A stretch of DNA of 64,000 nucleotides, taken from contig CM075993.1 of NCBI GenBank assembly GCA_038087875.1, forward strand, positions 5,210,001 to 5,274,000. Direction: 5' to 3'. This stretch comes from Malacoraja senta. Lineage: Eukaryota. This document shows, piece after piece, positions 1 to 64,000 of this stretch (positions are counted from its first letter, which is position 1; each line of letters starts with the position of its first letter). Made by a program: the position numbers and the translations under genes. A model generated the notes under the pieces. It saw only the letters and a list, made by a program, of their open reading frames with translations, was not told where the DNA came from and ran no database searches.

Positions 1-87
1 CCAGGATGGTTCACAGGACAAAACCAATGTCTTTGTTTTCTGTATTGATCCTTGTAATCAAAAGCCAATGTTAATTGATCATGAAGC

Positions 88-1545
88 GTTCAAGTTCAAG
101 TGAGTTTATTGTCATGTGTCCCTGATAGGACAATGAAATTCTTGCTTTGCTTCAGCACAACAGAACATAGTAGGCATTGACTACAGAACAGATCAGTGTG
201 TCCATATACCATTTATATATATATATATACACACATGAATAAATAAACTGATAAAGTGCAAATAACACATAATGGGCTATTAATGTTCAGAGTTTTGTCC
301 GAGCCAAGTTTACAAGGTTTACAAGATTAATTCCTGCAATGAGGGGATTGACATATGAGGAAAGGTTAAGTAGGCTGGAACTCTACTCTTTGGAGTTTAG
401 AAGAATGAGAGGCGATCTCATTGAAACATATAAGATCGTGAGGGGCCTTGATCGGGTGGATGCACCGAGGATGTTCCCAATGATCGGGGAAACTAGAACT
501 AGGGGACATAGTTGTAGAATAAGAGGGGGCTCTTTTAAAACTGAGATGAGGAAGAACTTCTTCACCCAGAGGGTGGTTAATTTATGGAATTCACTGCCCC
601 AGGGAGCAGTGGAAGCAGAAACATTAAATATATTTAAGTCTAAAATAGATGGTTTTTTAGCTGCCAAGGGGATAAGGGGCTACGGGGAGAGGGCAGGGAT
701 ATGGACCTAGGTATGGTTAGTATAGTAAGACCTGAGTGATCTCCTGGACAAGTGTCGATCGCCTGGATTGGGGTCGGAGAGGAATTTCCCGGATTTTTTT
801 CCCGAATTGGACCTGGGTTTTTATCCGTTTTTTTGCCTCCCCCAGGAGATCACGCGGTTCTTGGGGTGGAGAGGGGTGATAGCGATATAAAGGGGAGGGT
901 AGTGTCTTGTGTTCTGTGTCTTGTGTCTACTGTTTGTGGGTAAGGGTGGCTGTTTAGTGTTCAGCCATGAGCGAATGGCGGTGCGGGCTCGATGGTCTAC
1001 TCTCGCACCTACTTTCTATGTTTCTATGTTTCTAATAGCCTGAAGGCTGTGGGGAAGTAGCTATTCCTGAACCTGGTCGTTGCAGTCTTCAGGCTCCTGT
1101 ACCTTCTACCTGAAGGTAGCAGGGAGATGAGTGTGTGGCCAGGATGGTGTGGGTCCTTGATGATACTGCCAGCCTTTTTGAGGCAGCGACTGCGATAGAT
1201 CCCCTCAATGGAAGGGAGGTCAGTGCCGATATGGACTGGGCAGTGTTTACTACTTTTTGTAGTCTTTTCCTCTCCAGGGCGCTCAAGTTGCTGAACCAAG
1301 CCACGATGCAACCGGTCAGCATGCTCTCTACTGTGCACCTGTAGAGGTTAGAGAGAGTCCTCCTTGACAAACTGACTCTCCGTAATCTTCTCAGGAAGTA
1401 GAGGCGCTGATGTACTTTCTTAATAATTGCATCAGTGTTCTCGGACCAGGAAAGATCTTCAGAGATGTGCACACCCAGGAATTTGAAGCTCTTGACCCTT
1501 TCAACCATCGACCCGTTGATATAAATGGGACTGCGGCTAAACATG
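88..1545 (-). mobile_element. Rex1/Babar-like LINE 3' fragment, split by a CR1 insertion
   Basis: ORFs 1089-1544 and 1024-1338 (VERVKSFKFLGVHISEDLSW...QRLYFLRRLR; HPGHTLISLLPSGRRYRS...RFRNSYFP). The 3' UTR and tail continue at 88-311. Confidence 0.85.
312..1034 (+). mobile_element. CR1-clade LINE 3' fragment with 3' UTR and (TTTCTATG)n tail
   Basis: ORF 339-710 (LTYEERLSRLELYSLEFRRMRGDLIETYKI...TRGH...FFTQRVVNLWNSLP) is the typical CR1 ORF2 C-terminus. Octamer tail at ~1013-1034. Confidence 0.9.
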
Positions 1546-2319
1546 TGCTTTATAAAGGTTCATCATGTAGAGACAAGGAACTGCAGATGTTGGTTTACAA
1601 ATAATTAAAAGGCATAAAGTGGTGAGTAACTCATCAGGTAGCACTTTACATTTTACCTAGAGAACATGGATAGGTGACTTTTTGGGTCGGGACCCTTCTT
1701 CAGACTATACTTTGATTGCTCCACTGCAAAATCTCCTCCAGTTATGCCAACTTTGAAGAAGTTCTTCCTCCAGTATGAAGAAGGGTTCCATCACAAAATT
1801 TCACCTAGCCATGTTCTCCAGCACTCTGTGTCTTATTAATTTTTATAAGGCTCATCATGTCTGTCGTGTACTTGCACTCAATACCTTTCTACAAAGCCCA
1901 GAATCCATATTGTCTTTTTTTTAAACGTTTTCAAACTGCCTTGCAGCTTTCAATAAATGTACATTTAACCACAGACCTCTCTGTTCTTGCACCACTTGTA
2001 GAATTATATCCTCCAGTTTATATTGTCTTTTCTTCTTCCGACCAAAACATATCACTTTACATTTTCTCAGCATTAATCTTCATCTACCTGCCTGTCTGCA
2101 TCTGCTGGAGTCTATTACTATCCTCCTTGCAGTTCACCTTCCCTCCAACTTTTACATCATCTGCAAGTTTAGCCTTAATCTTTACATTACCCTTGTGATA
2201 GAAACATATTAAGAAAAATAAAAGCATGTTTTGGGGCAATCATTCGATGCATTGCACGGACATAAACTCTATAAAGTAATTCAGAAGACAAGGAGGACAA
2301 TCTCTCACTGCCATACTGA

Positions 2320-2772
2320 CTGTGGATCATGGGAGTGTAGTTTTGCCTAACCTTTCGCACCCGTCTAAAAGTGAGCCAAAGGTTGACATAAACTACAACT
2401 CCCAGCAGCCTTCTCGGCCGGCGGGTGAGCCGGTTAAAAGACACTGTTGGCAGCTCTACCGCCAACATGAAATAGTCCGGCAAACATTTCGCGCGCGAGT
2501 CTAATATTGACAAAAGGTGTACACGTAAGATTTTAAAATAGTCAACATGTCAGTAAAATATAATATCTCCGCTGAATTAAATATGTCTTTGACATTTTCG
2601 CAGGGCTGCGGTTGACAGTTGGAAGTAGTTCCGCTGGTGCGGAGGGAGTTTGCAGCCACCGTTTGGGTGAAGCGGTGCTGCAGGGTTCCACGCCATTTTG
2701 TTCATTTGTGGAACCCCCCCTCTAAGGAGCAGAGTGCAGCCAATAGTTGGAGGGCGGGCGGCTCTCTTGCAG
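2320..2772 (+). promoter_or_regulatory. CpG-rich promoter and probable non-coding first exon of HMG20A
   Basis: Clearest CpG-dense non-repeat stretch upstream of the coding exons. ZNF143/SBS-type motif ACTACAACTCCCAGCAGCC (2392-2410) and a second near-match on the - strand (2324-2342). E2F-type TTTCGCGC (2487-2494), YY1 consensus CGCCATTTTG (2691-2700), CCAAT (~2739), GC box (~2752). Donor-like CAG|GTCAGT at 2772/2773. The link to HMG20A via a ~32 kb first intron is inferred. Confidence 0.65.
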
Positions 2773-4789
2773 GTCAGTGTGAGCAGGGGAGCGGGATCCT
2801 GCAGAGCAATGACCTTGACTGTCTCTAAACTTTCTCTTTGAAATAAACCTTCTCATCCATTAAGAGAGAGGGGTTAATGGGGCAAAAACACCAAATTTCA
2901 TTTCTCCACAAAATATAATTCCTGTCTTAAAAGCTGATCAAAGTATTTGTTTGCTCTGACATTACATCTCTACGTTTTATACCTCATTTCTGAAACCTTG
3001 CCTTTTTATAGCTATGTTTGTGGCTGTCATTACAAGGCCAGCATTTATAGTCCATCCCTAATTGCCCTCAAGATGGAGGTGGTGATGGTGGTGAGTTGAT
3101 TTCCTGAACTGGTTAGTGTGGTGAAGGTGCTTCCAAAATGATGTTGGGTGAGGAGTTTCAGGGTTTAGACCCAGAAACAATGAAGGAACAGAATATAGAT
3201 GTTCCAATCAGGATGTTGCACTTGGAGAAGAACTGTTGTCCTCATTCGCAGGTGCCTGTGGCTTAATGGAAGAAGGTTATAAACCTTACCTGTGGCAGTT
3301 AGAGTGCACACCTGGTGGTTGTAGATCATCTAGCAATTTGATCAGATGAAAGGTGATGCAGAAAGATCAGAGTCAGTAGTGCCTGCCATTGAAGTAGGAG
3401 AACAGTCCAATGGAATAGTGACAATCTTTCCATTGTGACTTTAGATTCACTTGACAGAATGATCTCACTCTTGCTTTTTGGCCTGCCTTTGAGCATCAGA
3501 TTGGTGCAAGTCCATAACAATGGGGTTGTTCTTGCCTTGTTACGAGCATCTCAAGGTAAATTGTGTTGGATTTTTCTGTTAATCTATCTGAAATTGCCCT
3601 TTGTGATATGGATCCTGTGCCAAGACACTTTATAAGTAAACAAATTTAAGTGCCCATTTGTCTGGAATTGCCGCAAATTGCGTGCGAAAGGCTGCACAAA
3701 ATAGTGACATTGACCAAATTAGTGTTGAGCTGCATGCTTGCCAGATGTGGCTAACTGCATTTTTGATTAAAATTAAAATAAATGAAATATACTGTACCAT
3801 ATGAATTCAGTGTTTATGTTGACATGACATATGTTTGTGTATTTGAAGCTTTTTGTTGTTTCTGGTAAAGTATGATGCAAAACAATGTGCAAAGTTTTGT
3901 TTGATCGTTGTTAGTCCTCAGTTACTAAATTCTGGTGTATGCACATGTGAAATGTATTACTAGAATTATTTCACTGCATGCAAGATATTTGCTCACATTG
4001 ATGCATGAAAACTATGTGTAGTTGGTGTTTTGTAACCTCTTGTTCATTGCATTGAATACATATTAATATGCTTGAAATATGAGGCTCAAACAAGGTGATT
4101 CTAGGTTGTTCAAAGTTTTATTCAGACCTCTCCTGCACAGTAATAACCACATCAAATGTCAAGTTCATATATTTACAGACACTATGCTTCCTTCCTATTT
4201 TAAAATAACTAATTTATGAAGCAGAAACAAGCAATCTACTCTGGGGTTATGTCCAAAGAGTAGCTGATTTATGAATCCTTAATTATCTTTTTTTTCCAGA
4301 GACTCCTTTCAACAAAGTTGTGAAATTAAGCTAAATACAATGTTCCCATCCATCCTTGTCTCTTACAGCCAATTTCTCCTCAGCAGCCCCTATAATTAAT
4401 TGATCAATTGGTTTTTCCCCCGTCACAACGGACAATACGTTCCACTAATGTCTTCTGGGTTTTGCCAAAAAAATTCTCAACTTTAATGTGCAGTTTCATA
4501 ATGGCACCTTCTGGTGATTTATATCCCCACCAGGGGTTATCAACAGCCAATGTTAAGATCTTCTGATCATCGACCTTGAGTTTAATTTTGAAGTGTTTGA
4601 GTTTAGTTTAGAGATACAGCACAGAAATTGTCTTTTTAGCCCACCGTCCACACTGACCATTAATCATCTGTTCACACTAATTCTATTTCCCATTTTCTCA
4701 TCCATTTCCAACACTCTAAGGGTGAATTACAGAGTCCAATTAACCTGCAAACCCGCATGCGTTTTCAAAGTTTTAAACAAACAGCTATG

Positions 4790-5040
4790 TAAGTAAGTAA
4801 GTTTATTGGCCAAGTATTCACATACAAGGAATTTGCCTTGGTGCTCTGCCCACAAGTAACAACATGACATACAGTGACAGTTACGAATGACTCAGAAAAC
4901 ACTACACAATAATAATAAAACATTAATGATAAAACACCATTGATCAAGCATGTGAACCAACAAATACCAGATCAAAGGGAGGCTATAGATTTTTGGCTGT
5001 TGAGTAGAGCAACTACTCGTGGATAAAATCTGTTTTTATG
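4790..5040 (-). mobile_element. LINE 3' tail fragment (Rex/L2-like) with (TAAG)n end
   Basis: taagtaagtaagtttattggcc...caaggaatttgccttgg resembles the other LINE tails in the window. Confidence 0.5.
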
Positions 5041-8000
5041 TACTGAATGAGTGCAATAGCAGCAGATTACCCCACCAGACCCATTATTATTACACTACGC
5101 TCAATGTTATGGGCTCAGTGAAAGAGGCCATGCCAATGCTTCGATCACTATGTACCGTGATCATCAAAACTTTATGCGTTAACTGAAGTTCCTGCACACT
5201 TTTTGGATGCCGTTTATATAAATGTATAGTGTACTCTCGGCTATCCAGCATCAATGGGGAATGTGAGGTCCCGGTTGCATGAGAGTTTCTCTAAAATTCA
5301 CGCAGTAATATTCTATGCATACATTTCCCAAATCTGTCATTCCCTTCCCCTTTTAAATGACAATTTTTGATCATGTATTTCCATATTTTAAGGTTAAATA
5401 GTATAAATGTAACGCAGCAAAAATTAATCAAATGAATGAGAAATGTCACCACCACATGAACTGTCAAATCTTCAAAGTGGATATAGACTGATTAGCAGTA
5501 ACTGCATTGACCTTGTCTATAAATATAAATAAGCTGAAAATGGCTTTGCATGCTTATTTTGCATGGCACGTAAAATAAACTCACTTTGAGCATTTTCAGT
5601 TGTTTAATATACTTAAAAATATTTGTACTTTGCATGAGAATTCTGGATGCATAAATACCTTGATAAACAAGTTTATTGTCGACTCAATTCTGCAGATGCA
5701 GGTATCTTGAGCAGAACACGGTGCTGGAGGAACTCAGCAGGTCGGGCAGCATCTGTGGAAGGAATGGACAAGCGATTTTGGGGATCTGAAGAAGTGTCCC
5801 AACGCTGAATGTTGTCTGTCCATTCCCTCCACAGATGCTGTCTGACCTGCTGAGTTCCTCCAGCAACTTTGTATTTTGTTCAAGATTCCAGCATTTGCAG
5901 TTCCTTTTGTCTTTGTTCCTTTGTTCACCATTTCCGTTCCCCCCACATTAGTTACTAGATCATCAACCTCTCCAATCTGGTTTCCACCTTCCCACTTTCC
6001 ACACATCTAACCATCTGGGTCAATTCCCCTTTGTCCTACCCTTCCTAGTCTCTCCCATACCTAGGTCCATCTGCCCATCATCCCTCCCTTACCTGGTTCC
6101 ACTTAGCACTTTCCAAATTTTGAAGTCAATTTGTTGACAACCTACAAGTATTTGGTTCTATGTCTGTTAACTAGGTCATCATCTTGCCTTTGTGTATAGC
6201 CTTATTCCATTATCTGCAGTCTCTATCTTTATTAGCTAGTTTTGCAATGTGTTCGTTAGCTGGTCTTGCCATGTATGATCAAAGAAGGAAGGTACTGAAA
6301 TGCCAATACCATACGAATCTTGTTAGGAAAACTCAACAGTCACTAATTGTCTTTTCTGACTTGTGTTGCGTTATGGACCGAGTTTTCATAGTCCTTTGAT
6401 GCTGTGGTTAAATGATTATGCAGCTTTGCTGATGCTTTGTTTAGTGAAATGTAAATGGAAGTAAATTTGCTGACAACGTACAAGTATTTGGTTCTCTATC
6501 TACCAACCAGGTCATCATCTTGCCTTTGTGTATAGCCTTATTGCGCGCATTTTCACTGTCATAGTTGCCCTAAAAAAACCCCCCGATGTATTAATTTAAA
6601 AGTTCCTGAGCTGTTGTTGCTCCTGCGATTTCCAATATATTGGTCTGAAACTGGACTGTCATTTGCTACTGTCTTTCACTTTCCCTGTTATTAGATTTGT
6701 AGTGATAGAAAAATACACAAATGCTGCTTTTCTTTCCCCTTGAGTCCACATTTCAGACTTGCTGCAATTAATCACCAGCTTTTCAGTCTCTCTATCAGCA
6801 CAGTTGTGTAATCGCTTGACTGTCCTCAACGTCATTGTCACTTTCAATAGCTGTTTTTTTGCTATTGCATTCTTGTCATCAGCATAAGTTATGTGGGCTC
6901 TCTGAGTTCTTAACCTCTACAAAGCTCATTACAGACTGTACTGTGATATAAGCTCAAACAAGGGTGTCTGTTGTGTGTTGAAAGTTTGCCTTGTATATCT
7001 TCTGCACATTAGAACACTTTTGATATTATGTCATAAACGATGGCACTTATTTTAAATATACTGTGAGGATATAATTGAGGTGAATTCCATTTTGGCAGGT
7101 GGGATGAGCAAGAATGGGGCAACTTGGTCGGTATGGACAAGCAGAGGTGAAGAGACCATAAATCTAGTATTTCAAGAAGAAATAGGACAGATTGTTGTTA
7201 GAGATTAGGATTCGATGTGTAGGAAGGAACTGCAGATGATGGTTTACATTGGGGACACACAAAATGCTGGAGTAACTCAGTCAGCATCTTTGGAGAGAAG
7301 GAATGGGTGACTTTTTGGGTCGAGACCTTTCAGAATGAGTCAGGGGAGAGAGGAACTAGAGATATGGAAGGGTAAGTTGTGATAATGACAGATCAAAGCA
7401 GACGATGATCAAGGAAACGTAGAATGGTTGCTTAACATCAGCAAAGACATCAGTAAGGTTTCCTAGAATATGCAAAAGCTCTGTACATGAAAGTTGCGGG
7501 TTATTTTTTTGCCATTTATGTCACCACTGCAAAATAAAATGTTTAAAAAGTAATATTTTCGGTTAATGTCATCTTCATTTTTAATGAGGTGTTAGTTTTA
7601 TTTGGAGTTTCCCTTTGAACTATCACGGAATGCCTAGACTATTTGATGGCTCTTTGGATGGAAGTGTTGTTTGAGCCATGAAGACCAAATTCAGTCATTT
7701 TCCCCCTGGATTAGTGAATCATGCTCTGATGTCAATCTGTTGAGAACATAACACTCTGGCTGAATAATTTTCAATCTTTTTGGCAGTTGTGCCTATTTCC
7801 ACCGTTCACATTGATAGAGTTATGTTAAAACTATTTTGACCCACTATAAATGCATCCGATCACACATGATGTGTTAGTTTAATGATGCCGTCTGCACTTG
7901 GTGCCAATGGCTATACTGCAGGAATCCAAATGAGCAAATAATGATGGTAGAAAATTGTGAATCAAACCGCACATATTCGCCGAAACTGGCTGTCATTGTA

Positions 8001-9574
8001 CATCTTCGTAAACAATAGCTTACATTTGTGTCAATTTAAGTTATTGTAATGTTTGCAACCTTCAGAACAATGATAGCAGTCCTTGTCTCTGCCTCCTTGT
8101 TTCAGGAACCAGTCAGAGAATTCCCGAGACTGCAGATTACATTGCTGGAAAGCATCAGAATGGCTGATCAGAATTGCAGTGGGTTCTGGCCTTCACTTGG
8201 CTTTTTCTCTTTCTTGGCTGCTTGCATTATTGTATGTTACAATATCCACTGCATTTCCGTAAGGCCACTCATTTCATTGGCCTTGAGCGAAATGTCGGAT
8301 ATTTCATCTGTATTTTTGCACCTGCTGAGAGCTTGACTCGTGTGTCCTATTTAGCTTGTAGGTTATTTATTCATATGTTGTAATGAAATAAAATAGGCTA
8401 GAATGGATTGTACGAAAGTAAAGAAGGTTGACGTTCCTCCTTAATGAGGGCGAAAGAGTATGTACTGGCCTTATACAAGGGCATAACCTTAAGAAATTTA
8501 GATTTGCTAAGCTTATAAGGAGAACACAGATGTGTCCTTAATGTTATGGTAAAATGGGTGAGTGCAAGTCCACACCTTCAGTTCTTTAAGTGATTATTGG
8601 GGATGTAGGTTTAATGTGCCCCTGCTTTCTTCCATTTACCTCTTTCCCCTCATGTACGTCCCGACACATAGTTATCTGAGATTCTTTGAAACTGTTGCAA
8701 GAAGAGAGGTTGGCTGGGACGGGATTCTTTGAACAAAAGAGGCTGTGGAAAGTCATAACAATGCTTACTATCTCGAGGCTACTGGTAATAAATTTTTATC
8801 CAGAATCATAACTGTTGGACATACCGATAGCAAAACTGATAGAACAATTGGAGAGAGATTGAGGTGAAGTGTTTGCATTCACTTCTGGAACTCATTGCCT
8901 GAAAGAGCAGGAGGCAGATGCAAACGGGGAAGGTTCCTGAATGAGGACTTTGCGCCACAATCCATGGACTGAATGCTAAGAAGTGGAAGTTGTCAAATTA
9001 AATCTATTTTTTGACGTTCTTGAGCCAATGAGCACATGGCTCAACTTGTGTTGTAAACTTGAATATTTACAGACAAGAGTCTCCATAGAGCAGGAGCAGC
9101 AATTGATGCAGCTTAAATCTTTACAGATGCAGTTTTTCATCATTGCCAGACCTTGCCACCATCTAATCTGGTTGTTTTATATTATTTATTTAACTGTTAC
9201 AACACGAAAGGTGATTCTTTTGCTCCTCTCACTGCCAGGCTTTGTCCCACCTCCACTTTTCCAGCTTTCTCCCCCTCACTATGACTTGTCTGAAGAAGGG
9301 TCCTGACACAAAAAACATCACCTGTTCACATACTCCAGAGTAAAGATCCTATAGCTCGCTATAGGATCTTTGCTCCAGACATACTATCTGACCCGCTGAG
9401 TTCCACCAGCACTTTGTGTTTTACTCAAGATTCTATCATCTGCAGTTCCTTGTTTCTTCATTTTGCCAATTGGCATTTGGCAACACAATTGCTCCCAATA
9501 AACAAATCCCACCAGTCTAATTTTCTTTATTTCCCCATAACATTGTAACACGTTCTCACATTCCCTTTATTTTT

Positions 9575-10996
9575 TTTTAATATATATTTTTTAATATTAT
9601 TTTTATTAGAAGTACGGTAAATTACAGTAATACACAACACATATATCTTAATACATTTTTTGTACCGCTTCATTTTTTTGAGCTTTAAGAAAAAGATAGA
9701 AGTAAGGAAAGTAAAGAAAGTGCGCAAGAGTCGTGAAGTGCAAGAGAGTGTTGGGAAAAGAAAGCCCCTTAGAAAAGAAGTTAGCGAAGGAAGTAAAGTA
9801 AGAAAGTAGACCCTAGAAAAGAAAGAAAAAGAAAGTAGGAACAATCGCTCTATTATAACATTATACTCCGCAGAAAGGGGGCTACCAACCAAGTCTGTTT
9901 TTGTTGTTTTACCTCCCATTACCAGGTCCTGATACCATTTATTTATTTATTTATTTATTAAATTACTATTGCACCTCATGCTTGTAATAGGTCCAGAAAC
10001 GTAGACCACGTCTTTTGGAATTGGTCTGCTTTACCTGCTAAGAGGAATCTCATCTCTTCCAGATGTAATGTTTCAAACATATTTGATGTCCACATTTTTA
10101 TTGTTGGTGTGGGCGCATTTTTCCAGAATTTAAGTATGAGCTTTTTTCCCATTATTAGCCCGTAATTGAATAAATTCTTCTGATACACGTTTAATTCAGG
10201 GATACCTTCCGATATTCCAAAAATGATCCATTCTGGGTTATGTACCAGTTTTATTTTAATTAATTTTGAAAAAATATCAAATATTTCATACCAGAATTTT
10301 TGGATTTTTGTACAAAAAACAAAAGAATGCGCTATGGTAGCTTCTTGACATAGACATTTATCACAGATTGGTGAAACATTAGGAAAGATTTTATTTAATT
10401 TAGTTTTTGAATAATATAGTCTATGTAATGTTTTGAATTGGATGAGCGTATGTCGTATGTTGATCGAACATTTATGCACCTGTAGTAAATGATTATCCCA
10501 GCTCTCTTTTGAAATTTTTATAGCTAATTCTTGTTCCCAGTCTCTTCTAATTCCATCTGTTGTGGGTATTTCTATGTTTAAAATGATATTATATAAGTAC
10601 GATATTAGATTAGCTGATTCCGCCTTTGTCTTCATTGCTTCATCTAGTAAGTTGGAAGGCATATTATGATAGTCTTTTGTGTATTTTTTCAGATAATCAC
10701 GAATTTGTAGATATTTAAAATATTGGTTATTTTTCAAATTATATTTCAGTTGTAGTTGTTGAAATGATAGTAATTTTCCCAATTCATACAGATCTTCGAG
10801 CGTTTTGATTCCCATTCTTTCCCATTGTATAAATGATTTGTCTATGATTGAAGGTTTAAACGATGGGTTATTGACTATTGGTATTGAGAGAGATAGGTTT
10901 CTTAATTTTAGATTCTGTTTTATTTGTTTCCATGTTCTAATTGTGCTATATATAATTGGATTTTTATTATAATTTTTATTATTCAAATTTATTGGA
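9575..10996 (-). mobile_element. 5'-truncated L1/Tx1-clade LINE (ORF2 C-terminal part) with 17-bp TSD
   Basis: Uninterrupted ORF 9976-~10996 with the L1-type Cys/His motif SPICDKCLCQEATIAHSFVFC. A-rich tail at ~9575. Perfect direct repeat acattccctttattttt at 9558-9574 and 10997-11013. Confidence 0.92.
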
Positions 10997-13276
10997 ACAT
11001 TCCCTTTATTTTTGCCACTTGCCAACTCTTAATAATTGGTAGTTACCAGTTAAGCTACTAGCAAGTCTTTTGACATGTGTGAAGAAACCTTGCAGAAACC
11101 CTTGTGGTCGTGGAGAAATCATGCAAGCTTTGCACATAGTAGCCAAGGTCAGGTTCGAACCTGAGTCTGAAGAGCTGTGAGGCAGCAATACTAATTGCTG
11201 CACTGTTGTCCCACACTGTTGAAAATGAATTCCACAGGGGATGATATTCTTAAGTTGTTACTGGATGTACAATATTGGTGGAAAGCTTCAAGAATAAATA
11301 TGATTTTTCTCCATTGGAGCCTTTTTCACTCTCAGAATGCAGTGTCTGCGATCAAAAATCTTGCAGAATAAAAACAATTCTGGTATCCCTAGATTTTAGA
11401 AATGAAGCATTTGGAAATTGTCCAAAACTGCTACGACAGGTCCAATGAATTTGCAGATTAATCAGCCTATTGAGTAAGTAGAGTTGTTAAACATTGATAC
11501 TATTAAGCCTTGCATGTTTAAGAAAAGATTCTGAGTTTTTGGCCGAATGCCAGCTCATTGTCTGATGTTTTGTTGAATGAACAGCAGCTTGAGTTAGATC
11601 ATGTTTCTAAATAATGAACACGAGTTACCCAATGAGTACAGTGGAGATCAGTACCACATTTATTCACACAAGATATTTAGTGACTTTCTCTTGGATTACC
11701 TGGACTGACTGAATTTGATTGTAATCTATCATGGTTGAATTTCATTTGAGATCACTGAAACATTGATGGCATATGCAAGTTAACATTCAGCACTGTTGAA
11801 GAACAGAGAGGAGCAACTCATTTTTCTATAGCTGCAGCAGCTGTTTTGGGGCCACAAGAAAGATTCAGTCACCCACTTTGGTTCTTTCTTTAGCTTATTT
11901 ATTTTGAGTGTATTCTTCTAGTTTCTGATATGGACATTTGTAGGTTCATGAAGATCAGTGGCCTGGAAGAAAAATATTTCAGAAATTGCAATTAATTTGA
12001 AGTCATTGTTAAAGATTATTATTATTATTAAAGATTTTAACCTAGGTATTCTGGTGCACCCTCAATGGTTGGGAGGCAAGGAGGATGCATCAAGGGTTAA
12101 AAGGCTAGGACTTGACTGAAAGGTGTGTCAATCCTTCATTGCGTTGGGCTCAGCAGGTTGTTGGGGCTTTGTGTCATATTCTGGAAAAGAAGTAACTTTT
12201 GATATTTACAGAGCTGAAGTTGAAAAAAAATATTCTCTACATTCAAAGGCCAACATCATTTGGTGCAAATTTAGGTTAATATATCAAAGGAATTTCTGTG
12301 TGCCTTCTGTAACTTTGGGTTATCCCAAAGGACTTTACAGCCAGTGAAGTACTTTAGAAACATATGAACTGTTGCATTCAGGGAATTGAACAGTCAGATT
12401 GGAGTAGGAATGTTGGTAAAGCTGCAGTCTGATAATCAGCATACTGTGATAAAGCTTGAGGCATAAATATTGGCCAAGTCATAGCTGTACTTTTTTTTGC
12501 ATGCTCTGGAGCTTTTGTTTCTGCCTGGGAGACTCAATAGGATCTTAGTTTAATATCTTGCCTATCGTGATTTTGCTCACTTAACTAGCTTGTCTCTAAC
12601 CCATTGATATCTTTACATCCACTTTACAATTCTCATTTCCATTGAGCTTCGTGCCAACAGTAAACCTTGGAATATTACTTTTGGTCGTCTTGGCTAAATT
12701 ATTGATGCAGATTGTGAATTATTGGGTAGGCCACTGGCTTATCAAGACACTGGAAATATACTGCAAAAAATTACTCCAACTCCACAATGTCAGTGTCCTC
12801 TCCCCGCCCCACATCCCATTAATGAGGGTAGACACAAAAAGCTGGAGTAACACGGCGGGTCAGGCAGCATCTCTGGAGGAAAGGAATCGGTGATGTTTCT
12901 AGTCAAGATCGTTCGTCAAACCCAATTATTCAGTCCCCAGTTATGCCCAAATTTGTTACAATGGACATGAAAATCCAAATACACCATTCTCACAATTTTT
13001 AAGAAATTAAACCCCCCCCCCTCTCATCTGCTCAATTAGATAAGTCAAACATTTTTTTCCTTTCCACAAGTTCATACCAACTTTACTCACTCATTATTAT
13101 ATTCCAAGTGACTTAATATCACATCCTTTATTTCCAACATTTTTGTAACCACCCATATCAGACAAGCAGACTGGTAGTTACTTGTTTTTTCTCTCTGTCA
13201 ACACTTCTGTTTGATTACTGACTTGCAACTTGACAGAAGTTCAAAATCTATGTCTCGTTTGGGACTATTATTTTCA

Positions 13277-13559
13277 GGGTGGCACATTGGCATAGCGACC
13301 CAGGTTTGATCCTGACTGCGGTTGCAGTGTGTATGGAGTTTGAACATTCGCCCTGTGATCGTGTAGATTTCCTCTGAGTGTTCCGGTTTCCATTCACATT
13401 CCACAGACGTGTGTTTGTAGGTTAATAGGTTTCTGTAAATTGCCCCTGGTGTGTAGGTTGTGCGTGGGGTAACAGAGAACGAGTGTATGGGTAATCGATG
13501 ATCGGCGTGGACCTGGTGGGCCAGAGCCTGTTTCCACGCTGTATCTCTAAACTAAACTG
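13277..13559 (+). mobile_element. tRNA-derived V-SINE (HE1-like)
   Basis: B-box-like ggtttgatcc, central ggagtttg...ttccggtttcc domain, tail ctgtatctctaaactaaact. Confidence 0.8.
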
Positions 13560-13836
13560 ATCACTCTTGGAATGGATCATTCTGAGAAGGGTCTTGACCC
13601 GAAATGTCACCCAGTCCTTCTCTCCAGAGATGCTGCCTGTCCCGCTGCGTTAATCCAGCATTTTGTGTATCTTCGATTTAAACCTGTATCTGCAGTTCTT
13701 TTCTACACTCCTGGAATGGTGATGGGTGTACTATACTTGATCATGACACACCCCAATATGCATTAAAACTATTTGTCACAAACTATTTGCAAGAAATGCT
13801 TGAGTGGACCATGGAAAAGAACAACATGTGTTTGTT

Positions 13837-14066
13837 AAAGGACACAGGGTGCTTGTGTAACTCAGTGGGTCAGGTAGCATCCTTGGAAAACATGGATAGG
13901 TGATGTTTTGGGTCGGGACCCTTCTTCCGCTCTTTCGGGTATGAAGAAGGGTCCCGGTCCAAAACATCACCAACCTGTGTTCTCCAGGGATGTTGCCTGA
14001 CCCACTGAGTAATTCCAGCATTTTGTGTCTTTTTTTGGTAACCAGCATCTGCAGTTCCTTGTTTCT
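13837..14066. mobile_element. Inverted pair of Penelope-type pseudo-LTR fragments
   Basis: The two arms are reverse complements around gaagaagggtccc...aaaacatcacc. Flanked by a 43-nt imperfect direct repeat (13794-13836 / 14093-14135). Confidence 0.75.
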
Positions 14067-14242
14067 ATACTTTATCATGAATCATCTACAGCAAATGCTT
14101 GAGTAGAACATGGAAAAGAACAGCATGTATTTGTTGGTCTGCTCCCCTTCAAATGTTCCCTATCCAGGCTTAAAAGGAAATAAAACATTTCTTTAATGCT
14201 TTCTGCATCCCTTTCAGAACATTCCAAAGTGTTTTCCAACCA

Positions 14243-14243
14243 C

Positions 14244-14276
<33 letters not shown>

Positions 14277-14322
14277 AGACACAGACACAGAGACAGACAG
14301 ACAGACAGACAGACACACAGAG
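14243..14322. repeat. Compound microsatellite (AC)n(ACAGAC)n(AGAC)n
   Basis: Directly visible. Confidence 0.95.
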
Positions 14323-14359
14323 ACCCCCCCCTCAAAATCAGATCAGATTAACTTGAACA

Positions 14360-14580
14360 CCAAGAAGAATTCCTGTGCTCTTTTTGATGCTTTTCCTCTA
14401 ACCTAGTGAGAATGTGGGCCCCTCATTTAATGTCTTGACTTAAAGATGACAGCTTTTCAGGTCTAATTTCCTTATTAATGCACTGGGACACATCAGCGTA
14501 GATTTTAGTGCTCGAGTGTTGGACGGGATTTGAACTCGTGACTATCTGTCTCAGAATTGAATGTAATCAACTGAGCCCAA
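14360..14580 (-). mobile_element. Old tRNA-headed Deu-domain-like SINE remnant
   Basis: gggatttgaactc (B box on the - strand) and gggccctcatttaatgtc...gcactgggacacatcagcgtagat resemble DeuSINE/SacSINE1-type sequence. Recognised from memory and highly decayed. Confidence 0.45.
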
Positions 14581-14984
14581 ATTAGAAATTCTGAGCTCTG
14601 TTATTCTTGGGAGTTGTTCTTGCCAAGACTTATAAATTTGAGAACTTTTCAAAAGATTTTCTGAGTTTACTCACTGGCTTCTATTTTCTCCCCCCGGCTA
14701 CAGTGATAACTTGCTGGTTTTTTTGCGTTCACTTTTGTGATAGATGTCATGTCATTTTAGTTTAATTGATGAGATCTGGCCCACCACCCATAGTTACTGC
14801 TTGCCTACACCTGCATGAACCAGACACGAAAACATTTTGAGTTAGTCCTCAGGAACCTAGACGGTGTTAGGTGAGGTATAGCACAGCATTTGTGGTAGAG
14901 TGTCATGCACTTGAAAACCATTGATATTTTTTGATTGGGGACAAAGATGTGGTACTTTGCCTCATTATGGCTTTGCAATAGATT

Positions 14985-15280
14985 GAAAGTTACAGAATGG
15001 AAACGGACTATGCAGCTGACCGAGTCCACGCTGACCATCGATCACCTGTTCACGCACGTTCTATGTTATCCCACTTTCGCATCCATTCCCTAAACACTAG
15101 GGGCAATTTATAGAGGCCAATTAACCTACACTCATGTCATTTTTGGGACGTATAAGAAAAACAGTACCCGGAGGAAACCCATGCAGTCACGGGGAGACTG
15201 CAAACTCCACACAAACAGCACCTGAGGTTGAGATCAAACCCGGGTGTGTGACGCTGTGAGGCAGCAGCACTACCGGCTGT
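14985..15280 (-). mobile_element. V-SINE (HE1-like)
   Basis: Reverse complement of the same SINE family as 57908-58221. Confidence 0.8.
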
Positions 15281-15689
15281 CCTGTTAAGAAAAGTGAAGA
15301 AAGACAGTTGTTATCTAGTCTGATGGCTTAAGGTTTATTGCATTATTGTTTAACCGTAAAGAGTGGAATAAATTAAAAATAATTCACTTTAGAAAAGAAT
15401 TAAAGCATAAAATAATTCAAAATATATATTGACACGAAATAATTATTAATTCCAAATTTCAGTCCAGGAATACTCATTTAAATGAATGAACACTTGCTAA
15501 GTCTGGCAGAATTGGAGAGGTGGATGGTCAGATGATATGGTGGGGAATTCCAAAGGAAAGTTCTACTGTTAAACTATGTAGAGGCGGACTAGTATCAGGA
15601 ACTCCAGCGCATCGCATACTCCAGGCAAATCTAGGACTTAGTTACCCGAGGATTTGCCATTCTGCGAGGAGAAATGGGGCCATATATGT

Positions 15690-16152
15690 TACTTGGCAAT
15701 TCAAACGCCCAGGAACGAAGAAGAATGCAAAAAGTATTGAACACTGCCCAGTCCATCATGGGTACTGACCTCCCCACCATCGAAGAGATCTACAGGAGTC
15801 GCTGCCTCAAAAGGGCAGCTCGCATCATAAGAGACTCACACCACCCTTGCCACGCATTCATTTAACTCCTGCCATTGGGAAGAGGTACTGGGTCATGAAA
15901 ATGTACAGCTTCTTCCCATACAAGCATCAGACTATTAAACATTGCAACCTGCAAATTAGCTCCCAACTGCAGGTACATGATTTTTGTCTTTACACTTATT
16001 ATTTTATTTAAGTACCCACACCCGCATGCGCACACACAAACCTTTTTATTCATTCTGGTTTACAGGGAGCTCTCTTTACATATCTGTTTTGCGGCTGCAA
16101 GTAAGAATTTCTTTTTTGGGACATATGACAATAAAACATTCTTGACGCTTGA
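15690..16152 (+). mobile_element. Rex1/Babar-like LINE 3' fragment
   Basis: ERRRMQKVLNTAQSIMGTDLPTIEEIYRSRCLKRAARII...HP is homologous to 1089-1544. Tail gacaataaaacattcttga. Confidence 0.8.
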
Positions 16153-17091
16153 TATCTCTCTTTTCCTTTTCCTCCATCTGCCTAACTCTGACCTGTTTGA
16201 AATGAGGTTTTTCAAGAGCCATTCCTGTTGTTTCTTTCTAAAATTGTTGATTTCTTTGCACGTGTTGGGGCAAGGGTTAGAGCATTCTCTTCCTCAAATC
16301 AAATGTTTCACTGAACAGTAAAATTAGAGGTTATTGGGGTATAATGTGAACACAATGAGTTGTGTGAATCATAAAATCCAATGGGAAAAGAAGATAAAGT
16401 GCGAGTATACAGTTTATGGAAAAACATCTGGGAAAGAATTGGTTCTTTTGATAAAGGAAACAAAACAGTCTCTGGTCACTAATAGAGCTAAAAATAAAAC
16501 TCAAATGACCAGAAACATTCCTGCATTTGCAAACTTGGCTGTGCTTTCTTTAATGTTCATTATCAGCCTGAATCACTAAATGATTGCCCAATATCCAGAA
16601 GGCTGTAGCTTCAGTGTTCAATGTATAGTACTTGGTTGCTAATTACTGTCGGGCTGTTAAGGCTGTATAATTACATTATAGCCATGCTGGGACTGTTTAA
16701 AAACCTTTGTTATACCACATTATGCATGGTACAAAAAATGAATTTGTTTTATTTTTAAAGAGAAATGCCTGTGACAGGCTTGCAAAAGTCATTGTGCAAG
16801 TGCAATCTTGTTTATATGCAAGGATCTTTGCCGTAGGTTTTTAATCTTAATGCTCAGTCACAGAATAATGGCAAGCTGATAATAGCATCCAAGTAGCAAT
16901 GTTCAGCAATTGTTTTGTGAAATTCTTCCCATTATGAAAATGATATTTACACATTAGCCAAGATAATGAGCATCACTTTATAAAACGGCTGTATAAATGG
17001 GGCGACACATTGGTGGAGTTGCTGCCTTATGGCACCAGAAAATTGCTTTCGACCTTCACTTTGGATGCTGTCATTGTGGAGTTTGCACATT

Positions 17092-18112
17092 AGAGTCATA
17101 GAATTGTACAGCTCAGAAACGGGCTCTTCGGCCCAACTTGCCCATGCTGACCAAGATGCCCCATCTACGCTAGTCCCACCTGTATATATTTGGTCCATAT
17201 CCCTCTAAACCTTTCCTATCCATCTCACTGTCAAAATGTCTTTTAAATATTATTAAAGTACTTGCCTCAACTATCTACCCTGGCAGCTTGTTCCATATCC
17301 CTATCACCCTCTGTGTGAAAAGGTTTCCCCTCGGGTTCCGATTAAATCTTGGCCCTCTCACCTTCAACAGATGTTGTCCTCTTTTTGATTCCCCAACCCT
17401 GGGTAAATGGCTCTCAGCAATCACCCTATTCCCCATAAGACCCCCCCCCCCCCCCCCCAGCCTCCTTTGCTCCAAGTTATAAAGCCTTGGCCTAGCCAAC
17501 CTCTCTACAGCTCAGGCCCTCGAGTCATGGCAACATCCTCGTAAATCTTCTCTGAACACTTTCCAGCTTAATTACATCCATCCTATAGCAAGGTGATAAA
17601 AACTGAACATCGTACTTCAAGTGTGGCCTCTCAACTGCCTTGTACAACTGTGACATAACATCCCAACTTTTATACTTAATACCCTGACTGATGATGGTCA
17701 ATGTACCAAAAGCCACCTTGACCACCCTATCTAACTGATGCCACTTTCAAGCAATTATGTGCCTGCACTCCTAGATCCCTCTGCTCTACAACACTCCCTT
17801 GGGCCCTGCGATTCACTGTGAATGTCCTGACCTGCTTTCACTGCCTCAAATGCAACACCTTGCACTTATCTGCATTAAATTCCATTAACCATTCCTCAGC
17901 CCACCTGCCCAACTCGCTATGTACAATACCACCCACTTTAATGTCATGTGCAAACTTACTTATGCCTTCCACATTCTCATACAAATTGTTGATATAAACC
18001 ATAAACTAATGAGCCCAGCATAGATTGCTGAGGCACGGCGCTAGTCACAGGCTTTCAGTCTGAAAAACAACCTTCCACCATCACCCTCCGCTCCCTTCCA
18101 CGAAGCCAATTT
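17092..18112 (-). mobile_element. CR1-clade LINE fragment (frameshifted)
   Basis: ORFs 17525-17725 (LYKAVERPHLKY...KLESVQRRFTRMLP) and 17275-17499 (FTQRVIGIWNKLP). Confidence 0.88.
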
Positions 18113-18994
18113 TTCTGTCGAAGCTCTCCCTATGAAGGCGTGGGTTACCTCCGATGCTCCAGTTTCCTCCCACGTCCCAAAGACGTGTGGGTTTGTAGGT
18201 TAATTGGCCTCCAAATTGCCCCTAGTGTGTAGGTAGTGGATGAGAAAGTGGGATAGCATAGAATTAGTGTGAGTAGATGATCGATGGTCGGCTTGGACTC
18301 GGTGGGCCGAAGGGCCATTTTCCATGCTGCATTTTTCAATCATAATGCATCCAGATCCTGTGATGATCACATTCCTGTACATTAAGTAGACATCAGTGAG
18401 GAAATCATTAGTGAATGGGTTGGGTGGCAAAGGGTTTGATGTTTTTAATTATGTTTTGAAGATCTAACCTGTGTGGTCTTGGGTGTCAAAAATAAACCCC
18501 ATGGGATTGGAGATAGGTTTGGGATAATTGGGTGATAGCGTGAGACAAACAATGAAGGCTGAATGTGACATGGTTCCTTGTGTGGAACTGTGGCAGCTTC
18601 ATGGCTGTATTGAAGGGTTAGAGAATTTTCTATCTCAGTTCCAACAGGAAACAAGGTTCCAAAACTTTGATGTATGGAGGAGAAAATTGGCTAATGATAC
18701 TAAGTGTGGGAAAGTGAGTATTGTATCTGAGCAAGACAGATCAGAATATCTCTTCAACGCTGTCAAATTTATGGAGAAACAAAGTTAATTATGGCTTTTT
18801 AGACGAATAGATAAAAACGAGTTCTCAAGGTAGTTGACATAAATGTCAGATACCATTTGAAATATCATTTTCCGTTTAGAATGTAGATTTTAAAACCAAT
18901 TGTTAAACTCACTGATGTACAATACAAAGCACCAGAGTTCTATTGACATAATAGGTTAAGTTATTGCACAAACAGCAAGGGAGAGCAAAAAAAG

Positions 18995-19068
18995 AAATAA
19001 AATAAAACAAAGACCAATAAAAGGGATAAAATAGAACAAAAGACCAATAAAAGGGATAAAATAAAACG
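18995..19068. repeat. ~29-nt tandem repeat, ~2.5 copies (aaaatagaacaaaagaccaataaaagggat)
   Basis: Directly visible. Confidence 0.8.
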
Positions 19069-19220
19069 AAGGAAGGAGACTGCAGTATAATTTAGAATTC
19101 TTTGCTTTTAGAAAGAGAATACAACTGAATTTATAAATGTACGAAACACAAATATTCTCGATAGCGGGGGATAAAAAATCAAACTTTCAAACTTAACAGG
19201 CCTGGCAGGAAACTGATGGA

Positions 19221-19652
19221 GATTTCGCTATCACCTGCGATGGAGATAGTAAGGTCAAGAAATGGTAGGGAAATGGTCCAGTGTATTTGAGTGCCGGATG
19301 GAAGTTAGCAGTGAAATGGATGAAGTCAGTGAGTTGTGTGTGGGTGCAGGAGGTAGCACCAATGCAGTCGTCGATGTAGCGGAGGTAGCACCAATGCAGT
19401 GCAGCACCTCGTATTTCGCTTGGGCAATTTGCACACCAGCGGTATGAACATTGACTTCTCTAACTTCAGGTAGTCCTTACTTTCTCCTCCCCTTCTCAGT
19501 TCTCCCTCAGCCCTCTGGCTCCAGCTCTTCCTTTCTTCCTCCCCACCCTCACATCAGTCTGAAGAAGGGTTTCGACCCAAAACCGTGCCTATTTCCTTCG
19601 CTCCATAGATGCTGCCTCACCCGCTGAGTTTCTCCAGCATTTCTGTCTACCT
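19221..19652. mobile_element. Rearranged Penelope-like element: RT fragment (-), endonuclease C-terminus and pseudo-LTR (+)
   Basis: The - strand of ~19221-19384 encodes LRYIDDCIGATSCTHTQLTDFIHFTANFHPALKY. The + strand of 19402-19473 encodes QHLVFRLGNLHTSGMNIDFSNFR*, followed by the pLTR. TSD-like aggaaact(g/c)atgga at 19207-19220 and 19653-19666. Confidence 0.85.
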
Positions 19653-19949
19653 AGGAAACTCATGGAACTGGAATGCATTCCATCCTGTGCCCAGCTATGA
19701 TTTCTGGTGAGAAAATGCTGAAAATGTTCATCAGGTCAGGCAGCAACTATTGAAAGAGAGAGATTTTTTCCAGTTCTTCTGAATAAGTCACAGCCCAGAA
19801 ACATGAACTCTTGTTTCTCCACAGATAATTCTTGACCTCCAGACTACAATATTTTCAACTATTATTTTAGTATTTTGCTTACATATTGAAATTGGTATTG
19901 GTTTATTGTTGCCATGTGTACCGATATAAAGTGAACTACTTTGTGTGTT

Positions 19950-20130
19950 AGACACAAAAAGCTGGAGTAACTCAGCAGGTCAGGCAACATCTCTGGAGAA
20001 AAGGAATAGGTGACATTTCGGGTCGAGGCCCTTCAGGAGAAGAAGGGCCTCAACCAGAAAAGTCACCTATTCCTTTTCTCCAGAGATGCTGTCTGACCCG
20101 CTGAGTTACTCCAGCTTTTTGTGTCTATCT
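19950..20130. mobile_element. Inverted pair of Penelope-type pLTR fragments
   Basis: agacacaaaaagctggagtaactcagc ... gctgagttactccagctttttgtgtct palindrome. Confidence 0.75.
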
Positions 20131-22005
20131 TTGGTTCCTTCCTACAAACCTAATGTGCTATCTAGTGGTATCATACTGTGCATCAAGCCAAATACAATCA
20201 ATGCTGTACAATCAAGCCATATACCGTAGACCATTTTGTGTCTACCTTCGATTCAAACCAGCATCTGCAGTTCTTTCCTACACGTATACCAGTACACCAG
20301 GTAGTGCAAAAATGAAAATACCAGAGTTCGGAATATAGCTTTAGAGTGTTAAAGTTAGAGAGAAAGTGCAGATAAAACAAAAGTGCAATGATCACAATGA
20401 GGTAGGCTGGGAGATCAGGGCTACACTCTGAACTTCTGAGAGGTCTGTTCATTGTCTGATAACATCCCTGAATATGAATAGCATTAAATATTAAAAAATA
20501 AAGAAATTCCTTTGAGATTCTCTACACATTTTGTCTAATACTGCTGGTCCTTCAAAAATATTATGCAAACATTACAATGCATTAAATTATTAATATTATT
20601 ATATATATCACACTAGAGGAAAAATATCTGCTTTTGTAATATGTGGTATGATCAATGGCTATCCCTACAATAAGTGCCATTTAGTGTGAATTGTAACTAT
20701 AATTATGGTTTATATCATAAAAGTGGCAACAAGTTGTATTTCTGTTTTACTTTTCAATTCTCTGTCTCTCTGGCAGGATCAAAAGTGGTTAACACTTCCA
20801 CAGGCATTTGTCTTACTTTGGTGACCAGTACAGTGTTCCTGGTGACTTTCTATTAATACTTTAACTGCACGTCTGAGTACACAATTTGTTTTGGCTCTGC
20901 AGTCAAATAGCCTGGTATACAGTAGTCCACTATTTTGGCAAGCATTCACGAAATGGTGTCTGTTAACCATGGAATAAATGTTTCACCTTGATCACCATTG
21001 CAATAAGTATTTGATATTGGATTTGTTCAGAGGTGAATAAAAGACAGCTTTAACCTGAAATTACTTCCCGGTCCTCTTCGATGTACAAACTTGAAAGGTT
21101 ACAATTCAATCTCTCTGCGATTTGGTGATATTGACTTAGAAGCAACAGTGACTTAAATACTGCTTCATTCCTCCACTAGGTTCCAGGCACACATGATAGG
21201 TTTCGGAATTTTGACGGAAGCATCCACAATGGAAAATATGTAGGAAGGAACTGCAGATGCTGGTTTAAATGGAAGATAGACTCTAAAAAAAACACTCTTG
21301 ACTCTTGAAAAGCTGGAGTAACTCAGCGGGACAGTCAGCATCTCTGGGGAAAAGGAATGGGTCACCCATTCCTTTTCTCCAGAGATGTTGTCTGACCCAC
21401 TGTTACTCCAGCTTTTTGTGTCTTTGGAAAATATCCAGCTTGGTGGGGGGGGGCTGGTAGCCCTGACATTCAGAATGCAAGTGGGCTACCTGGTGCAAAT
21501 GGAATAATAACATGTGAGATACCATTTGAGATGGTGAACATGAAACTATTGTTAAATCTTTGTGCTTTGGGGCTAAATGATGTTCTGTTGTATTAATGCT
21601 TTTTCTATTTGAGGTCATGTTGTAACGTTAGTGAATTTAATGCTGTTCAATTGTCATTGAAATCTAATTCTTGACCAAGCGCTGGAAGTTGGCTACTGCA
21701 ACATTCATGCAAGGCACAGTAAAAGTCATTCCATCCTTTTGATGAAGCACTTTCAATAACGGATACTTTACTGGTGCAAAGGTTAGGGTATCATTCCAGT
21801 GGTCTGGAGATCTAGACTAAATTCAGAGACCTAAACTGAAATCACACCATGGCCGGTGAAAATTTTAAGTTCAATAAATAAACCTGGAATTTTTTTTTTT
21901 TAAATAGTTACAGAAGTACTGCATTATAATGGCACCCATCTGGTTCACTAATGTTCAATCTGCCATCCTTAACCATTCTGGTCTAAATGTTACACCAATC
22001 CAATT

Positions 22006-22310
22006 AGTTTAGTTTAGAAATACAGCATGGAAACGGGCCCTTCGGCCCACTGAGTCCACATCAACCGTCATCACCCGTTCACACTAGTTCTATGTTATCC
22101 CAATTTCTCATCCACTACCACGCACTTGTGGGCATTTTTACTGAGGCCAATCAACCTACAAATCCACACATCTTTGGGATGTGGGAGGAAACCGGAGCAC
22201 CCGGAGGTAACATTAATTCACAGGGAGAGCATGCAAACTCCACGCAGACAGCACTCAAGGTAAGGATCAAACTCGGGTCTCTGGGTGCTGTGAGGCAGCA
22301 GCTCTACCAG
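22006..22310 (-). mobile_element. V-SINE (HE1-like)
   Basis: (tttag)n tail at the left end, tRNA-like head at the right end. Confidence 0.8.
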
Positions 22311-24374
22311 TGCATGTGGAAGAAATCTGCCATTCTCAATCAGTCTGGTTTCGATGTGACACCCAAACCAGCTAATGTAGATGACTTAAATGTCCTCTGA
22401 AATGGTTATGTGTGATGGCTGATGCGGCCTCAGGTCGAAGGGCCTCTTTTTGTGCTGTATGGCTCTGGCACTCTTTGTTCCGACAACTCAATGGGTTCAA
22501 ATGTATAGGAAGGAACTGCAGATGCTGGTTTATTCTGAAGATAGACACAAAATGCCAGAGTAACTCAGACCCGAGACGTCACCCACTCCTCTCCAGAGAT
22601 ACTGCCCGTCGTGCTGAGTTACTCCAACATTTTCTGTCCACTTTCAATGGGTTCAAAGACAGTCATGTCCAGAACCCCCAAAAAAACCCAAAACTTAAAC
22701 GATTCTACAATAATTAAAAGTAGGTTCACTTTGTCAAACTAAGTATTTTAAATATCTGTTGACAAAGTAAATGAATGTTCAAACTGATGGAAATTTCTAT
22801 CATTGAGTAGCTGGAAGTAACTCAAATTTCACTGTACCTTAATTGGTACATGTGACAATTAAATTGAATCTTGAATCTTGGGCCAAATGGCCCTGTTATG
22901 ATCTTTAATGCTGTGCAAACCCCTTTATACATGGAAATCAATTCAAATATCACAATTGAAATGGTGTGGTAAAATAGCATTTCATTTCAAAGCGTGGATA
23001 CAGAAGCTTGCTGTGCTTTGCTTTCTGCTGTGATATTACCTGTCAGAAAAATGAAAAAGTATTTGGAGCAGGATATGCAATTTAGACCAATCCCCAAAGG
23101 CACCTGTATGTTAATGCATATAAACGACACAACCTTCAGGATAATGATGCATCTCATGAGATTGAACAGTATCTTATCCAACCATGCTCCCATGCTGTAA
23201 TATTCCTTTTTGAGTTACTACATTTTGCTCCTTAATTTTCATAATGCCTTATTATTCAAATACACCATGTTAACAACATCTGATTTCTATTGGGATGCTT
23301 TTGGTCCTGTTTATTTTTATAGGAAAGTGAACATTACTGACAAGGGCAATGTTGACCTTGACGAGCTGTGAAACTGTGAAACAGTTGTGGTGAAACTGAC
23401 CGATTTGGATTCCAGATATTTGCCCTGGTGACAATGAAGGATACCTGGTCATTCTTGGTGTCTCAGCCAAATAGGGCTGCCAAATATATCGTGCTGATAT
23501 TTCAGATCTTAATTTGGGACAATCATATGGTTAATTAGAGTTAAGCAGCAAATAAGTTTATAACTGATTTTCTAATTATTATGGATGTTGATTGTTATAG
23601 ACGAGGCGGGTGCTTTTGATCTATTGTGGAAAGTCACAATCTTGCATGCATGGAGTTGGACCATCTGAGGCATTGCCAAATTTCACCCTTGTCTGGAAAT
23701 TTCTGTCGTCTCTTCCTTGCCGCTATCAATGCCGTGCAACGTGTGTGAAATACTTGTTATAAATTCCCAACACAGAGCACCTGTTCACTGCTGCTAGGAG
23801 TCCACTGGTAAATATTTAACAGCCGTAAATAGCACTGCAGTGCATTCCTGTGATGTGAGCCAGCAGAATCGTCTCATTCTTTGCTGCTGCTGTTGTACTG
23901 AAACTACTTGTGTAGTGAAATCTTTTGTCCTGTTTAGTCTCTGTGTGGCATTCTTTTGGAATGAGATATCTGGTGCTTTTGACCAGTTTCAATATAAGCT
24001 ATTAAACATTTCAACCAGTTGTGAAACGTATGACTACATTGTAAGAAAATGTTAGTTCCTGCCATAAACCCTTTTCGATTTTGGACTAAAAAGGATATAA
24101 TTGAGGCATCGTTATGAGTCTGAGGCAGTATCGGTTCAGGGAACTTTGAACTGTGAGACATTTTGATGTCATTGTGTTGAATTAGCACATTTTCCCTGCT
24201 ATTCCTTTTCCCATGGAGGCACCCATCACAGCCCTGGTCTTTAAGTGGCCATTCTTTATTAGTGCTTTGACTATTTTAATATGCAGTCATTTAATTGCAG
24301 AAGTATCACGGATGATGACGTACATTTAAGATGCATTTAATCTGACTGGAAGTTAGGGGAAAGAACCTTTCTGT

Positions 24375-26120
24375 ATTTTTCTTGAAGATTGCCGCAAAGC
24401 TTAATCAGATAGACGATACGATCTGCAGTTTGAGGAGTATCCTCTTTTCCAAGACCATCTCCAGTGAATCCAACTCCACCTCTAGGATGGAGCCAGCTTT
24501 CCTGATGTTAATTCTGTTGGCGTCCGCGGCCTTCGCCCTGCTACCTCAGCACGGCAGCGAAGAAGATGAAACTGGTAGAAAATCTGCAGCATCTTACTGC
24601 AGGTGTTGAAAGAGCGGAGCCTCCTCAGAAAGTACAGACGGTTCTGTCCCTTATACAGTGCCTCAATGTTCCTGGACTAGTCCAGTTTACTGTCCAGGTA
24701 AATTCCAGGGTACTTGTATTCCTTGGTAATCTACACATCCACACCATTGATGGAGACAGGAGTGTTCCTCTCCTCTTAAAGTCCACCACTAACTCCTTCA
24801 TCTTGTTGGTGTTAAGCTGCAGGTGATTCAGCCCACACCACTCAACAAAGTCGTTGACTACACCTCTGTATTCAGCTTCCCTCCCCTCCCTGATGTAGCC
24901 CACAATTGCAGTCATCCGCAAACCTCTACAGGTGGCAGGAGTCTGAGTTGTATCTGAAGTCCGAGGTGTAGATGGTGAACAGGAAGGGCCCCTATGTTGC
25001 TCGCTATTATGTCCGAGACACAGTTCTATAGCCTGACATACTGTGGTCGTCAAGTCGGGTATTGGTGATCCAGGACACCAATGGAGCATCCACCCCATCT
25101 TCGTCAGTTTGCTCTCTAGCAATGCAGGCCGGATGGTGTTGAACACTGGAGAAGTAAAAAAACATGACTCTCACTGTGCTTCCCGGCTTATCCAGGTGAG
25201 CATTGGAACGATGGATCAGGTGGATGATGGCGTCCTCCACCCCCACCTTTGTTGGGTAAGCGAACTGCAGGGGTCCAAGTAGGGTTTAACCAGGGGTCGC
25301 AGGTGAGTGAGCACCAGCCTCTCCAGGGACTTCATGATGTGTGAGGTCAGCGCCACCGGTCAGTAGACATTGGAGGAGCTAGTTTGTGTCCTCTTTGGTA
25401 CAGGAACCAGGCAGGATGTCTTCCACATCACTGGAACCCTCTCCAGGCTCTGATTGAAGAAATGTCTGAGTACTCCGCACAACTGGCTGACACACGCCTT
25501 GAGTACCCTAGGGCTGACACCATCAGGACCTGTAGCTTTGCCTGGGCCCAGTCTGCTCAGCTCTTTCCTCACCTGCCCAGCCTTGATGTTCAGGTGCAAC
25601 AAAGAAAGGGGAGAGGAAGTGGACCAGGGAGGTTGAGGGGGAAGATTCTGTCGGGGAGCAGGGGAGAGGGTGGGCAGAGGCCATACCATCAAATCTATTA
25701 AAACACAGGTTTAGCTCATTGGCCCAGTCCTGATTGCTTTCCCTCCCCAGAACACTGGTCATCTTGTAGCCTCTAATGCTCTTCATCCTACTCCACACAT
25801 CCCTCATGTTGTTCTGCTGAAGTTTCAGTTCCAGTTTCCTCCAGTAGTTATCCTTGCCATGTCTTAGTCTCACCTTCTGATCTTTCTGTACCCGTTTCAC
25901 CTCCTCCCTGTCACCATTCCTAAAGGCCCTCTTCTTCTGGTTGAGAAGGGCCGTTATGTCACTGGTGACCCTGGGCTTGTTGTTGGGGAAACAGTATACA
26001 GTCTCTTCAGGGACAACGTTATCCACACAGAAATGTATGTAACTGGTAACGCAGTCCGTGAGTCCATCAATGCCCTCTCCATGGGGACCACGGAGTGCGT
26101 CCCAGTCTGTGACCACAATG
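24375..26120 (-). mobile_element. Rex1/Babar-like LINE reverse transcriptase fragment (frameshifted)
   Basis: ORFs 25523-26116 (TDWDAL...VTSYIHFCVDNVVP...FPNNKP), 25360-25692 (KATGPDGVSPRVLKAC...WKTSCLVPVPK), 25007-25246 and 24625-25146 (WCGLNHLQLNTNKMKELVVDF). Confidence 0.9.
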
Positions 26121-27620
26121 CTTTAAGAATATAGCTTGCCAGCATTTCCCCTGCATCCTCCTCCATCACCCACCCTCCACATCCTTAGGGGTAAATAAAA
26201 ATGGGCAATGAATGCTGGCTTTGCCAGTCAGGCCCAAATCCTGAAAACTTTAATGAATGAAAACAATTGCTCAGGTCAATTGCAGCATTTCTATATTCAG
26301 CAAACTTCAAAATGAGGATCTAAACTGGAAGAGCTTCTGACCTTCCCTTTAACCTGAGGACAGTCCATTTTGTTTTCAAGGGCAGTGCAACTTAATCCAT
26401 TGTCTCTGTTCATTCATGACTCAACATGAGTGTGACAATGAGAGGTTTTCCTCGGGTTACAGTCTTAGCCTGATATTCATCCATGTGTACTTTTTCTCCC
26501 AGCGGTCAGCCATGTTTCTAAATTACAAAACTGCTTTTAGTGATGTGTTGACCCTCTGAACTTGTGTTCTTGTGGTTTAGTTCTATATCCCACTTGATGT
26601 TGAACATCAGTTTGCAAGTTGGCTCCTGTCCAAGAGTAGCTAGTTAAAAGCCACTGCCATCTTGTAGCAGAATAAATAGATTCCCAACTCTGCGCACGCC
26701 CTGGATATTTTTTGTCTGTAGTGTAAGGTTAATTCTGCAACCTGAGAGCATCTATCGCTGCCTCTGAAACCATGCAAAATGATCTGAGCAAATTCTCCAG
26801 AGTAACTAAAACCTCAGCTGGTGAAACATCTGTATTTTGTGGAAACACAAACCTTCTACAAGTGGATAGTATAAACCATTGGGGTTACTAGTTTATCTTC
26901 TACAGATGCAAGTTAATTCATTTTCAAATATTTTGTCTTTAAATTCATGTGGCCTTACTAAAACTGAGCATCTACTATTCCATGTACTGCGAAATGTGAG
27001 CACCAACATTGTATGCTGTTGTTTATTACTGGAACCGTGGACTTGGAATTACCAGTCATTTCCTTTCAAATGGTTATCAGTTCCCTGCTAACATTCATTT
27101 TCCCGCAGACTTGCATAGAAATATTTTTGACCTTGGGACACATCTAATAGTTTAATTCCTTGCCTCCATGTTTTGATTAAATAGCAAGCAATTGCAGTTC
27201 CTCTGTTTGTGCTGAAAATGTATTTGAAAGAGAGAGCCACCATTGGGTTCTATTACTAAATATGGCTATTTAGCTTAATCTCATGCCAAAGTATGCTTGT
27301 GATTCACTGATTCTCAGCTTCAAGCAGATTCCCACTGAGAAATATTTCCATTTTCATTTGCAGATTCTTTCTTTAACCCCTAATATCTGGACTGCCATTT
27401 TAGAATGGACTTGTTGTGAATCCAACCTGTTGAGTCCCGGCTGTTATTCTGACTGTGATACTTTGCCAGCCACAATAAGGTTGCCATAGCATGTATAAAT
27501 GCCCAAACGAGGGCACTATTTTTGATCCATATTCTTTTCCCCTGAAAGTGGTGGTTCATATTGAGACCTATTTTAATAAATGTTGACATCCTTGTCTACT
27601 GCCTGGAGATCGTTTAAAGA

Positions 27621-27920
27621 GCACAGTGACAAAGCTGGTCGAGCCGTTGCCTCAGTGCCAGAGACACGGGTTTGTTTCTAGTCTCATGTGTTGTCTGTGT
27701 GGAGTTTGCACATTCTTCCTGTTACTGTGTGGATTTACTCGGGTGCTCTGGTTTTCTCCCACATCCCAAAGACGTGTGGGTTTGTAGGTTAATTGACCTC
27801 TGGAAAATGTCCCCTAGTGTGTAGGGAGTGGATGCGAAAGTGGGATAATATAGAACTCATGTGAATGGGCTGATGAGGACTTGGAGGGCAGAAGGGCATG
27901 TTTCCATGTAGTATTTCTAA
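27621..27920 (+). mobile_element. V-SINE (HE1-like)
   Basis: Same family consensus as the other copies. Confidence 0.78.
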
Positions 27921-29409
27921 GTACATAAGTACTGAGCACAAAGAGTGTGTGCCAATGATTGGGACTGACATAAATACCAGCATCCATGTTTCAATCAGGC
28001 ACAAGAGTTCTTGCTCGCTTCTCCCTATTAACTTGGGTACATTGAGGATAGTTGTAGATTCAAGGAACTGCAGATGCTGGTTTAGAAAAAAAGACAACAT
28101 GTTTAGAGTAACCCAGCAGGTCTGAGGAAGGGTCTCGAACCAAAAGGTCTCTTATCCACGTTTCTCCAGAGATGCTGCCTGACACACTGAGTTGTTCCAG
28201 CACTTTGTATTTTTTGCAGCAGAAATTGGTGAGACACGAATTTCTATGTACAAAGTCATGTTGACTTTTTGAGAATAATTCTGTTGCCCGTTCGTTATTT
28301 TGGCTAAGATCAGCATAGTTTATTTCTGAGTGCCGGAGACCTGGGAGAGCAAATTGCCTGCCACTCGATCTTTTGCGAATATCACAGAAGTTTGAAATAA
28401 AACAAAGTAACTTCTGTCTTTAAAAAAAAAAAGATGTACCTACATTACTGTGGAACAATGCTATACCACATTTTCCTTACTTTATCCTTGATGACGAGTA
28501 AACCTCCAGAATTGTACTGCTGACGCACACAAAAGGTAAAAATATGTAATTTTCATAAAGGGAATGAGTTATGTGATTTGTGTTCATGTTATTTTTGTAA
28601 ATGCGTGCAAGGAAAAAAAGATTTTTTAACTCGCCCTTCATTCAGGTCTGAGCTACAAAACTTTACCAGCATTTCCTCACATGCCTTGAACTGTCTGTTT
28701 GCTTTGGTGATGATGTTGGTCAACCAGATGTTACTCCATGGGAAAAGTATTCAGCAGGAAAATGGGAAAAGTATTCTACTCTGACTTTATTCTCCAAAAA
28801 AACGTATTAAAGAAGAACAAAGTCAACTATCCCCAACACACCTGTCTCTTCCATGTCCAATTGTCAGGAGGTTACTGATGTCTCCTTTAATACTTCCATG
28901 TACTGTTTCCCAGTCGCTGGAGTCTAACCTATTTACAAAGCTGTTATGTTTTAAATGTTCTCAACCTCAGTTATGCAACATTCCCTTGGGTTTTACTGCT
29001 TAGATATTTGTTATTCCGGAGGCACAGAGGGGGACGATATATATGCAACATGAGTCCTGGGAAGCAAGAATGATTTATTCTTTCCAGCTATTTATTCCTG
29101 CAAAACAAACTCTGACCATGAGCATATGTTCAGCTTTGTGGTTTTACAATTGTGTATGCTGTCCTTGCTTCAACCCAGACCACAGATAGTTTCAGGAATA
29201 CATAGGGTTGTAATAGATATTTGGCTTTCCAAATGTCGACTTGGACTGCCAAAGAAGGGCTTGGATGGGGTGGAATTTAAGTGTTTAGGAAAACTTTATT
29301 AAATTAATATGTAGATAGCAAAACTTTGGTCATTTTTAGGTCCATAAAGCATCATTCCATTAGCTTTACAATAGTTATGGAAAAGGATCAGACTGTCCAC
29401 AGGTTGAAG

Positions 29410-30787
29410 TTCTAAATTGGAGCTAGGCCAATTATTTTGGTATTAGACAAGAAGTTTTAAAAGTTGATTTGCTGGGGCAGGTAATGGGAGGTCTAGTAAG
29501 TTGGAGCTTTTAAACGTAATGGTGAGAGCTCGAGAACAGCATGTTCCTACCGGATTGAAGGCAAGGCTGGAAGGTATAGGGAACCCTAGATGACGAGGGA
29601 TTTAGGCTCTGGTCAATAAAAAATGGGGCATATGGTTGGTGTAGGGAGTTGGGATCAAATTAATCGCTTGAAGAATATTTCCCTTAAGAAGGAAACCAGA
29701 AGGGAGAAAAGGGGACATGAGATATGTTTGGCAGATAAGGTAAAGGGGAATCAAAAGAGATTCCACAAGTTTATTAAGGACAGAGGTCTAATTAGAAAGC
29801 AAATATGGCCCCTTAAGATTAATAAGATTGGTTGTGGCTCCACACATGGTCAAGGTAAATTTAGTGACTTGACAATGTGTGGATCCACAGGAGATGGGTG
29901 AAGTGTTAAATTCATGGAGAAAGTCATGAATGCTGGGGAAGTCAGAAGTTAGTGATGTCTTGAAGAGAGTTCAGACGACAGAGGAGAATGTGCTGGAGAT
30001 TGAAAAACACATAAAATTAAATAAATCCTCAGGACATGATTAGGTGTTCATTGTGGGAATGTAAGGAAAAAATGCTGGGGCCGCTGGCGGAGACAGTTAT
30101 AGCATTCATAGACTTAGGTGATGGCTAAAGTTGTGTCTTTAGCATTCGGAAAGGTAAGGATTGGTTTTGGATAGTCAGCATGGCTTTGTACATGGAAACG
30201 CGTGGCTTACCACTTTGACTTTTTTTAGGAACTTTCCAAAAACATTGAGGGCAGTGCTGTAAATAATTAAAACTCATTTGGAGTACTGCGTACAGTTCTG
30301 GTTACCCTGCTACAGAAAAGATGTCATTAAACTGGAAAAGGTGCCAAAAAGATTCACGAGGTTGTTTCTGGGACTGGACAGTTTAAGTTATAAAGAGAGG
30401 CTGGGTCAGCTGGGCCTTTTTTCACCAGGAGTGTAAGAGGCTGAATGGAGGTTTATAAAATCATCAGGGGGAAAGGTAAGGTAAATGGCCACAGTCTGTT
30501 TTCTGAGATGGGGGAATCAAGAACTAGAGACAATAGGTTTGAGGTGAGAGGGGAAAGATTTAATTATAACTCAAGGGTCAACTTTTTCACACACAGGTAG
30601 GTATACGGAACACACTGCCAGAGGAAGTAGTTGAGGCAGATACTATAACATTTCGAAGATAGTTGGATAGGTAAGGTTTAGAGGGATATTGGCTAGCTGC
30701 AAGTGAGACTCCTTTGATGAAACAACTTGGTTGGCGTGGACAAGTTGGACCAAAGGGCCGGTTTCTGTGCTACACAGTTATGACTCC
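29410..30787 (+). mobile_element. Decayed CR1-clade LINE with internal deletions
   Basis: RREKRGHEICLADKVKGNQKRF; ttggagtactgcgtacagttctgg; caagaactagaga...tttgaggtgagaggggaaagattt; CR1 tail. Confidence 0.8.
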
Positions 30788-31904
30788 CAGTCTGAAGGTC
30801 TCGACCCAAAACGTCACCCATTCCTTTTATCCAGAGATGAGTTACTTCAGCATTTTGTGTCTATTTTCAATGTAAAACCAGCATCAGCAGTTCCTTCCAA
30901 CATACATGACTGTTAAAATGGCTTTATCATTTTCTATCCAAGATTATGGTTAGATGTACAGTGCAAACTAATGTGTACGCAGACTTCATTGAGAGTATGC
31001 CTTCACTCACTAGTTAAAGGGGAAAGCATTTCATCAGTCTGTTGGAATGAAAAAAGCCTTTTTAAACTGCTATTAATCTATTTGGCTCCCAGAAAATATA
31101 AAATGTATGGTCAAAGAATGGAATCCTTTCATTTCCACTAACATGAATGTTTCAGAATGACACTTCACTGTGCTACTATGGGTACCTGCCAACCAGCAGT
31201 ATAAATGCCAAAAATACATTTTGAAGTTCCCATGTGTTTTTTCCGATAACTACTCGAATGCCTTTCACTCCAGTGTGTAATTCCGTTAACAACTCCTCCA
31301 AATGATAGTCTGTGTGCAGCATGTCCTGGAAAATGTGCAGTGATGGGTTAAATGGCAAGTTATGTCTATGCCACACATGTCAAACCAACCTCCCGCTTCT
31401 CTTCCCTGTGCCCAACCTGGATGCGCACTCATTCCTCCCATTATTCCCCCCCCCCCCCACCTCTCCTCACCCCCCCCTCCCACGAATATTCCTTACTCTG
31501 ACCACATTTCACTCCTCCTTTTCCCCTTTTCTTACACCCTTTTGTCTCCCTCCAGCCTAACAAACCATCCCTCCCCCCATCGCTTGTATCCATGTATCAC
31601 TTGCCAGATTGTGTCCAGCCTCCACCTCTCTTTTCTGGACTTCTCCCCCCTACTACAATCACTCTGAGGAGGGTCCTGACTTAAAATGTCATCTATGGAT
31701 GACCTTCAGAGATGCTGCCTGTCCTGCTGAGTTGCTCCGGTACTTTGTTTTTGTCTGTAAACCAGCATTTTCAATTCCTCGTGTCTACCTCCCCTTGGTA
31801 TTTAGTGGTATTAATATTGCTTAGAGTTTTGGAATCCCCCCACTATCACCGTCTTCGAGTCACCACTAATCAGAAAATGAACCAGGTACGTTACTAATAT
31901 AATG

Positions 31905-32132
31905 TGTATGAAGGAACTGCAGATGCTGGTTTAAACCAAAGATAGACACAAAATGCTGGAGTAACTCAACGGGACAGGCAGTATCTCCGGAGAGAAGGAA
32001 TGGGTGACGTTTCGGGTCGAGATCCGATGACCATCAGTCTGAAGAAGGGTCTTGACCCGAATCGTCACCCGTTCCTTCTCTCCAGAGATGCTGCCTGTCC
32101 CGCTGAGTTACCCCAGCATTTTGTGTCTATCT
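31905..32132. mobile_element. Inverted pair of Penelope-type pLTR fragments
   Basis: Near-perfect ~90-nt arms around cagtctgaagaagggtcttgacccgaatcgtcacc. Confidence 0.78.
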
Positions 32133-34079
32133 TAGGTTACAAACATAGGCCACTTCCTGATATTCTTTCCACTGCCTACAAGTATCAAATCAGAATTGTC
32201 ATGGAGAATGCTTCATCAACATTCACGCAACTGATCAATCTAGCCCAGCTGAATAAGACCCCCTCCTCTCACAACGGCCAAACCACTCAGTCTTCCACCA
32301 CCATTGCATCATGTCCTTTTGACTTCAAGAAGACAACTCGCCGCCAGAATCTCAAGGGCATTTAGGAGACCTTGCTGAGATGCCCCGTTCCCTAAAGACT
32401 TAAAATTAACATCCAGTGTTCCAGAGATGCTGCTTGTGCTGCTGAGTTACTCCATGTTTTGTGTCTTATCTTTTATAATCTGGCTAATGTGATAAATTCA
32501 TCATGATGGCATCTGAGGATATGACTAGTCTTCTTGACTTTGAATATTGAAAGGGAATTAAAACCCATGGGCCTGTGTGATTCTGTTATTTCCTCATTTC
32601 CTTCCTCGACCTCCCAGCTAAATGACGGGATAGTGAAGGGCGTAAAGCTCACCACCTAGTTTATAATGCTCTTTCTAACCCATGGCGTTGAGCAACATTT
32701 AACATCCTGACTGCTCTGCCAGTTTCAGGGACTTAAAGTTCCTGCCATTATCTTCAGCTGGATCTAAAATTGGACAGGGAAATTTCCTCTTTCAACGGGG
32801 CACTTCTTTATGTACACTCATCAGAGTCTAGTGCCATTGTCTGGAAAGAATGAGTCTTAAGTGAGCAATTGGAAGCTCACAAAATGTTTGATTTTTTTGA
32901 TATTCTATATTCTTGATTTTTCCACTTCCATGACAATTGCACCATGATTGCCAATTCATCTACAAGTACAAGATCCCCACTCATATAAGTAGCACAGTGC
33001 CTTAAAGTTCTAGTCTGAGTGACATACAATTCCATCACAAAAACAGCAGCAAATTGGCCTTGAGGGCAGAGGATTAAGGTCAGCGGTGGAAAGTTTAAAG
33101 GAGATTTACGGGCAGGTTTCTGTACAAAGAGTGGTGGGTGCCTGGAACGTGCTGCTAGAGGTGGCGATGGTGGAAGCATATATGGTAGTGGTGTTTTAAT
33201 AATCTTTTAGGTAGGCATGTGGATATGGAGGGAGATAGATCACATACTGACAGAGGAGATTAGTGCACTAGGTTTGATTAACGAGAAGTTACCCAATAAT
33301 CTACACCTTGGCTGGGAATGGCAGAAGGAGCAGGTTTCATGGCGTTATATCATGACACAGTACAGTTTCGTTTATTGTCACGTGTACCGAGGTACAGTGA
33401 AAAGCTGTGATCAAGGTAATAGTTTCTTGCTTCCATCCTGCATATTTTTATAAACACTCTTCCACCATTTCCCCCACCCACCCACCCCAACAACGAATTA
33501 CCAAGTCAGAGCATTAAAAAAATAGGAATTAGTAAGTAAGTAAATTTTATTTATATAGCACGTTTAAATCAACTTGCGTTGAAACCAAAGTGCTTTACAT
33601 AGAAGAAATAATGAAGTTTCCGTACATCCATAGAAAAATTAAAATTAGAATTAGGAGATAATTTTGCAGCTATGAAAGTTTAGTTGAAACATGAGACCGT
33701 CTCCACTACACTTTTGCATTTAACTAATTGATATGAATGTGTTCCAGAATAAAGAACAGCAGATGAAAGACTCCATGAGGCCCTGTGTTTAGCCCAGTCA
33801 TTTACAATTCTAAGTGAATACTCGGGCATGCTGTTAACTGCAAATAACCTGACCAGTCATCCTGTCTGATCCCAGACGGGCAATCATTAATATACAAAAG
33901 TGTTTGTTGAACCAAATGACACTGATACAGTTTCAGCAATTTTGAACATGAATTTAGTGTTTTAAATTTTTAAGCAAAAAGGCATTGAATTCTCCGACTT
34001 TAAGTAAATTAACTACAAAACACTCCCCCGCTCTCATTTCTCACTTCCATCCACCACCTCCACCCCCCCACCCCCCCCC

Positions 34080-34835
34080 CCTTGTGCCCCACCAAGGCGC
34101 GCACCAATTTCTCCACTCCCCACACCTTCCACTTATATTCTTTTGATAGACACAAAATGCTGCAGTAACTCAGCAGGACAGGCAGCATCTCTAGAGAGAA
34201 GGAATTGGTGACATTTCAGGTCGAGACCTTTCTTCAGTCTGAAGAAGGGACTTGACCCGAAAGGTCACCAATTCTGTCTCTCCAAATATGCTGCCTGTCC
34301 TGCTGAGTTACTGCGGCATTTTGTGTCTATCTTCGGTGTAAACCAGGATCTGCAGTTCCTTCCTACACCTATATATTCCTTCGCCTGGCTTCACAATCCA
34401 CCTCTTCTACCCTTATCTCACACCTTCTTGTCTTTTCATCTCTGGCCTTTGTCCGACCATCTGCCTATCAAAACCTGCCCACTCCTGTATTTACCTATTA
34501 CTTGTCAAGCTTGGTTCTTCCCCCTCCTCTCTTCCGGTCCAGCTTTCATCCCCTACCCCACCTCCCACCACAACCAGTCGGAAGAAGGGTCCCGACCTGA
34601 AACAATACCTACCAACGTTCTCCAGATATGTTGTCTGACCCACTGAGTTATCACCACACTTTGTGTCTATTTTTGTAATCCAGCATCTGTAGTTCTTTGT
34701 TTTTCCAACTCCTGTTTGGACGACATTGTGATGACCAAAGATAATGGGAAGATGGACACAAAAAGCTGGAGTAACTCAGCGGGACAGGCAGCATCTCTGG
34801 AGAGAAGGGATGGTGACGTTTCGTGTTGAGACCTG
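34080..34835. mobile_element. Cluster of nested Penelope-type pLTRs
   Basis: Inverted pair 34147-34366 inserted in a longer pyrimidine-rich pLTR ending at ~34705. A further copy lies at 34755-34835. Confidence 0.7.
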
Positions 34836-35039
34836 AAATTCAGACTGAAATTAGGATGAATACCTTGATTGATTTTTGGAGGCTCTATCAATAAGTGACA
34901 CATAAATGCCTGCCAAACTAGTTTCAGTTGAACTAATATTTTAACCTATTGAGCTAATTGATGAAGCAGTCAGTAATATTATTAATTCCCAACTTAAATT
35001 GCCTGTGCAGGAAAGAAATTAAAGCATAATCCTCTTAGA

Positions 35040-35134
35040 ATGATGGGTGGACTCGCATCAAACACAACGCTGCCTCCACTTTTTACTGATGATGATGTAT
35101 CAAAGGAGAGTGCGGACCTGACAGTCGATGCTGG
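35040..35134 (+). CDS. HMG20A: HMG20A first coding exon (MMGGLASNTTLPPLFTDDDVSKESADLTVDA-G)
   Basis: Translation resembles the vertebrate HMG20A N-terminus (TLPPLF.D.D.SKES.DL). Tandem ATG at 35040 and 35043. Donor GG|GTATGT, phase 2. Not in the ORF track. Confidence 0.9.
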
Positions 35135-35679
35135 GTATGTTTTGCATTCTTTTACTAAAAATTACTAAAACACTATAATGTTGCACACAACGAATAAATA
35201 ATTGGAATGCGACAGATGCCAAAATCTGGATGGTAAATAAGTCGGCAGTATCTTTAAAAAAAAATTCGGAACATTGTTTTATGCCTGCGGACTGTGGACT
35301 ATGAGATGTGGTGACTGTTGTTGCAGGATGGATCCATAGATCTCGACTTTCCCCCAGCTTTCCTATATTCTGAAAGGCTGCAGAATCTTTCAGTCATGCC
35401 ATATTCAGACTTGGTAGGAGTGTTTTACTGATAAGAAAAATGTATAATTGTGCTAACTTTCCTTTGTTCTGTGAGTGGAGCCCGAGAAGCACTGAGCGAC
35501 GTTTGTGCTCATTGTAATCTTGCCACTCCCGTCTGACGAATCAATTAAAGATTGCCATGGTTTACCTTGAACAGTTTTTGTTGCTATCTGCTTTTTAAAG
35601 AACAAACTTTGACACTATGGGGGTGGAGGGGAGGGGGCAGCTGGGAAGGTGGGTGGAGTGGTAAGATGGGAACTAGAGG

Positions 35680-36412
35680 TGTACGAAGCAACTGCAGATG
35701 CTGGTTTAAACCGAAGATAGACACAAAATACTGGAGTAACTCAGGCAGCATCTCTGGAGTGGGTGTTGTTTTGGATCGAGACCAGTGGATAGAGGATGGG
35801 TGAACACTAATTTGCAGACTAAGCCAGGCAAAGGAGGGGCTGGTGTAGAGCTGAGAGAAAGGGGGAGGATGAGGGGGAACGCAATGACTACCAGTACTGG
35901 AATCTGGTAAGTAAAGAAGATGATAATGGGAACCATTAGGTGCAAGTAAAGATCAGACCAAACCAGACCAGATGGGGAGGAAGCCTGTGGGTGAAGTGTG
36001 TGTGTAGTGGGTGGTTGGAACCAGAAGAGGGGGAGGGGGGCAAGAGAGACAAAAATGAGTGATTGGGGGGAGGGGGGGGGGGGGGTTGGGAAAGGGCAGC
36101 AAAAATGCCTTGTTCTTGCAATGCTGCCGCAAGTAAGAATTTTATTCTTCTGGTTCATTTCTGGTGCACATGACAAATACATTTTTTGGACTCTTGAAAT
36201 GAGAAGCCCAGAGTAAAGTTGGAAGGGGAAAGGAGAGAGAAGTAAACCAACACTAGGCGAGCTTGCCTTCCGTTGTACAATGCAATGTTCCTGCCATTGG
36301 GTTGCACATAATCCAGGCAGAATATGAGGTGTTGTTCCTCAAGCTTGTGTTGGCAGTTGGGAAGACCGTGGATTGCCGGGTTGGTGTGGGAATGGAGAGG
36401 GGAATCGAACTG
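35680..36412 (-). mobile_element. Decayed Penelope-like element 3' end
   Basis: The - strand near 36310-36346 encodes KLEEQHLIFCLDY (same motif as at 19402), followed by a purine-rich pLTR. Confidence 0.6.
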
Positions 36413-37241
36413 AAGTAGATCTTCAAAACCTTTCTTAGGAAATGAGTTCCAGCGCTGATTCTTATGACGTATAATTTTAGACTCTAGTCTCCCAGGATCC
36501 TTCTCAGTTTCCTTTCTTCAGAAACGGCCATGGTGAGCAGCAATATGAGGCTATTTAAACGTGGGGATTCCAAAAAAAGCCAGTTCTTTCTCAATCTGTG
36601 TGGACCAACTTGCATTCAGAAGCAGTACATTTTTAAGAATCCTTCGCTATCCCTGGAGTGCAAATGATATTGTGGATACAGTGCTGTGTAAACCACTCAG
36701 CCAGTAATTCATCTCCAACGTGCTGCCTTGGAAAGATGCCATGTATTCTCACTTTCTAAACCGAACCAAACCGATTTACACCAAATAGATCTTGAACTCA
36801 AAAATGTGTACATCGTTATATTAAAGATTTGCCACCATATTTTTTTAGTCTTGTTGAATGATTTCAGCAATTGTATGAGTTTATCGGTTTCATCATAATT
36901 GAAGTCTTGGCTTCTGTTTATTGAAACGTAGTGAAGTGTGTACATTGACAGTAATTTGCCCATTTCCAAATCATAGTCATTGTAAACGTGTATTAACCAT
37001 GAACAACCATAGAGTAGGGGGCAAGTATTAGAGGTACTATATCTGATCTATAAGAGTGTGCGTAAATGAGAAGTCTGTTGTTTGACTTAAATCAATGCTG
37101 TCACTAGATTTACTTATTATTCCGGGTATGCTGCAGAAAAAAATAGGATGCACTAAAGTCTGTGATAACTTCGATTGACTTCATCAGCACCACTGCTGAT
37201 AACAAACCTGTTACTGATGATACTTTTGTGTTACAAAGTCG

Positions 37242-37242
<1 letters not shown>

Positions 37243-37272
<30 letters not shown>

Positions 37273-37306
37273 GATATAGATATCTATTTATATATTTATA
37301 TATTTA
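37243..37306. repeat. Imperfect (TA)n microsatellite
   Basis: Directly visible. Confidence 0.9.
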
Positions 37307-37393
37307 TTTCTGAGACCAAATCCAAATTTCAATACTTAAATTTGATATGACACTGCTAAGTGCTAACACACAGTTTAAGTGGACATCATATTT

Positions 37394-37666
37394 AAGAAGG
37401 AACTGCAGATGCTGGAAAATTGAAGGTAGACAAAAATGCTGGAGAAACTCAGCGGGTGCAGCAGCATCTATGGAGCGAAGGAAATAGGCAACGTTTTGGG
37501 CCGAAACCCTGAAGGAAATAGGCAATGTTTCGGGCCGAAACCCTGAAGGAAATAGGCAACGTTTCGGGACGAAACCCGGAAGGGTTTCGGCCCGAAACGT
37601 TGCCTATTTCCTTCGCTCCATAGATGCTGCTGCACCTGCTGAGTTTCTCCAGCACTTTTGTCTACC
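37394..37666. mobile_element. Young palindromic Penelope-type pLTR insertion with internal tandem repeats
   Basis: Near-perfect arms, three tandem copies of gaaggaaataggcaacgtttcgggccgaaaccc, TSD-like ttaagtgg(a/c)catcat at 37375-37389 and 37667-37681. Confidence 0.8.
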
Positions 37667-38576
37667 TTAAGTGGCCATCATTTGAAAATATGATTAACAT
37701 CATTATCAGCAGAAAGTAAATTAATTATCTTTCAAAAGTCTATGAAATGCATTGATAAATTTTGTGATGGAATGTTCTTGGGCAGTTTTACAATTATATT
37801 GCGGTAGCTTTTGTGATTTCTCCAGTGGTCTGCCTGTCAGGGAAATCACCAGCGGATGCAAACTGCTGGAGTAACTCAGCAGGTCAGGCAACATCTCTGC
37901 TGTTTCGGGTTGAGACCCTTCTTCAGACTGGAAGGGTCTTGACCCAAAACGTCACCTATCCGTGTTCTCCAGAGATGCTGCCTGATCCACTGAGTTACTC
38001 CAGCACTTTGTGTACTTTTGTGCAGTACCCACCATCTGCAGTTACTTGTTTCAACATGGGAATCACCAGCCTGGAATGCATTCAGTAATCACATCAAACT
38101 GTTTCCAGCTGGATTATTTCTTTAAAAAAATGCACCATCAACATCATAGACACAAAACATAATGAATTTGCTGTAACAAATGTCCACGGGCATTGACCTC
38201 AGCCAACCTGAATAAAGAGATGGACAAAGAGGCATCTGAAATGTTCTCAGCCAGAATGTAGGATTTATCTCTGGGATATTGGTGGGGATGTGAATTCCTT
38301 GCTCTGTGCTCTGTGAGAAACATCAGTGTAGCAATTTTATACTTCCGGAAAGATACTTAATTACGGTGATTTCATGGCGGTTTCACGTCTTTCACTGGTA
38401 ATGGTGGTGAGAACAGTTTATGATGGGAGAAAAAAAATCAATGTTCGAGAAGCAAATTTCAGTGGAACTTTTGCTGTACTTTATTTGTGCCAGTTCAGTA
38501 AACAGGCATGAGAATATCAGTATGCTTGCAGATTCTTTGAACAACAAATGTTTTTTTTCCTTCCTTTTGAATGCAG

Positions 38577-38724
38577 ATTTTCAGGCGCAGAAGGCTCATA
38601 CAGTTCAGGGGTGTCTCAGTCTATGAACAATCCAGAGTTTGTGGAGGATCTGTCTCAGGTGCAGTTACTGCAGAATGAGTCCCCTCGGGCAGCAGATACC
38701 AATGAGCAGAGAAGTGAGGAGGAG
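38577..38724 (+). CDS. HMG20A: HMG20A coding exon 2 (FSGAEGSYSSGVSQSMNNPEFVEDLSQVQLLQNESPRAADTNEQRSEEE)
   Basis: Polypyrimidine tract and GCAG acceptor, GAG|GTGAGT donor, 148 nt, phase 2 to 0. NNPEFVEDLSQ.QLLQ.ES matches HMG20A. Confidence 0.95.
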
Positions 38725-39166
38725 GTGAGTGGGGAAAACCATCTGTGTTCATCCCTTGGTTGTTAAACCACACAGTTAAACCATTGTATCCACGGGAACA
38801 AGCAGTCCTACTTTGTTTTTGCACAAAAGTCCACACTTCTCTGCCAATTAATTTGCACTATTCAAGTTCCACATTTTGTGCCATTCATGAGAACCTGTGA
38901 ATTGCAAAAGCTGAACATGCAGTGGAAACATTAAAAAATATGGTTCGTTTTTGTGCGGAGGAGGCAGATCAGAGCTGAGTGGATAAAGAGCATCGCAGTG
39001 GCCAACAGAGATGTCATCCATTGTCTCGGCGTTGGAGGAAAACAACGTCAGCTACAAAGCTTTTTCTTTATTTATCTTTTCCATTCCGATTTCTCACTGG
39101 TAATTGTGACCCCCACCTCCTCCCAAAGAGAAACAAAATTCTACCTCTCATTTAGATTATTATCAA

Positions 39167-39905
39167 GGGCAGCACAGTGGCGCAGCTGGTAGAGCTTCTG
39201 CCTCACATCACCGGAGACCCGGGTTCGATCCTGACCTCAGGTACTCTCTGTGTGGCGTTTTGCTAATTTGACCGCTTAGGTTTCCTCTCTCATCTCAAAA
39301 ACAATCGGGTTTAAGTTAATTGCCCTCTATAAAATTGCTCCTAACGTGAATGGAGTGGATGAGAAATCAAGATAACAGTGTGAATTGGTGAGTGTGGCTC
39401 AGTGGACTGAAGGACATGTTTCCATGTTGTATCTCTATCTAAATTATGGTTCTTATATGGTGTTGTATGTCCCTCTGTACCTCACCCAAGTACCCATATT
39501 GCAGTTATAACCTGGTATCTACAGCGCAGACTCCCTGTGCAAAACGTAGATGCAGAAATACGGGCTGTCTGTGTGGCATCCTTTCACTGGGTATCTCATC
39601 AGGCTAGAAATCAAATGTCCTTTCAAGACTGAGTACACAGTTGACACAGTGGTGCAGCAGAAGAGTTGCAGCCTCACAGCACCAGAGACCCGGGTTCGAT
39701 CCTGACTACGGGTGCTGTCTGTACAGAGTTTGCATGTTCTCCCTATGGCCGATTGGATTTTCTCAGGGTACTCGAGTTTCCTCCCACATTCCAAAGATGT
39801 GCAGGTTTGTAGGCTAATTGGCTTCTGTAAGTTATTCCGAGAGTGTAGGATAGAACTAGTCTACGGGATGGACTCAGTGGGCTGAAATGCCTGTTTCAAC
39901 TCTAA
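39167..39905 (+). mobile_element. Two V-SINE (HE1-like) copies (39167-39440, 39643-39905)
   Basis: Both have the A-box-like tggcgcagc/tggtgcagc head and the B box gggttcgatcc. Confidence 0.82.
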
Positions 39906-42900
39906 ATCTCAACAAGATGTTATCAGTGCAATTAAAACTGAGTATACGTTATATCTTCAGTGGATGAATTGAGAAGGGTCATATTTTTATCACTGTCGAG
40001 CAATATTCTGAGAAAAGATTTATCATAAAACCATTTTTTTCCTATTGAATGGAAACTGAAAATATTCAAAACTAATCAGAACCTTATTTCTAAAATGCTG
40101 CAGCATTCTCTCCTGTGGTGATTATATTATGATTGGAATAGTGGGCTGGCCAGGAGGATTTTATGTTAAAGTGAATTACCAACCAAACCCAGCAATCACG
40201 AGTGTGTAGAAAATAATTGCAGATGCTGGTGTCTATACTGAAGATAGCAAAGTGCTGGAGTTACGCAGCGAGTCAGGCAGCATCTCTGGAGGAAAAGGAT
40301 GCTTAACGTTTCGGGTCAGAACCCTTCTTCAGACAAGCAATCACAAGGCAGTTATGGTGCTGCAAATGCACTCCAGTTGAGTTGAGCTATTTCATTCTTG
40401 TTGGACTCCCAGTCCGACTAAGTGGCTGGCTCCCAAGTAACATATCGTAAATGATGAGAACCTAATTATGCACCTTTTGAATTGCAATTCACCACAGGTT
40501 CACAGGCAAGCTGGCATCTTAATTTGGGTATGTGTGCTGGCACTGACTCAGATGAATGGAGACGTTGAGTCACCTATTGACATTGGGGTTATTTGGGAAC
40601 TGTAAAATAGACCGAGCTGGAAACTGGCTCCTATTTTGAAATCCAACCCAGATTGGTGGGATGAAAGTCTTTGCCTCAAGGCTGTAAAGATTCCATGTGA
40701 AAATGAGTTCTGAGAGTCTCAGTCAAGCTTGCAGCACAAGCTTGTTTTGTTTGGCACTTAATTAAAATCCCTTCAAGTGCCAATAGGTTATGGGGAAAAT
40801 GACACATTGGTGCAGTCAGATTGGAGCTGAGACAGTACAGTGTTTAATTCCTCTTTACCCACTTGTACTTGATGTTTACTCTGTGTGACTGAAATGATTA
40901 TTGTTCTGTTCCCCAGTACTGATGTCTTTTAAATCGATGAGCACAACATTCACATCAAAAACAGTCACTACAGGAAAGAGCAGTATTGAACATTTTGAAT
41001 ATTATCCACTGTAATCCTTTTGTTGTTCAGCACAGTGCATGCCTTTGTTTTTAAAATCACAAGGATGACCTCATGGTTTTCATCCTGGTTATCCTTCTTT
41101 TATGTCCAGAGACACAGTAATATATTTGCTGCCTGCCAACATTATTATGCGTAACATGATAACCAGCTTGGTGGTTAGAGTAAGTTTTGGAAAAGTTCAA
41201 ATACAAACACCGAGACAGGTGTAAAAATCAATCAATCACAAGTTAGGACTTTATAAATGCCCAGAAACCAGTTTCCTGTGGGGTCATTCTTCTAAACATC
41301 TGAAAGACCTGTTAGATTGTGGCCAAGGTTTGGGTTTATAGATGCACATCAAGATTGCGCACACCTTTGTAATAAACTCACAATCCATCAGATCATTAAG
41401 ACTGTAGTTGTTGATGTTTGAAGGTCCTTTTTGCATGATAGTCATCTTCACATGTGCTGCTCTATTAGTTGACTCCTATAAACCAGCGCAAATGCCATCC
41501 AGATGACTAATGTTCATTTCGAAGCCGAGTCTAATCCCTCAGAGTCATAGAACAATGCATCATAGGCCCTTCAGCCCGCCTTGTCCATGCCGACCAAGTT
41601 GGTATACTGGGCTAGTCCCATTTGCCTTCATTTGAGCCACAGTCCTCTGAACCCTTCCTATCAATATATCTGCCCAAATGTCTTTTAAAAGCCATAATTG
41701 TATCCACTTCAAAGTTTAAAGGAGATGTTCGGTGCAGGCATTTTATTACACATAGGGGTGGTGGGTGTCTTGAACGTGCTGCCAAGGGTGGTGGTGGAGG
41801 CAGAATAGATAGTATTGTTTCAGAGACTTTCAGATTGGCATGAGGATATAGAGGGTATGGATTATCTGCAGGCAGATGAGATTAATTTACTTAGCATGTT
41901 TGGCACAGACTTTATGGGCTAAAGGGCCTATTCCCGTGTTGTACTTCATGTTCTATTTTCTATAGCCTCGTGGCAGCTCATTCCAGATACAGACAACTCT
42001 CTAAATGAAGAGTTTACTAACAGGTCTTGAAAAAAGGGTTGCATCGAACAATTCCAGTTGTAGGTAAGAAAATCAGAAAAGACTATGAATTTGAGACATT
42101 TTATTTTATGGGGCACTATCTTCATTGTGTGCTTGTGTATACATGAAAATTATCTTTGGCAATTTGTGCTAAAACTGATCTGGGTCTTGCATTGATAGGA
42201 AATGTCAAATACGAGAGGAATAGCTTTAAGGTGAGGGGGGGGGGGGCAAAGTTTAATGGAGAGGTGCGAGGAAAGTTTTTTACACAAGGTGTTGAGTGCC
42301 TGAAACATGCAGCCATGGGTGGTGGGGGAGGCAAATATGATTGTGGCGATTAAGTGGTTTTTGGATCGGCAGTGAATGGAGGGGTATGGATTATGTGCAG
42401 GCAGATAAGTGTTGGCCTTGGCATCATGTTCAGCACAGACGTGGGCTGAAAGGCCTGTTCTTGTGCTGTACTGTAGGTTCTAATAGAATTTTGTGGCTGC
42501 AAAGATGGAAAGTATTTAATCTGATTGCCTTTGCATACAAGATTGCTGTGATTCATGCAAGCAGTGGCAATTATCCTCTGTTCCCACTGATTGGCAACCC
42601 ACGCATCATCCGCATCACTGATGCACTGTGGCTGCAATGTGCATTAACTGCATAATGAGCTGCACTTACTCCAACACTACCTATCACCAAGATGGTTACG
42701 AGTAGCAGGCAAGTGTAAATCAGTCGCAGACTTCCCTCCGATTAAATACCCCGTGTGACTTAGAAATGTGTCAGCGATCCTTCCTTGCAGGATCTAAATT
42801 TTGGATTTTCCTACCTAACAACATTGAGGGAGCACTTTCACCGGAAGGATTATGGTGGTCCAAGAAGGAGCTCATCACCAACTCTCTTTAGCCAGAGGGT

Positions 42901-43534
42901 GGTGAATCTGTGGAATTCATTGGCACAGATGGCGGAGGAGGCCAAGACATCGGGTATTTTTAATCCTCAAAGGCCGTTGGTTTTAATGTTACTTTCATAG
43001 CAACATCCACATCCTGTGCTTTCTTAAAAAAAGTAATCGTAGACATGACATGCAATAAGTTAAGCTACTGATTTGAATGGAAGTTGGGCAAGGCAATATT
43101 AAATTGGTCAGAAGAAGAGTCCAAACCTGAACATCGTTTGACCATTTCCTTCTAAGCGCCTAACCACTGAAAAGCACTTAGTGTTTTGCTGAAGCCAATA
43201 CTAAAGTTGGGTGATTCTTCTGGTTGAGAATGAATCAAGTCTGCAGTGAACATTAGCTTCTGCTTTTGCTTGTGGTTTGGGAGTGTTGAGTGTAATGTGT
43301 GTGTGTGGTGCACAGAAACTGGAATGCCATGTGTGGAAACTTACATAAAGCCGCTCTAGTTTCTTTGAATTAAAAAAAAAACTTCCTTCGAGGATCTGAA
43401 GATGGGTCCCGACCCAAAATGTCGCCTCTCTATGTTCGCCAAAGATGCTGCCTGACCCGCTGGATTACTCCAGCACTTTGTGTCCTGCACCTGCAGTTCC
43501 TAGTTTCTATTTTTCTTTGACTTTTATTGCGCAG

Positions 43535-43747
43535 AAATCTGGCAAGAAGGCAGCCTGGCCCAAGGGAAGGAAAAGGAAAAAAGCGACCAAGGACAGCAAT
43601 GCTCCCAAAGCCCCGCTCACTGGGTATGTGAGGTTCCTCAACCAGCGCCGGGAGCAGCTTCGATCCCAGCGGCCGGATGTGCCATTCTCCGAAATCACGA
43701 GGATGTTGGGGAATGAATGGAGTAAACTGCCTGCGGACGATAAACAG
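43535..43747 (+). CDS. HMG20A: HMG20A coding exon 3, basic region and HMG box
   Basis: [61 protein letters not shown] acceptor, CAG|GTATTG donor, 213 nt, phase 0 to 0. Confidence 0.97.
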
Positions 43748-44176
43748 GTATTGAAACGTTGGGTTGGAAACCAAGTGTAACGTATCTGACATTCCGCAGC
43801 TGTTGACAAGTTCACAAGTTATAGGAGTAGAATTAGGCAATTCAGCCCTTCGAGTCTGCCCCGCCATTCAATCATGGTTGAACTCTGTATCCTAATCCCA
43901 CTTTCCTGCCTTCTCCCCAAAACCCTTGAGACACGTTCGAATCAATAATTTGTCGATCCCTGCCTTAAAAAACACTTGTTGACCACATGGATGCAATCTG
44001 AGTGATTACTTATGATAGAAGACCTTCTCCATAACATGATCAACAGAGCATGTGTTAATGTATGGGATGGTGAGCATGAAGATGTGATTTGTTGCAGCAA
44101 CTGTGCACAGTGACAGATTTGTATGCCTACAAGTGTCTAGGCACGATTTCTCCTGTTGATAAAATTGTCTTGTTTA

Positions 44177-44484
44177 AGTTTAGATTTTTAGTGTAGAGAT
44201 ACATCATGGAAAGAGCCCCATACTGACCGTCGATCACCTGTTCGCACTAATTCGGTTATGCCACTTTCTCATCCATTCTCTACACACTAGGGGCAAATTA
44301 AACCTAGGGCCAATCAACCTATAAGCCCGCACGCCTTTGGAATGTGGGAGGAAACCAGAGCACCCAGAGAAACTCTCGTAGTGTCGGGGAGAACGTGTAA
44401 ACTCCACAGAGACAGCACCCGAGGGCTGGATTGAACCTGGGTCTCTGGCACTGTGAGCTCTACCAGCTGCGTCATTGTGCCGCC
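44177..44484 (-). mobile_element. V-SINE (HE1-like)
   Basis: Full-length reverse-complement copy. Confidence 0.8.
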
Positions 44485-45132
44485 TAATTCAGTTGCATTT
44501 GAATGAATCTGGAATGGTTTCCTCTACCATCGACATCTAATGTTTTATGGACAAAGTAAAGACCAAGGTTCCATAAATGGGGTCAATGTAAAGACTAAGA
44601 TACAAAATAAATAAGAACACAACCATCATCTGATACCAAACTGAGGTTTTGAAAAATGTAAAGGTTGGGAATTAAAAGAAAAGTGGTTCTATGTGGTTTG
44701 AATTAAATATGAGATTTTGTATGGAAAGTATTGATCTCTAACATCTAATGTGTTATCACACAAGCTCTGTTTGCATGCATTTAGTATTAGAGCAGCCTGC
44801 AGTGATACAACTGACTGGGGAATTGATTTGGTTCATTACAATTCTTTACTGGAATCGTATGTTTACTTGGGTCAGCAAGGACATGCTATCTGCAGTCAGG
44901 TATTGTTAGTTTAAAAAATCATAAAACGACCAAGCAGAGATTGTTACAAGTGGCTATGAACAGAGGTTTTTAATCACAGTGTACCCTTGTGACTACACAA
45001 TTTGTCTGTCTGCCATGCCCTGCCACTGATGTCTAGGTGAATAACTGATCAGTTTGTGTTCTTTGCTTGGCATTATCCCCGGATAAATTCTTAATGCACC
45101 CCATCCCTGATCATTCTTTTCTGTCTGTCCAG

Positions 45133-45265
45133 CATTATTTAGATGAGGCAGAGAAAGACAAAGAGCGTTACATGAAGGAACTGGAGCAGTACCAACAGAC
45201 TGAGGCTTACAAAAGATTCAGCCAGAAAGCAGATGATAAACGACGGACAAAAGGGCTTAGCCAAG
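45133..45265 (+). CDS. HMG20A: HMG20A coding exon 4, HMG box helix 3
   Basis: HYLDEAEKDKERYMKELEQYQQTEAYKRFSQK. CCAG acceptor, AAG|GTAATA donor, 133 nt, phase 0 to 1. Confidence 0.97.
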
Positions 45266-45655
45266 GTAATAATTGAAGCTTGTTTTGACTGAAGCTGTGT
45301 CAGCTGTTTCATTACAGCTTGAATTAGCTCTAAAAATCTGAAATGTGTACCTTTTTTCACCTTTTTTAATCTTCAGTGTGCTCCTTTTTAAATGTCTGCA
45401 TGAAGGCTTTTTATAACGCTAAACGCCTGTAGCCAAGTGCAGACACAACTCCCTCAAATGGCCAGAATATACAAGATTGAATTTGGCGGATTAACGTACA
45501 TATTCAGGAGAGAAGGATAAAACTAGCCCAAAGAAAACATTGTGTTCATGTTGTTCTTTGACTTGATCCAGGTTAGAATCTGACATTATAAATGGATTGA
45601 CTTCTCCAAGTATTAACACGTGGAATGTTATTTTTATATCTCCCCTGCCCTTTAG

Positions 45656-45693
45656 ATGAAGGATCTCGAGCCAATAACATTCCTGTTACAGAG
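45656..45693 (+). CDS. HMG20A: HMG20A coding exon 5, 38-nt linker micro-exon ((D)EGSRANNIPVTE)
   Basis: Strong pyrimidine tract and TTTAG acceptor, GAG|GTAAGA donor. Phase 1 to 0 is exactly what is needed to join the flanking exons in frame. Confidence 0.88.
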
Positions 45694-46125
45694 GTAAGAT
45701 TCTTCTTATATTTTTTTCAGCACCAAAGCTAAAGAAACAATATATTTAATAAAAATCTCTAATAAAGATAAGTTTGCGTGATTGAAGACAAGAAGCAATA
45801 TGCCAAAGTCTATCTGAAGGACATCAGCAAATGGTTGAGAAAGCAAATGATTTAGCTGCCTCTTTCTACTGAAAGTACAGACTGGGGGTCTCTAGTCACT
45901 CAGTATCTCACCAGGGTGGTAGATGTGAAGGGCAGGATTTATCATGGGTTTTAATGTGAAAACTTAACCCATCACTTAATTTTAATTGGTTTTAGAAATT
46001 GTTGTATTCAGAAAGATGTCTCTCTTCAGAAAAGGTGTTCTCTCAATTTTGCACAATGGTTTGTAGGAAATTTCCATCAGGTTAAAAAAAAAAGGACGGG
46101 TTACATCTCGAGGATCAATGGATTT

Positions 46126-47090
46126 CATAAGGTCATAAGGAATAGTCTACTCAGCCATTCAATCATGGCTGAGCTATCTCTCCCTCCTAACCCCATTCTC
46201 CTGCCTTCTCCCCATAACCTCTGACACCTGAACTAATCAAAAATCCATCTCTGCCTTAAAAATATCCACTGACTTGGCCTCCACCGCCTTCTGTGGCAAA
46301 GGGTTCCACAGATTCACCACCCTCTGACTAAAGACATTTCACCTAATTTCCTTCCGAAAAGAACGTCCTCTAATTCTGAGGCTATGACCTCTAGTCCTCT
46401 AGAGTCTAGAGCTCTAGACCTCCTACCAGTGGAAACATCCTCTCCACATCCACTCTATCCAAGCCTTTCACTGTTCTGCATGTTTCAATGAGGTTCCCCC
46501 TCATTCTTCTGAACTCCAGCCAGTACAGGCCCAGTGGCAATAAGCGCTCATCATAGGTTAACCAACCCATTCCTGGGATCACTCTTGGAAACCTCCTCTG
46601 GACCCTCTCCAGAGCCAGCACGTCCTTCCTCAGAAATGGTGCCCAAAATTGCTCACTCTATTCCAAATGTGGCCTTACCAGCACCTCATAGAGCTTCAAT
46701 ATTACATCCCTGTTTTTGTATACAGGCCCTGTTGAAATAAATGCTAGCATTGAGTTTGCTTTCTTTACTGCTGATTTGACTTGCAAATTAACCTTTTGGC
46801 AATCCTGCACCAGCACTCTCGAGTTCCTTTGCACCTCTGATTTCTGGATTCTCTCCCCATTTAGAAAATCGTCTACACGCCTTTATTCCTCCTGCCAAAA
46901 TGCATGACTCCACACATTGCTACACTCTATTCCATCTGCCACTTCTCTGCCCAATCTCCCAACCTGTCCAAGTCCTTCTGCAGAGTCCCTGCTTTCTCTA
47001 TGCTACCTGCCCCTCTGCCTATTTTCATATCATCCGCAAACTTTCTCACAAAGGCTTCAATTCCCTCGTACAAATCATTAATATATAAAT
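46126..47090 (-). mobile_element. CR1-clade LINE 3' fragment
   Basis: YINDLYEGIEAFVRKFADDMKIG...LQKDLDRLGDWAEKWQME (RT FADD motif) and LERVQRRFPRVIPGM...RRMRGNLIET. Confidence 0.92.
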
Positions 47091-49557
47091 TTGTAGGATC
47101 TTTCTCAAAGAGTTTTTGAAAGATGCTGCACCAAAACAGCCATTCAACCCACTTAGTCCATGCTGACAAACAACCACACATTTTTTCCCTAATCCTACCA
47201 TAATCCATTTTATTCACCCCACCGTCTCAGCTCCTCCACAGATACTCATTCTCACCTCCATGCCAGGGGCAATTTACAATAGAGAATTCAACTACCTGCA
47301 CATTTTTGGGATGTGGAAGGAAGCTGGAGTACTCGGAGGTAAACACAAGGAACTGCAGATGCTGTTTTTCAAAGAAAGACATTATTGGAGTTACTCGGGT
47401 CAGATAGCATTTCTGGAGGACATGGATAGGTGATGTTTCATGTTGCGACCCTTCTTCAGCCTGATCCACACTGTAACTTTGAGAACATGCAAACTCCACA
47501 TTGACAGCACTGGAGATCAGAACTGAACCCGGTTCACTGGACCTGTGAAGCACAAATAGCTTACAAATGTTATCTGATCAGCAGTACTATCAATGTGAAG
47601 TTTGCACGTTCTCATAGTAGATTAGTCTGAAGAAGGGTCCCGACCCGAAATGTCGCCTATCCATGTTCTCCAGCGATGCTGCCCAACCTGCTGACTTACT
47701 CCAGCACCTACTGTCTTTTTTTGTAAGCCAGCACCTGCAGTTCCTTGCTCATTGACTAGTGCCATTGTGAAATCCTATTTGGTAGTAGGGTTTAGTGTGA
47801 TATGTTCCAGGCTCATGTTGCAGCAGATATTTTAGCCTCTTCTGGCCAGTCTTCTTTGATGAACAAAGTATCATAAGGAAAGTGGCAGATGGAAGGTTAA
47901 CATCATGAAAAAGCAGGGAAATGTGGCTATATTGTAAAATGAATTTCAACAAAATGTTTCAATTTTGACAAATGATAACCTGAACAAATAGCTGACAAAT
48001 GATATTCCACTAAATTTCTCTCAATTTGGAAGTAATTGTTTGTATGGTGGATCAGACATGGGCTCTGCATTTCTTAGAATGATACAAATAGTGCTTCAAA
48101 GAAAACCCTATGTATTGAGAGATTAGATTTCGCGACCTTGGCAATGACACCATCTCCACAGGGGAATGTGCTATTCCTGAGAAAATAAGCAAAGAAATTG
48201 CTTTCTGGGCATTATAATTGTATATGGGAATGATTTTCCAGACTCCAGCTCATTGACTGCTGCCATTAACTGGAATTTATGTTATCGAAATAAACAGTGG
48301 AACTTGTGAGAGTCAAGAGGCTAAAATGTCTGTCCAGATAATCACAGACTCAACTATCTGTAGCTTTGACCTGCAAGACTCCAATGGTTTTCTACTGACA
48401 TTAAGGCCATCCTTACCAATAAAGTAATAATTAATAGGCATGACATTATGATCATGCAATTTTTAATGTAGCTTCAAATGGGGTGAGTGAAGGTACAATG
48501 ATTTGTAATTTGTAATTTGTGAACAAAATGGATTTTAATTACCCGGGAAATGCGTACAAACTCCATACAGGCAGGTGCTGTCTGTATGGAGTTTGTAACC
48601 ATTTCCCGGGTCTTCCAGTTTCCTCCCACGCTCCAAAGATGTGCAGGTTTGTAGGTTAATTGGCTTTGGTAAAGAATGTAAATTGTCCCCAGTGTATAGG
48701 ATAGTGCCAGTGTACAGGAATTGCCGGTTGGCACAGACTTCCAATTAATTAAAAACATCATGATTTTGTGCCTTTGTCTTATAAGTGTTCTGTGAAGCAT
48801 AAAAGTGAAATGCATCTTGATTGAGAGATGCAGTTAAAGGAAAAGGGGACTATCCCTAAACAGCACATGGGTACCTGTTGCTCAACAGCACATGACGTCC
48901 GACACTGAACAGCTCATGGGGGTGCAAAGGTAGTTGATAATTTTGAATTCCCAGCAATGTACTTGAAGACATGGAGTCATAGAGAGAACCAACATGGATG
49001 TTTGCTCTGACCTTCAACCACTCATTTGCACTAATCTGTCATTAAACCTATGTTTATTCTCCATTCAATCTCATCAATTCCCCCTAGACTCTACCCCACA
49101 CCTAAAAAAAATTAGCGGTAATTTACAATGGCCAATTGATATCAAGCTGCACAGCTGTGGGACATAGCAGGAGACCAGAGGAAAATACACACTGAAAACG
49201 TGCAAACTCCACACTCGGAACCCAAGTATATCTAAGAACCCAGGGCAGCACAGTGGCGCAGCGATAGAATTACTGCCTTGCAACGCTTGCAGCACTGGAG
49301 ACCCGGGTTCGATCCCGACTATGGGTGCTGTATGTATGGATTTTGTACGTTCTCCCCGTGACCTGTGAGGTTTTCACTGGGTGCTCTGGTTTCACACATA
49401 TACACTAGACCAAGTGAGAACCGTTGGGTCCCTGTCACACGGGAGGCTTGGTTCCCCAAACCAACCCATTCCCCAACGCAATATTGCACCACAAACTAAC
49501 ATATATAGATATATATTTATATCTATATAAATATATTGGGCACATTTTATTTTACAG

Positions 49558-49636
49558 AAGCAAGGTGTTGGCCTGAAGGATCAATCAGTGTTGGATATTC
49601 CTATTTTCTCTGAAGAATTTTTGGACCACAGTAAAG
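49558..49636 (+). CDS. HMG20A: HMG20A coding exon 6 (KQGVGLKDQSVLDIPIFSEEFLDHSK)
   Basis: DIPIF.EEFL.HSK motif of the HMG20 family. TTTACAG acceptor, AAG|GTAGGA donor, 79 nt, phase 0 to 1. Confidence 0.95.
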
Positions 49637-51396
49637 GTAGGAAGAACCAATATAAATATTCTAGACAGGCCAGAATGCCGCCTGGATTAGGGGGGGTATT
49701 ATCTATGAAGAGAGGTTGGACAAGGACAAACTTGATTTGTTTTCTCTGGAATGCCAGAGTTTGATAGGAGACCTGATGGAACCATGATAGGCATAGATAA
49801 AGTAGACGGGTAGAACCTTTTGTTGGAGACTAGAGGGCATAGCTTGAAGGTGAGAGGGGCAAAGTTGAAAGGAGATGAGTGAAGCAATTTTCTATTACAC
49901 GGAATGGCTCAGCCCAGGTTGGCTGTGTAGACAGATTTGATAGTGGCATTTAACAAGCTTTTAATAGGCATGTGGACATGCAGACAATGGGGGGGGGATA
50001 TGAATAATGTGCAGGAAGAGGAAATTAGTTTAACGTGGCATCATATTTGACATGGACATTTGGGGCCAAAGGGCCTTTTCCTGTGCTGTACTTTTCGACA
50101 TTCTAGTCCTTTCAACTTTGGGGGGGGGGGGGGGGGGGAATAAAAGCAAAGATACACATAGAAAACAAGTCTTTTGGCCCAAACAGACCATTTCAGCTAA
50201 GTTCTTGTCACATTTGACCATTCTGCTCACATATCCTTTCAACTGCCTTTGGTCTAAAATACCAATAGCTGACCCGGGATTCCACAGCTTCATTATTTTT
50301 AATGTGGGGAATTTTCTCATGCCTTTCAGTTCTAAATGGTTCAGATTCAAATTTGTACCAAGCCTTTCATTCCTGTAGTAATAACTGGAAACGATTTACT
50401 TCAGTATACCCTGTTTAATCTTCCATAATTGTAAACATTTTTTTATAATCTCAGTGGTTCTTTATTATCACATGTATCTAGGCGCAGCGAAATATGTTTT
50501 TGCGTACAGTTCAGTATATTATCACAACGCATAGCACAATCCTAGATTAAGTACAAAGTGTATAGAAATAGTTCACTGACTGTACAAACTCATCCCATAA
50601 TCTGAATACGAAACAGAATAAACTTATTTCAGGTTTGCTCTTATTTATATTTCCTCATTAAAAATGATGTGCATTAATAATCATAATAATACTACTATTA
50701 AAAAAGAATCCAAGAATCTCTCGAAGGCATTTCCCCCCCCCCACCCCCCCCCCCCCAGGTAGTTGGGATGAGCAAAATTACATGAATGTTGAGTTGTTAA
50801 GTATGTTTGGGTCTGAGATCAACTGTGCGAGATTTGAGATTTACAAGGTTCAGGCAGGAAAATAATCCAAATATGAATCGGGCAAGGTTTTATTAAATGG
50901 CGGAGCAGGCGTCATGGGTCATTTGGCATTCTTCTGCTTTATATGAGGAAGGGTCTCAGGGCGAAACATCACCTATTCCTTCTCTCCAGAGATGCTGCCT
51001 GTCCCGCTGAGTTACTCCAGCATTTTGTGTCTATCTTCGGTTTAAACCAGCATCTGCACTTCCTTCCTACACACTTCTGCTTTATTTCCCCTGAAGCCTA
51101 CATCTTTCTGACTGACTGCGCACAGCACTCTGCAATTCTAATTGTAGAGGTCTGCCGTTAAATCTTTGCTGTTATATATTACTAATATTGAGATATAAAC
51201 CTAGAATACTATTAGTTTATTTGTGTCATCTTGAATGCATGTTCCACTGCTCTGCTATGCAATAGGGCTTATTCAACTCTGTACAATTACTTTTTGTATT
51301 TCAAGTTTCTGGACTTTGAGGGTTTTTTTTTATACTTCGTCTCCTCATCACTAACCAAATCTAAAATGTAATAATTTTTTTTTTTTTCATGTGCAG

Positions 51397-51612
51397 CTCG
51401 GGAGCGGGAGCTCCGTCAGCTACGGAAATCCAATATAGAATATGAAGAGCGAAACGCGGCTTTGCAGAAACACGTGGAGAGCATGAAGACGGCGGTGGAG
51501 AAGCTGGAGATCGACGTGATGCAAGAGCGGAACAGGAATGTGCTCCTTCAGCAGCACTTGGACACCTTGCGGCAGGCACTGACGTCCAGCTTTGCCACTG
51601 TACCGTTGCCAG
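51397..51612 (+). CDS. HMG20A: HMG20A coding exon 7, coiled coil
   Basis: (A)RERELRQLRKSNIEYEERNAALQKHVESMKTAVEKLEIDVMQERNRNVLLQQHLDTLRQALTSSFATVPLP. Poly-T tract and GCAG acceptor, CAG|GTAATT donor, 216 nt, phase 1 to 1. Confidence 0.97.
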
Positions 51613-53204
51613 GTAATTAAACCTTTGTCAATTCAGTGCATATACTTTGTGAGGTGGAAAGGTGAAAGCATTTCCAAGTTAGATTATCCAACATACAAAC
51701 AATAGCCAGGCACAAAGGGCATCCTGATTACTATTGAGAAAGTGTGGTGCACCTTTGATGCAAAATATACATAGTCTGGTGCATGCACGGTTTATATACT
51801 CAGACTGGGAGTTGGGACAAAGATAGACACAAAGTGCTGGAGTAATTCAGCGGGTCAGACAGCATCTCTGGAGAAAAAGAATAGGTGACATTTTGTGCTG
51901 GTACCCTTCTTCAATAGGGGTGGAGGAGTGAGGCGGGAACTGGAGGTAGAAAAAGACTATTCGGAAAAGAAAAAGAATAATCTAATCTGACAGGTAATTT
52001 CTCGCCTCAAGATCTCCCCCCCACCTCCACTTTAAGTCTGAAGAAGGGTCCTGACCTGATACATCACCTATCCTTTTTCTCCAGGGATGCTGCCTGACCC
52101 GCTTAGAAACTCCAGCAATTTTGCGACTATCTTTGGTATAAACCAGCATTTGCATGTTGGACTGAAGATGGCCATCACATTTTTAGTGATATATGAAATC
52201 TAATCTGCAGGTTAGTTGCGGTCCGACCAATACAGGTAAAGTCTCCAGTTTCAATCTCTATTTTAAAAGCTAGGTCAGAAATAGAGGCTTTCATGTAGAA
52301 ACAAGGAACTGCAGATGCTGGTTTACACAAAACGCTAAAGAAACTCGGCATAGTCTATAATCTGTCTGAAGAAGGGTGCCAACCTCAAGTCAAGTCAAGA
52401 GAGTTTACTGTCATGTGTCCCAGATAGGACAATGACATTCTTGCTTTGCTGCAGCACAACAGAATATTGTAGGCATAAATACAGAACAGTTCAGTGTGTC
52501 TATATAGCATAGACCATATATATATACACTTAAATAAGCATGACCTATCCATGCTCTCCAGAGATGCTGCCTGGCCTGCTGGGTTACTCCAGTACTTTGT
52601 GTCGTTTTGTGGCTTTTATGTTCCTTTGCTAAATGAGAATCAATAAAGTAAGGTAGGTATTGACTCATTGACAGCCATTGATTCCTTTTAGTGAACAAAT
52701 GTCTTCAAAGATTCTATAGAGGTTTTGCTATATTACTTTGACACTGAAGTTCTGATTTTGGTCAGGAATAAGTAGATTTGATATTTCTAATGGGAAAGGG
52801 GCCCCCTATTTTGGATATATGTACAAAGAGGGAATGTTGCCAAGATTCTACAATGCCTTTTCACCAGCTCTGAGCTTTCAATAATGGGCTCTAATTAAAC
52901 CCTATAGATTGTGTTGTTCATAAATAAGGGTGGCAACAAAAGACTGGCAGGGAAGACCATTATGTGCAAAGCACACTGTTGTCTGTTTGCAAAATGTTGT
53001 TTCACTCAAGATAATGGAATGGAAGATGAGAAGCAGAGTTCAGTGTGCAGTCACTATTGTGCAATTAGCTTATACAGCTGACTAATTTCCATCCCATAGT
53101 TCAAATAAATGGTGTGCTGCAATTTTGTCTGCCTGTGGACTTCTATAGTGACACATCAGCTCAGATCTTGTTCGTAATTTAACAACAGGTTTGTAAACAA
53201 GGCC

Positions 53205-53985
53205 AGTTTAGTTTATATTTTTGCACGTGTACCGAGGTATAGTGAAAAGCTTTTTATGCTGTTGTGTGCCAACAAGATTATACATGATTACAATCAAACT
53301 GTCCACGGTAAAGGGAATAATGTTTAGTGCAAGGTAAAGTCCGATTAAAGATAGTCTGAGGGTCTCCAATGAGGTAGATGGAAGGTCAGGACCGCGCTCT
53401 GGTTGGTGACAGGATGGTTCAGTTACCTGACAGCAGCTGGGAAGAAACAGTCCCTGAATCTGGAGGTGTGCGTTTTCACACTTCTGTACCTCTTGCCTGA
53501 TGGGAGAGGGGAGAAGAGGGAGTGTCTGGGGTGTGACTGTTCCTTGTTTATGCTGCTGGCAGCGACACAAGGCAGCGTGAAGTGTTGATGGTGTCAATGG
53601 AAGGGAGGTACACAAAAATGCTGGAGAAACTCAGCGGGTGCAGCAGCATCTATGGAGCGAAGGAAATAGGCAACGTTTTGGGCCGAAACCCTTCTTCAGA
53701 CCTCCTCCTCTCAATGGAAGGGAGGTTGGTTTATGTGATGGTCTGTACTGCGTCTGCAATTGTTTGCGGTCTTGGATGGAGCTGTTCCCAAACCTTGCTG
53801 TGATGCATCCCGAAAAATGCTTTCTGCGGCGAATCAGTAGAAGTGGGTGAGAGTTATGGGGGCATGCTGAACTTCCTAAGCTGCCTATGGAAGGATATGC
53901 GTTGGCGTGCATTCCTGGCCATTGCTACGAAATGTGTGGTCCAGGACAAGTTGCTGGTGATATTTACTCCTAGGAATTTGAAGTA
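53205..53985 (-). mobile_element. Rex1/Babar-like LINE fragment interrupted by a Penelope pLTR piece (53610-53710)
   Basis: SGCITARFGNSSIQDRKQLQ. The insert is bounded by a perfect 16-nt repeat tcaatggaagggaggt (53594-53609 / 53711-53726). Confidence 0.8.
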
Positions 53986-54477
53986 ATGGTACAAGGGATG
54001 GTAGGGATATGATTCCAAAGCAAAGATATTTCAGGCCACTTTGATGTAGAAAATTGACAGTTTTTGTATCTGTATAAGTTATTTTCCTCATTAATGCACA
54101 ATAAAAAGAATCTACTTTGCAAATCTCTGAAAGGCACCTGATGATTTTCTTCCTGAAAAGCTATATGTCATTCCTAATCTAACAGGGTTTGGTGAAGTGA
54201 GTTACTTTTCCAAGTGCTCCTTACACAGGTTCCATGCAGATTCTTGGGGAACTCGTACACTGTAGTGACCACTTAATATGATCCTTAAAGTGCCTCACTG
54301 TTGACCATCCCCGGTTCCCATGAGGAAGCCATGTGTACGTGGTTACGTTTAAGGAGGTATTCCGACTGGAACGGATGCTCTCTGGAGGAATGCCAAGACC
54401 ATTGTGAAGCACAAAGGATGGCATGTTTTTAACCGTGCTTTTAATTCTGTATTTAGAATCTTTTTTTAACGTTGCAG

Positions 54478-54614
54478 GTTCTGGGGAGACGCCCACCTTG
54501 GATACCATTGATTCCTACATGAGGAAATTACACGGCATTATTCTGTCCAACCCACAAAGTAGTGAGAATCTCATTACTACAGTGCGTGACTTAGTTAGTC
54601 GACTCGACAGGTGA
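54478..54614 (+). CDS. HMG20A: HMG20A last main coding exon ((G)SGETPTLDTIDSYMRKLHGIILSNPQSSENLITTVRDLVSRLDR*)
   Basis: Matches the HMG20A C-terminus. TTGCAG acceptor, TGA at 54612-54614. Summed exons give 1056 nt from ATG 35043, i.e. 351 aa plus stop. Confidence 0.95.
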
Positions 54615-54850
54615 GCAGATCAGGCAGATGCGCTGCATCAAAAAGCACTTTGAGGTTATCTTATCTCAGCCATGATCACAACATTTTCTATGTTTCTATG
54701 TTTATTGTGGATTCTGTGTTGCTACTTAATTTGTTTTTTTCTTAATTGGACAGTCTCTTGAATGAATGTTTGCAGGTACTGTTTCGACAATGATTGGTGA
54801 CTGTGGAGCTATATGGTACAGACTGAATTGACAATTATATAAAGAAATGT

Positions 54851-55159
54851 GGGGCGGCACTCTGACTCATCTGGTAGAGCCGCTGCCCCACAGCACCGGT
54901 GACCCGGGTTCAATCCTGTCCTCGGGTGCTGTCTGTATGGAGTTAGCACGTTCTCCTTGTGACTGCATGGGTTTCCTCCGCCAGCTCCAGTTTCCTCCCA
55001 CACCCTAACGATGTGTGGGTTTATGGGTTAATTGGCCTTAGTGTGTAGGGAGTGGATGAAAAAGTGGGTCAGCATAGAATTAATATGAATGGGTGATTGA
55101 TGGTTGGCGTGGACGTTGGGCCGAAGGGCCTGTTTCCGTGCTGTATCTTTAAACTAAAT
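54851..55159 (+). mobile_element. V-SINE (HE1-like)
   Basis: ggggcggcac head, gggttcaatcc B box, ctgtatctttaaactaaa tail. Confidence 0.82.
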
Positions 55160-55482
55160 CCTGTAAACTATACTGTCCAAGTATATTAAACCTACCTCAA
55201 CAATTTCTTCTGGCAGCTCGTTCCATATACCTACCCCTTTCTGTGTTTAAAAAGTTGCCTCTCAGCTTCCTGTTATATCTTTTCCCCTCACCTTAAACTT
55301 ATGCCCTCTAGTCCTTGATTCCTCTACACTAGGAAAAATATTGTGTACATTCACCCTGCTTATTCCCCTCGTGATCTTGTATATCTCTATAAGATCACAG
55401 GTACATTCCTACGAATCTGAACCGTTGAGCACACCAAAAGTAAAATCGAAGTAAGAGAAACAGGGCACACTATTAATGTGCC

Positions 55483-55646
55483 CGAGAAGGAACTGCAGAT
55501 GCTGGAAAATCGAAGGTAGACAAAAATGCTGGAGAAACTCAGCAGCATCTATGGAGCGAAGGAAATAGGCGATGTTTCGGGTCGCCATTTCCTTCGCTCC
55601 ATAGATGCTGCCTCACCCACCAAGTTTCTCCAACATTTTTGTCTAC
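55483..55646. mobile_element. Inverted Penelope-type pLTR pair with 13-nt TSD
   Basis: ctattaatgtgcc at 55470-55482 and 55647-55659. Confidence 0.78.
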
Positions 55647-56913
55647 CTATTAATGTGCCAGGTGGTTTCCAGTTGAATCATTGTGCAAAATGATTGCCCC
55701 AGCATATGTTTAGTGCCATAACCTTGCCAGAAGAGCAACAAAATTGAGATTTAAGTTTCCCTTTGAAGCTGCAATATGACAGATTCGACGTGCCTTTAAA
55801 AAAATATATCTATTGATTGCAACCATTAAAGCTTCAAAAATTAGTTCCTCCACAATGGAGTTTGAAGTATGAAGTTTAACGGGTGTGGGCAGCCACTGTG
55901 CACATTCCCAGCAAGGAATTTATTCCACCATGGGGAAAAAGCGGAAGAATATTGGAGGAGGAAAGGAATGTTTATTTGACTCAAAGCCCATCAACATAAA
56001 ACTATTTTGGGTTTTAACATCTGTTTTCAACAATATTGCCTGATAGTGGCAGAAACCAGATGCAAAGGAAAAATATGTTGGATGATTAAACTGAGTAGTT
56101 TTAACATCAGCCTTCCAGTTCTGGTTAGATTATTAAATCTTTGTCATGTCGTAAGTCTTAATGGAACATAATGTTTTTTTTAAAGTTAACATGGATTCTT
56201 TCTCTTTGCTCCCTTCACCTAGTTGAAATTGTGGTTGACCGTCGAGGCATCAACATCTGTACACACAGCTGGGCAGTGGGAAATGGAAGGGGCCACTGGA
56301 TTTTCAATGGAAATAAAATGGCAGCTACTGTTTCTGGCCTTGAAATTTAGCCTGACCTGGAGAAGGATTGTTCCTTTCATTTCAAGAGACCTAACATCGG
56401 AGTGCTACAGGCGATTGCTGCTGGGTTGTCTCTTGTTAGTTGGCAGCGTTGATGTCTTTTTAACTCCTCCATGATTGTTCTCTTGCCAAATTTCCCTGTG
56501 TTAATTGTATGTTATGTTATGTAGCAATTGAGCCATTCTGTGCTCAAACAAAATCATTTATTTAATTATGTTTTGTTATAAAAGGATGTTTTCTCTCTTC
56601 TCTTTACGGGGCAGCAAATAAGCTGAAGTTGGGAACTCATCGGGTCATTTTCGGACACACTGGCTGGTACGCCAAATATCAGACTATTTATGATATGAAC
56701 AGGGTAACCTGTTGATGGAATTGGTCATAATACCATCAGAGTAGGACAGGAAAACAATGTTCGGTATCATCTTTTATCCCCAATGCTAACTAATGTAGCA
56801 GTGTCATAGAATTGTAAAAATTTGAAGCACAGGCCATTCTGCCCATTATGGTCATGTCTGGTATAAAAGAACTACTTAAGCTAACCTCACTTCCCAGTCC
56901 TCCGTCAGTTGCT

Positions 56914-57036
56914 TCTTGCGTAAGGCGTGCGCAGCCTAAAGTTGTAGGACAACTTGTTCTATTTGATTGTGCACACGGGGTTGATTGCATTCGTTGCAAC
57001 AGGGCGGACCACCTGAAGGTTGCAATCTCCCACCCC
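56914..57036 (-). mobile_element. 123-nt non-autonomous retroelement: 5' HDV-like ribozyme plus structured LINE-like 3' tail
   Basis: Flanked by imperfect direct repeats cgtcagttgct (56903-56913) and agtcagttact (57037-57047). The 5' boundary is G1 of the ribozyme. The 3' half has nested stems and ends ...CTTACGCAAGA(AG). Confidence 0.75.
56983..57036 (-). ncRNA. Minimal HDV-like (CPEB3-type) self-cleaving ribozyme, 54 nt
   Basis: The - strand reads GGGGUGG GA GAUUGCA ACC UUCAGGU GGU CCGCCCU GU UGCAA CGAA UGCAAUC. This parses as P1 (7 bp with G1-U wobble), P2 (7 bp perfect), P3 (3 bp), 7-nt L3, GU for P1.1, vestigial P4, and J4/2 CGAA with the catalytic C. Activity untested. Confidence 0.85.
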
Positions 57037-57907
57037 AGTCAGTTACTGATGAGAACAAAAATAGCCTTCCTATCGGCTATATTTCTGTCATTTACTTTAA
57101 ATGTGTGCACCTTATTAAGAGTGTTCTCCGCAAGGGAAATGTCATTCCCTGTTCCTCTTGTCAAGTCTTCTCAAAAGTTTACGACCTTGCGTAAGTACTG
57201 CAGCTGTTTTTCAGGAAAGCCGATTTCCAACCAGCCTCTCATGGTAACTAAGGCTGTCGAGTCTTGTAAATCTTCCGACAATATCGTGCTATAATTGGCC
57301 CCCATCCCCTGAAAGTTGGGAGGGAGTGAATAATCCGTCTTCTCCATCCTAGTTGGAGTATCTCCTTCAAAATACATTTTCATAAGGTCACATGATAGGA
57401 GCAGAATTAGGCTATTCGGCCCATCAAGTGTACCCCGCCATTCAATCATGGCTGATCTATCTCTCTCACCTAACCCCATTCTCCTGCCTTCTCCCCATAA
57501 CCCTTGACACCCGTACTAATCAAGAATCTATCTCTGCCTCAAGTAAGAGAAAAGAACTAAAGATAAGGAACTAAATCCATCCAATGAAAGATGATTGACC
57601 TGAAATGTTCAATTTGTTTCTCTGCAGCTGCTTTCTAATCTTATAGGGCATTTTTCAAATCTATTCTAGCATTTCTTGCTTGTATTTTAGATTTCCACAA
57701 TTTACAGTGCTTTGCTTCTGTAAATCAGCATTGATGCATCTTGCAGCGAGATGGTCACTGTTGCTGGAGAAGGAATTAGTGCTGATTGCAGAATCCAAGT
57801 GCATCCTGATTATTCACGCTGCCCACATCTTGCCACCCCGGCCCTACTGTGGAATAGATTACCCAAACTCTGCAGGCTTCCATGCAAAATGAGAACTTGA
57901 CCAACCT

Positions 57908-58221
57908 ACGGTGGAACAGTGGTAGAGTTGTTGCCTTCACAGCCCTTGCAGCGCCGGAGACCCTGGTTCGATCCTGACTACAGGCGCTGTCTGTACGGAG
58001 TTTGTCCGTTCTCCCCGTGACCGCATGGGTCTTTTTTCTGATATCTTCGGTTTCCTCCCACACTCCAAAGACGTACAGGTATGTAGGTAAATTGGCTTGG
58101 TATAAGTGTAAATTGTCCCTAGTGTGTGTAGGAAAGTGTTAATGTGCAGGGATCGCTGGTCGGTGCCAGCTTGGTGGACCGAAGAGCCTGTTTCTGCGCT
58201 GTATCTCTAAACTAAACTAAA
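57908..58221 (+). mobile_element. V-SINE (HE1-like), well preserved
   Basis: tRNA-like head with ggttcgatcc, V-like core, CR1-like tail ending (ctaaa)n. Confidence 0.85.
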
Positions 58222-59524
58222 GGGCTGCCCTTTCCGAGCGGCACCTCGACCGAAGTACGTGGGAAAGAACTGATATGTTTTGTACGATGTTAAAGCCTGC
58301 ACCCCAAAATAAGTTTGATCTTGTGCAATTAGTATTGTAAAGTGTTATTTTAATTACAGTTAAATGACCCAAAGAAAACCTTTTGTATCGCCACTGGAAC
58401 TTATCTAGTGGGAATACTTTTTCATAAATGTCATTGCAACAGCAAATGTTTTTATAATATACCTGAGCTCTGCAAACAGAGGCAGTGAGTACTGCTGTGT
58501 CTGCTTGAGTTTATTCAGTGAAACATGTGGAAAAGATGAAGAAACACCAGGAGTTATTTTTGAGTGTCTAAGCCAGAGGGAGTGGAAAGTAGGAATACAA
58601 GAGCACTTCAGACGCTGGAATCTGGAGCAGAAAATGAACTGCTGGAACAGCTCAGCAGGATCTGACGAGTGAGTGAGATGGTTGGTGTTTCGGGTCGAAA
58701 CCCTAAGAGTGTAGAGGGGAGATGGCCGGTATATAGAAGTGAGCGGGAGGGATGAGGTAAAGGTGGAAGGCACATTTCTTGAAGCTGATCGACATTTCAG
58801 GAGTCCTCGAGTAGAAAGCTTAATTTTGAGAGCAGATGCTGATTCCCAGAAAAATGTGGGAAAAATCCCAAGTAATGATATATGGATAGATTATATAGCA
58901 GCTGAGGTTTAGGGCTATGTTCAGAGTTGTACAACCTCCACATGGTATAATGACATAGAGTCACTCACCCGTGCCAACAAACTTTCTGATACATAGTTGG
59001 AAAACACAACCCAAAGTGGGACTGTCCTCATTCCTGAACAAAAGTGCGTGTCCACGTCACATCCAGTGATTCCCACTAGAAGTTGCCCGTGGATATCAGG
59101 TGAGCAGAGGGTTTGATGTGAACATGGAGCCTTCGATTGGAACAAGGAGTGGAACTAACATTCCATATACATTTTAAAACTTTCCACAAATGGATATTGA
59201 ACCAATTTCAAGATGAAATGACACCACTAGCCCAAATGAGAGGTGAAGAAGGGTCTCGACCTGAAACGTCATCCATTCCTTCTCCAGAGATGCTGCCTGT
59301 CCCGCTGTGCTACTCCAGCATTTTGTATCTACCTTCGATTTAAACCCGCATCTGCAGTTCTTTCCTACACAGAGGTTAATTGGATAGTCATTTACAATTT
59401 TATTTAAAAGTTTATTTTACTCTATCGGATACTGACTACCTTTGCTATTTTGCAACTCACTATTCTTGGGTGGTAGCTGGCAGACTGAATTGCAACGAGC
59501 TTCAGGCTTCATTTCAATTCAATA

Positions 59525-60193
59525 CAGTGCCCTCCATAATGATTGGGACTAAGACCCACCATTTATTTATTTGCCTCTGTACTCCACAATTTGAGATTTG
59601 TAATAGAAAAAATCACATGTAGTTAAAGTGCACATTGTCAGATTGTAATAAAGACCATTTTTATACATTTTGGTTCCACCATGTAGAAATTACAGCAGTG
59701 TTTATACATAGTGCCCCCATTTCAGGGCACCATAATGTTTGGGACACAGCAATATCATGTAAATGAAAGTAGTCATGTTTAGTATTTTGTTGCATATCCT
59801 TTGCATGCAATGACTGCTTGAAGTCTGCGATTCATGGACATCACCAGTTGCTGGGTGTCTAATCTGGTGCTGCTCTGCCAGGCCTGTATTGCAGCCATCT
59901 TTAGCTTATGCTTGTTTTGGGGGCTAGTCCTCTTCAGTTTTCTCTTCAGCATATAAAAGGCATGCCATGTGTCCCAAACATTATGGTGCCCTGAAATTTG
60001 GGGACTGTGTATAAACACTGCTGTAATTGCGACGTGGTGAAACCAAAATATATAAAATTATCTTTATTAAAATCTGACAATGTGCACTTTAACCACATGT
60101 GATTTTTTTTTCTATTACAAATCTCAAATTGTGGATTACAGTGGCAAATAAATAAATGATGGGTCTTTGTCCCAAACATTATGGAGGGCACTG
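59525..60193 (-). mobile_element. Internally deleted Tc1/mariner DNA transposon (IR/DR type)
   Basis: TA|CAGTGCCCTCCATAATG ... CATTATGGAGGGCACTG|TG. ~225-nt inverted repeats with inner direct repeats (ccataatgtttgggaca). Transposase C-terminus remnant LKRKLK...AAIQAWQS...LVMSMNRRLQAVIACKGYATKY*. Confidence 0.92.
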
Positions 60194-61277
60194 TGTAAAG
60201 ATACTCCCATTGGGGGACAGAAGAGGGGGATGTGGAAAGAGACTGAAGGAATTCTGGCTGACCTGAGGTATTACAATTACTCTTCAAGAAAAACGCTCCC
60301 ATTTCTACACAATCTGGCAGCTCCAGCTTGATGTATATTGATTGCCTTACCCATCTAATAGTCCACAGATGTTTGTCATGTATGCTGCTTAAGACTAATA
60401 CCGATGCTAGTGCCGCTTATGTACGTGGATCATTGTAAAAGCAAAGAAACAAACTAACTGAAGATTCGGTGCCAAATGTACCACATGCCTGTCCGTCTTC
60501 TCCAAGTAATATTTCACTCTGAAGTGCAAATATGTATGGAAACTTGGCTTTCCCTTTCCAAATCCTGTTCCTTTATCCTACATAGATAGATTTGTGAGTG
60601 AAGTACTGTACAGAGATGAGAAGAAACACGCTCACAATTTTGTTAACAATTCCTGTTCTTGCCACAACCTAATCTTGTTTAGGTGTTATTTAATCCCCTG
60701 AAGACCAGTATTTACATTTTGTTTGAATACGGATTAATTTTATGGCCTTGCAATTGAGAAACGTTAAAACAAGAGGGTTTCAAACTACAATAATTCCATT
60801 TGCAGTAATACCAATCTCGTAATATTTTGATAAACTGCTTCCTGAACATTGTTGGAAAACATTGAACCAAATCATTGCCAGTAGACATGATGGCAATAAA
60901 GAGAAAAGTCCAAAATGTTCTGAAGAAACAGTACAGATGTTATTTCAAAGTGTTAACTGATCGAACAATTGATGTATACAGATTGCATTTTGGAATCAGT
61001 GCAACTGCAGTTTTAAATGAAAGCTGTATTAAATATTTATGAAAGTTAATTTCTTCCTGTGTCTTTCTTAAATAAGAATTTCCAAAGTCCAGTCGAAAGG
61101 GTTGCATCAAAAAACAATTCTGTTGACTTTTATGGAAGCTGGTAGAGCTGCTGCCTCACAGCGCCAAAGACCCAGCTACATTCCTGACCTCGTGAGCTGT
61201 CTGTGTGTAGTTTCCACGTTGTCCCTGTGACCACATGGGCGTCCAATCCGGGTGATCAGGTATCCTCCCACATCCCA

Positions 61278-61724
61278 GATTGATAAAAATACATCACTTG
61301 ATGCTCCTGAACACATCATCAGTGATGTAACCTGGGGGTCATTGGGTGTTTCGGGTCGTTCAACATCAGACACCCTCACCCAGGCGACCCAGCCGTGGTT
61401 GATCAGACCAGGACTTGTGTTCAGGTGACATTCGCTCCTCCCCATGGACCTCCTGATCCAGAGCCATCTCGAGGCCTTCTCCGCTGCCTCTGTGGTGTTC
61501 TTGATGGCTCGTCTCCTCTCCATTCCATTGATGCCCAGCGCACTCAAGGCTTTGTAGAGCGTTTGCCCTGCAAAACCTCTGCAGCCAACCTCGATGGGCA
61601 TACACCTTGCCTTCCAGCCCTGCTTACGGCAGTCTATGACCAGCTCTTTGTACTTGGTCTTCTTCCTCTCGTGGGCCTCCTCCAGACGGTCCTCCCACGG
61701 CACTGTCAGTTCCAACAAGACGAT
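61278..61724 (-). mobile_element. 5'-truncated HERO/R2-superfamily (RLE) non-LTR retrotransposon inserted in a V-SINE (61135-61870)
   Basis: IVLLELTVPWEDRLEEAHERKKTKY...PIEVGCRGF...EAAEKASRWLW is a restriction-like endonuclease C-terminus. The SINE sequence breaks at catccca| and resumes at aagacgatgtgcagg. Confidence 0.85.
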
Positions 61725-62384
61725 GTGCAGGTTTGTAGATGAATTGGCCTCTGTAAATTGACCCCAGTATGTAGGGGATTGTATGCAAACGTAAGATAAC
61801 CTAGAACTATAGCATGAACGGGTGATTGATGGACAACATTGACTTGGTGAGCCAAAGGGCTTCTGACAATGACTGCTAATTATAACTCTCCACATCATGG
61901 GAAAGTTACTCATAACTGTCTTTGTATGGAAAAATTATAAAAATTGAATTGTACAAAAACAGCTTCAAGAATTTTCCCTGCTATTTTTGCCAAATTCCAC
62001 CGAGCATAACCTACTTCTGTTTGAGTTTTTCCTTGAAGGTGCAACTGCAGTTTAAAATGTAAATGAATTTTCCTTGAAGGATTGATGTTTGGAATTGAAT
62101 AACTCCATGACACATTGGATTCATCAGTAAAGTACATGCCTGTGTTGAGATACTGAGGCGCTTTCCCCAGAAAGATCTCAGGGTTCGGTCCCAATCTGTT
62201 CGGTTTGACCTTTAGTCTGTCTGGGCATAGAGTGAACGGATGATTAGTCATTGAGTGATTGAATCTTGGAATGTTTGCATTGTGGCCAGAAGCTTGTGGG
62301 ATCCTTGCCAAAAGGCATGACACTCGCAGCTGAATAGTGTGCCAGCATTTGTTGCCTCGGCTCCCACAAGCAATGGGCTTTTAT

Positions 62385-62588
62385 AGCTCAATGGGACAGG
62401 CAGCTTCTCTGGAGAGAAGGAATGGTTGACGATTCGGTTCGAGACCCTTCTTCAGACACCTTCTGAAGAAGGTTCTCGACCCGAAACATCACCCATTTCT
62501 TCTCTCCAGAGATGCTGCCTGTCCCGCTGAGTTACTCCAGCTGTTTGTGTCTTTTCGGTTAAAATCCGCATCTGCAGTTCCTTCTGAC
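62385..62588. mobile_element. Inverted Penelope-type pLTR pair with perfect 15-nt TSD
   Basis: gcaatgggcttttat at 62370-62384 and 62589-62603. Confidence 0.8.
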
Positions 62589-62949
62589 GCAATGGGCTTT
62601 TATCCCAAGTACCAGGCAGTGCCCATGAAAGTGCACTGCAGGAATGTATCCATCTCTTGTTTGGAGTGAAGGAGAAAGTTAAATCAGTATTCCATTAAAT
62701 CAAGTATTCTATTTCATTTTTAGGTTTATTTATTATAAGAGTCACGTGTACCGAGACAAGGTGAGAAGTTTTGTTTTGCATGGTATCCAAACAGGTCCAC
62801 ATAATACTATACATAAATCCAATCACGTCATGAGTGTTTTACTGTCAAATGTCTCAGACAGAACAATGAAATTCTTACTTGCAGCAGCACAACAGAATAT
62901 GTAAACATAGTACACTGTGAACAATATAATAATCAAGATAAAAAGGTCT

Positions 62950-62962
62950 GTGTTTGTGTGTG

Positions 62963-63017
<55 letters not shown>

Positions 63018-63085
63018 CACACACATAGACTCACACTCTCACTCACACTCACCCTCACACACACACACACACACCATATATACAT
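62950..63085. repeat. Compound (TG)n(TA)n(CA)n microsatellite within LINE tail fragments
   Basis: Directly visible. Confidence 0.92.
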
Positions 63086-64000
63086 GTTTATAATGAGTAT
63101 AATAGACCATTGGGGAAGATACAGAATGCAGAATATAGTTCTCAGCATTGTACTGCATCGGTTCCACAGACAAAGTCCAATATCCTCAATGGGGTGAAGG
63201 TGAATCATACAATTGTATTCATTATGCATGCCTGTTATGTTCGACTGCGGTATTAAGGGACATTGCAAATGTAATTGGAGCCATCGTACTCCTAAAAAGG
63301 AAAATTAATTCTTTGAGCCAGCATTTTAGTTCTTCCAGTCTACAAGATTCCAGACTATATGGGTTGAGTCTCCAAATTTTTATAAAAGGATAAACTGGAA
63401 ATACTTATTTAGATGCCGGCTTAAGGTCCAACCATGTGTGCCACTGTGAAACTGTTTTAAACAAAGCCTCACTAATAGGTTTGTAAAGCATTTTTTGCGT
63501 TTTATGGCTTCTCCCAGACAACCAATGCATCCACTGTTCATAAAGAACAACAATTAGTTTGCACAAGCACTGCATTCACACTAGGGTCTCTGCAGCGTTA
63601 GTCATTCTGTGCAGTCAGCAGCACCCTGTAACCACCATGTGAAAGCAGCCCTGTCTCATTCACAAACCCTCCCAATCTTTGGTGGCAATTTGCAGTCAAG
63701 TAACTATCTTGAATCATTGCACGTTCCTTGAGATGATTTTATTTTTATCTATTTTTGCTTGTACTAGATTTTTTTCCCCCTCTTTTAAAAAAAAAAAGAC
63801 TGTGCTGGAATAACACAGCTTGTCTGGCAGCATCTCTGGAGAACATGGACAGATGACATTTCAGGTCAGGTCTCTTCTTACTGCAGTCTGAAGAAGGGTT
63901 CCAACCCGAATCGTCGGTCCATGTCGCTGTTGATGGTGACCACATGATCCATGATCACATTGACTGGCGGTGCTGGCTCGAAGGGCCAAATGGCCTACTC

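Follow-up and report, generated by a model that had tools for sequence, protein, structure and literature searches.

A miniature element with a predicted HDV-like ribozyme head in Malacoraja senta, most probably made of the two ends of a Vingi-type LINE

The best explanation for the minus-strand sequence that runs from 57036 to 56912 in the stretch of Malacoraja senta DNA analysed here (64,000 nucleotides, GenBank assembly GCA_038087875.1, contig CM075993.1, positions 5,210,001 to 5,274,000; called the window below) is that it is one copy of an abundant noncoding element consisting of the first and the last parts of a 3.07-kb Vingi-type LINE, and we hold this to be very likely. The element is an internally deleted LINE; it is neither a polymerase III (Pol III) SINE nor a ribozyme that was added to a LINE tail. 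Modelling of its head predicts an HDV-like ribozyme, the first base of which is the first base of the element. The parts of the window copy and the nearest exon are as follows, in window positions.

54480 to 54614, plus strand: last identified coding exon of an HMG20-type gene, with a possible splice donor at 54611 and a possible acceptor at 56222.
57037 to 57047, minus strand: target-site duplication (TSD), 5'-side copy, matching 56903 to 56913 at 9 of 11 letters.
56983 to 57036, minus strand: predicted HDV-like ribozyme fold of 54 nt, with G1 at 57036 and the predicted catalytic C at 56993 (from descriptor fit, column counts, and pair changes across lineages).
56968 to 56977, minus strand: LINE 5'-UTR segment directly behind the ribozyme, complementary to the tail (from the folding of natural copies and duplex energies).
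56948 to 56967, minus strand: remodelled middle piece that departs from the LINE 5' UTR, with one 10-nt unit (two in the 135-nt subfamily).
56912 to 56947, minus strand: LINE 3' end, comprising the last ORF codons, the TAG stop (56938 to 56936), a short 3' UTR and the AAG tail (from ORF-end pattern matches and translations).
56903 to 56913, minus strand: TSD, tail-side copy, overlapping the last two letters of the tail.

The imperfect 11-nt direct repeats that the original prediction had placed around the unit are thus confirmed as a TSD. The unit itself was given as 56914 to 57036; its G1 end at 57036 stands, and its tail end moves to 56912. Because the duplication begins with the two letters that end the tail, the element measures 123 to 125 nt. 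The window copy matches the 5' end of a decayed LINE copy at 87% over 71 nt. The segment directly behind the ribozyme pairs with the tail at all 10 positions in a typical copy and at 8 of 10 in the window copy, and the middle piece together with the start of the tail forms a 7-bp hairpin.

The element belongs to a large family. A genome search with it gave 2,848 first-look candidates, and all 40 that were scored had E-values below 1e−43. Exact patterns for the 29-nt head and the 23-nt tail matched 3,768 and 3,050 times, respectively, and their controls did not match at all. Over the initial 59 Mb of contig 1, the two patterns have 26 matches in common, among 100 for the head and 85 for the tail, which gives about 12,000 copies, probably an underestimate, since young copies match both patterns more often; for the 1.9-Gb genome this is a density of about 6 copies per Mb. 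We aligned 88 distinct short copies, a sample that was drawn from fetched loci and is biased towards the queries, and 83 of them align from position 1 or 2, while the 20 nt upstream are only 27% alike on average. A TSD was recognized in 73 of the 88, compared with 7 of 872 mismatched pairs, and was mostly 11 to 12 nt long (46 of 73). The window copy falls below the score of the script used for these 88 copies because of its terminal mismatch. Multiple copies with 5' ends piled up at G1 behind unrelated sequence, variable TSDs and AAG-like tails had all been expected, and all were seen. The 88 copies come in three forms, namely, the clean deletion (19 copies), a 135-nt form (31 copies) and the 125-nt form of the window type (38 copies), and the implied per-base identity of the miniatures to the pattern is 0.94 to 0.96. 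The base before G1 is T in 49 of the 83 copies, and many TSDs start with A/G letters shared with the AAG tail, which suggests pairing between tail and target at priming. The family may already be catalogued in Dfam or Repbase. No relative of the element was found on viral contigs.

The first 54 nt of the window copy fit the full HDV-like descriptor. P1 has seven of seven pairs (including a G1-U wobble), P2 seven of seven and P3 three of three, with a 7-nt L3, a one-pair P1.1 (C22-G37) and CGAA in J4/2; P4 is nearly absent, with about one pair left and a loop of 4 nt. Across both strands of the window (128 kb), this element gave the only match to the strict descriptor. The position from which nearly all short copies align is G1 of the fold, in agreement with the proposal that the 5' end of the unit is the predicted self-cleavage site. 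An Rfam search reported no ribozyme at the window copy and no match to RF00622 for the window copy, L002 or L155, and free-energy folding of the window copy was no better than that of shuffled sequences (z, −0.27). Both outcomes are expected for a pseudoknot; all the same, the lack of an Rfam match counts against reading the head as a ribozyme.

The conservation of the fold among copies and lineages is consistent with a ribozyme. All pairs and core bases are kept in 52 of 68 copies, and the catalytic C44, U20 and G25, whose roles are described in the available parts of PMC10879173 and 10.1101/2022.09.22.508989, occur in 67, 68 and 67 of these copies, respectively. The differences between the forms of the element preserve the fold: an A-U pair in P1 became G-U, and the other changes lie in the unpaired J1/2 and J4/2. 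Across eight lineages, for which the representatives were picked by hand, P1 positions 5 to 7 and most positions of P2 and P3 hold two to four pair types, the outer P1 pairs and most pairs of P2 and P3 change on both sides, and 6 of the 136 cells of the pair table are unpaired. A family that was chosen afterwards by protein likeness (L327, L331) also carries the fold, as do two distant metagenome relatives, L212 and, with a looser descriptor only, L272; one of 20 metagenome 5' regions passed the first descriptor, and most of the others were cut or decayed. We have high confidence that ribozyme heads occur across Vingi. On a further metagenome contig (L198, 427 to 560), an intact Vingi-like LINE has an HDV-like-looking head with a long hairpin inserted in L3; judged by eye, it has seven of seven P2 pairs, a CTAA junction and an imperfect P1, and it is an unusual variant.

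The window copy departs from this conserved pattern. Position 24 in L3 (57013) is G here and C in 59 of 68 copies, and the P4 loop has lost its UUCG type. Judging from this letter and the lost loop, the window copy probably has reduced activity and may not cut at all; the literature searched gave no measurement of the effect of altering L3 position 24. The near absence of P4 is a feature shared with HDV-like ribozymes that are active in vitro according to the available part of PMC10879173. Because the predicted minimal ribozyme exists in thousands of natural versions, the family provides material for assays.

Could the main role of the head instead be that of an internal Pol II promoter, with transcription starting at G1 and an inherited fold whose cutting does not define the 5' end? 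Promoter and ribozyme share the same 77 nt in Pr77 of L1Tc/NARTc, as stated in the available part of PMC3383444, some SIDER heads with correct-looking folds are inactive (PMC4035085, likewise available in part), and a promoter, too, would make the full-length 5' ends look alike. We nevertheless consider this unlikely, given that the element begins exactly where the fold would be cut, that the pairs covary across the eight lineages and that the catalytic C is retained in all but one of 68 copies. The two roles are not mutually exclusive, and the preferred reading, in which a ribozyme sets the 5' end, has room for a promoter in the same head, which leaves the idea of the original prediction, that self-cleavage replaces a promoter, a conjecture.

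The partner LINE surfaced through an ORF-end pattern built from the stop-codon context of the tail, which matched the genome 117 times (control, 0); searching with either half of the element, head or tail, had yielded only short copies (60 loci). These 117 matches are the 3' ends of a LINE of ~3.07 kb, most copies of which are 5' truncated. The LINE has a single ORF encoding an AP endonuclease (PF14529), a reverse transcriptase (RT) (PF00078) and a C-terminal cysteine motif; it starts with the same ribozyme fold as the element and shares both its 5' and 3' ends. L191, a near-full copy, begins at the head and has a TSD. Long autonomous elements sharing both termini had been anticipated, and this LINE is such an element in a decayed state: its copies are 87 to 95% identical to each other, and among matches with at least 61% identity no intact ORF was seen, the longest open frame being 681 amino acids. 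As to its type, the original prediction had named Ingi/Vingi or RTE as candidates for a mobilizing LINE that shares the 3' end; the Vingi type is the probable one, RTE is not the partner, and the sharing extends to the 5' end.

The way in which the LINE was shortened can be read from its junctions. Among 30 loci with the LINE 5'-UTR pattern, 8 are LINE heads and 22 are clean head-plus-tail deletions, in which LINE base 96, ten bases before the start codon, is joined to the last 29 bases and the tail over a 2-nt microhomology, a shared TC. The middle would have been remodelled later, giving the 135-nt form and then the 125-nt form. L088, which combines the older head with the newer middle, is the sole intermediate that links the forms, and no LINE with a window-type middle was found, all eight matches carrying the older 5' UTR; the passage from the clean deletion to the window type is therefore documented by this one copy. 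In L321, about 140 nt of head are joined in the same orientation to about 215 nt of 3' end, with a TSD, and this copy is an independent deletion product.

Several relatives of the partner LINE came up alongside it. P0001, which represents a cluster of three, encodes an intact protein of 1,019 amino acids that is 72% identical to a decayed partner copy, the next matches having 43 to 46% identity; it is possibly the result of a transfer or a living relative of the partner lineage. Three younger Vingi-like LINE families (L305 to L309, L325 to L332, and L333 and L334) have copies that are 96 to 98% identical and open frames of up to 940 to 986 amino acids, and two of the three have ribozyme-fold heads. 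Many matches of the 44% group lie about 10 to 18 kb apart on small contigs, resembling tandem arrays.

The existence of such young families, next to a cognate LINE that has decayed, would fit a scheme in which the window-type subfamily is mobilized by a different, younger Vingi LINE and not by the LINE that donated its ends. The tails of the younger families differ, whereas the cognate tail matches letter for letter, and the identity of the miniatures to their pattern fits the age of the cognate LINE, which makes a change of partner improbable. We therefore retain the LINE that shares both ends as the one that mobilized the element.

This LINE appears, from its sequence, to group with Vingi. 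An RT tree of 39 rows unites the partner with P0001 and further compact elements in one clade at 100/99; relatives with RNase H fall outside it, and so do two rows that were read as CR1-like. The tree held no named Vingi protein, and the name comes from the definition of the clade and from the head of one member. In the available part of PMC13708176, Vingi is defined by a compact single ORF with an AP endonuclease and an RT. The partner has these features, and RNase H was found neither in eight pieces spanning its ORF nor in the intact P0001, while it is present in five longer relatives. The head of L305, a clade member of 3.14 kb, looks, on visual comparison, like the 5' ends of Vingi-2_Gav, Vingi-4_Crp, Vingi-2_SPur and Vingi-1_BF in the available part of the supplement of PMC5786205. 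A search of the ESM Atlas returned only generic RT clusters.

At its locus, the window copy lies antisense to an HMG20-type gene on the plus strand, whose HMG box exon is at 43460 to 43756 and which we take to be HMG20A as opposed to HMG20B. The exon at 54480 to 54614, for which Pfam reports no family, presumably belongs to this gene, as judged by likeness to HMG20-type genes. The element is 2.3 kb past this exon and is 3' untranslated or flanking on either splicing reading, so that the predicted antisense position in the 3' region of the gene was correct. Contigs of organisms A, C, E and F and one unlabelled run bridge the insertion junction, with flanks that are a few percent diverged except in A. 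The empty site that the original prediction expected in related species was not seen among the junctions listed, which come from eight runs selected for holding the sequence, and the contigs of B and D reach only 22 to 27 letters into the element. Nothing suggests a role for the window copy. One might argue that it has been kept as a functional regulator that cuts the antisense RNA of the HMG20-type gene, pointing to the insertion common to several organisms at this place and to the intact P1 to P3 helices, but at the density of the family one copy in 64 kb is unsurprising, its L3 position 24 and its P4 loop are not those of most copies, and the compared runs were chosen for holding the sequence; we regard this as very improbable. 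More plausibly, the window copy would be an old passenger that cuts poorly if at all.

Other repeats lie nearby. Window positions 57393 to 57530 hold another very abundant repeat, with far more contigs than the ribozyme element. A long imperfect palindromic repeat at 55523 to 55625 and 53620 to 53700 has weak matches to microRNA models below their cut-offs and is probably MITE-like or SINE associated. The repeats at 57910 to 58220 and 54850 to 55160 resemble what we assume to be the HE1/V-type tRNA SINE of cartilaginous fishes.

That the ribozyme-headed element is an ordinary Pol III SINE, with a tRNA, 5S or 7SL head, a Vingi tail and a fold that arose by chance, is hardly credible in spite of its SINE-like size and copy number and its unremarkable plain folding: the head comes from the 5' end of the LINE, which refutes it, the strict descriptor matched once in 128 kb, and, as predicted, tRNA A and B boxes are absent (with one mismatch allowed, the sense strand has neither and the antisense strand has a single A-like match; ARAGORN reports no tRNA).

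How is the element copied? We hypothesize that its RNA is made by RNA polymerase II read-through or from a promoter inside the head and that the ribozyme then sets the 5' end. The LINE protein would recognize the tail and copy the RNA by target-primed reverse transcription, as the TSDs, the tails and the shared ends suggest. A further element of the model may be a contact between the RNA ends. In folded natural copies, the bases behind the ribozyme form a 10-bp helix with the tail, and similar complementarity between 5' and 3' ends, in unrelated letters, is found in sister families. Seven families were selected once the complementarity had been noticed, and for two of them the 5' and the 3' end were taken from separate copies; among the 5,040 permutations of 5' and 3' segments, the cognate combination ranked first. 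Six of these seven beat at least 486 of 500 shuffles; the exception was F3, for which 75 of 500 shuffles were as good. In an eighth family, F6, which was tested blind, end pairing was not significant (416 of 1,000 shuffles as good), so that complementarity between the tail and the RNA that follows the ribozyme is seen in six of eight families; a ninth (L333, L334) had no 5' end.

Inverted copies may also bear on this contact. Thirty LINE copies were picked by their tail only, and seven contain an inverted piece. Six of the seven pieces come from the first 480 nt, reach to within ~20 nt of G1 and are joined to a 3' piece that lies 1.5 to 2.8 kb further on, which suggests that, at second-strand priming, the head lies close to the site of insertion. 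Where the inverted pieces end would be explained by a strong stop at the pseudoknot, but where they start would not. We see roughly equal chances for and against the end pairing being functional, and the same balance applies to the proposal that the helix between the tail and the segment behind the ribozyme holds the RNA ends together and thereby favours deletions and head-carrying inversions. A narrow literature search did not find this reading of the ends. According to the available part of PMC13708176, Vingi UTRs serve as templates for gene insertion; if our proposal is true, the 5' ribozyme, the end-to-end helix and the head-carrying inversions bear on the design of insertion templates and on truncated products.

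The Vingi heads also point to the CPEB3 ribozyme. Its model, RF00622, matched this genome 51 times, with 39 matches above the cut-off of 35 bits and a best score of 64.2 bits; controls gave none. By their heads, the 30 matches that were fetched fall into five repeat families: 12 are heads of the young 3.14-kb LINE, 12 are heads of three older families, 9 of which are inverted against pieces of Vingi-like ORFs, and 6 are copies of another miniature with an AAG tail. This second ribozyme-headed miniature (L295, L297, L301 to L304) is about 150 to 185 nt long and has a CPEB3-like core without P4; at least four of its copies have TSDs, and its tail resembles that of the LINE in L333 and L334. The window family is a cousin of the CPEB3-like heads and not one of them. 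It shares with CPEB3 a 7-nt L3 of the same majority sequence, the one-pair P1.1, the G1-U wobble and the same J4/2, but it has other letters in P1 to P3, lacks P4 and fails to match the model. The CPEB3 ribozyme, moreover, occurs as one copy in intron 2 of the gene CPEB3, whereas the window copy is found in the 3' region of an HMG20-type gene. Bendixsen 2021 (PMC8233481), in its available part, states that the CPEB3 ribozyme was not found outside mammals, and a search of the literature library gave no paper containing both Vingi and CPEB3. On the basis of the sequences, sister Vingi LINEs that start with CPEB3-like heads are a probable source of the mammalian ribozyme, the origin of which thereby becomes testable. 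In the complete picture, Vingi RNAs would cut themselves at the 5' end, a conserved helix would clamp their two ends together, miniatures and head-carrying inversions would result, and mammals would have domesticated a stranded Vingi 5' end as the CPEB3 ribozyme; this combination is tentative and less likely than not to hold in full.

In its design, the element has known relatives. NARTc/L1Tc and RIME/ingi of trypanosomes, as described in the available parts of PMC4035085 and PMC3383444, are closest: NARTc and RIME are also short, combine the 5' and 3' ends of a LINE, have an HDV-like ribozyme at +1 and TSDs of ~12 bp, and depend on LINEs of a sister clade. In contrast to them, our element has a partner without RNase H (Vingi, not Ingi), a length of 125 to 135 nt, a fold of 54 nt instead of 77 nt, an AAG tail and a genome-wide dispersal in its thousands of copies. 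The R2 SIDEs of Drosophila (PMC3414825, available in part) likewise unite a ribozyme and a LINE 3' end through internal deletion, but R2 is site specific in 28S rDNA and has another type of endonuclease, and the SIDEs are described there as rare. Kojima 2018 (PMC5786205, available in part) lists Vingi as one of four clades that make bipartite derivatives and names the nonautonomous derivatives of Vingi-1_EE. The minimal P4-less HDV-like and theta ribozymes have the same HDV-like core without P4; in the available part of PMC10879173 they are reported from metagenomes and from phages of the gut, where they often neighbour tRNAs, and not as the heads of retroelements. Hence, the combination of a ribozyme head with a LINE tail is known from trypanosomes and Drosophila, and what is new here is the Vingi partner, the P4-less fold of 54 nt and the thousands of copies.

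Follow-up and report, generated by a model that had tools for sequence, protein, structure and literature searches.

A 54-nt HDV-like ribozyme fold with a vestigial P4 at the head of a short bipartite retroposon, likely of a Vingi LINE, in Malacoraja senta

The locus

The window, i.e., the whole stretch of 64,000 nucleotides analyzed here, holds the coding exons of HMG20A (35013-54611, + strand), and its HMG-box exon is 97% identical to skate HMG20A. Antisense to this gene, 2.3 kb past its stop, lies a short repeat element of 125 bp that opens with an HDV-like fold of 54 nt. The region between gene and element contains a segment (56222-56375) that resembles an alternative C-terminal HMG20A exon annotated in the basking shark, and a noncoding flank (56300-56900), about 92-95% identical in contigs of three other organisms, which is possibly the HMG20A 3' UTR. 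Just upstream of the element, at 57393-57533, a second and far more abundant short repeat is present at very high depth. The features of the element, all on the minus strand, are as follows:

57038-57044, minus strand: 5' copy of the target-site duplication; 7 nt exact, 9/11 over 57047-57037; one base before G1
56912-57036, minus strand: whole non-autonomous retroposon (bipartite, internally deleted LINE), 125 bp
56983-57036, minus strand: HDV-like ribozyme fold, 54 nt; cut predicted, from the behavior of the family, between 57037 and 57036
57030-57036, minus strand: 5' strand of P1, pairing with 57007-57001; G1-U wobble
57029-57028, minus strand: J1/2, GA, 2 nt
57021-57027, minus strand: 5' strand of P2, pairing with 56989-56983
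57008-57020, minus strand: P3-L3-P3', with L3 at 57017-57011
57001-57007, minus strand: 3' strand of P1, from the descriptor parse
56994-57000, minus strand: G37-U38 (P1.1 partner; G-U at 57000-56999) and 5-nt P4 stub
56990-56993, minus strand: J4/2, with the catalytic-position C at 56993
56983-56989, minus strand: 3' strand of P2, from the descriptor parse
56958-56982, minus strand: remaining LINE 5' UTR that the short element retains (nt 55-79), from the LINE comparison
56953-56957, minus strand: 5-nt junction in place of about 2.9 kb of LINE sequence, from the LINE comparison
56912-56952, minus strand: 3' end of the LINE, with the last ORF codons, stop (56938-56936), short 3' UTR and (AAG)n tail
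56904-56910, minus strand: 3' copy of the target-site duplication; 9/11 over 56913-56903

An HDV-like fold without a P4 helix

Read from 57036 to 56983, the minus strand parses exactly into a nested double pseudoknot, with P1, P2, P3 and P1.1 in the right order. G1 (57036) is the first base of the element and opens P1, which contains the G1-U wobble and one further U-G pair; P2 is formed by seven Watson-Crick pairs out of seven, and P3 by three pairs out of three. The core bases U20, C22 and G25 in L3, as well as G37, are present (numbering as in PMC4836649). The P4 helix is absent: only 5 nt separate U38 from the catalytic C, both in the short element and in the LINE to which it is related. 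The nested 54-nt parse, the reduction of P4 to a stub and the position of the catalytic C (first base of J4/2, 56993) had all been proposed in a preliminary description of this DNA, and all three hold: every stem pairs as written, and a descriptor of the fold, for which this site is the only match on either strand of the 64-kb window, has none in 19,198,828 shuffled bases. A search of the minus strand, likewise proposed there, gave a divided result, in that our own descriptor found the site and the Rfam models did not: at the gathering score, no ribozyme match was obtained in the whole window, and at E<=10 the region 56700-57300 yielded nothing for the fold and one weak snoRNA match only. Judged by its pairing and its core bases, the fold is a real HDV-like fold with P4 reduced to a stub.

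A short element with defined ends

With the site and its surroundings (156 bases) as query, the genome (1.94 Gb) yielded 2,849 first-look candidates, 40 of which were scored; their matches mostly extend over query positions 13-16 to 139, corresponding to 57036 to 56912. In all 30 loci that were fetched, the window copy among them, the alignment begins at nt 1 or 2, reaches nt 125 and closes with (AAG)n, and an exact flanking repeat of 6-15 nt is found in 27 of them; being the best matches, these 30 loci are biased to full length. A 15-nt 3' anchor combined with three loose constraints has 3,448 exact matches in the genome, compared to 4 for the reversed control, and this figure is a lower bound on the copy number of the short element. 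When copies are picked by the 3' anchor alone, in genome order, 28/30 extend to nt 1-2. The most frequent form genome-wide has a length of 135 bp, with a linker 10 nt longer than in the window copy.

The 5' end is also marked by target-site duplications. Among 36 loci examined (30 position-ordered and six hand-picked), 30 could be parsed, and 27 of these carry a duplication whose edge is within 1 nt of G1 in 23 cases (at G1 in 15, +1 in 6, -1 in 2, -2 in 2, +2 in 1, and -5 in 1). In mismatched control pairs, a repeat of 8 or more occurs in 6/159. Upstream of G1, no sequence common to the copies was found, with at most 7/12 identical positions among 25 copies. By these copies and boundaries, the 54-nt fold is the 5' head of a non-coding retroposon of 125-135 bp: what had been described as a stand-alone ribozyme is one of thousands of retroposon-head copies.

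Both ends of the short element recur in a LINE of the same genome. Nucleotides 2-79 of the window element are 88% identical to the LINE copy L215, and the segment from nt 85/90 to nt 125 of the short element is 83-94% identical to LINE copies. On this comparison, the short element is composed of the first 79 and the last 41 bases of a single-ORF LINE of about 3 kb. Tested by its ends and tail, which are both shared with the LINE, by the lack of coding capacity and by its duplications, it is a bipartite non-autonomous LINE, and a unit of 125 bp (79-nt head plus 41-nt tail) would have sufficed for mobilization in trans. A SINE in the strict sense, which has a head derived from tRNA, 7SL or 5S (PMC4494074), was considered and rejected: the short element aligns to the LINE from nt 2, which leaves no room for such a head. 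Locus L061, a candidate LINE, turned out to be a truncated short copy, and a 5'-side pattern that excludes the interior of the short element retrieved no LINE, only short copies that have indels or a damaged 3' part. Viral contigs gave 52 pattern matches, none of them a relative.

The partner LINE

A tail pattern without the interior of the short element has 177 matches in the genome; 30 were fetched, and two of these (L075, L095) contain coding sequence that runs into the last ~35 nt of the short element. The coding part of this LINE has 477 genome candidates, and 28 of the 30 copies fetched have, as judged by eye, the shared 3' segment. Walking in the 5' direction led to only 19 places in the genome that hold the ORF start. 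In several of these 5' ends, the same ribozyme precedes the first ATG by about 140 nt and shows two changes relative to the window copy: one U-G pair of P1 is replaced by U-A, and the second base of J4/2 is U, not G. One copy of about 2.8 kb (L215) combines head, tail and an 11-nt duplication. Two broader searches led elsewhere or far wider: 801 bases around L075 mainly retrieved another LINE family, and a genome search by endonuclease family hit 32,292 places, the best 150 of which were scored. Another LINE family in the same genome, represented by L127-L156, has many near-identical intact open frames of 1,277 aa and is apparently young.

The LINE copies translated here are all broken, and its ORF domains, APE (PF14529) and RT (PF00078), were identified on such copies; in five frames from three copies, no RNase H was detected at E<=0.1. 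A C-x-C...H...C motif is located at the C-terminus of the ORF. Protein relatives of the LINE are mostly intact single ORFs of ~1,000 aa on contigs of ~3.2 kb. Three long fused gene models among these relatives carry extra domains, which we take to be LTR-type RNase H. A search of the ESM Atlas yielded generic RT names only, and there is no Vingi-named protein among the 120 protein matches listed.

Many LINE copies have their head inverted onto a 3' piece (L162, L168, L174, L176, L182, L194, L195, L199, L204, L210, L225/L226, L230, L234, L240), and two have the head joined to such a piece in direct orientation (L172, L211). In a sample of 29 LINE copies picked by the 3' end alone, six have a head joined, mostly inverted, to a 3' piece as far as 2.4 kb away. 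The inverted 5' pieces reach about nt 3-16 (nt 33 in one case) and then stop, and the gap between inverted head and sense piece is at most ~27 nt. These inverted heads look like twin priming aimed at the very 5' end of the RNA, a process that may be the route by which bipartite elements arise, and their stops near nt 3-16 fit an RNA beginning at G1.

Heads in distant relatives

An alignment of 28 relatives led to 74 metagenome loci, 22 of which hold a 5' end; over the RT region, the relatives are 44-56% identical to the reference protein P0001 where measured. A strict descriptor places a head upstream of the endonuclease in 4/22 loci, and its one match in 538,528 control bases is L291, the same element as L292. 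A relaxed descriptor finds a head in 8/22 upstream segments, 150-230 nt before the endonuclease, compared to 0/44 controls. If the demand on J4/2 is dropped, the same eight loci are recovered, again with 0/44 controls, and C-N-A-A precedes the 3' strand of P2 in all eight. Despite their rewritten stems, every one of these eight distant heads retains the L3 core and the C at the catalytic position.

Covariation of P1, P2 and P3 among homologues, to which the preliminary description had looked as a check, is found at this distance: across eight parsed heads, both partners change in 13 of 17 pairs, a count that is partly circular because the descriptor demands pairing, whereas it does not demand the position or the C. 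The eight parsed heads are those of the window copy, the LINE and six relatives, three of which are close kin; L281 and L308, which have shorter stems, were left out. Among the short copies themselves, there is no covariation (4.5% divergence, scattered decay). In the strict and relaxed descriptor scans, 14/22 relatives have no head, and one of these, L287, gives a sub-threshold match to the Rfam CPEB3 model.

A second head type was noticed in three relatives (L242:953-1019, L245:303-369, and L254). It has two G's after the 3' strand of P1, a 5-nt J4/2 and a longer J1/2, and is closest to the Rfam model of the F. prausnitzii HDV ribozyme. Upstream of another LINE relative, L306:99-246 is a long, near-perfect inverted repeat with many matches to microRNA models, probably MITE-like.

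Probable self-cleavage and the 5' end of the element RNA

The observations comprise the copies, the duplications, the tail, the ends shared with the LINE, the presence of the same head on the LINE and the fixed place of the fold upstream of the ORF in distant relatives. On this basis, we are confident, short of certainty, that the 54 nt form the head of a retroposon from a likely Vingi LINE and that this head likely self-cleaves before G1, which would free the element RNA. A copy of the short element would be transcribed by read-through or from an internal promoter. The fold would then cut 5' of G1 by means of the J4/2 cytosine and Mg2+, as the family does (PMC4836649), and release a unit-length RNA from host transcripts, the uncapped end of which might be shielded by the ribozyme fold. 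In trans, the LINE protein could recognize the 41 nt at the 3' end along with the (AAG)n tail, and target-primed reverse transcription would run to the RNA's 5' end, such that new copies begin at G1 between duplications of 7-15 bp. By analogy with L1Tc/NARTc, whose ribozyme cuts before +1 (PMC3383444), self-cleavage before G1 likely sets the 5' end of the element RNA.

A precise 5' end at G1 would, by the example of Pr77, equally be expected from an internal promoter starting at +1. The head might be kept mainly as such a promoter, as a protein-binding handle or as a nuclease shield, with G1 as the transcription start and cleavage as a secondary or dispensable activity. Pr77 of L1Tc is indeed both promoter and ribozyme (PMC3383444), and for R2 a review reports that the ribozyme fold protects in the manner of a cap and that it can be left out of one donor design (PMC13708176). 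The short element also retains 25 nt beyond the ribozyme, and the head joined to a distant 3' piece in 6/29 LINE copies suggests that the head is held at the insertion site. However, a shield or handle would not need the catalytic C, and the C is kept, together with the L3 core, in 8/8 distant heads whose stems have been rewritten. Moreover, these roles and cleavage are not mutually exclusive. We regard it as unlikely, on balance, that cleavage is the lesser function, and favor the self-cleaving head.

If this is true, a P4-less 125-bp unit of ribozyme plus tail scatters thousands of self-cutting RNAs through the genome of a vertebrate, and the fish element shows the route in the proposal on the CPEB3 ribozyme made below. 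The minimal HDV-like ribozyme without P4 would thereby gain a defined job and host, as the head of a vertebrate retroposon with thousands of copies, and copies that lie in sense orientation within introns or 3' UTRs could cleave RNAs of the host.

Which clade of LINEs

The term Vingi denotes compact, single-ORF, APE-type elements without RNase H, the absence of which separates them from Ingi (PMC13708176), and Vingi is one of four clades reported with bipartite derivatives (PMC5786205). The partner LINE likely belongs to this clade, although none of the 120 listed protein matches is named Vingi. Compared by eye to named Vingi 5' ends, the 5' end shared by LINE and short element is alike in fold and core and differs in the stems; the close match belongs to the protein relative L292, whose protein is 44% identical to reference P0001, which in turn is 76% identical to the partner LINE.

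Alternatively, the partner LINE could be an RTE or Ingi element, in which case the finding would repeat clades already known to bear ribozymes. RTE elements have a single ORF with an APE domain in ~3 kb, and we know of no RTE element with the C-terminal C-x-C...H...C motif. Bipartite derivatives are made by RTE elements as well (PMC5786205), in keeping with this assignment. What speaks against it is that the LINE ORF has no RNase H match, that it does have the C-terminal motif, and that the head of L292 shares its type with the 5' ends of four named Vingi elements. An RTE or Ingi origin thus appears quite improbable to us, and the assignment to Vingi is retained as the likely one. Among the six ribozyme-bearing clades given by Kojima (2018; PMC5786205), as far as that text goes, Vingi is not included, so that Vingi would likely join them. 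Vingi proteins are in development as gene writers with native UTRs, and the review concerned makes no mention of a ribozyme in its account of them (PMC13708176).

Relation to the CPEB3 ribozyme

The preliminary description gave the L3 of the CPEB3 ribozyme, the GU after the 3' strand of P1 and the CGAA of J4/2, in agreement with the Rfam RF00622 consensus line and with PMC4836649. The short element has the same L3 (in the family majority), the same G-U and CGAA, and further resembles the CPEB3 ribozyme in its 2-nt J1/2, its P1 and P2 of 7 bp and its single C-G pair in P1.1. It differs in the stems, with 26/49 consensus positions alike outside P4 (by eye), has no Rfam match, is multicopy and lies outside the CPEB3 intron; "CPEB3-like" is therefore not to be taken in the family sense. 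A CPEB3 orthologue or family member was likewise rejected for the window site, which is below the RF00622 gathering score of 35 bits, occurs in thousands of copies and has HMG20A as its neighbor gene.

The close match to CPEB3 belongs to other Vingi heads. The head of L292 (L292:2188-2271) scores 55.6 bits against RF00622 (cut-off 35, E 2.5e-12), and among 20 relative loci scanned with Rfam, three others have sub-threshold HDV-type matches. L291:3116-3189 holds this head too, L291 and L292 being one and the same element. For four named Vingi elements, the supplement (file 1) to Kojima's study shows the 5' region (PMC5786205), and such named 5' ends follow CPEB3 nearly base by base. Compared by eye to the Rfam consensus line at positions outside P4, gharial Vingi-2_Gav agrees at 46/48 CPEB3 positions, from its base 2 and in the same numbering, and L292 at 45/49. 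In alligator SINE2-1_AMi, which is built from Vingi-2_Gav, the P4 stem of CPEB3 is present at 14/14.

Because L292 passes the CPEB3 cut-off and Vingi-2_Gav matches at 46/48 positions, the CPEB3 ribozyme may be a Vingi relic, and the human genome is reported to hold Vingi traces (PMC5753468). We lean, with some reserve, towards the combined proposal that the Vingi clade carries HDV-like ribozymes at +1 and that the CPEB3 ribozyme arose by domestication from the 5' end of an ancient Vingi, or from that of a short derivative such as the one described here. No link between CPEB3 and Vingi was found in the open literature; earlier papers on ribozymes or Vingi, or their supplements, may record it under the name Ingi. 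The term "CPEB3" is absent from the main text of Kojima 2018 (PMC5786205), and in a paper on CPEB3 ancestry (PMC8233481) no word begins with "origin", "transpos" or "retrotranspos". The likeness of Vingi heads to CPEB3 makes the origin of the CPEB3 ribozyme testable by alignments in mammalian and reptile genomes.

Comparison with known elements

In its organization, the short element works like NARTc/RIME and the R2 SIDEs and differs in P4, size and host, and probably in clade. NARTc and RIME, the partners of L1Tc and ingi (Pr77/L1TcRz), likewise share their first ~77-79 nt and last 30-41 nt with the LINE, have the ribozyme cut site at +1 of the element and are flanked by duplications of ~11 bp (PMC3383444). 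Compared to NARTc, the short element has a vertebrate host, 125-135 instead of 263 nt, thousands of copies, a P4 of 5 nt, (AAG)n instead of poly(A) and a partner without RNase H match. R2 SIDEs also lack an ORF, keep the ribozyme head and the 3' end and move in trans (PMC6765202), whereas the short element is not site-specific, has an APE-type LINE as its partner and has a ribozyme of 54 instead of ~184 nt. Non-autonomous Vingi derivatives (from Vingi-1_EE) and Bov-A are bipartite LINEs by internal deletion as well (PMC5786205).

Among ribozymes, the minimal HDV-like forms drz-Mtgn-1 and theta similarly have an absent or vestigial P4 and are traced to gut phages, often beside tRNAs (10.1101/2023.06.13.544163), whereas the fold in the window heads a vertebrate retroposon. 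A theta ribozyme, which cuts at the 3' end of a phage tRNA, was rejected on account of this context and of the lack of a tRNA in the window. Bipartite, ribozyme-headed LINE derivatives as such are known; new would be the P4-less bipartite retroposon of 125-135 bp from a likely Vingi LINE, and earlier papers or supplements may already record the element.

State and age of the window copy

The state of the ribozyme was assessed in 29 position-ordered short copies (L031 was dropped for an anchor mismatch), and 8/29 are intact on paper, passing a strict test of all stems and core bases. In 25 ungapped copies, the difference from the column majority is 4.5%, and the catalytic-position C, first in J4/2, is present in 22/25. 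The window copy passes the strict test, yet it differs from the family majority at three places (57013, 56997, 56995), not at the single core base that had been pointed out before. At 57013, it has G, whereas C is present in 23/25 and T in 2/25 sampled copies. ViennaRNA, which cannot model pseudoknots, predicts that this G allows a shifted P3 and that the changes at 56997 and 56995 create a hairpin with the 3' strand of P2. The predicted minimum of the window copy (-17.9 kcal/mol) combines the shifted P3 with the hairpin, which ties up this strand and G37; in a typical copy (L037), the decoys cannot form and the minimum is the native P1+P3 at -12.4 kcal/mol. Since all three private changes favor the decoy fold, the window copy is probably weakened in cleavage; this agrees, by prediction only, with the earlier suggestion that its L3 change attenuates it.

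Contigs of two other organisms run from the flanks into the element. One of them (X6) meets a 31-letter bridging rule and, with 39 nt inside the element, continues into the flank, so that the insertion is common to at least one other organism. Of 112 joints, the 15 listed include no empty site. Probably, the insertion is old and the window copy a passive passenger. One might suppose instead that it has been domesticated like the CPEB3 ribozyme and regulates host RNA near HMG20A, given that on paper neither the stems nor the catalytic C are damaged, that at least one other organism has the insertion too and that it lies 2.3 kb past the HMG20A stop. However, a shared insertion shows age and not selection, the three private changes favor the decoy (-17.9 compared to -12.4 kcal/mol for native P1+P3), and an element antisense to HMG20A cannot cut HMG20A RNA, which makes domestication highly improbable.

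That the fold is a chance parse of a repeat, as might be argued from the missing Rfam match and the high false-positive rate of a published loose descriptor for minimal ribozymes (10.1101/2023.06.13.544163), can practically be dismissed in view of zero matches in 19.2 Mb of shuffled sequence, the coincidence of G1 with the insertion boundary and the recurrence of the fold at the same position in distant relatives, where it is built from other stems.

Other repeats in the window

Further repeats are scattered over the window. A minus-strand open frame of 350 aa (9976-11028) has a weak zf-RVT match and is probably the end of another LINE. Two more minus-strand segments, an ALKBH8_N-like match at 1089-1559 and a weak RT match at 25276-25626, appear to be fragments of other retrotransposons. 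At 37477-37583, a 34-nt unit is present in three tandem copies; since similar text recurs in the flanks of other loci, this unit is probably the tail of a common repeat.
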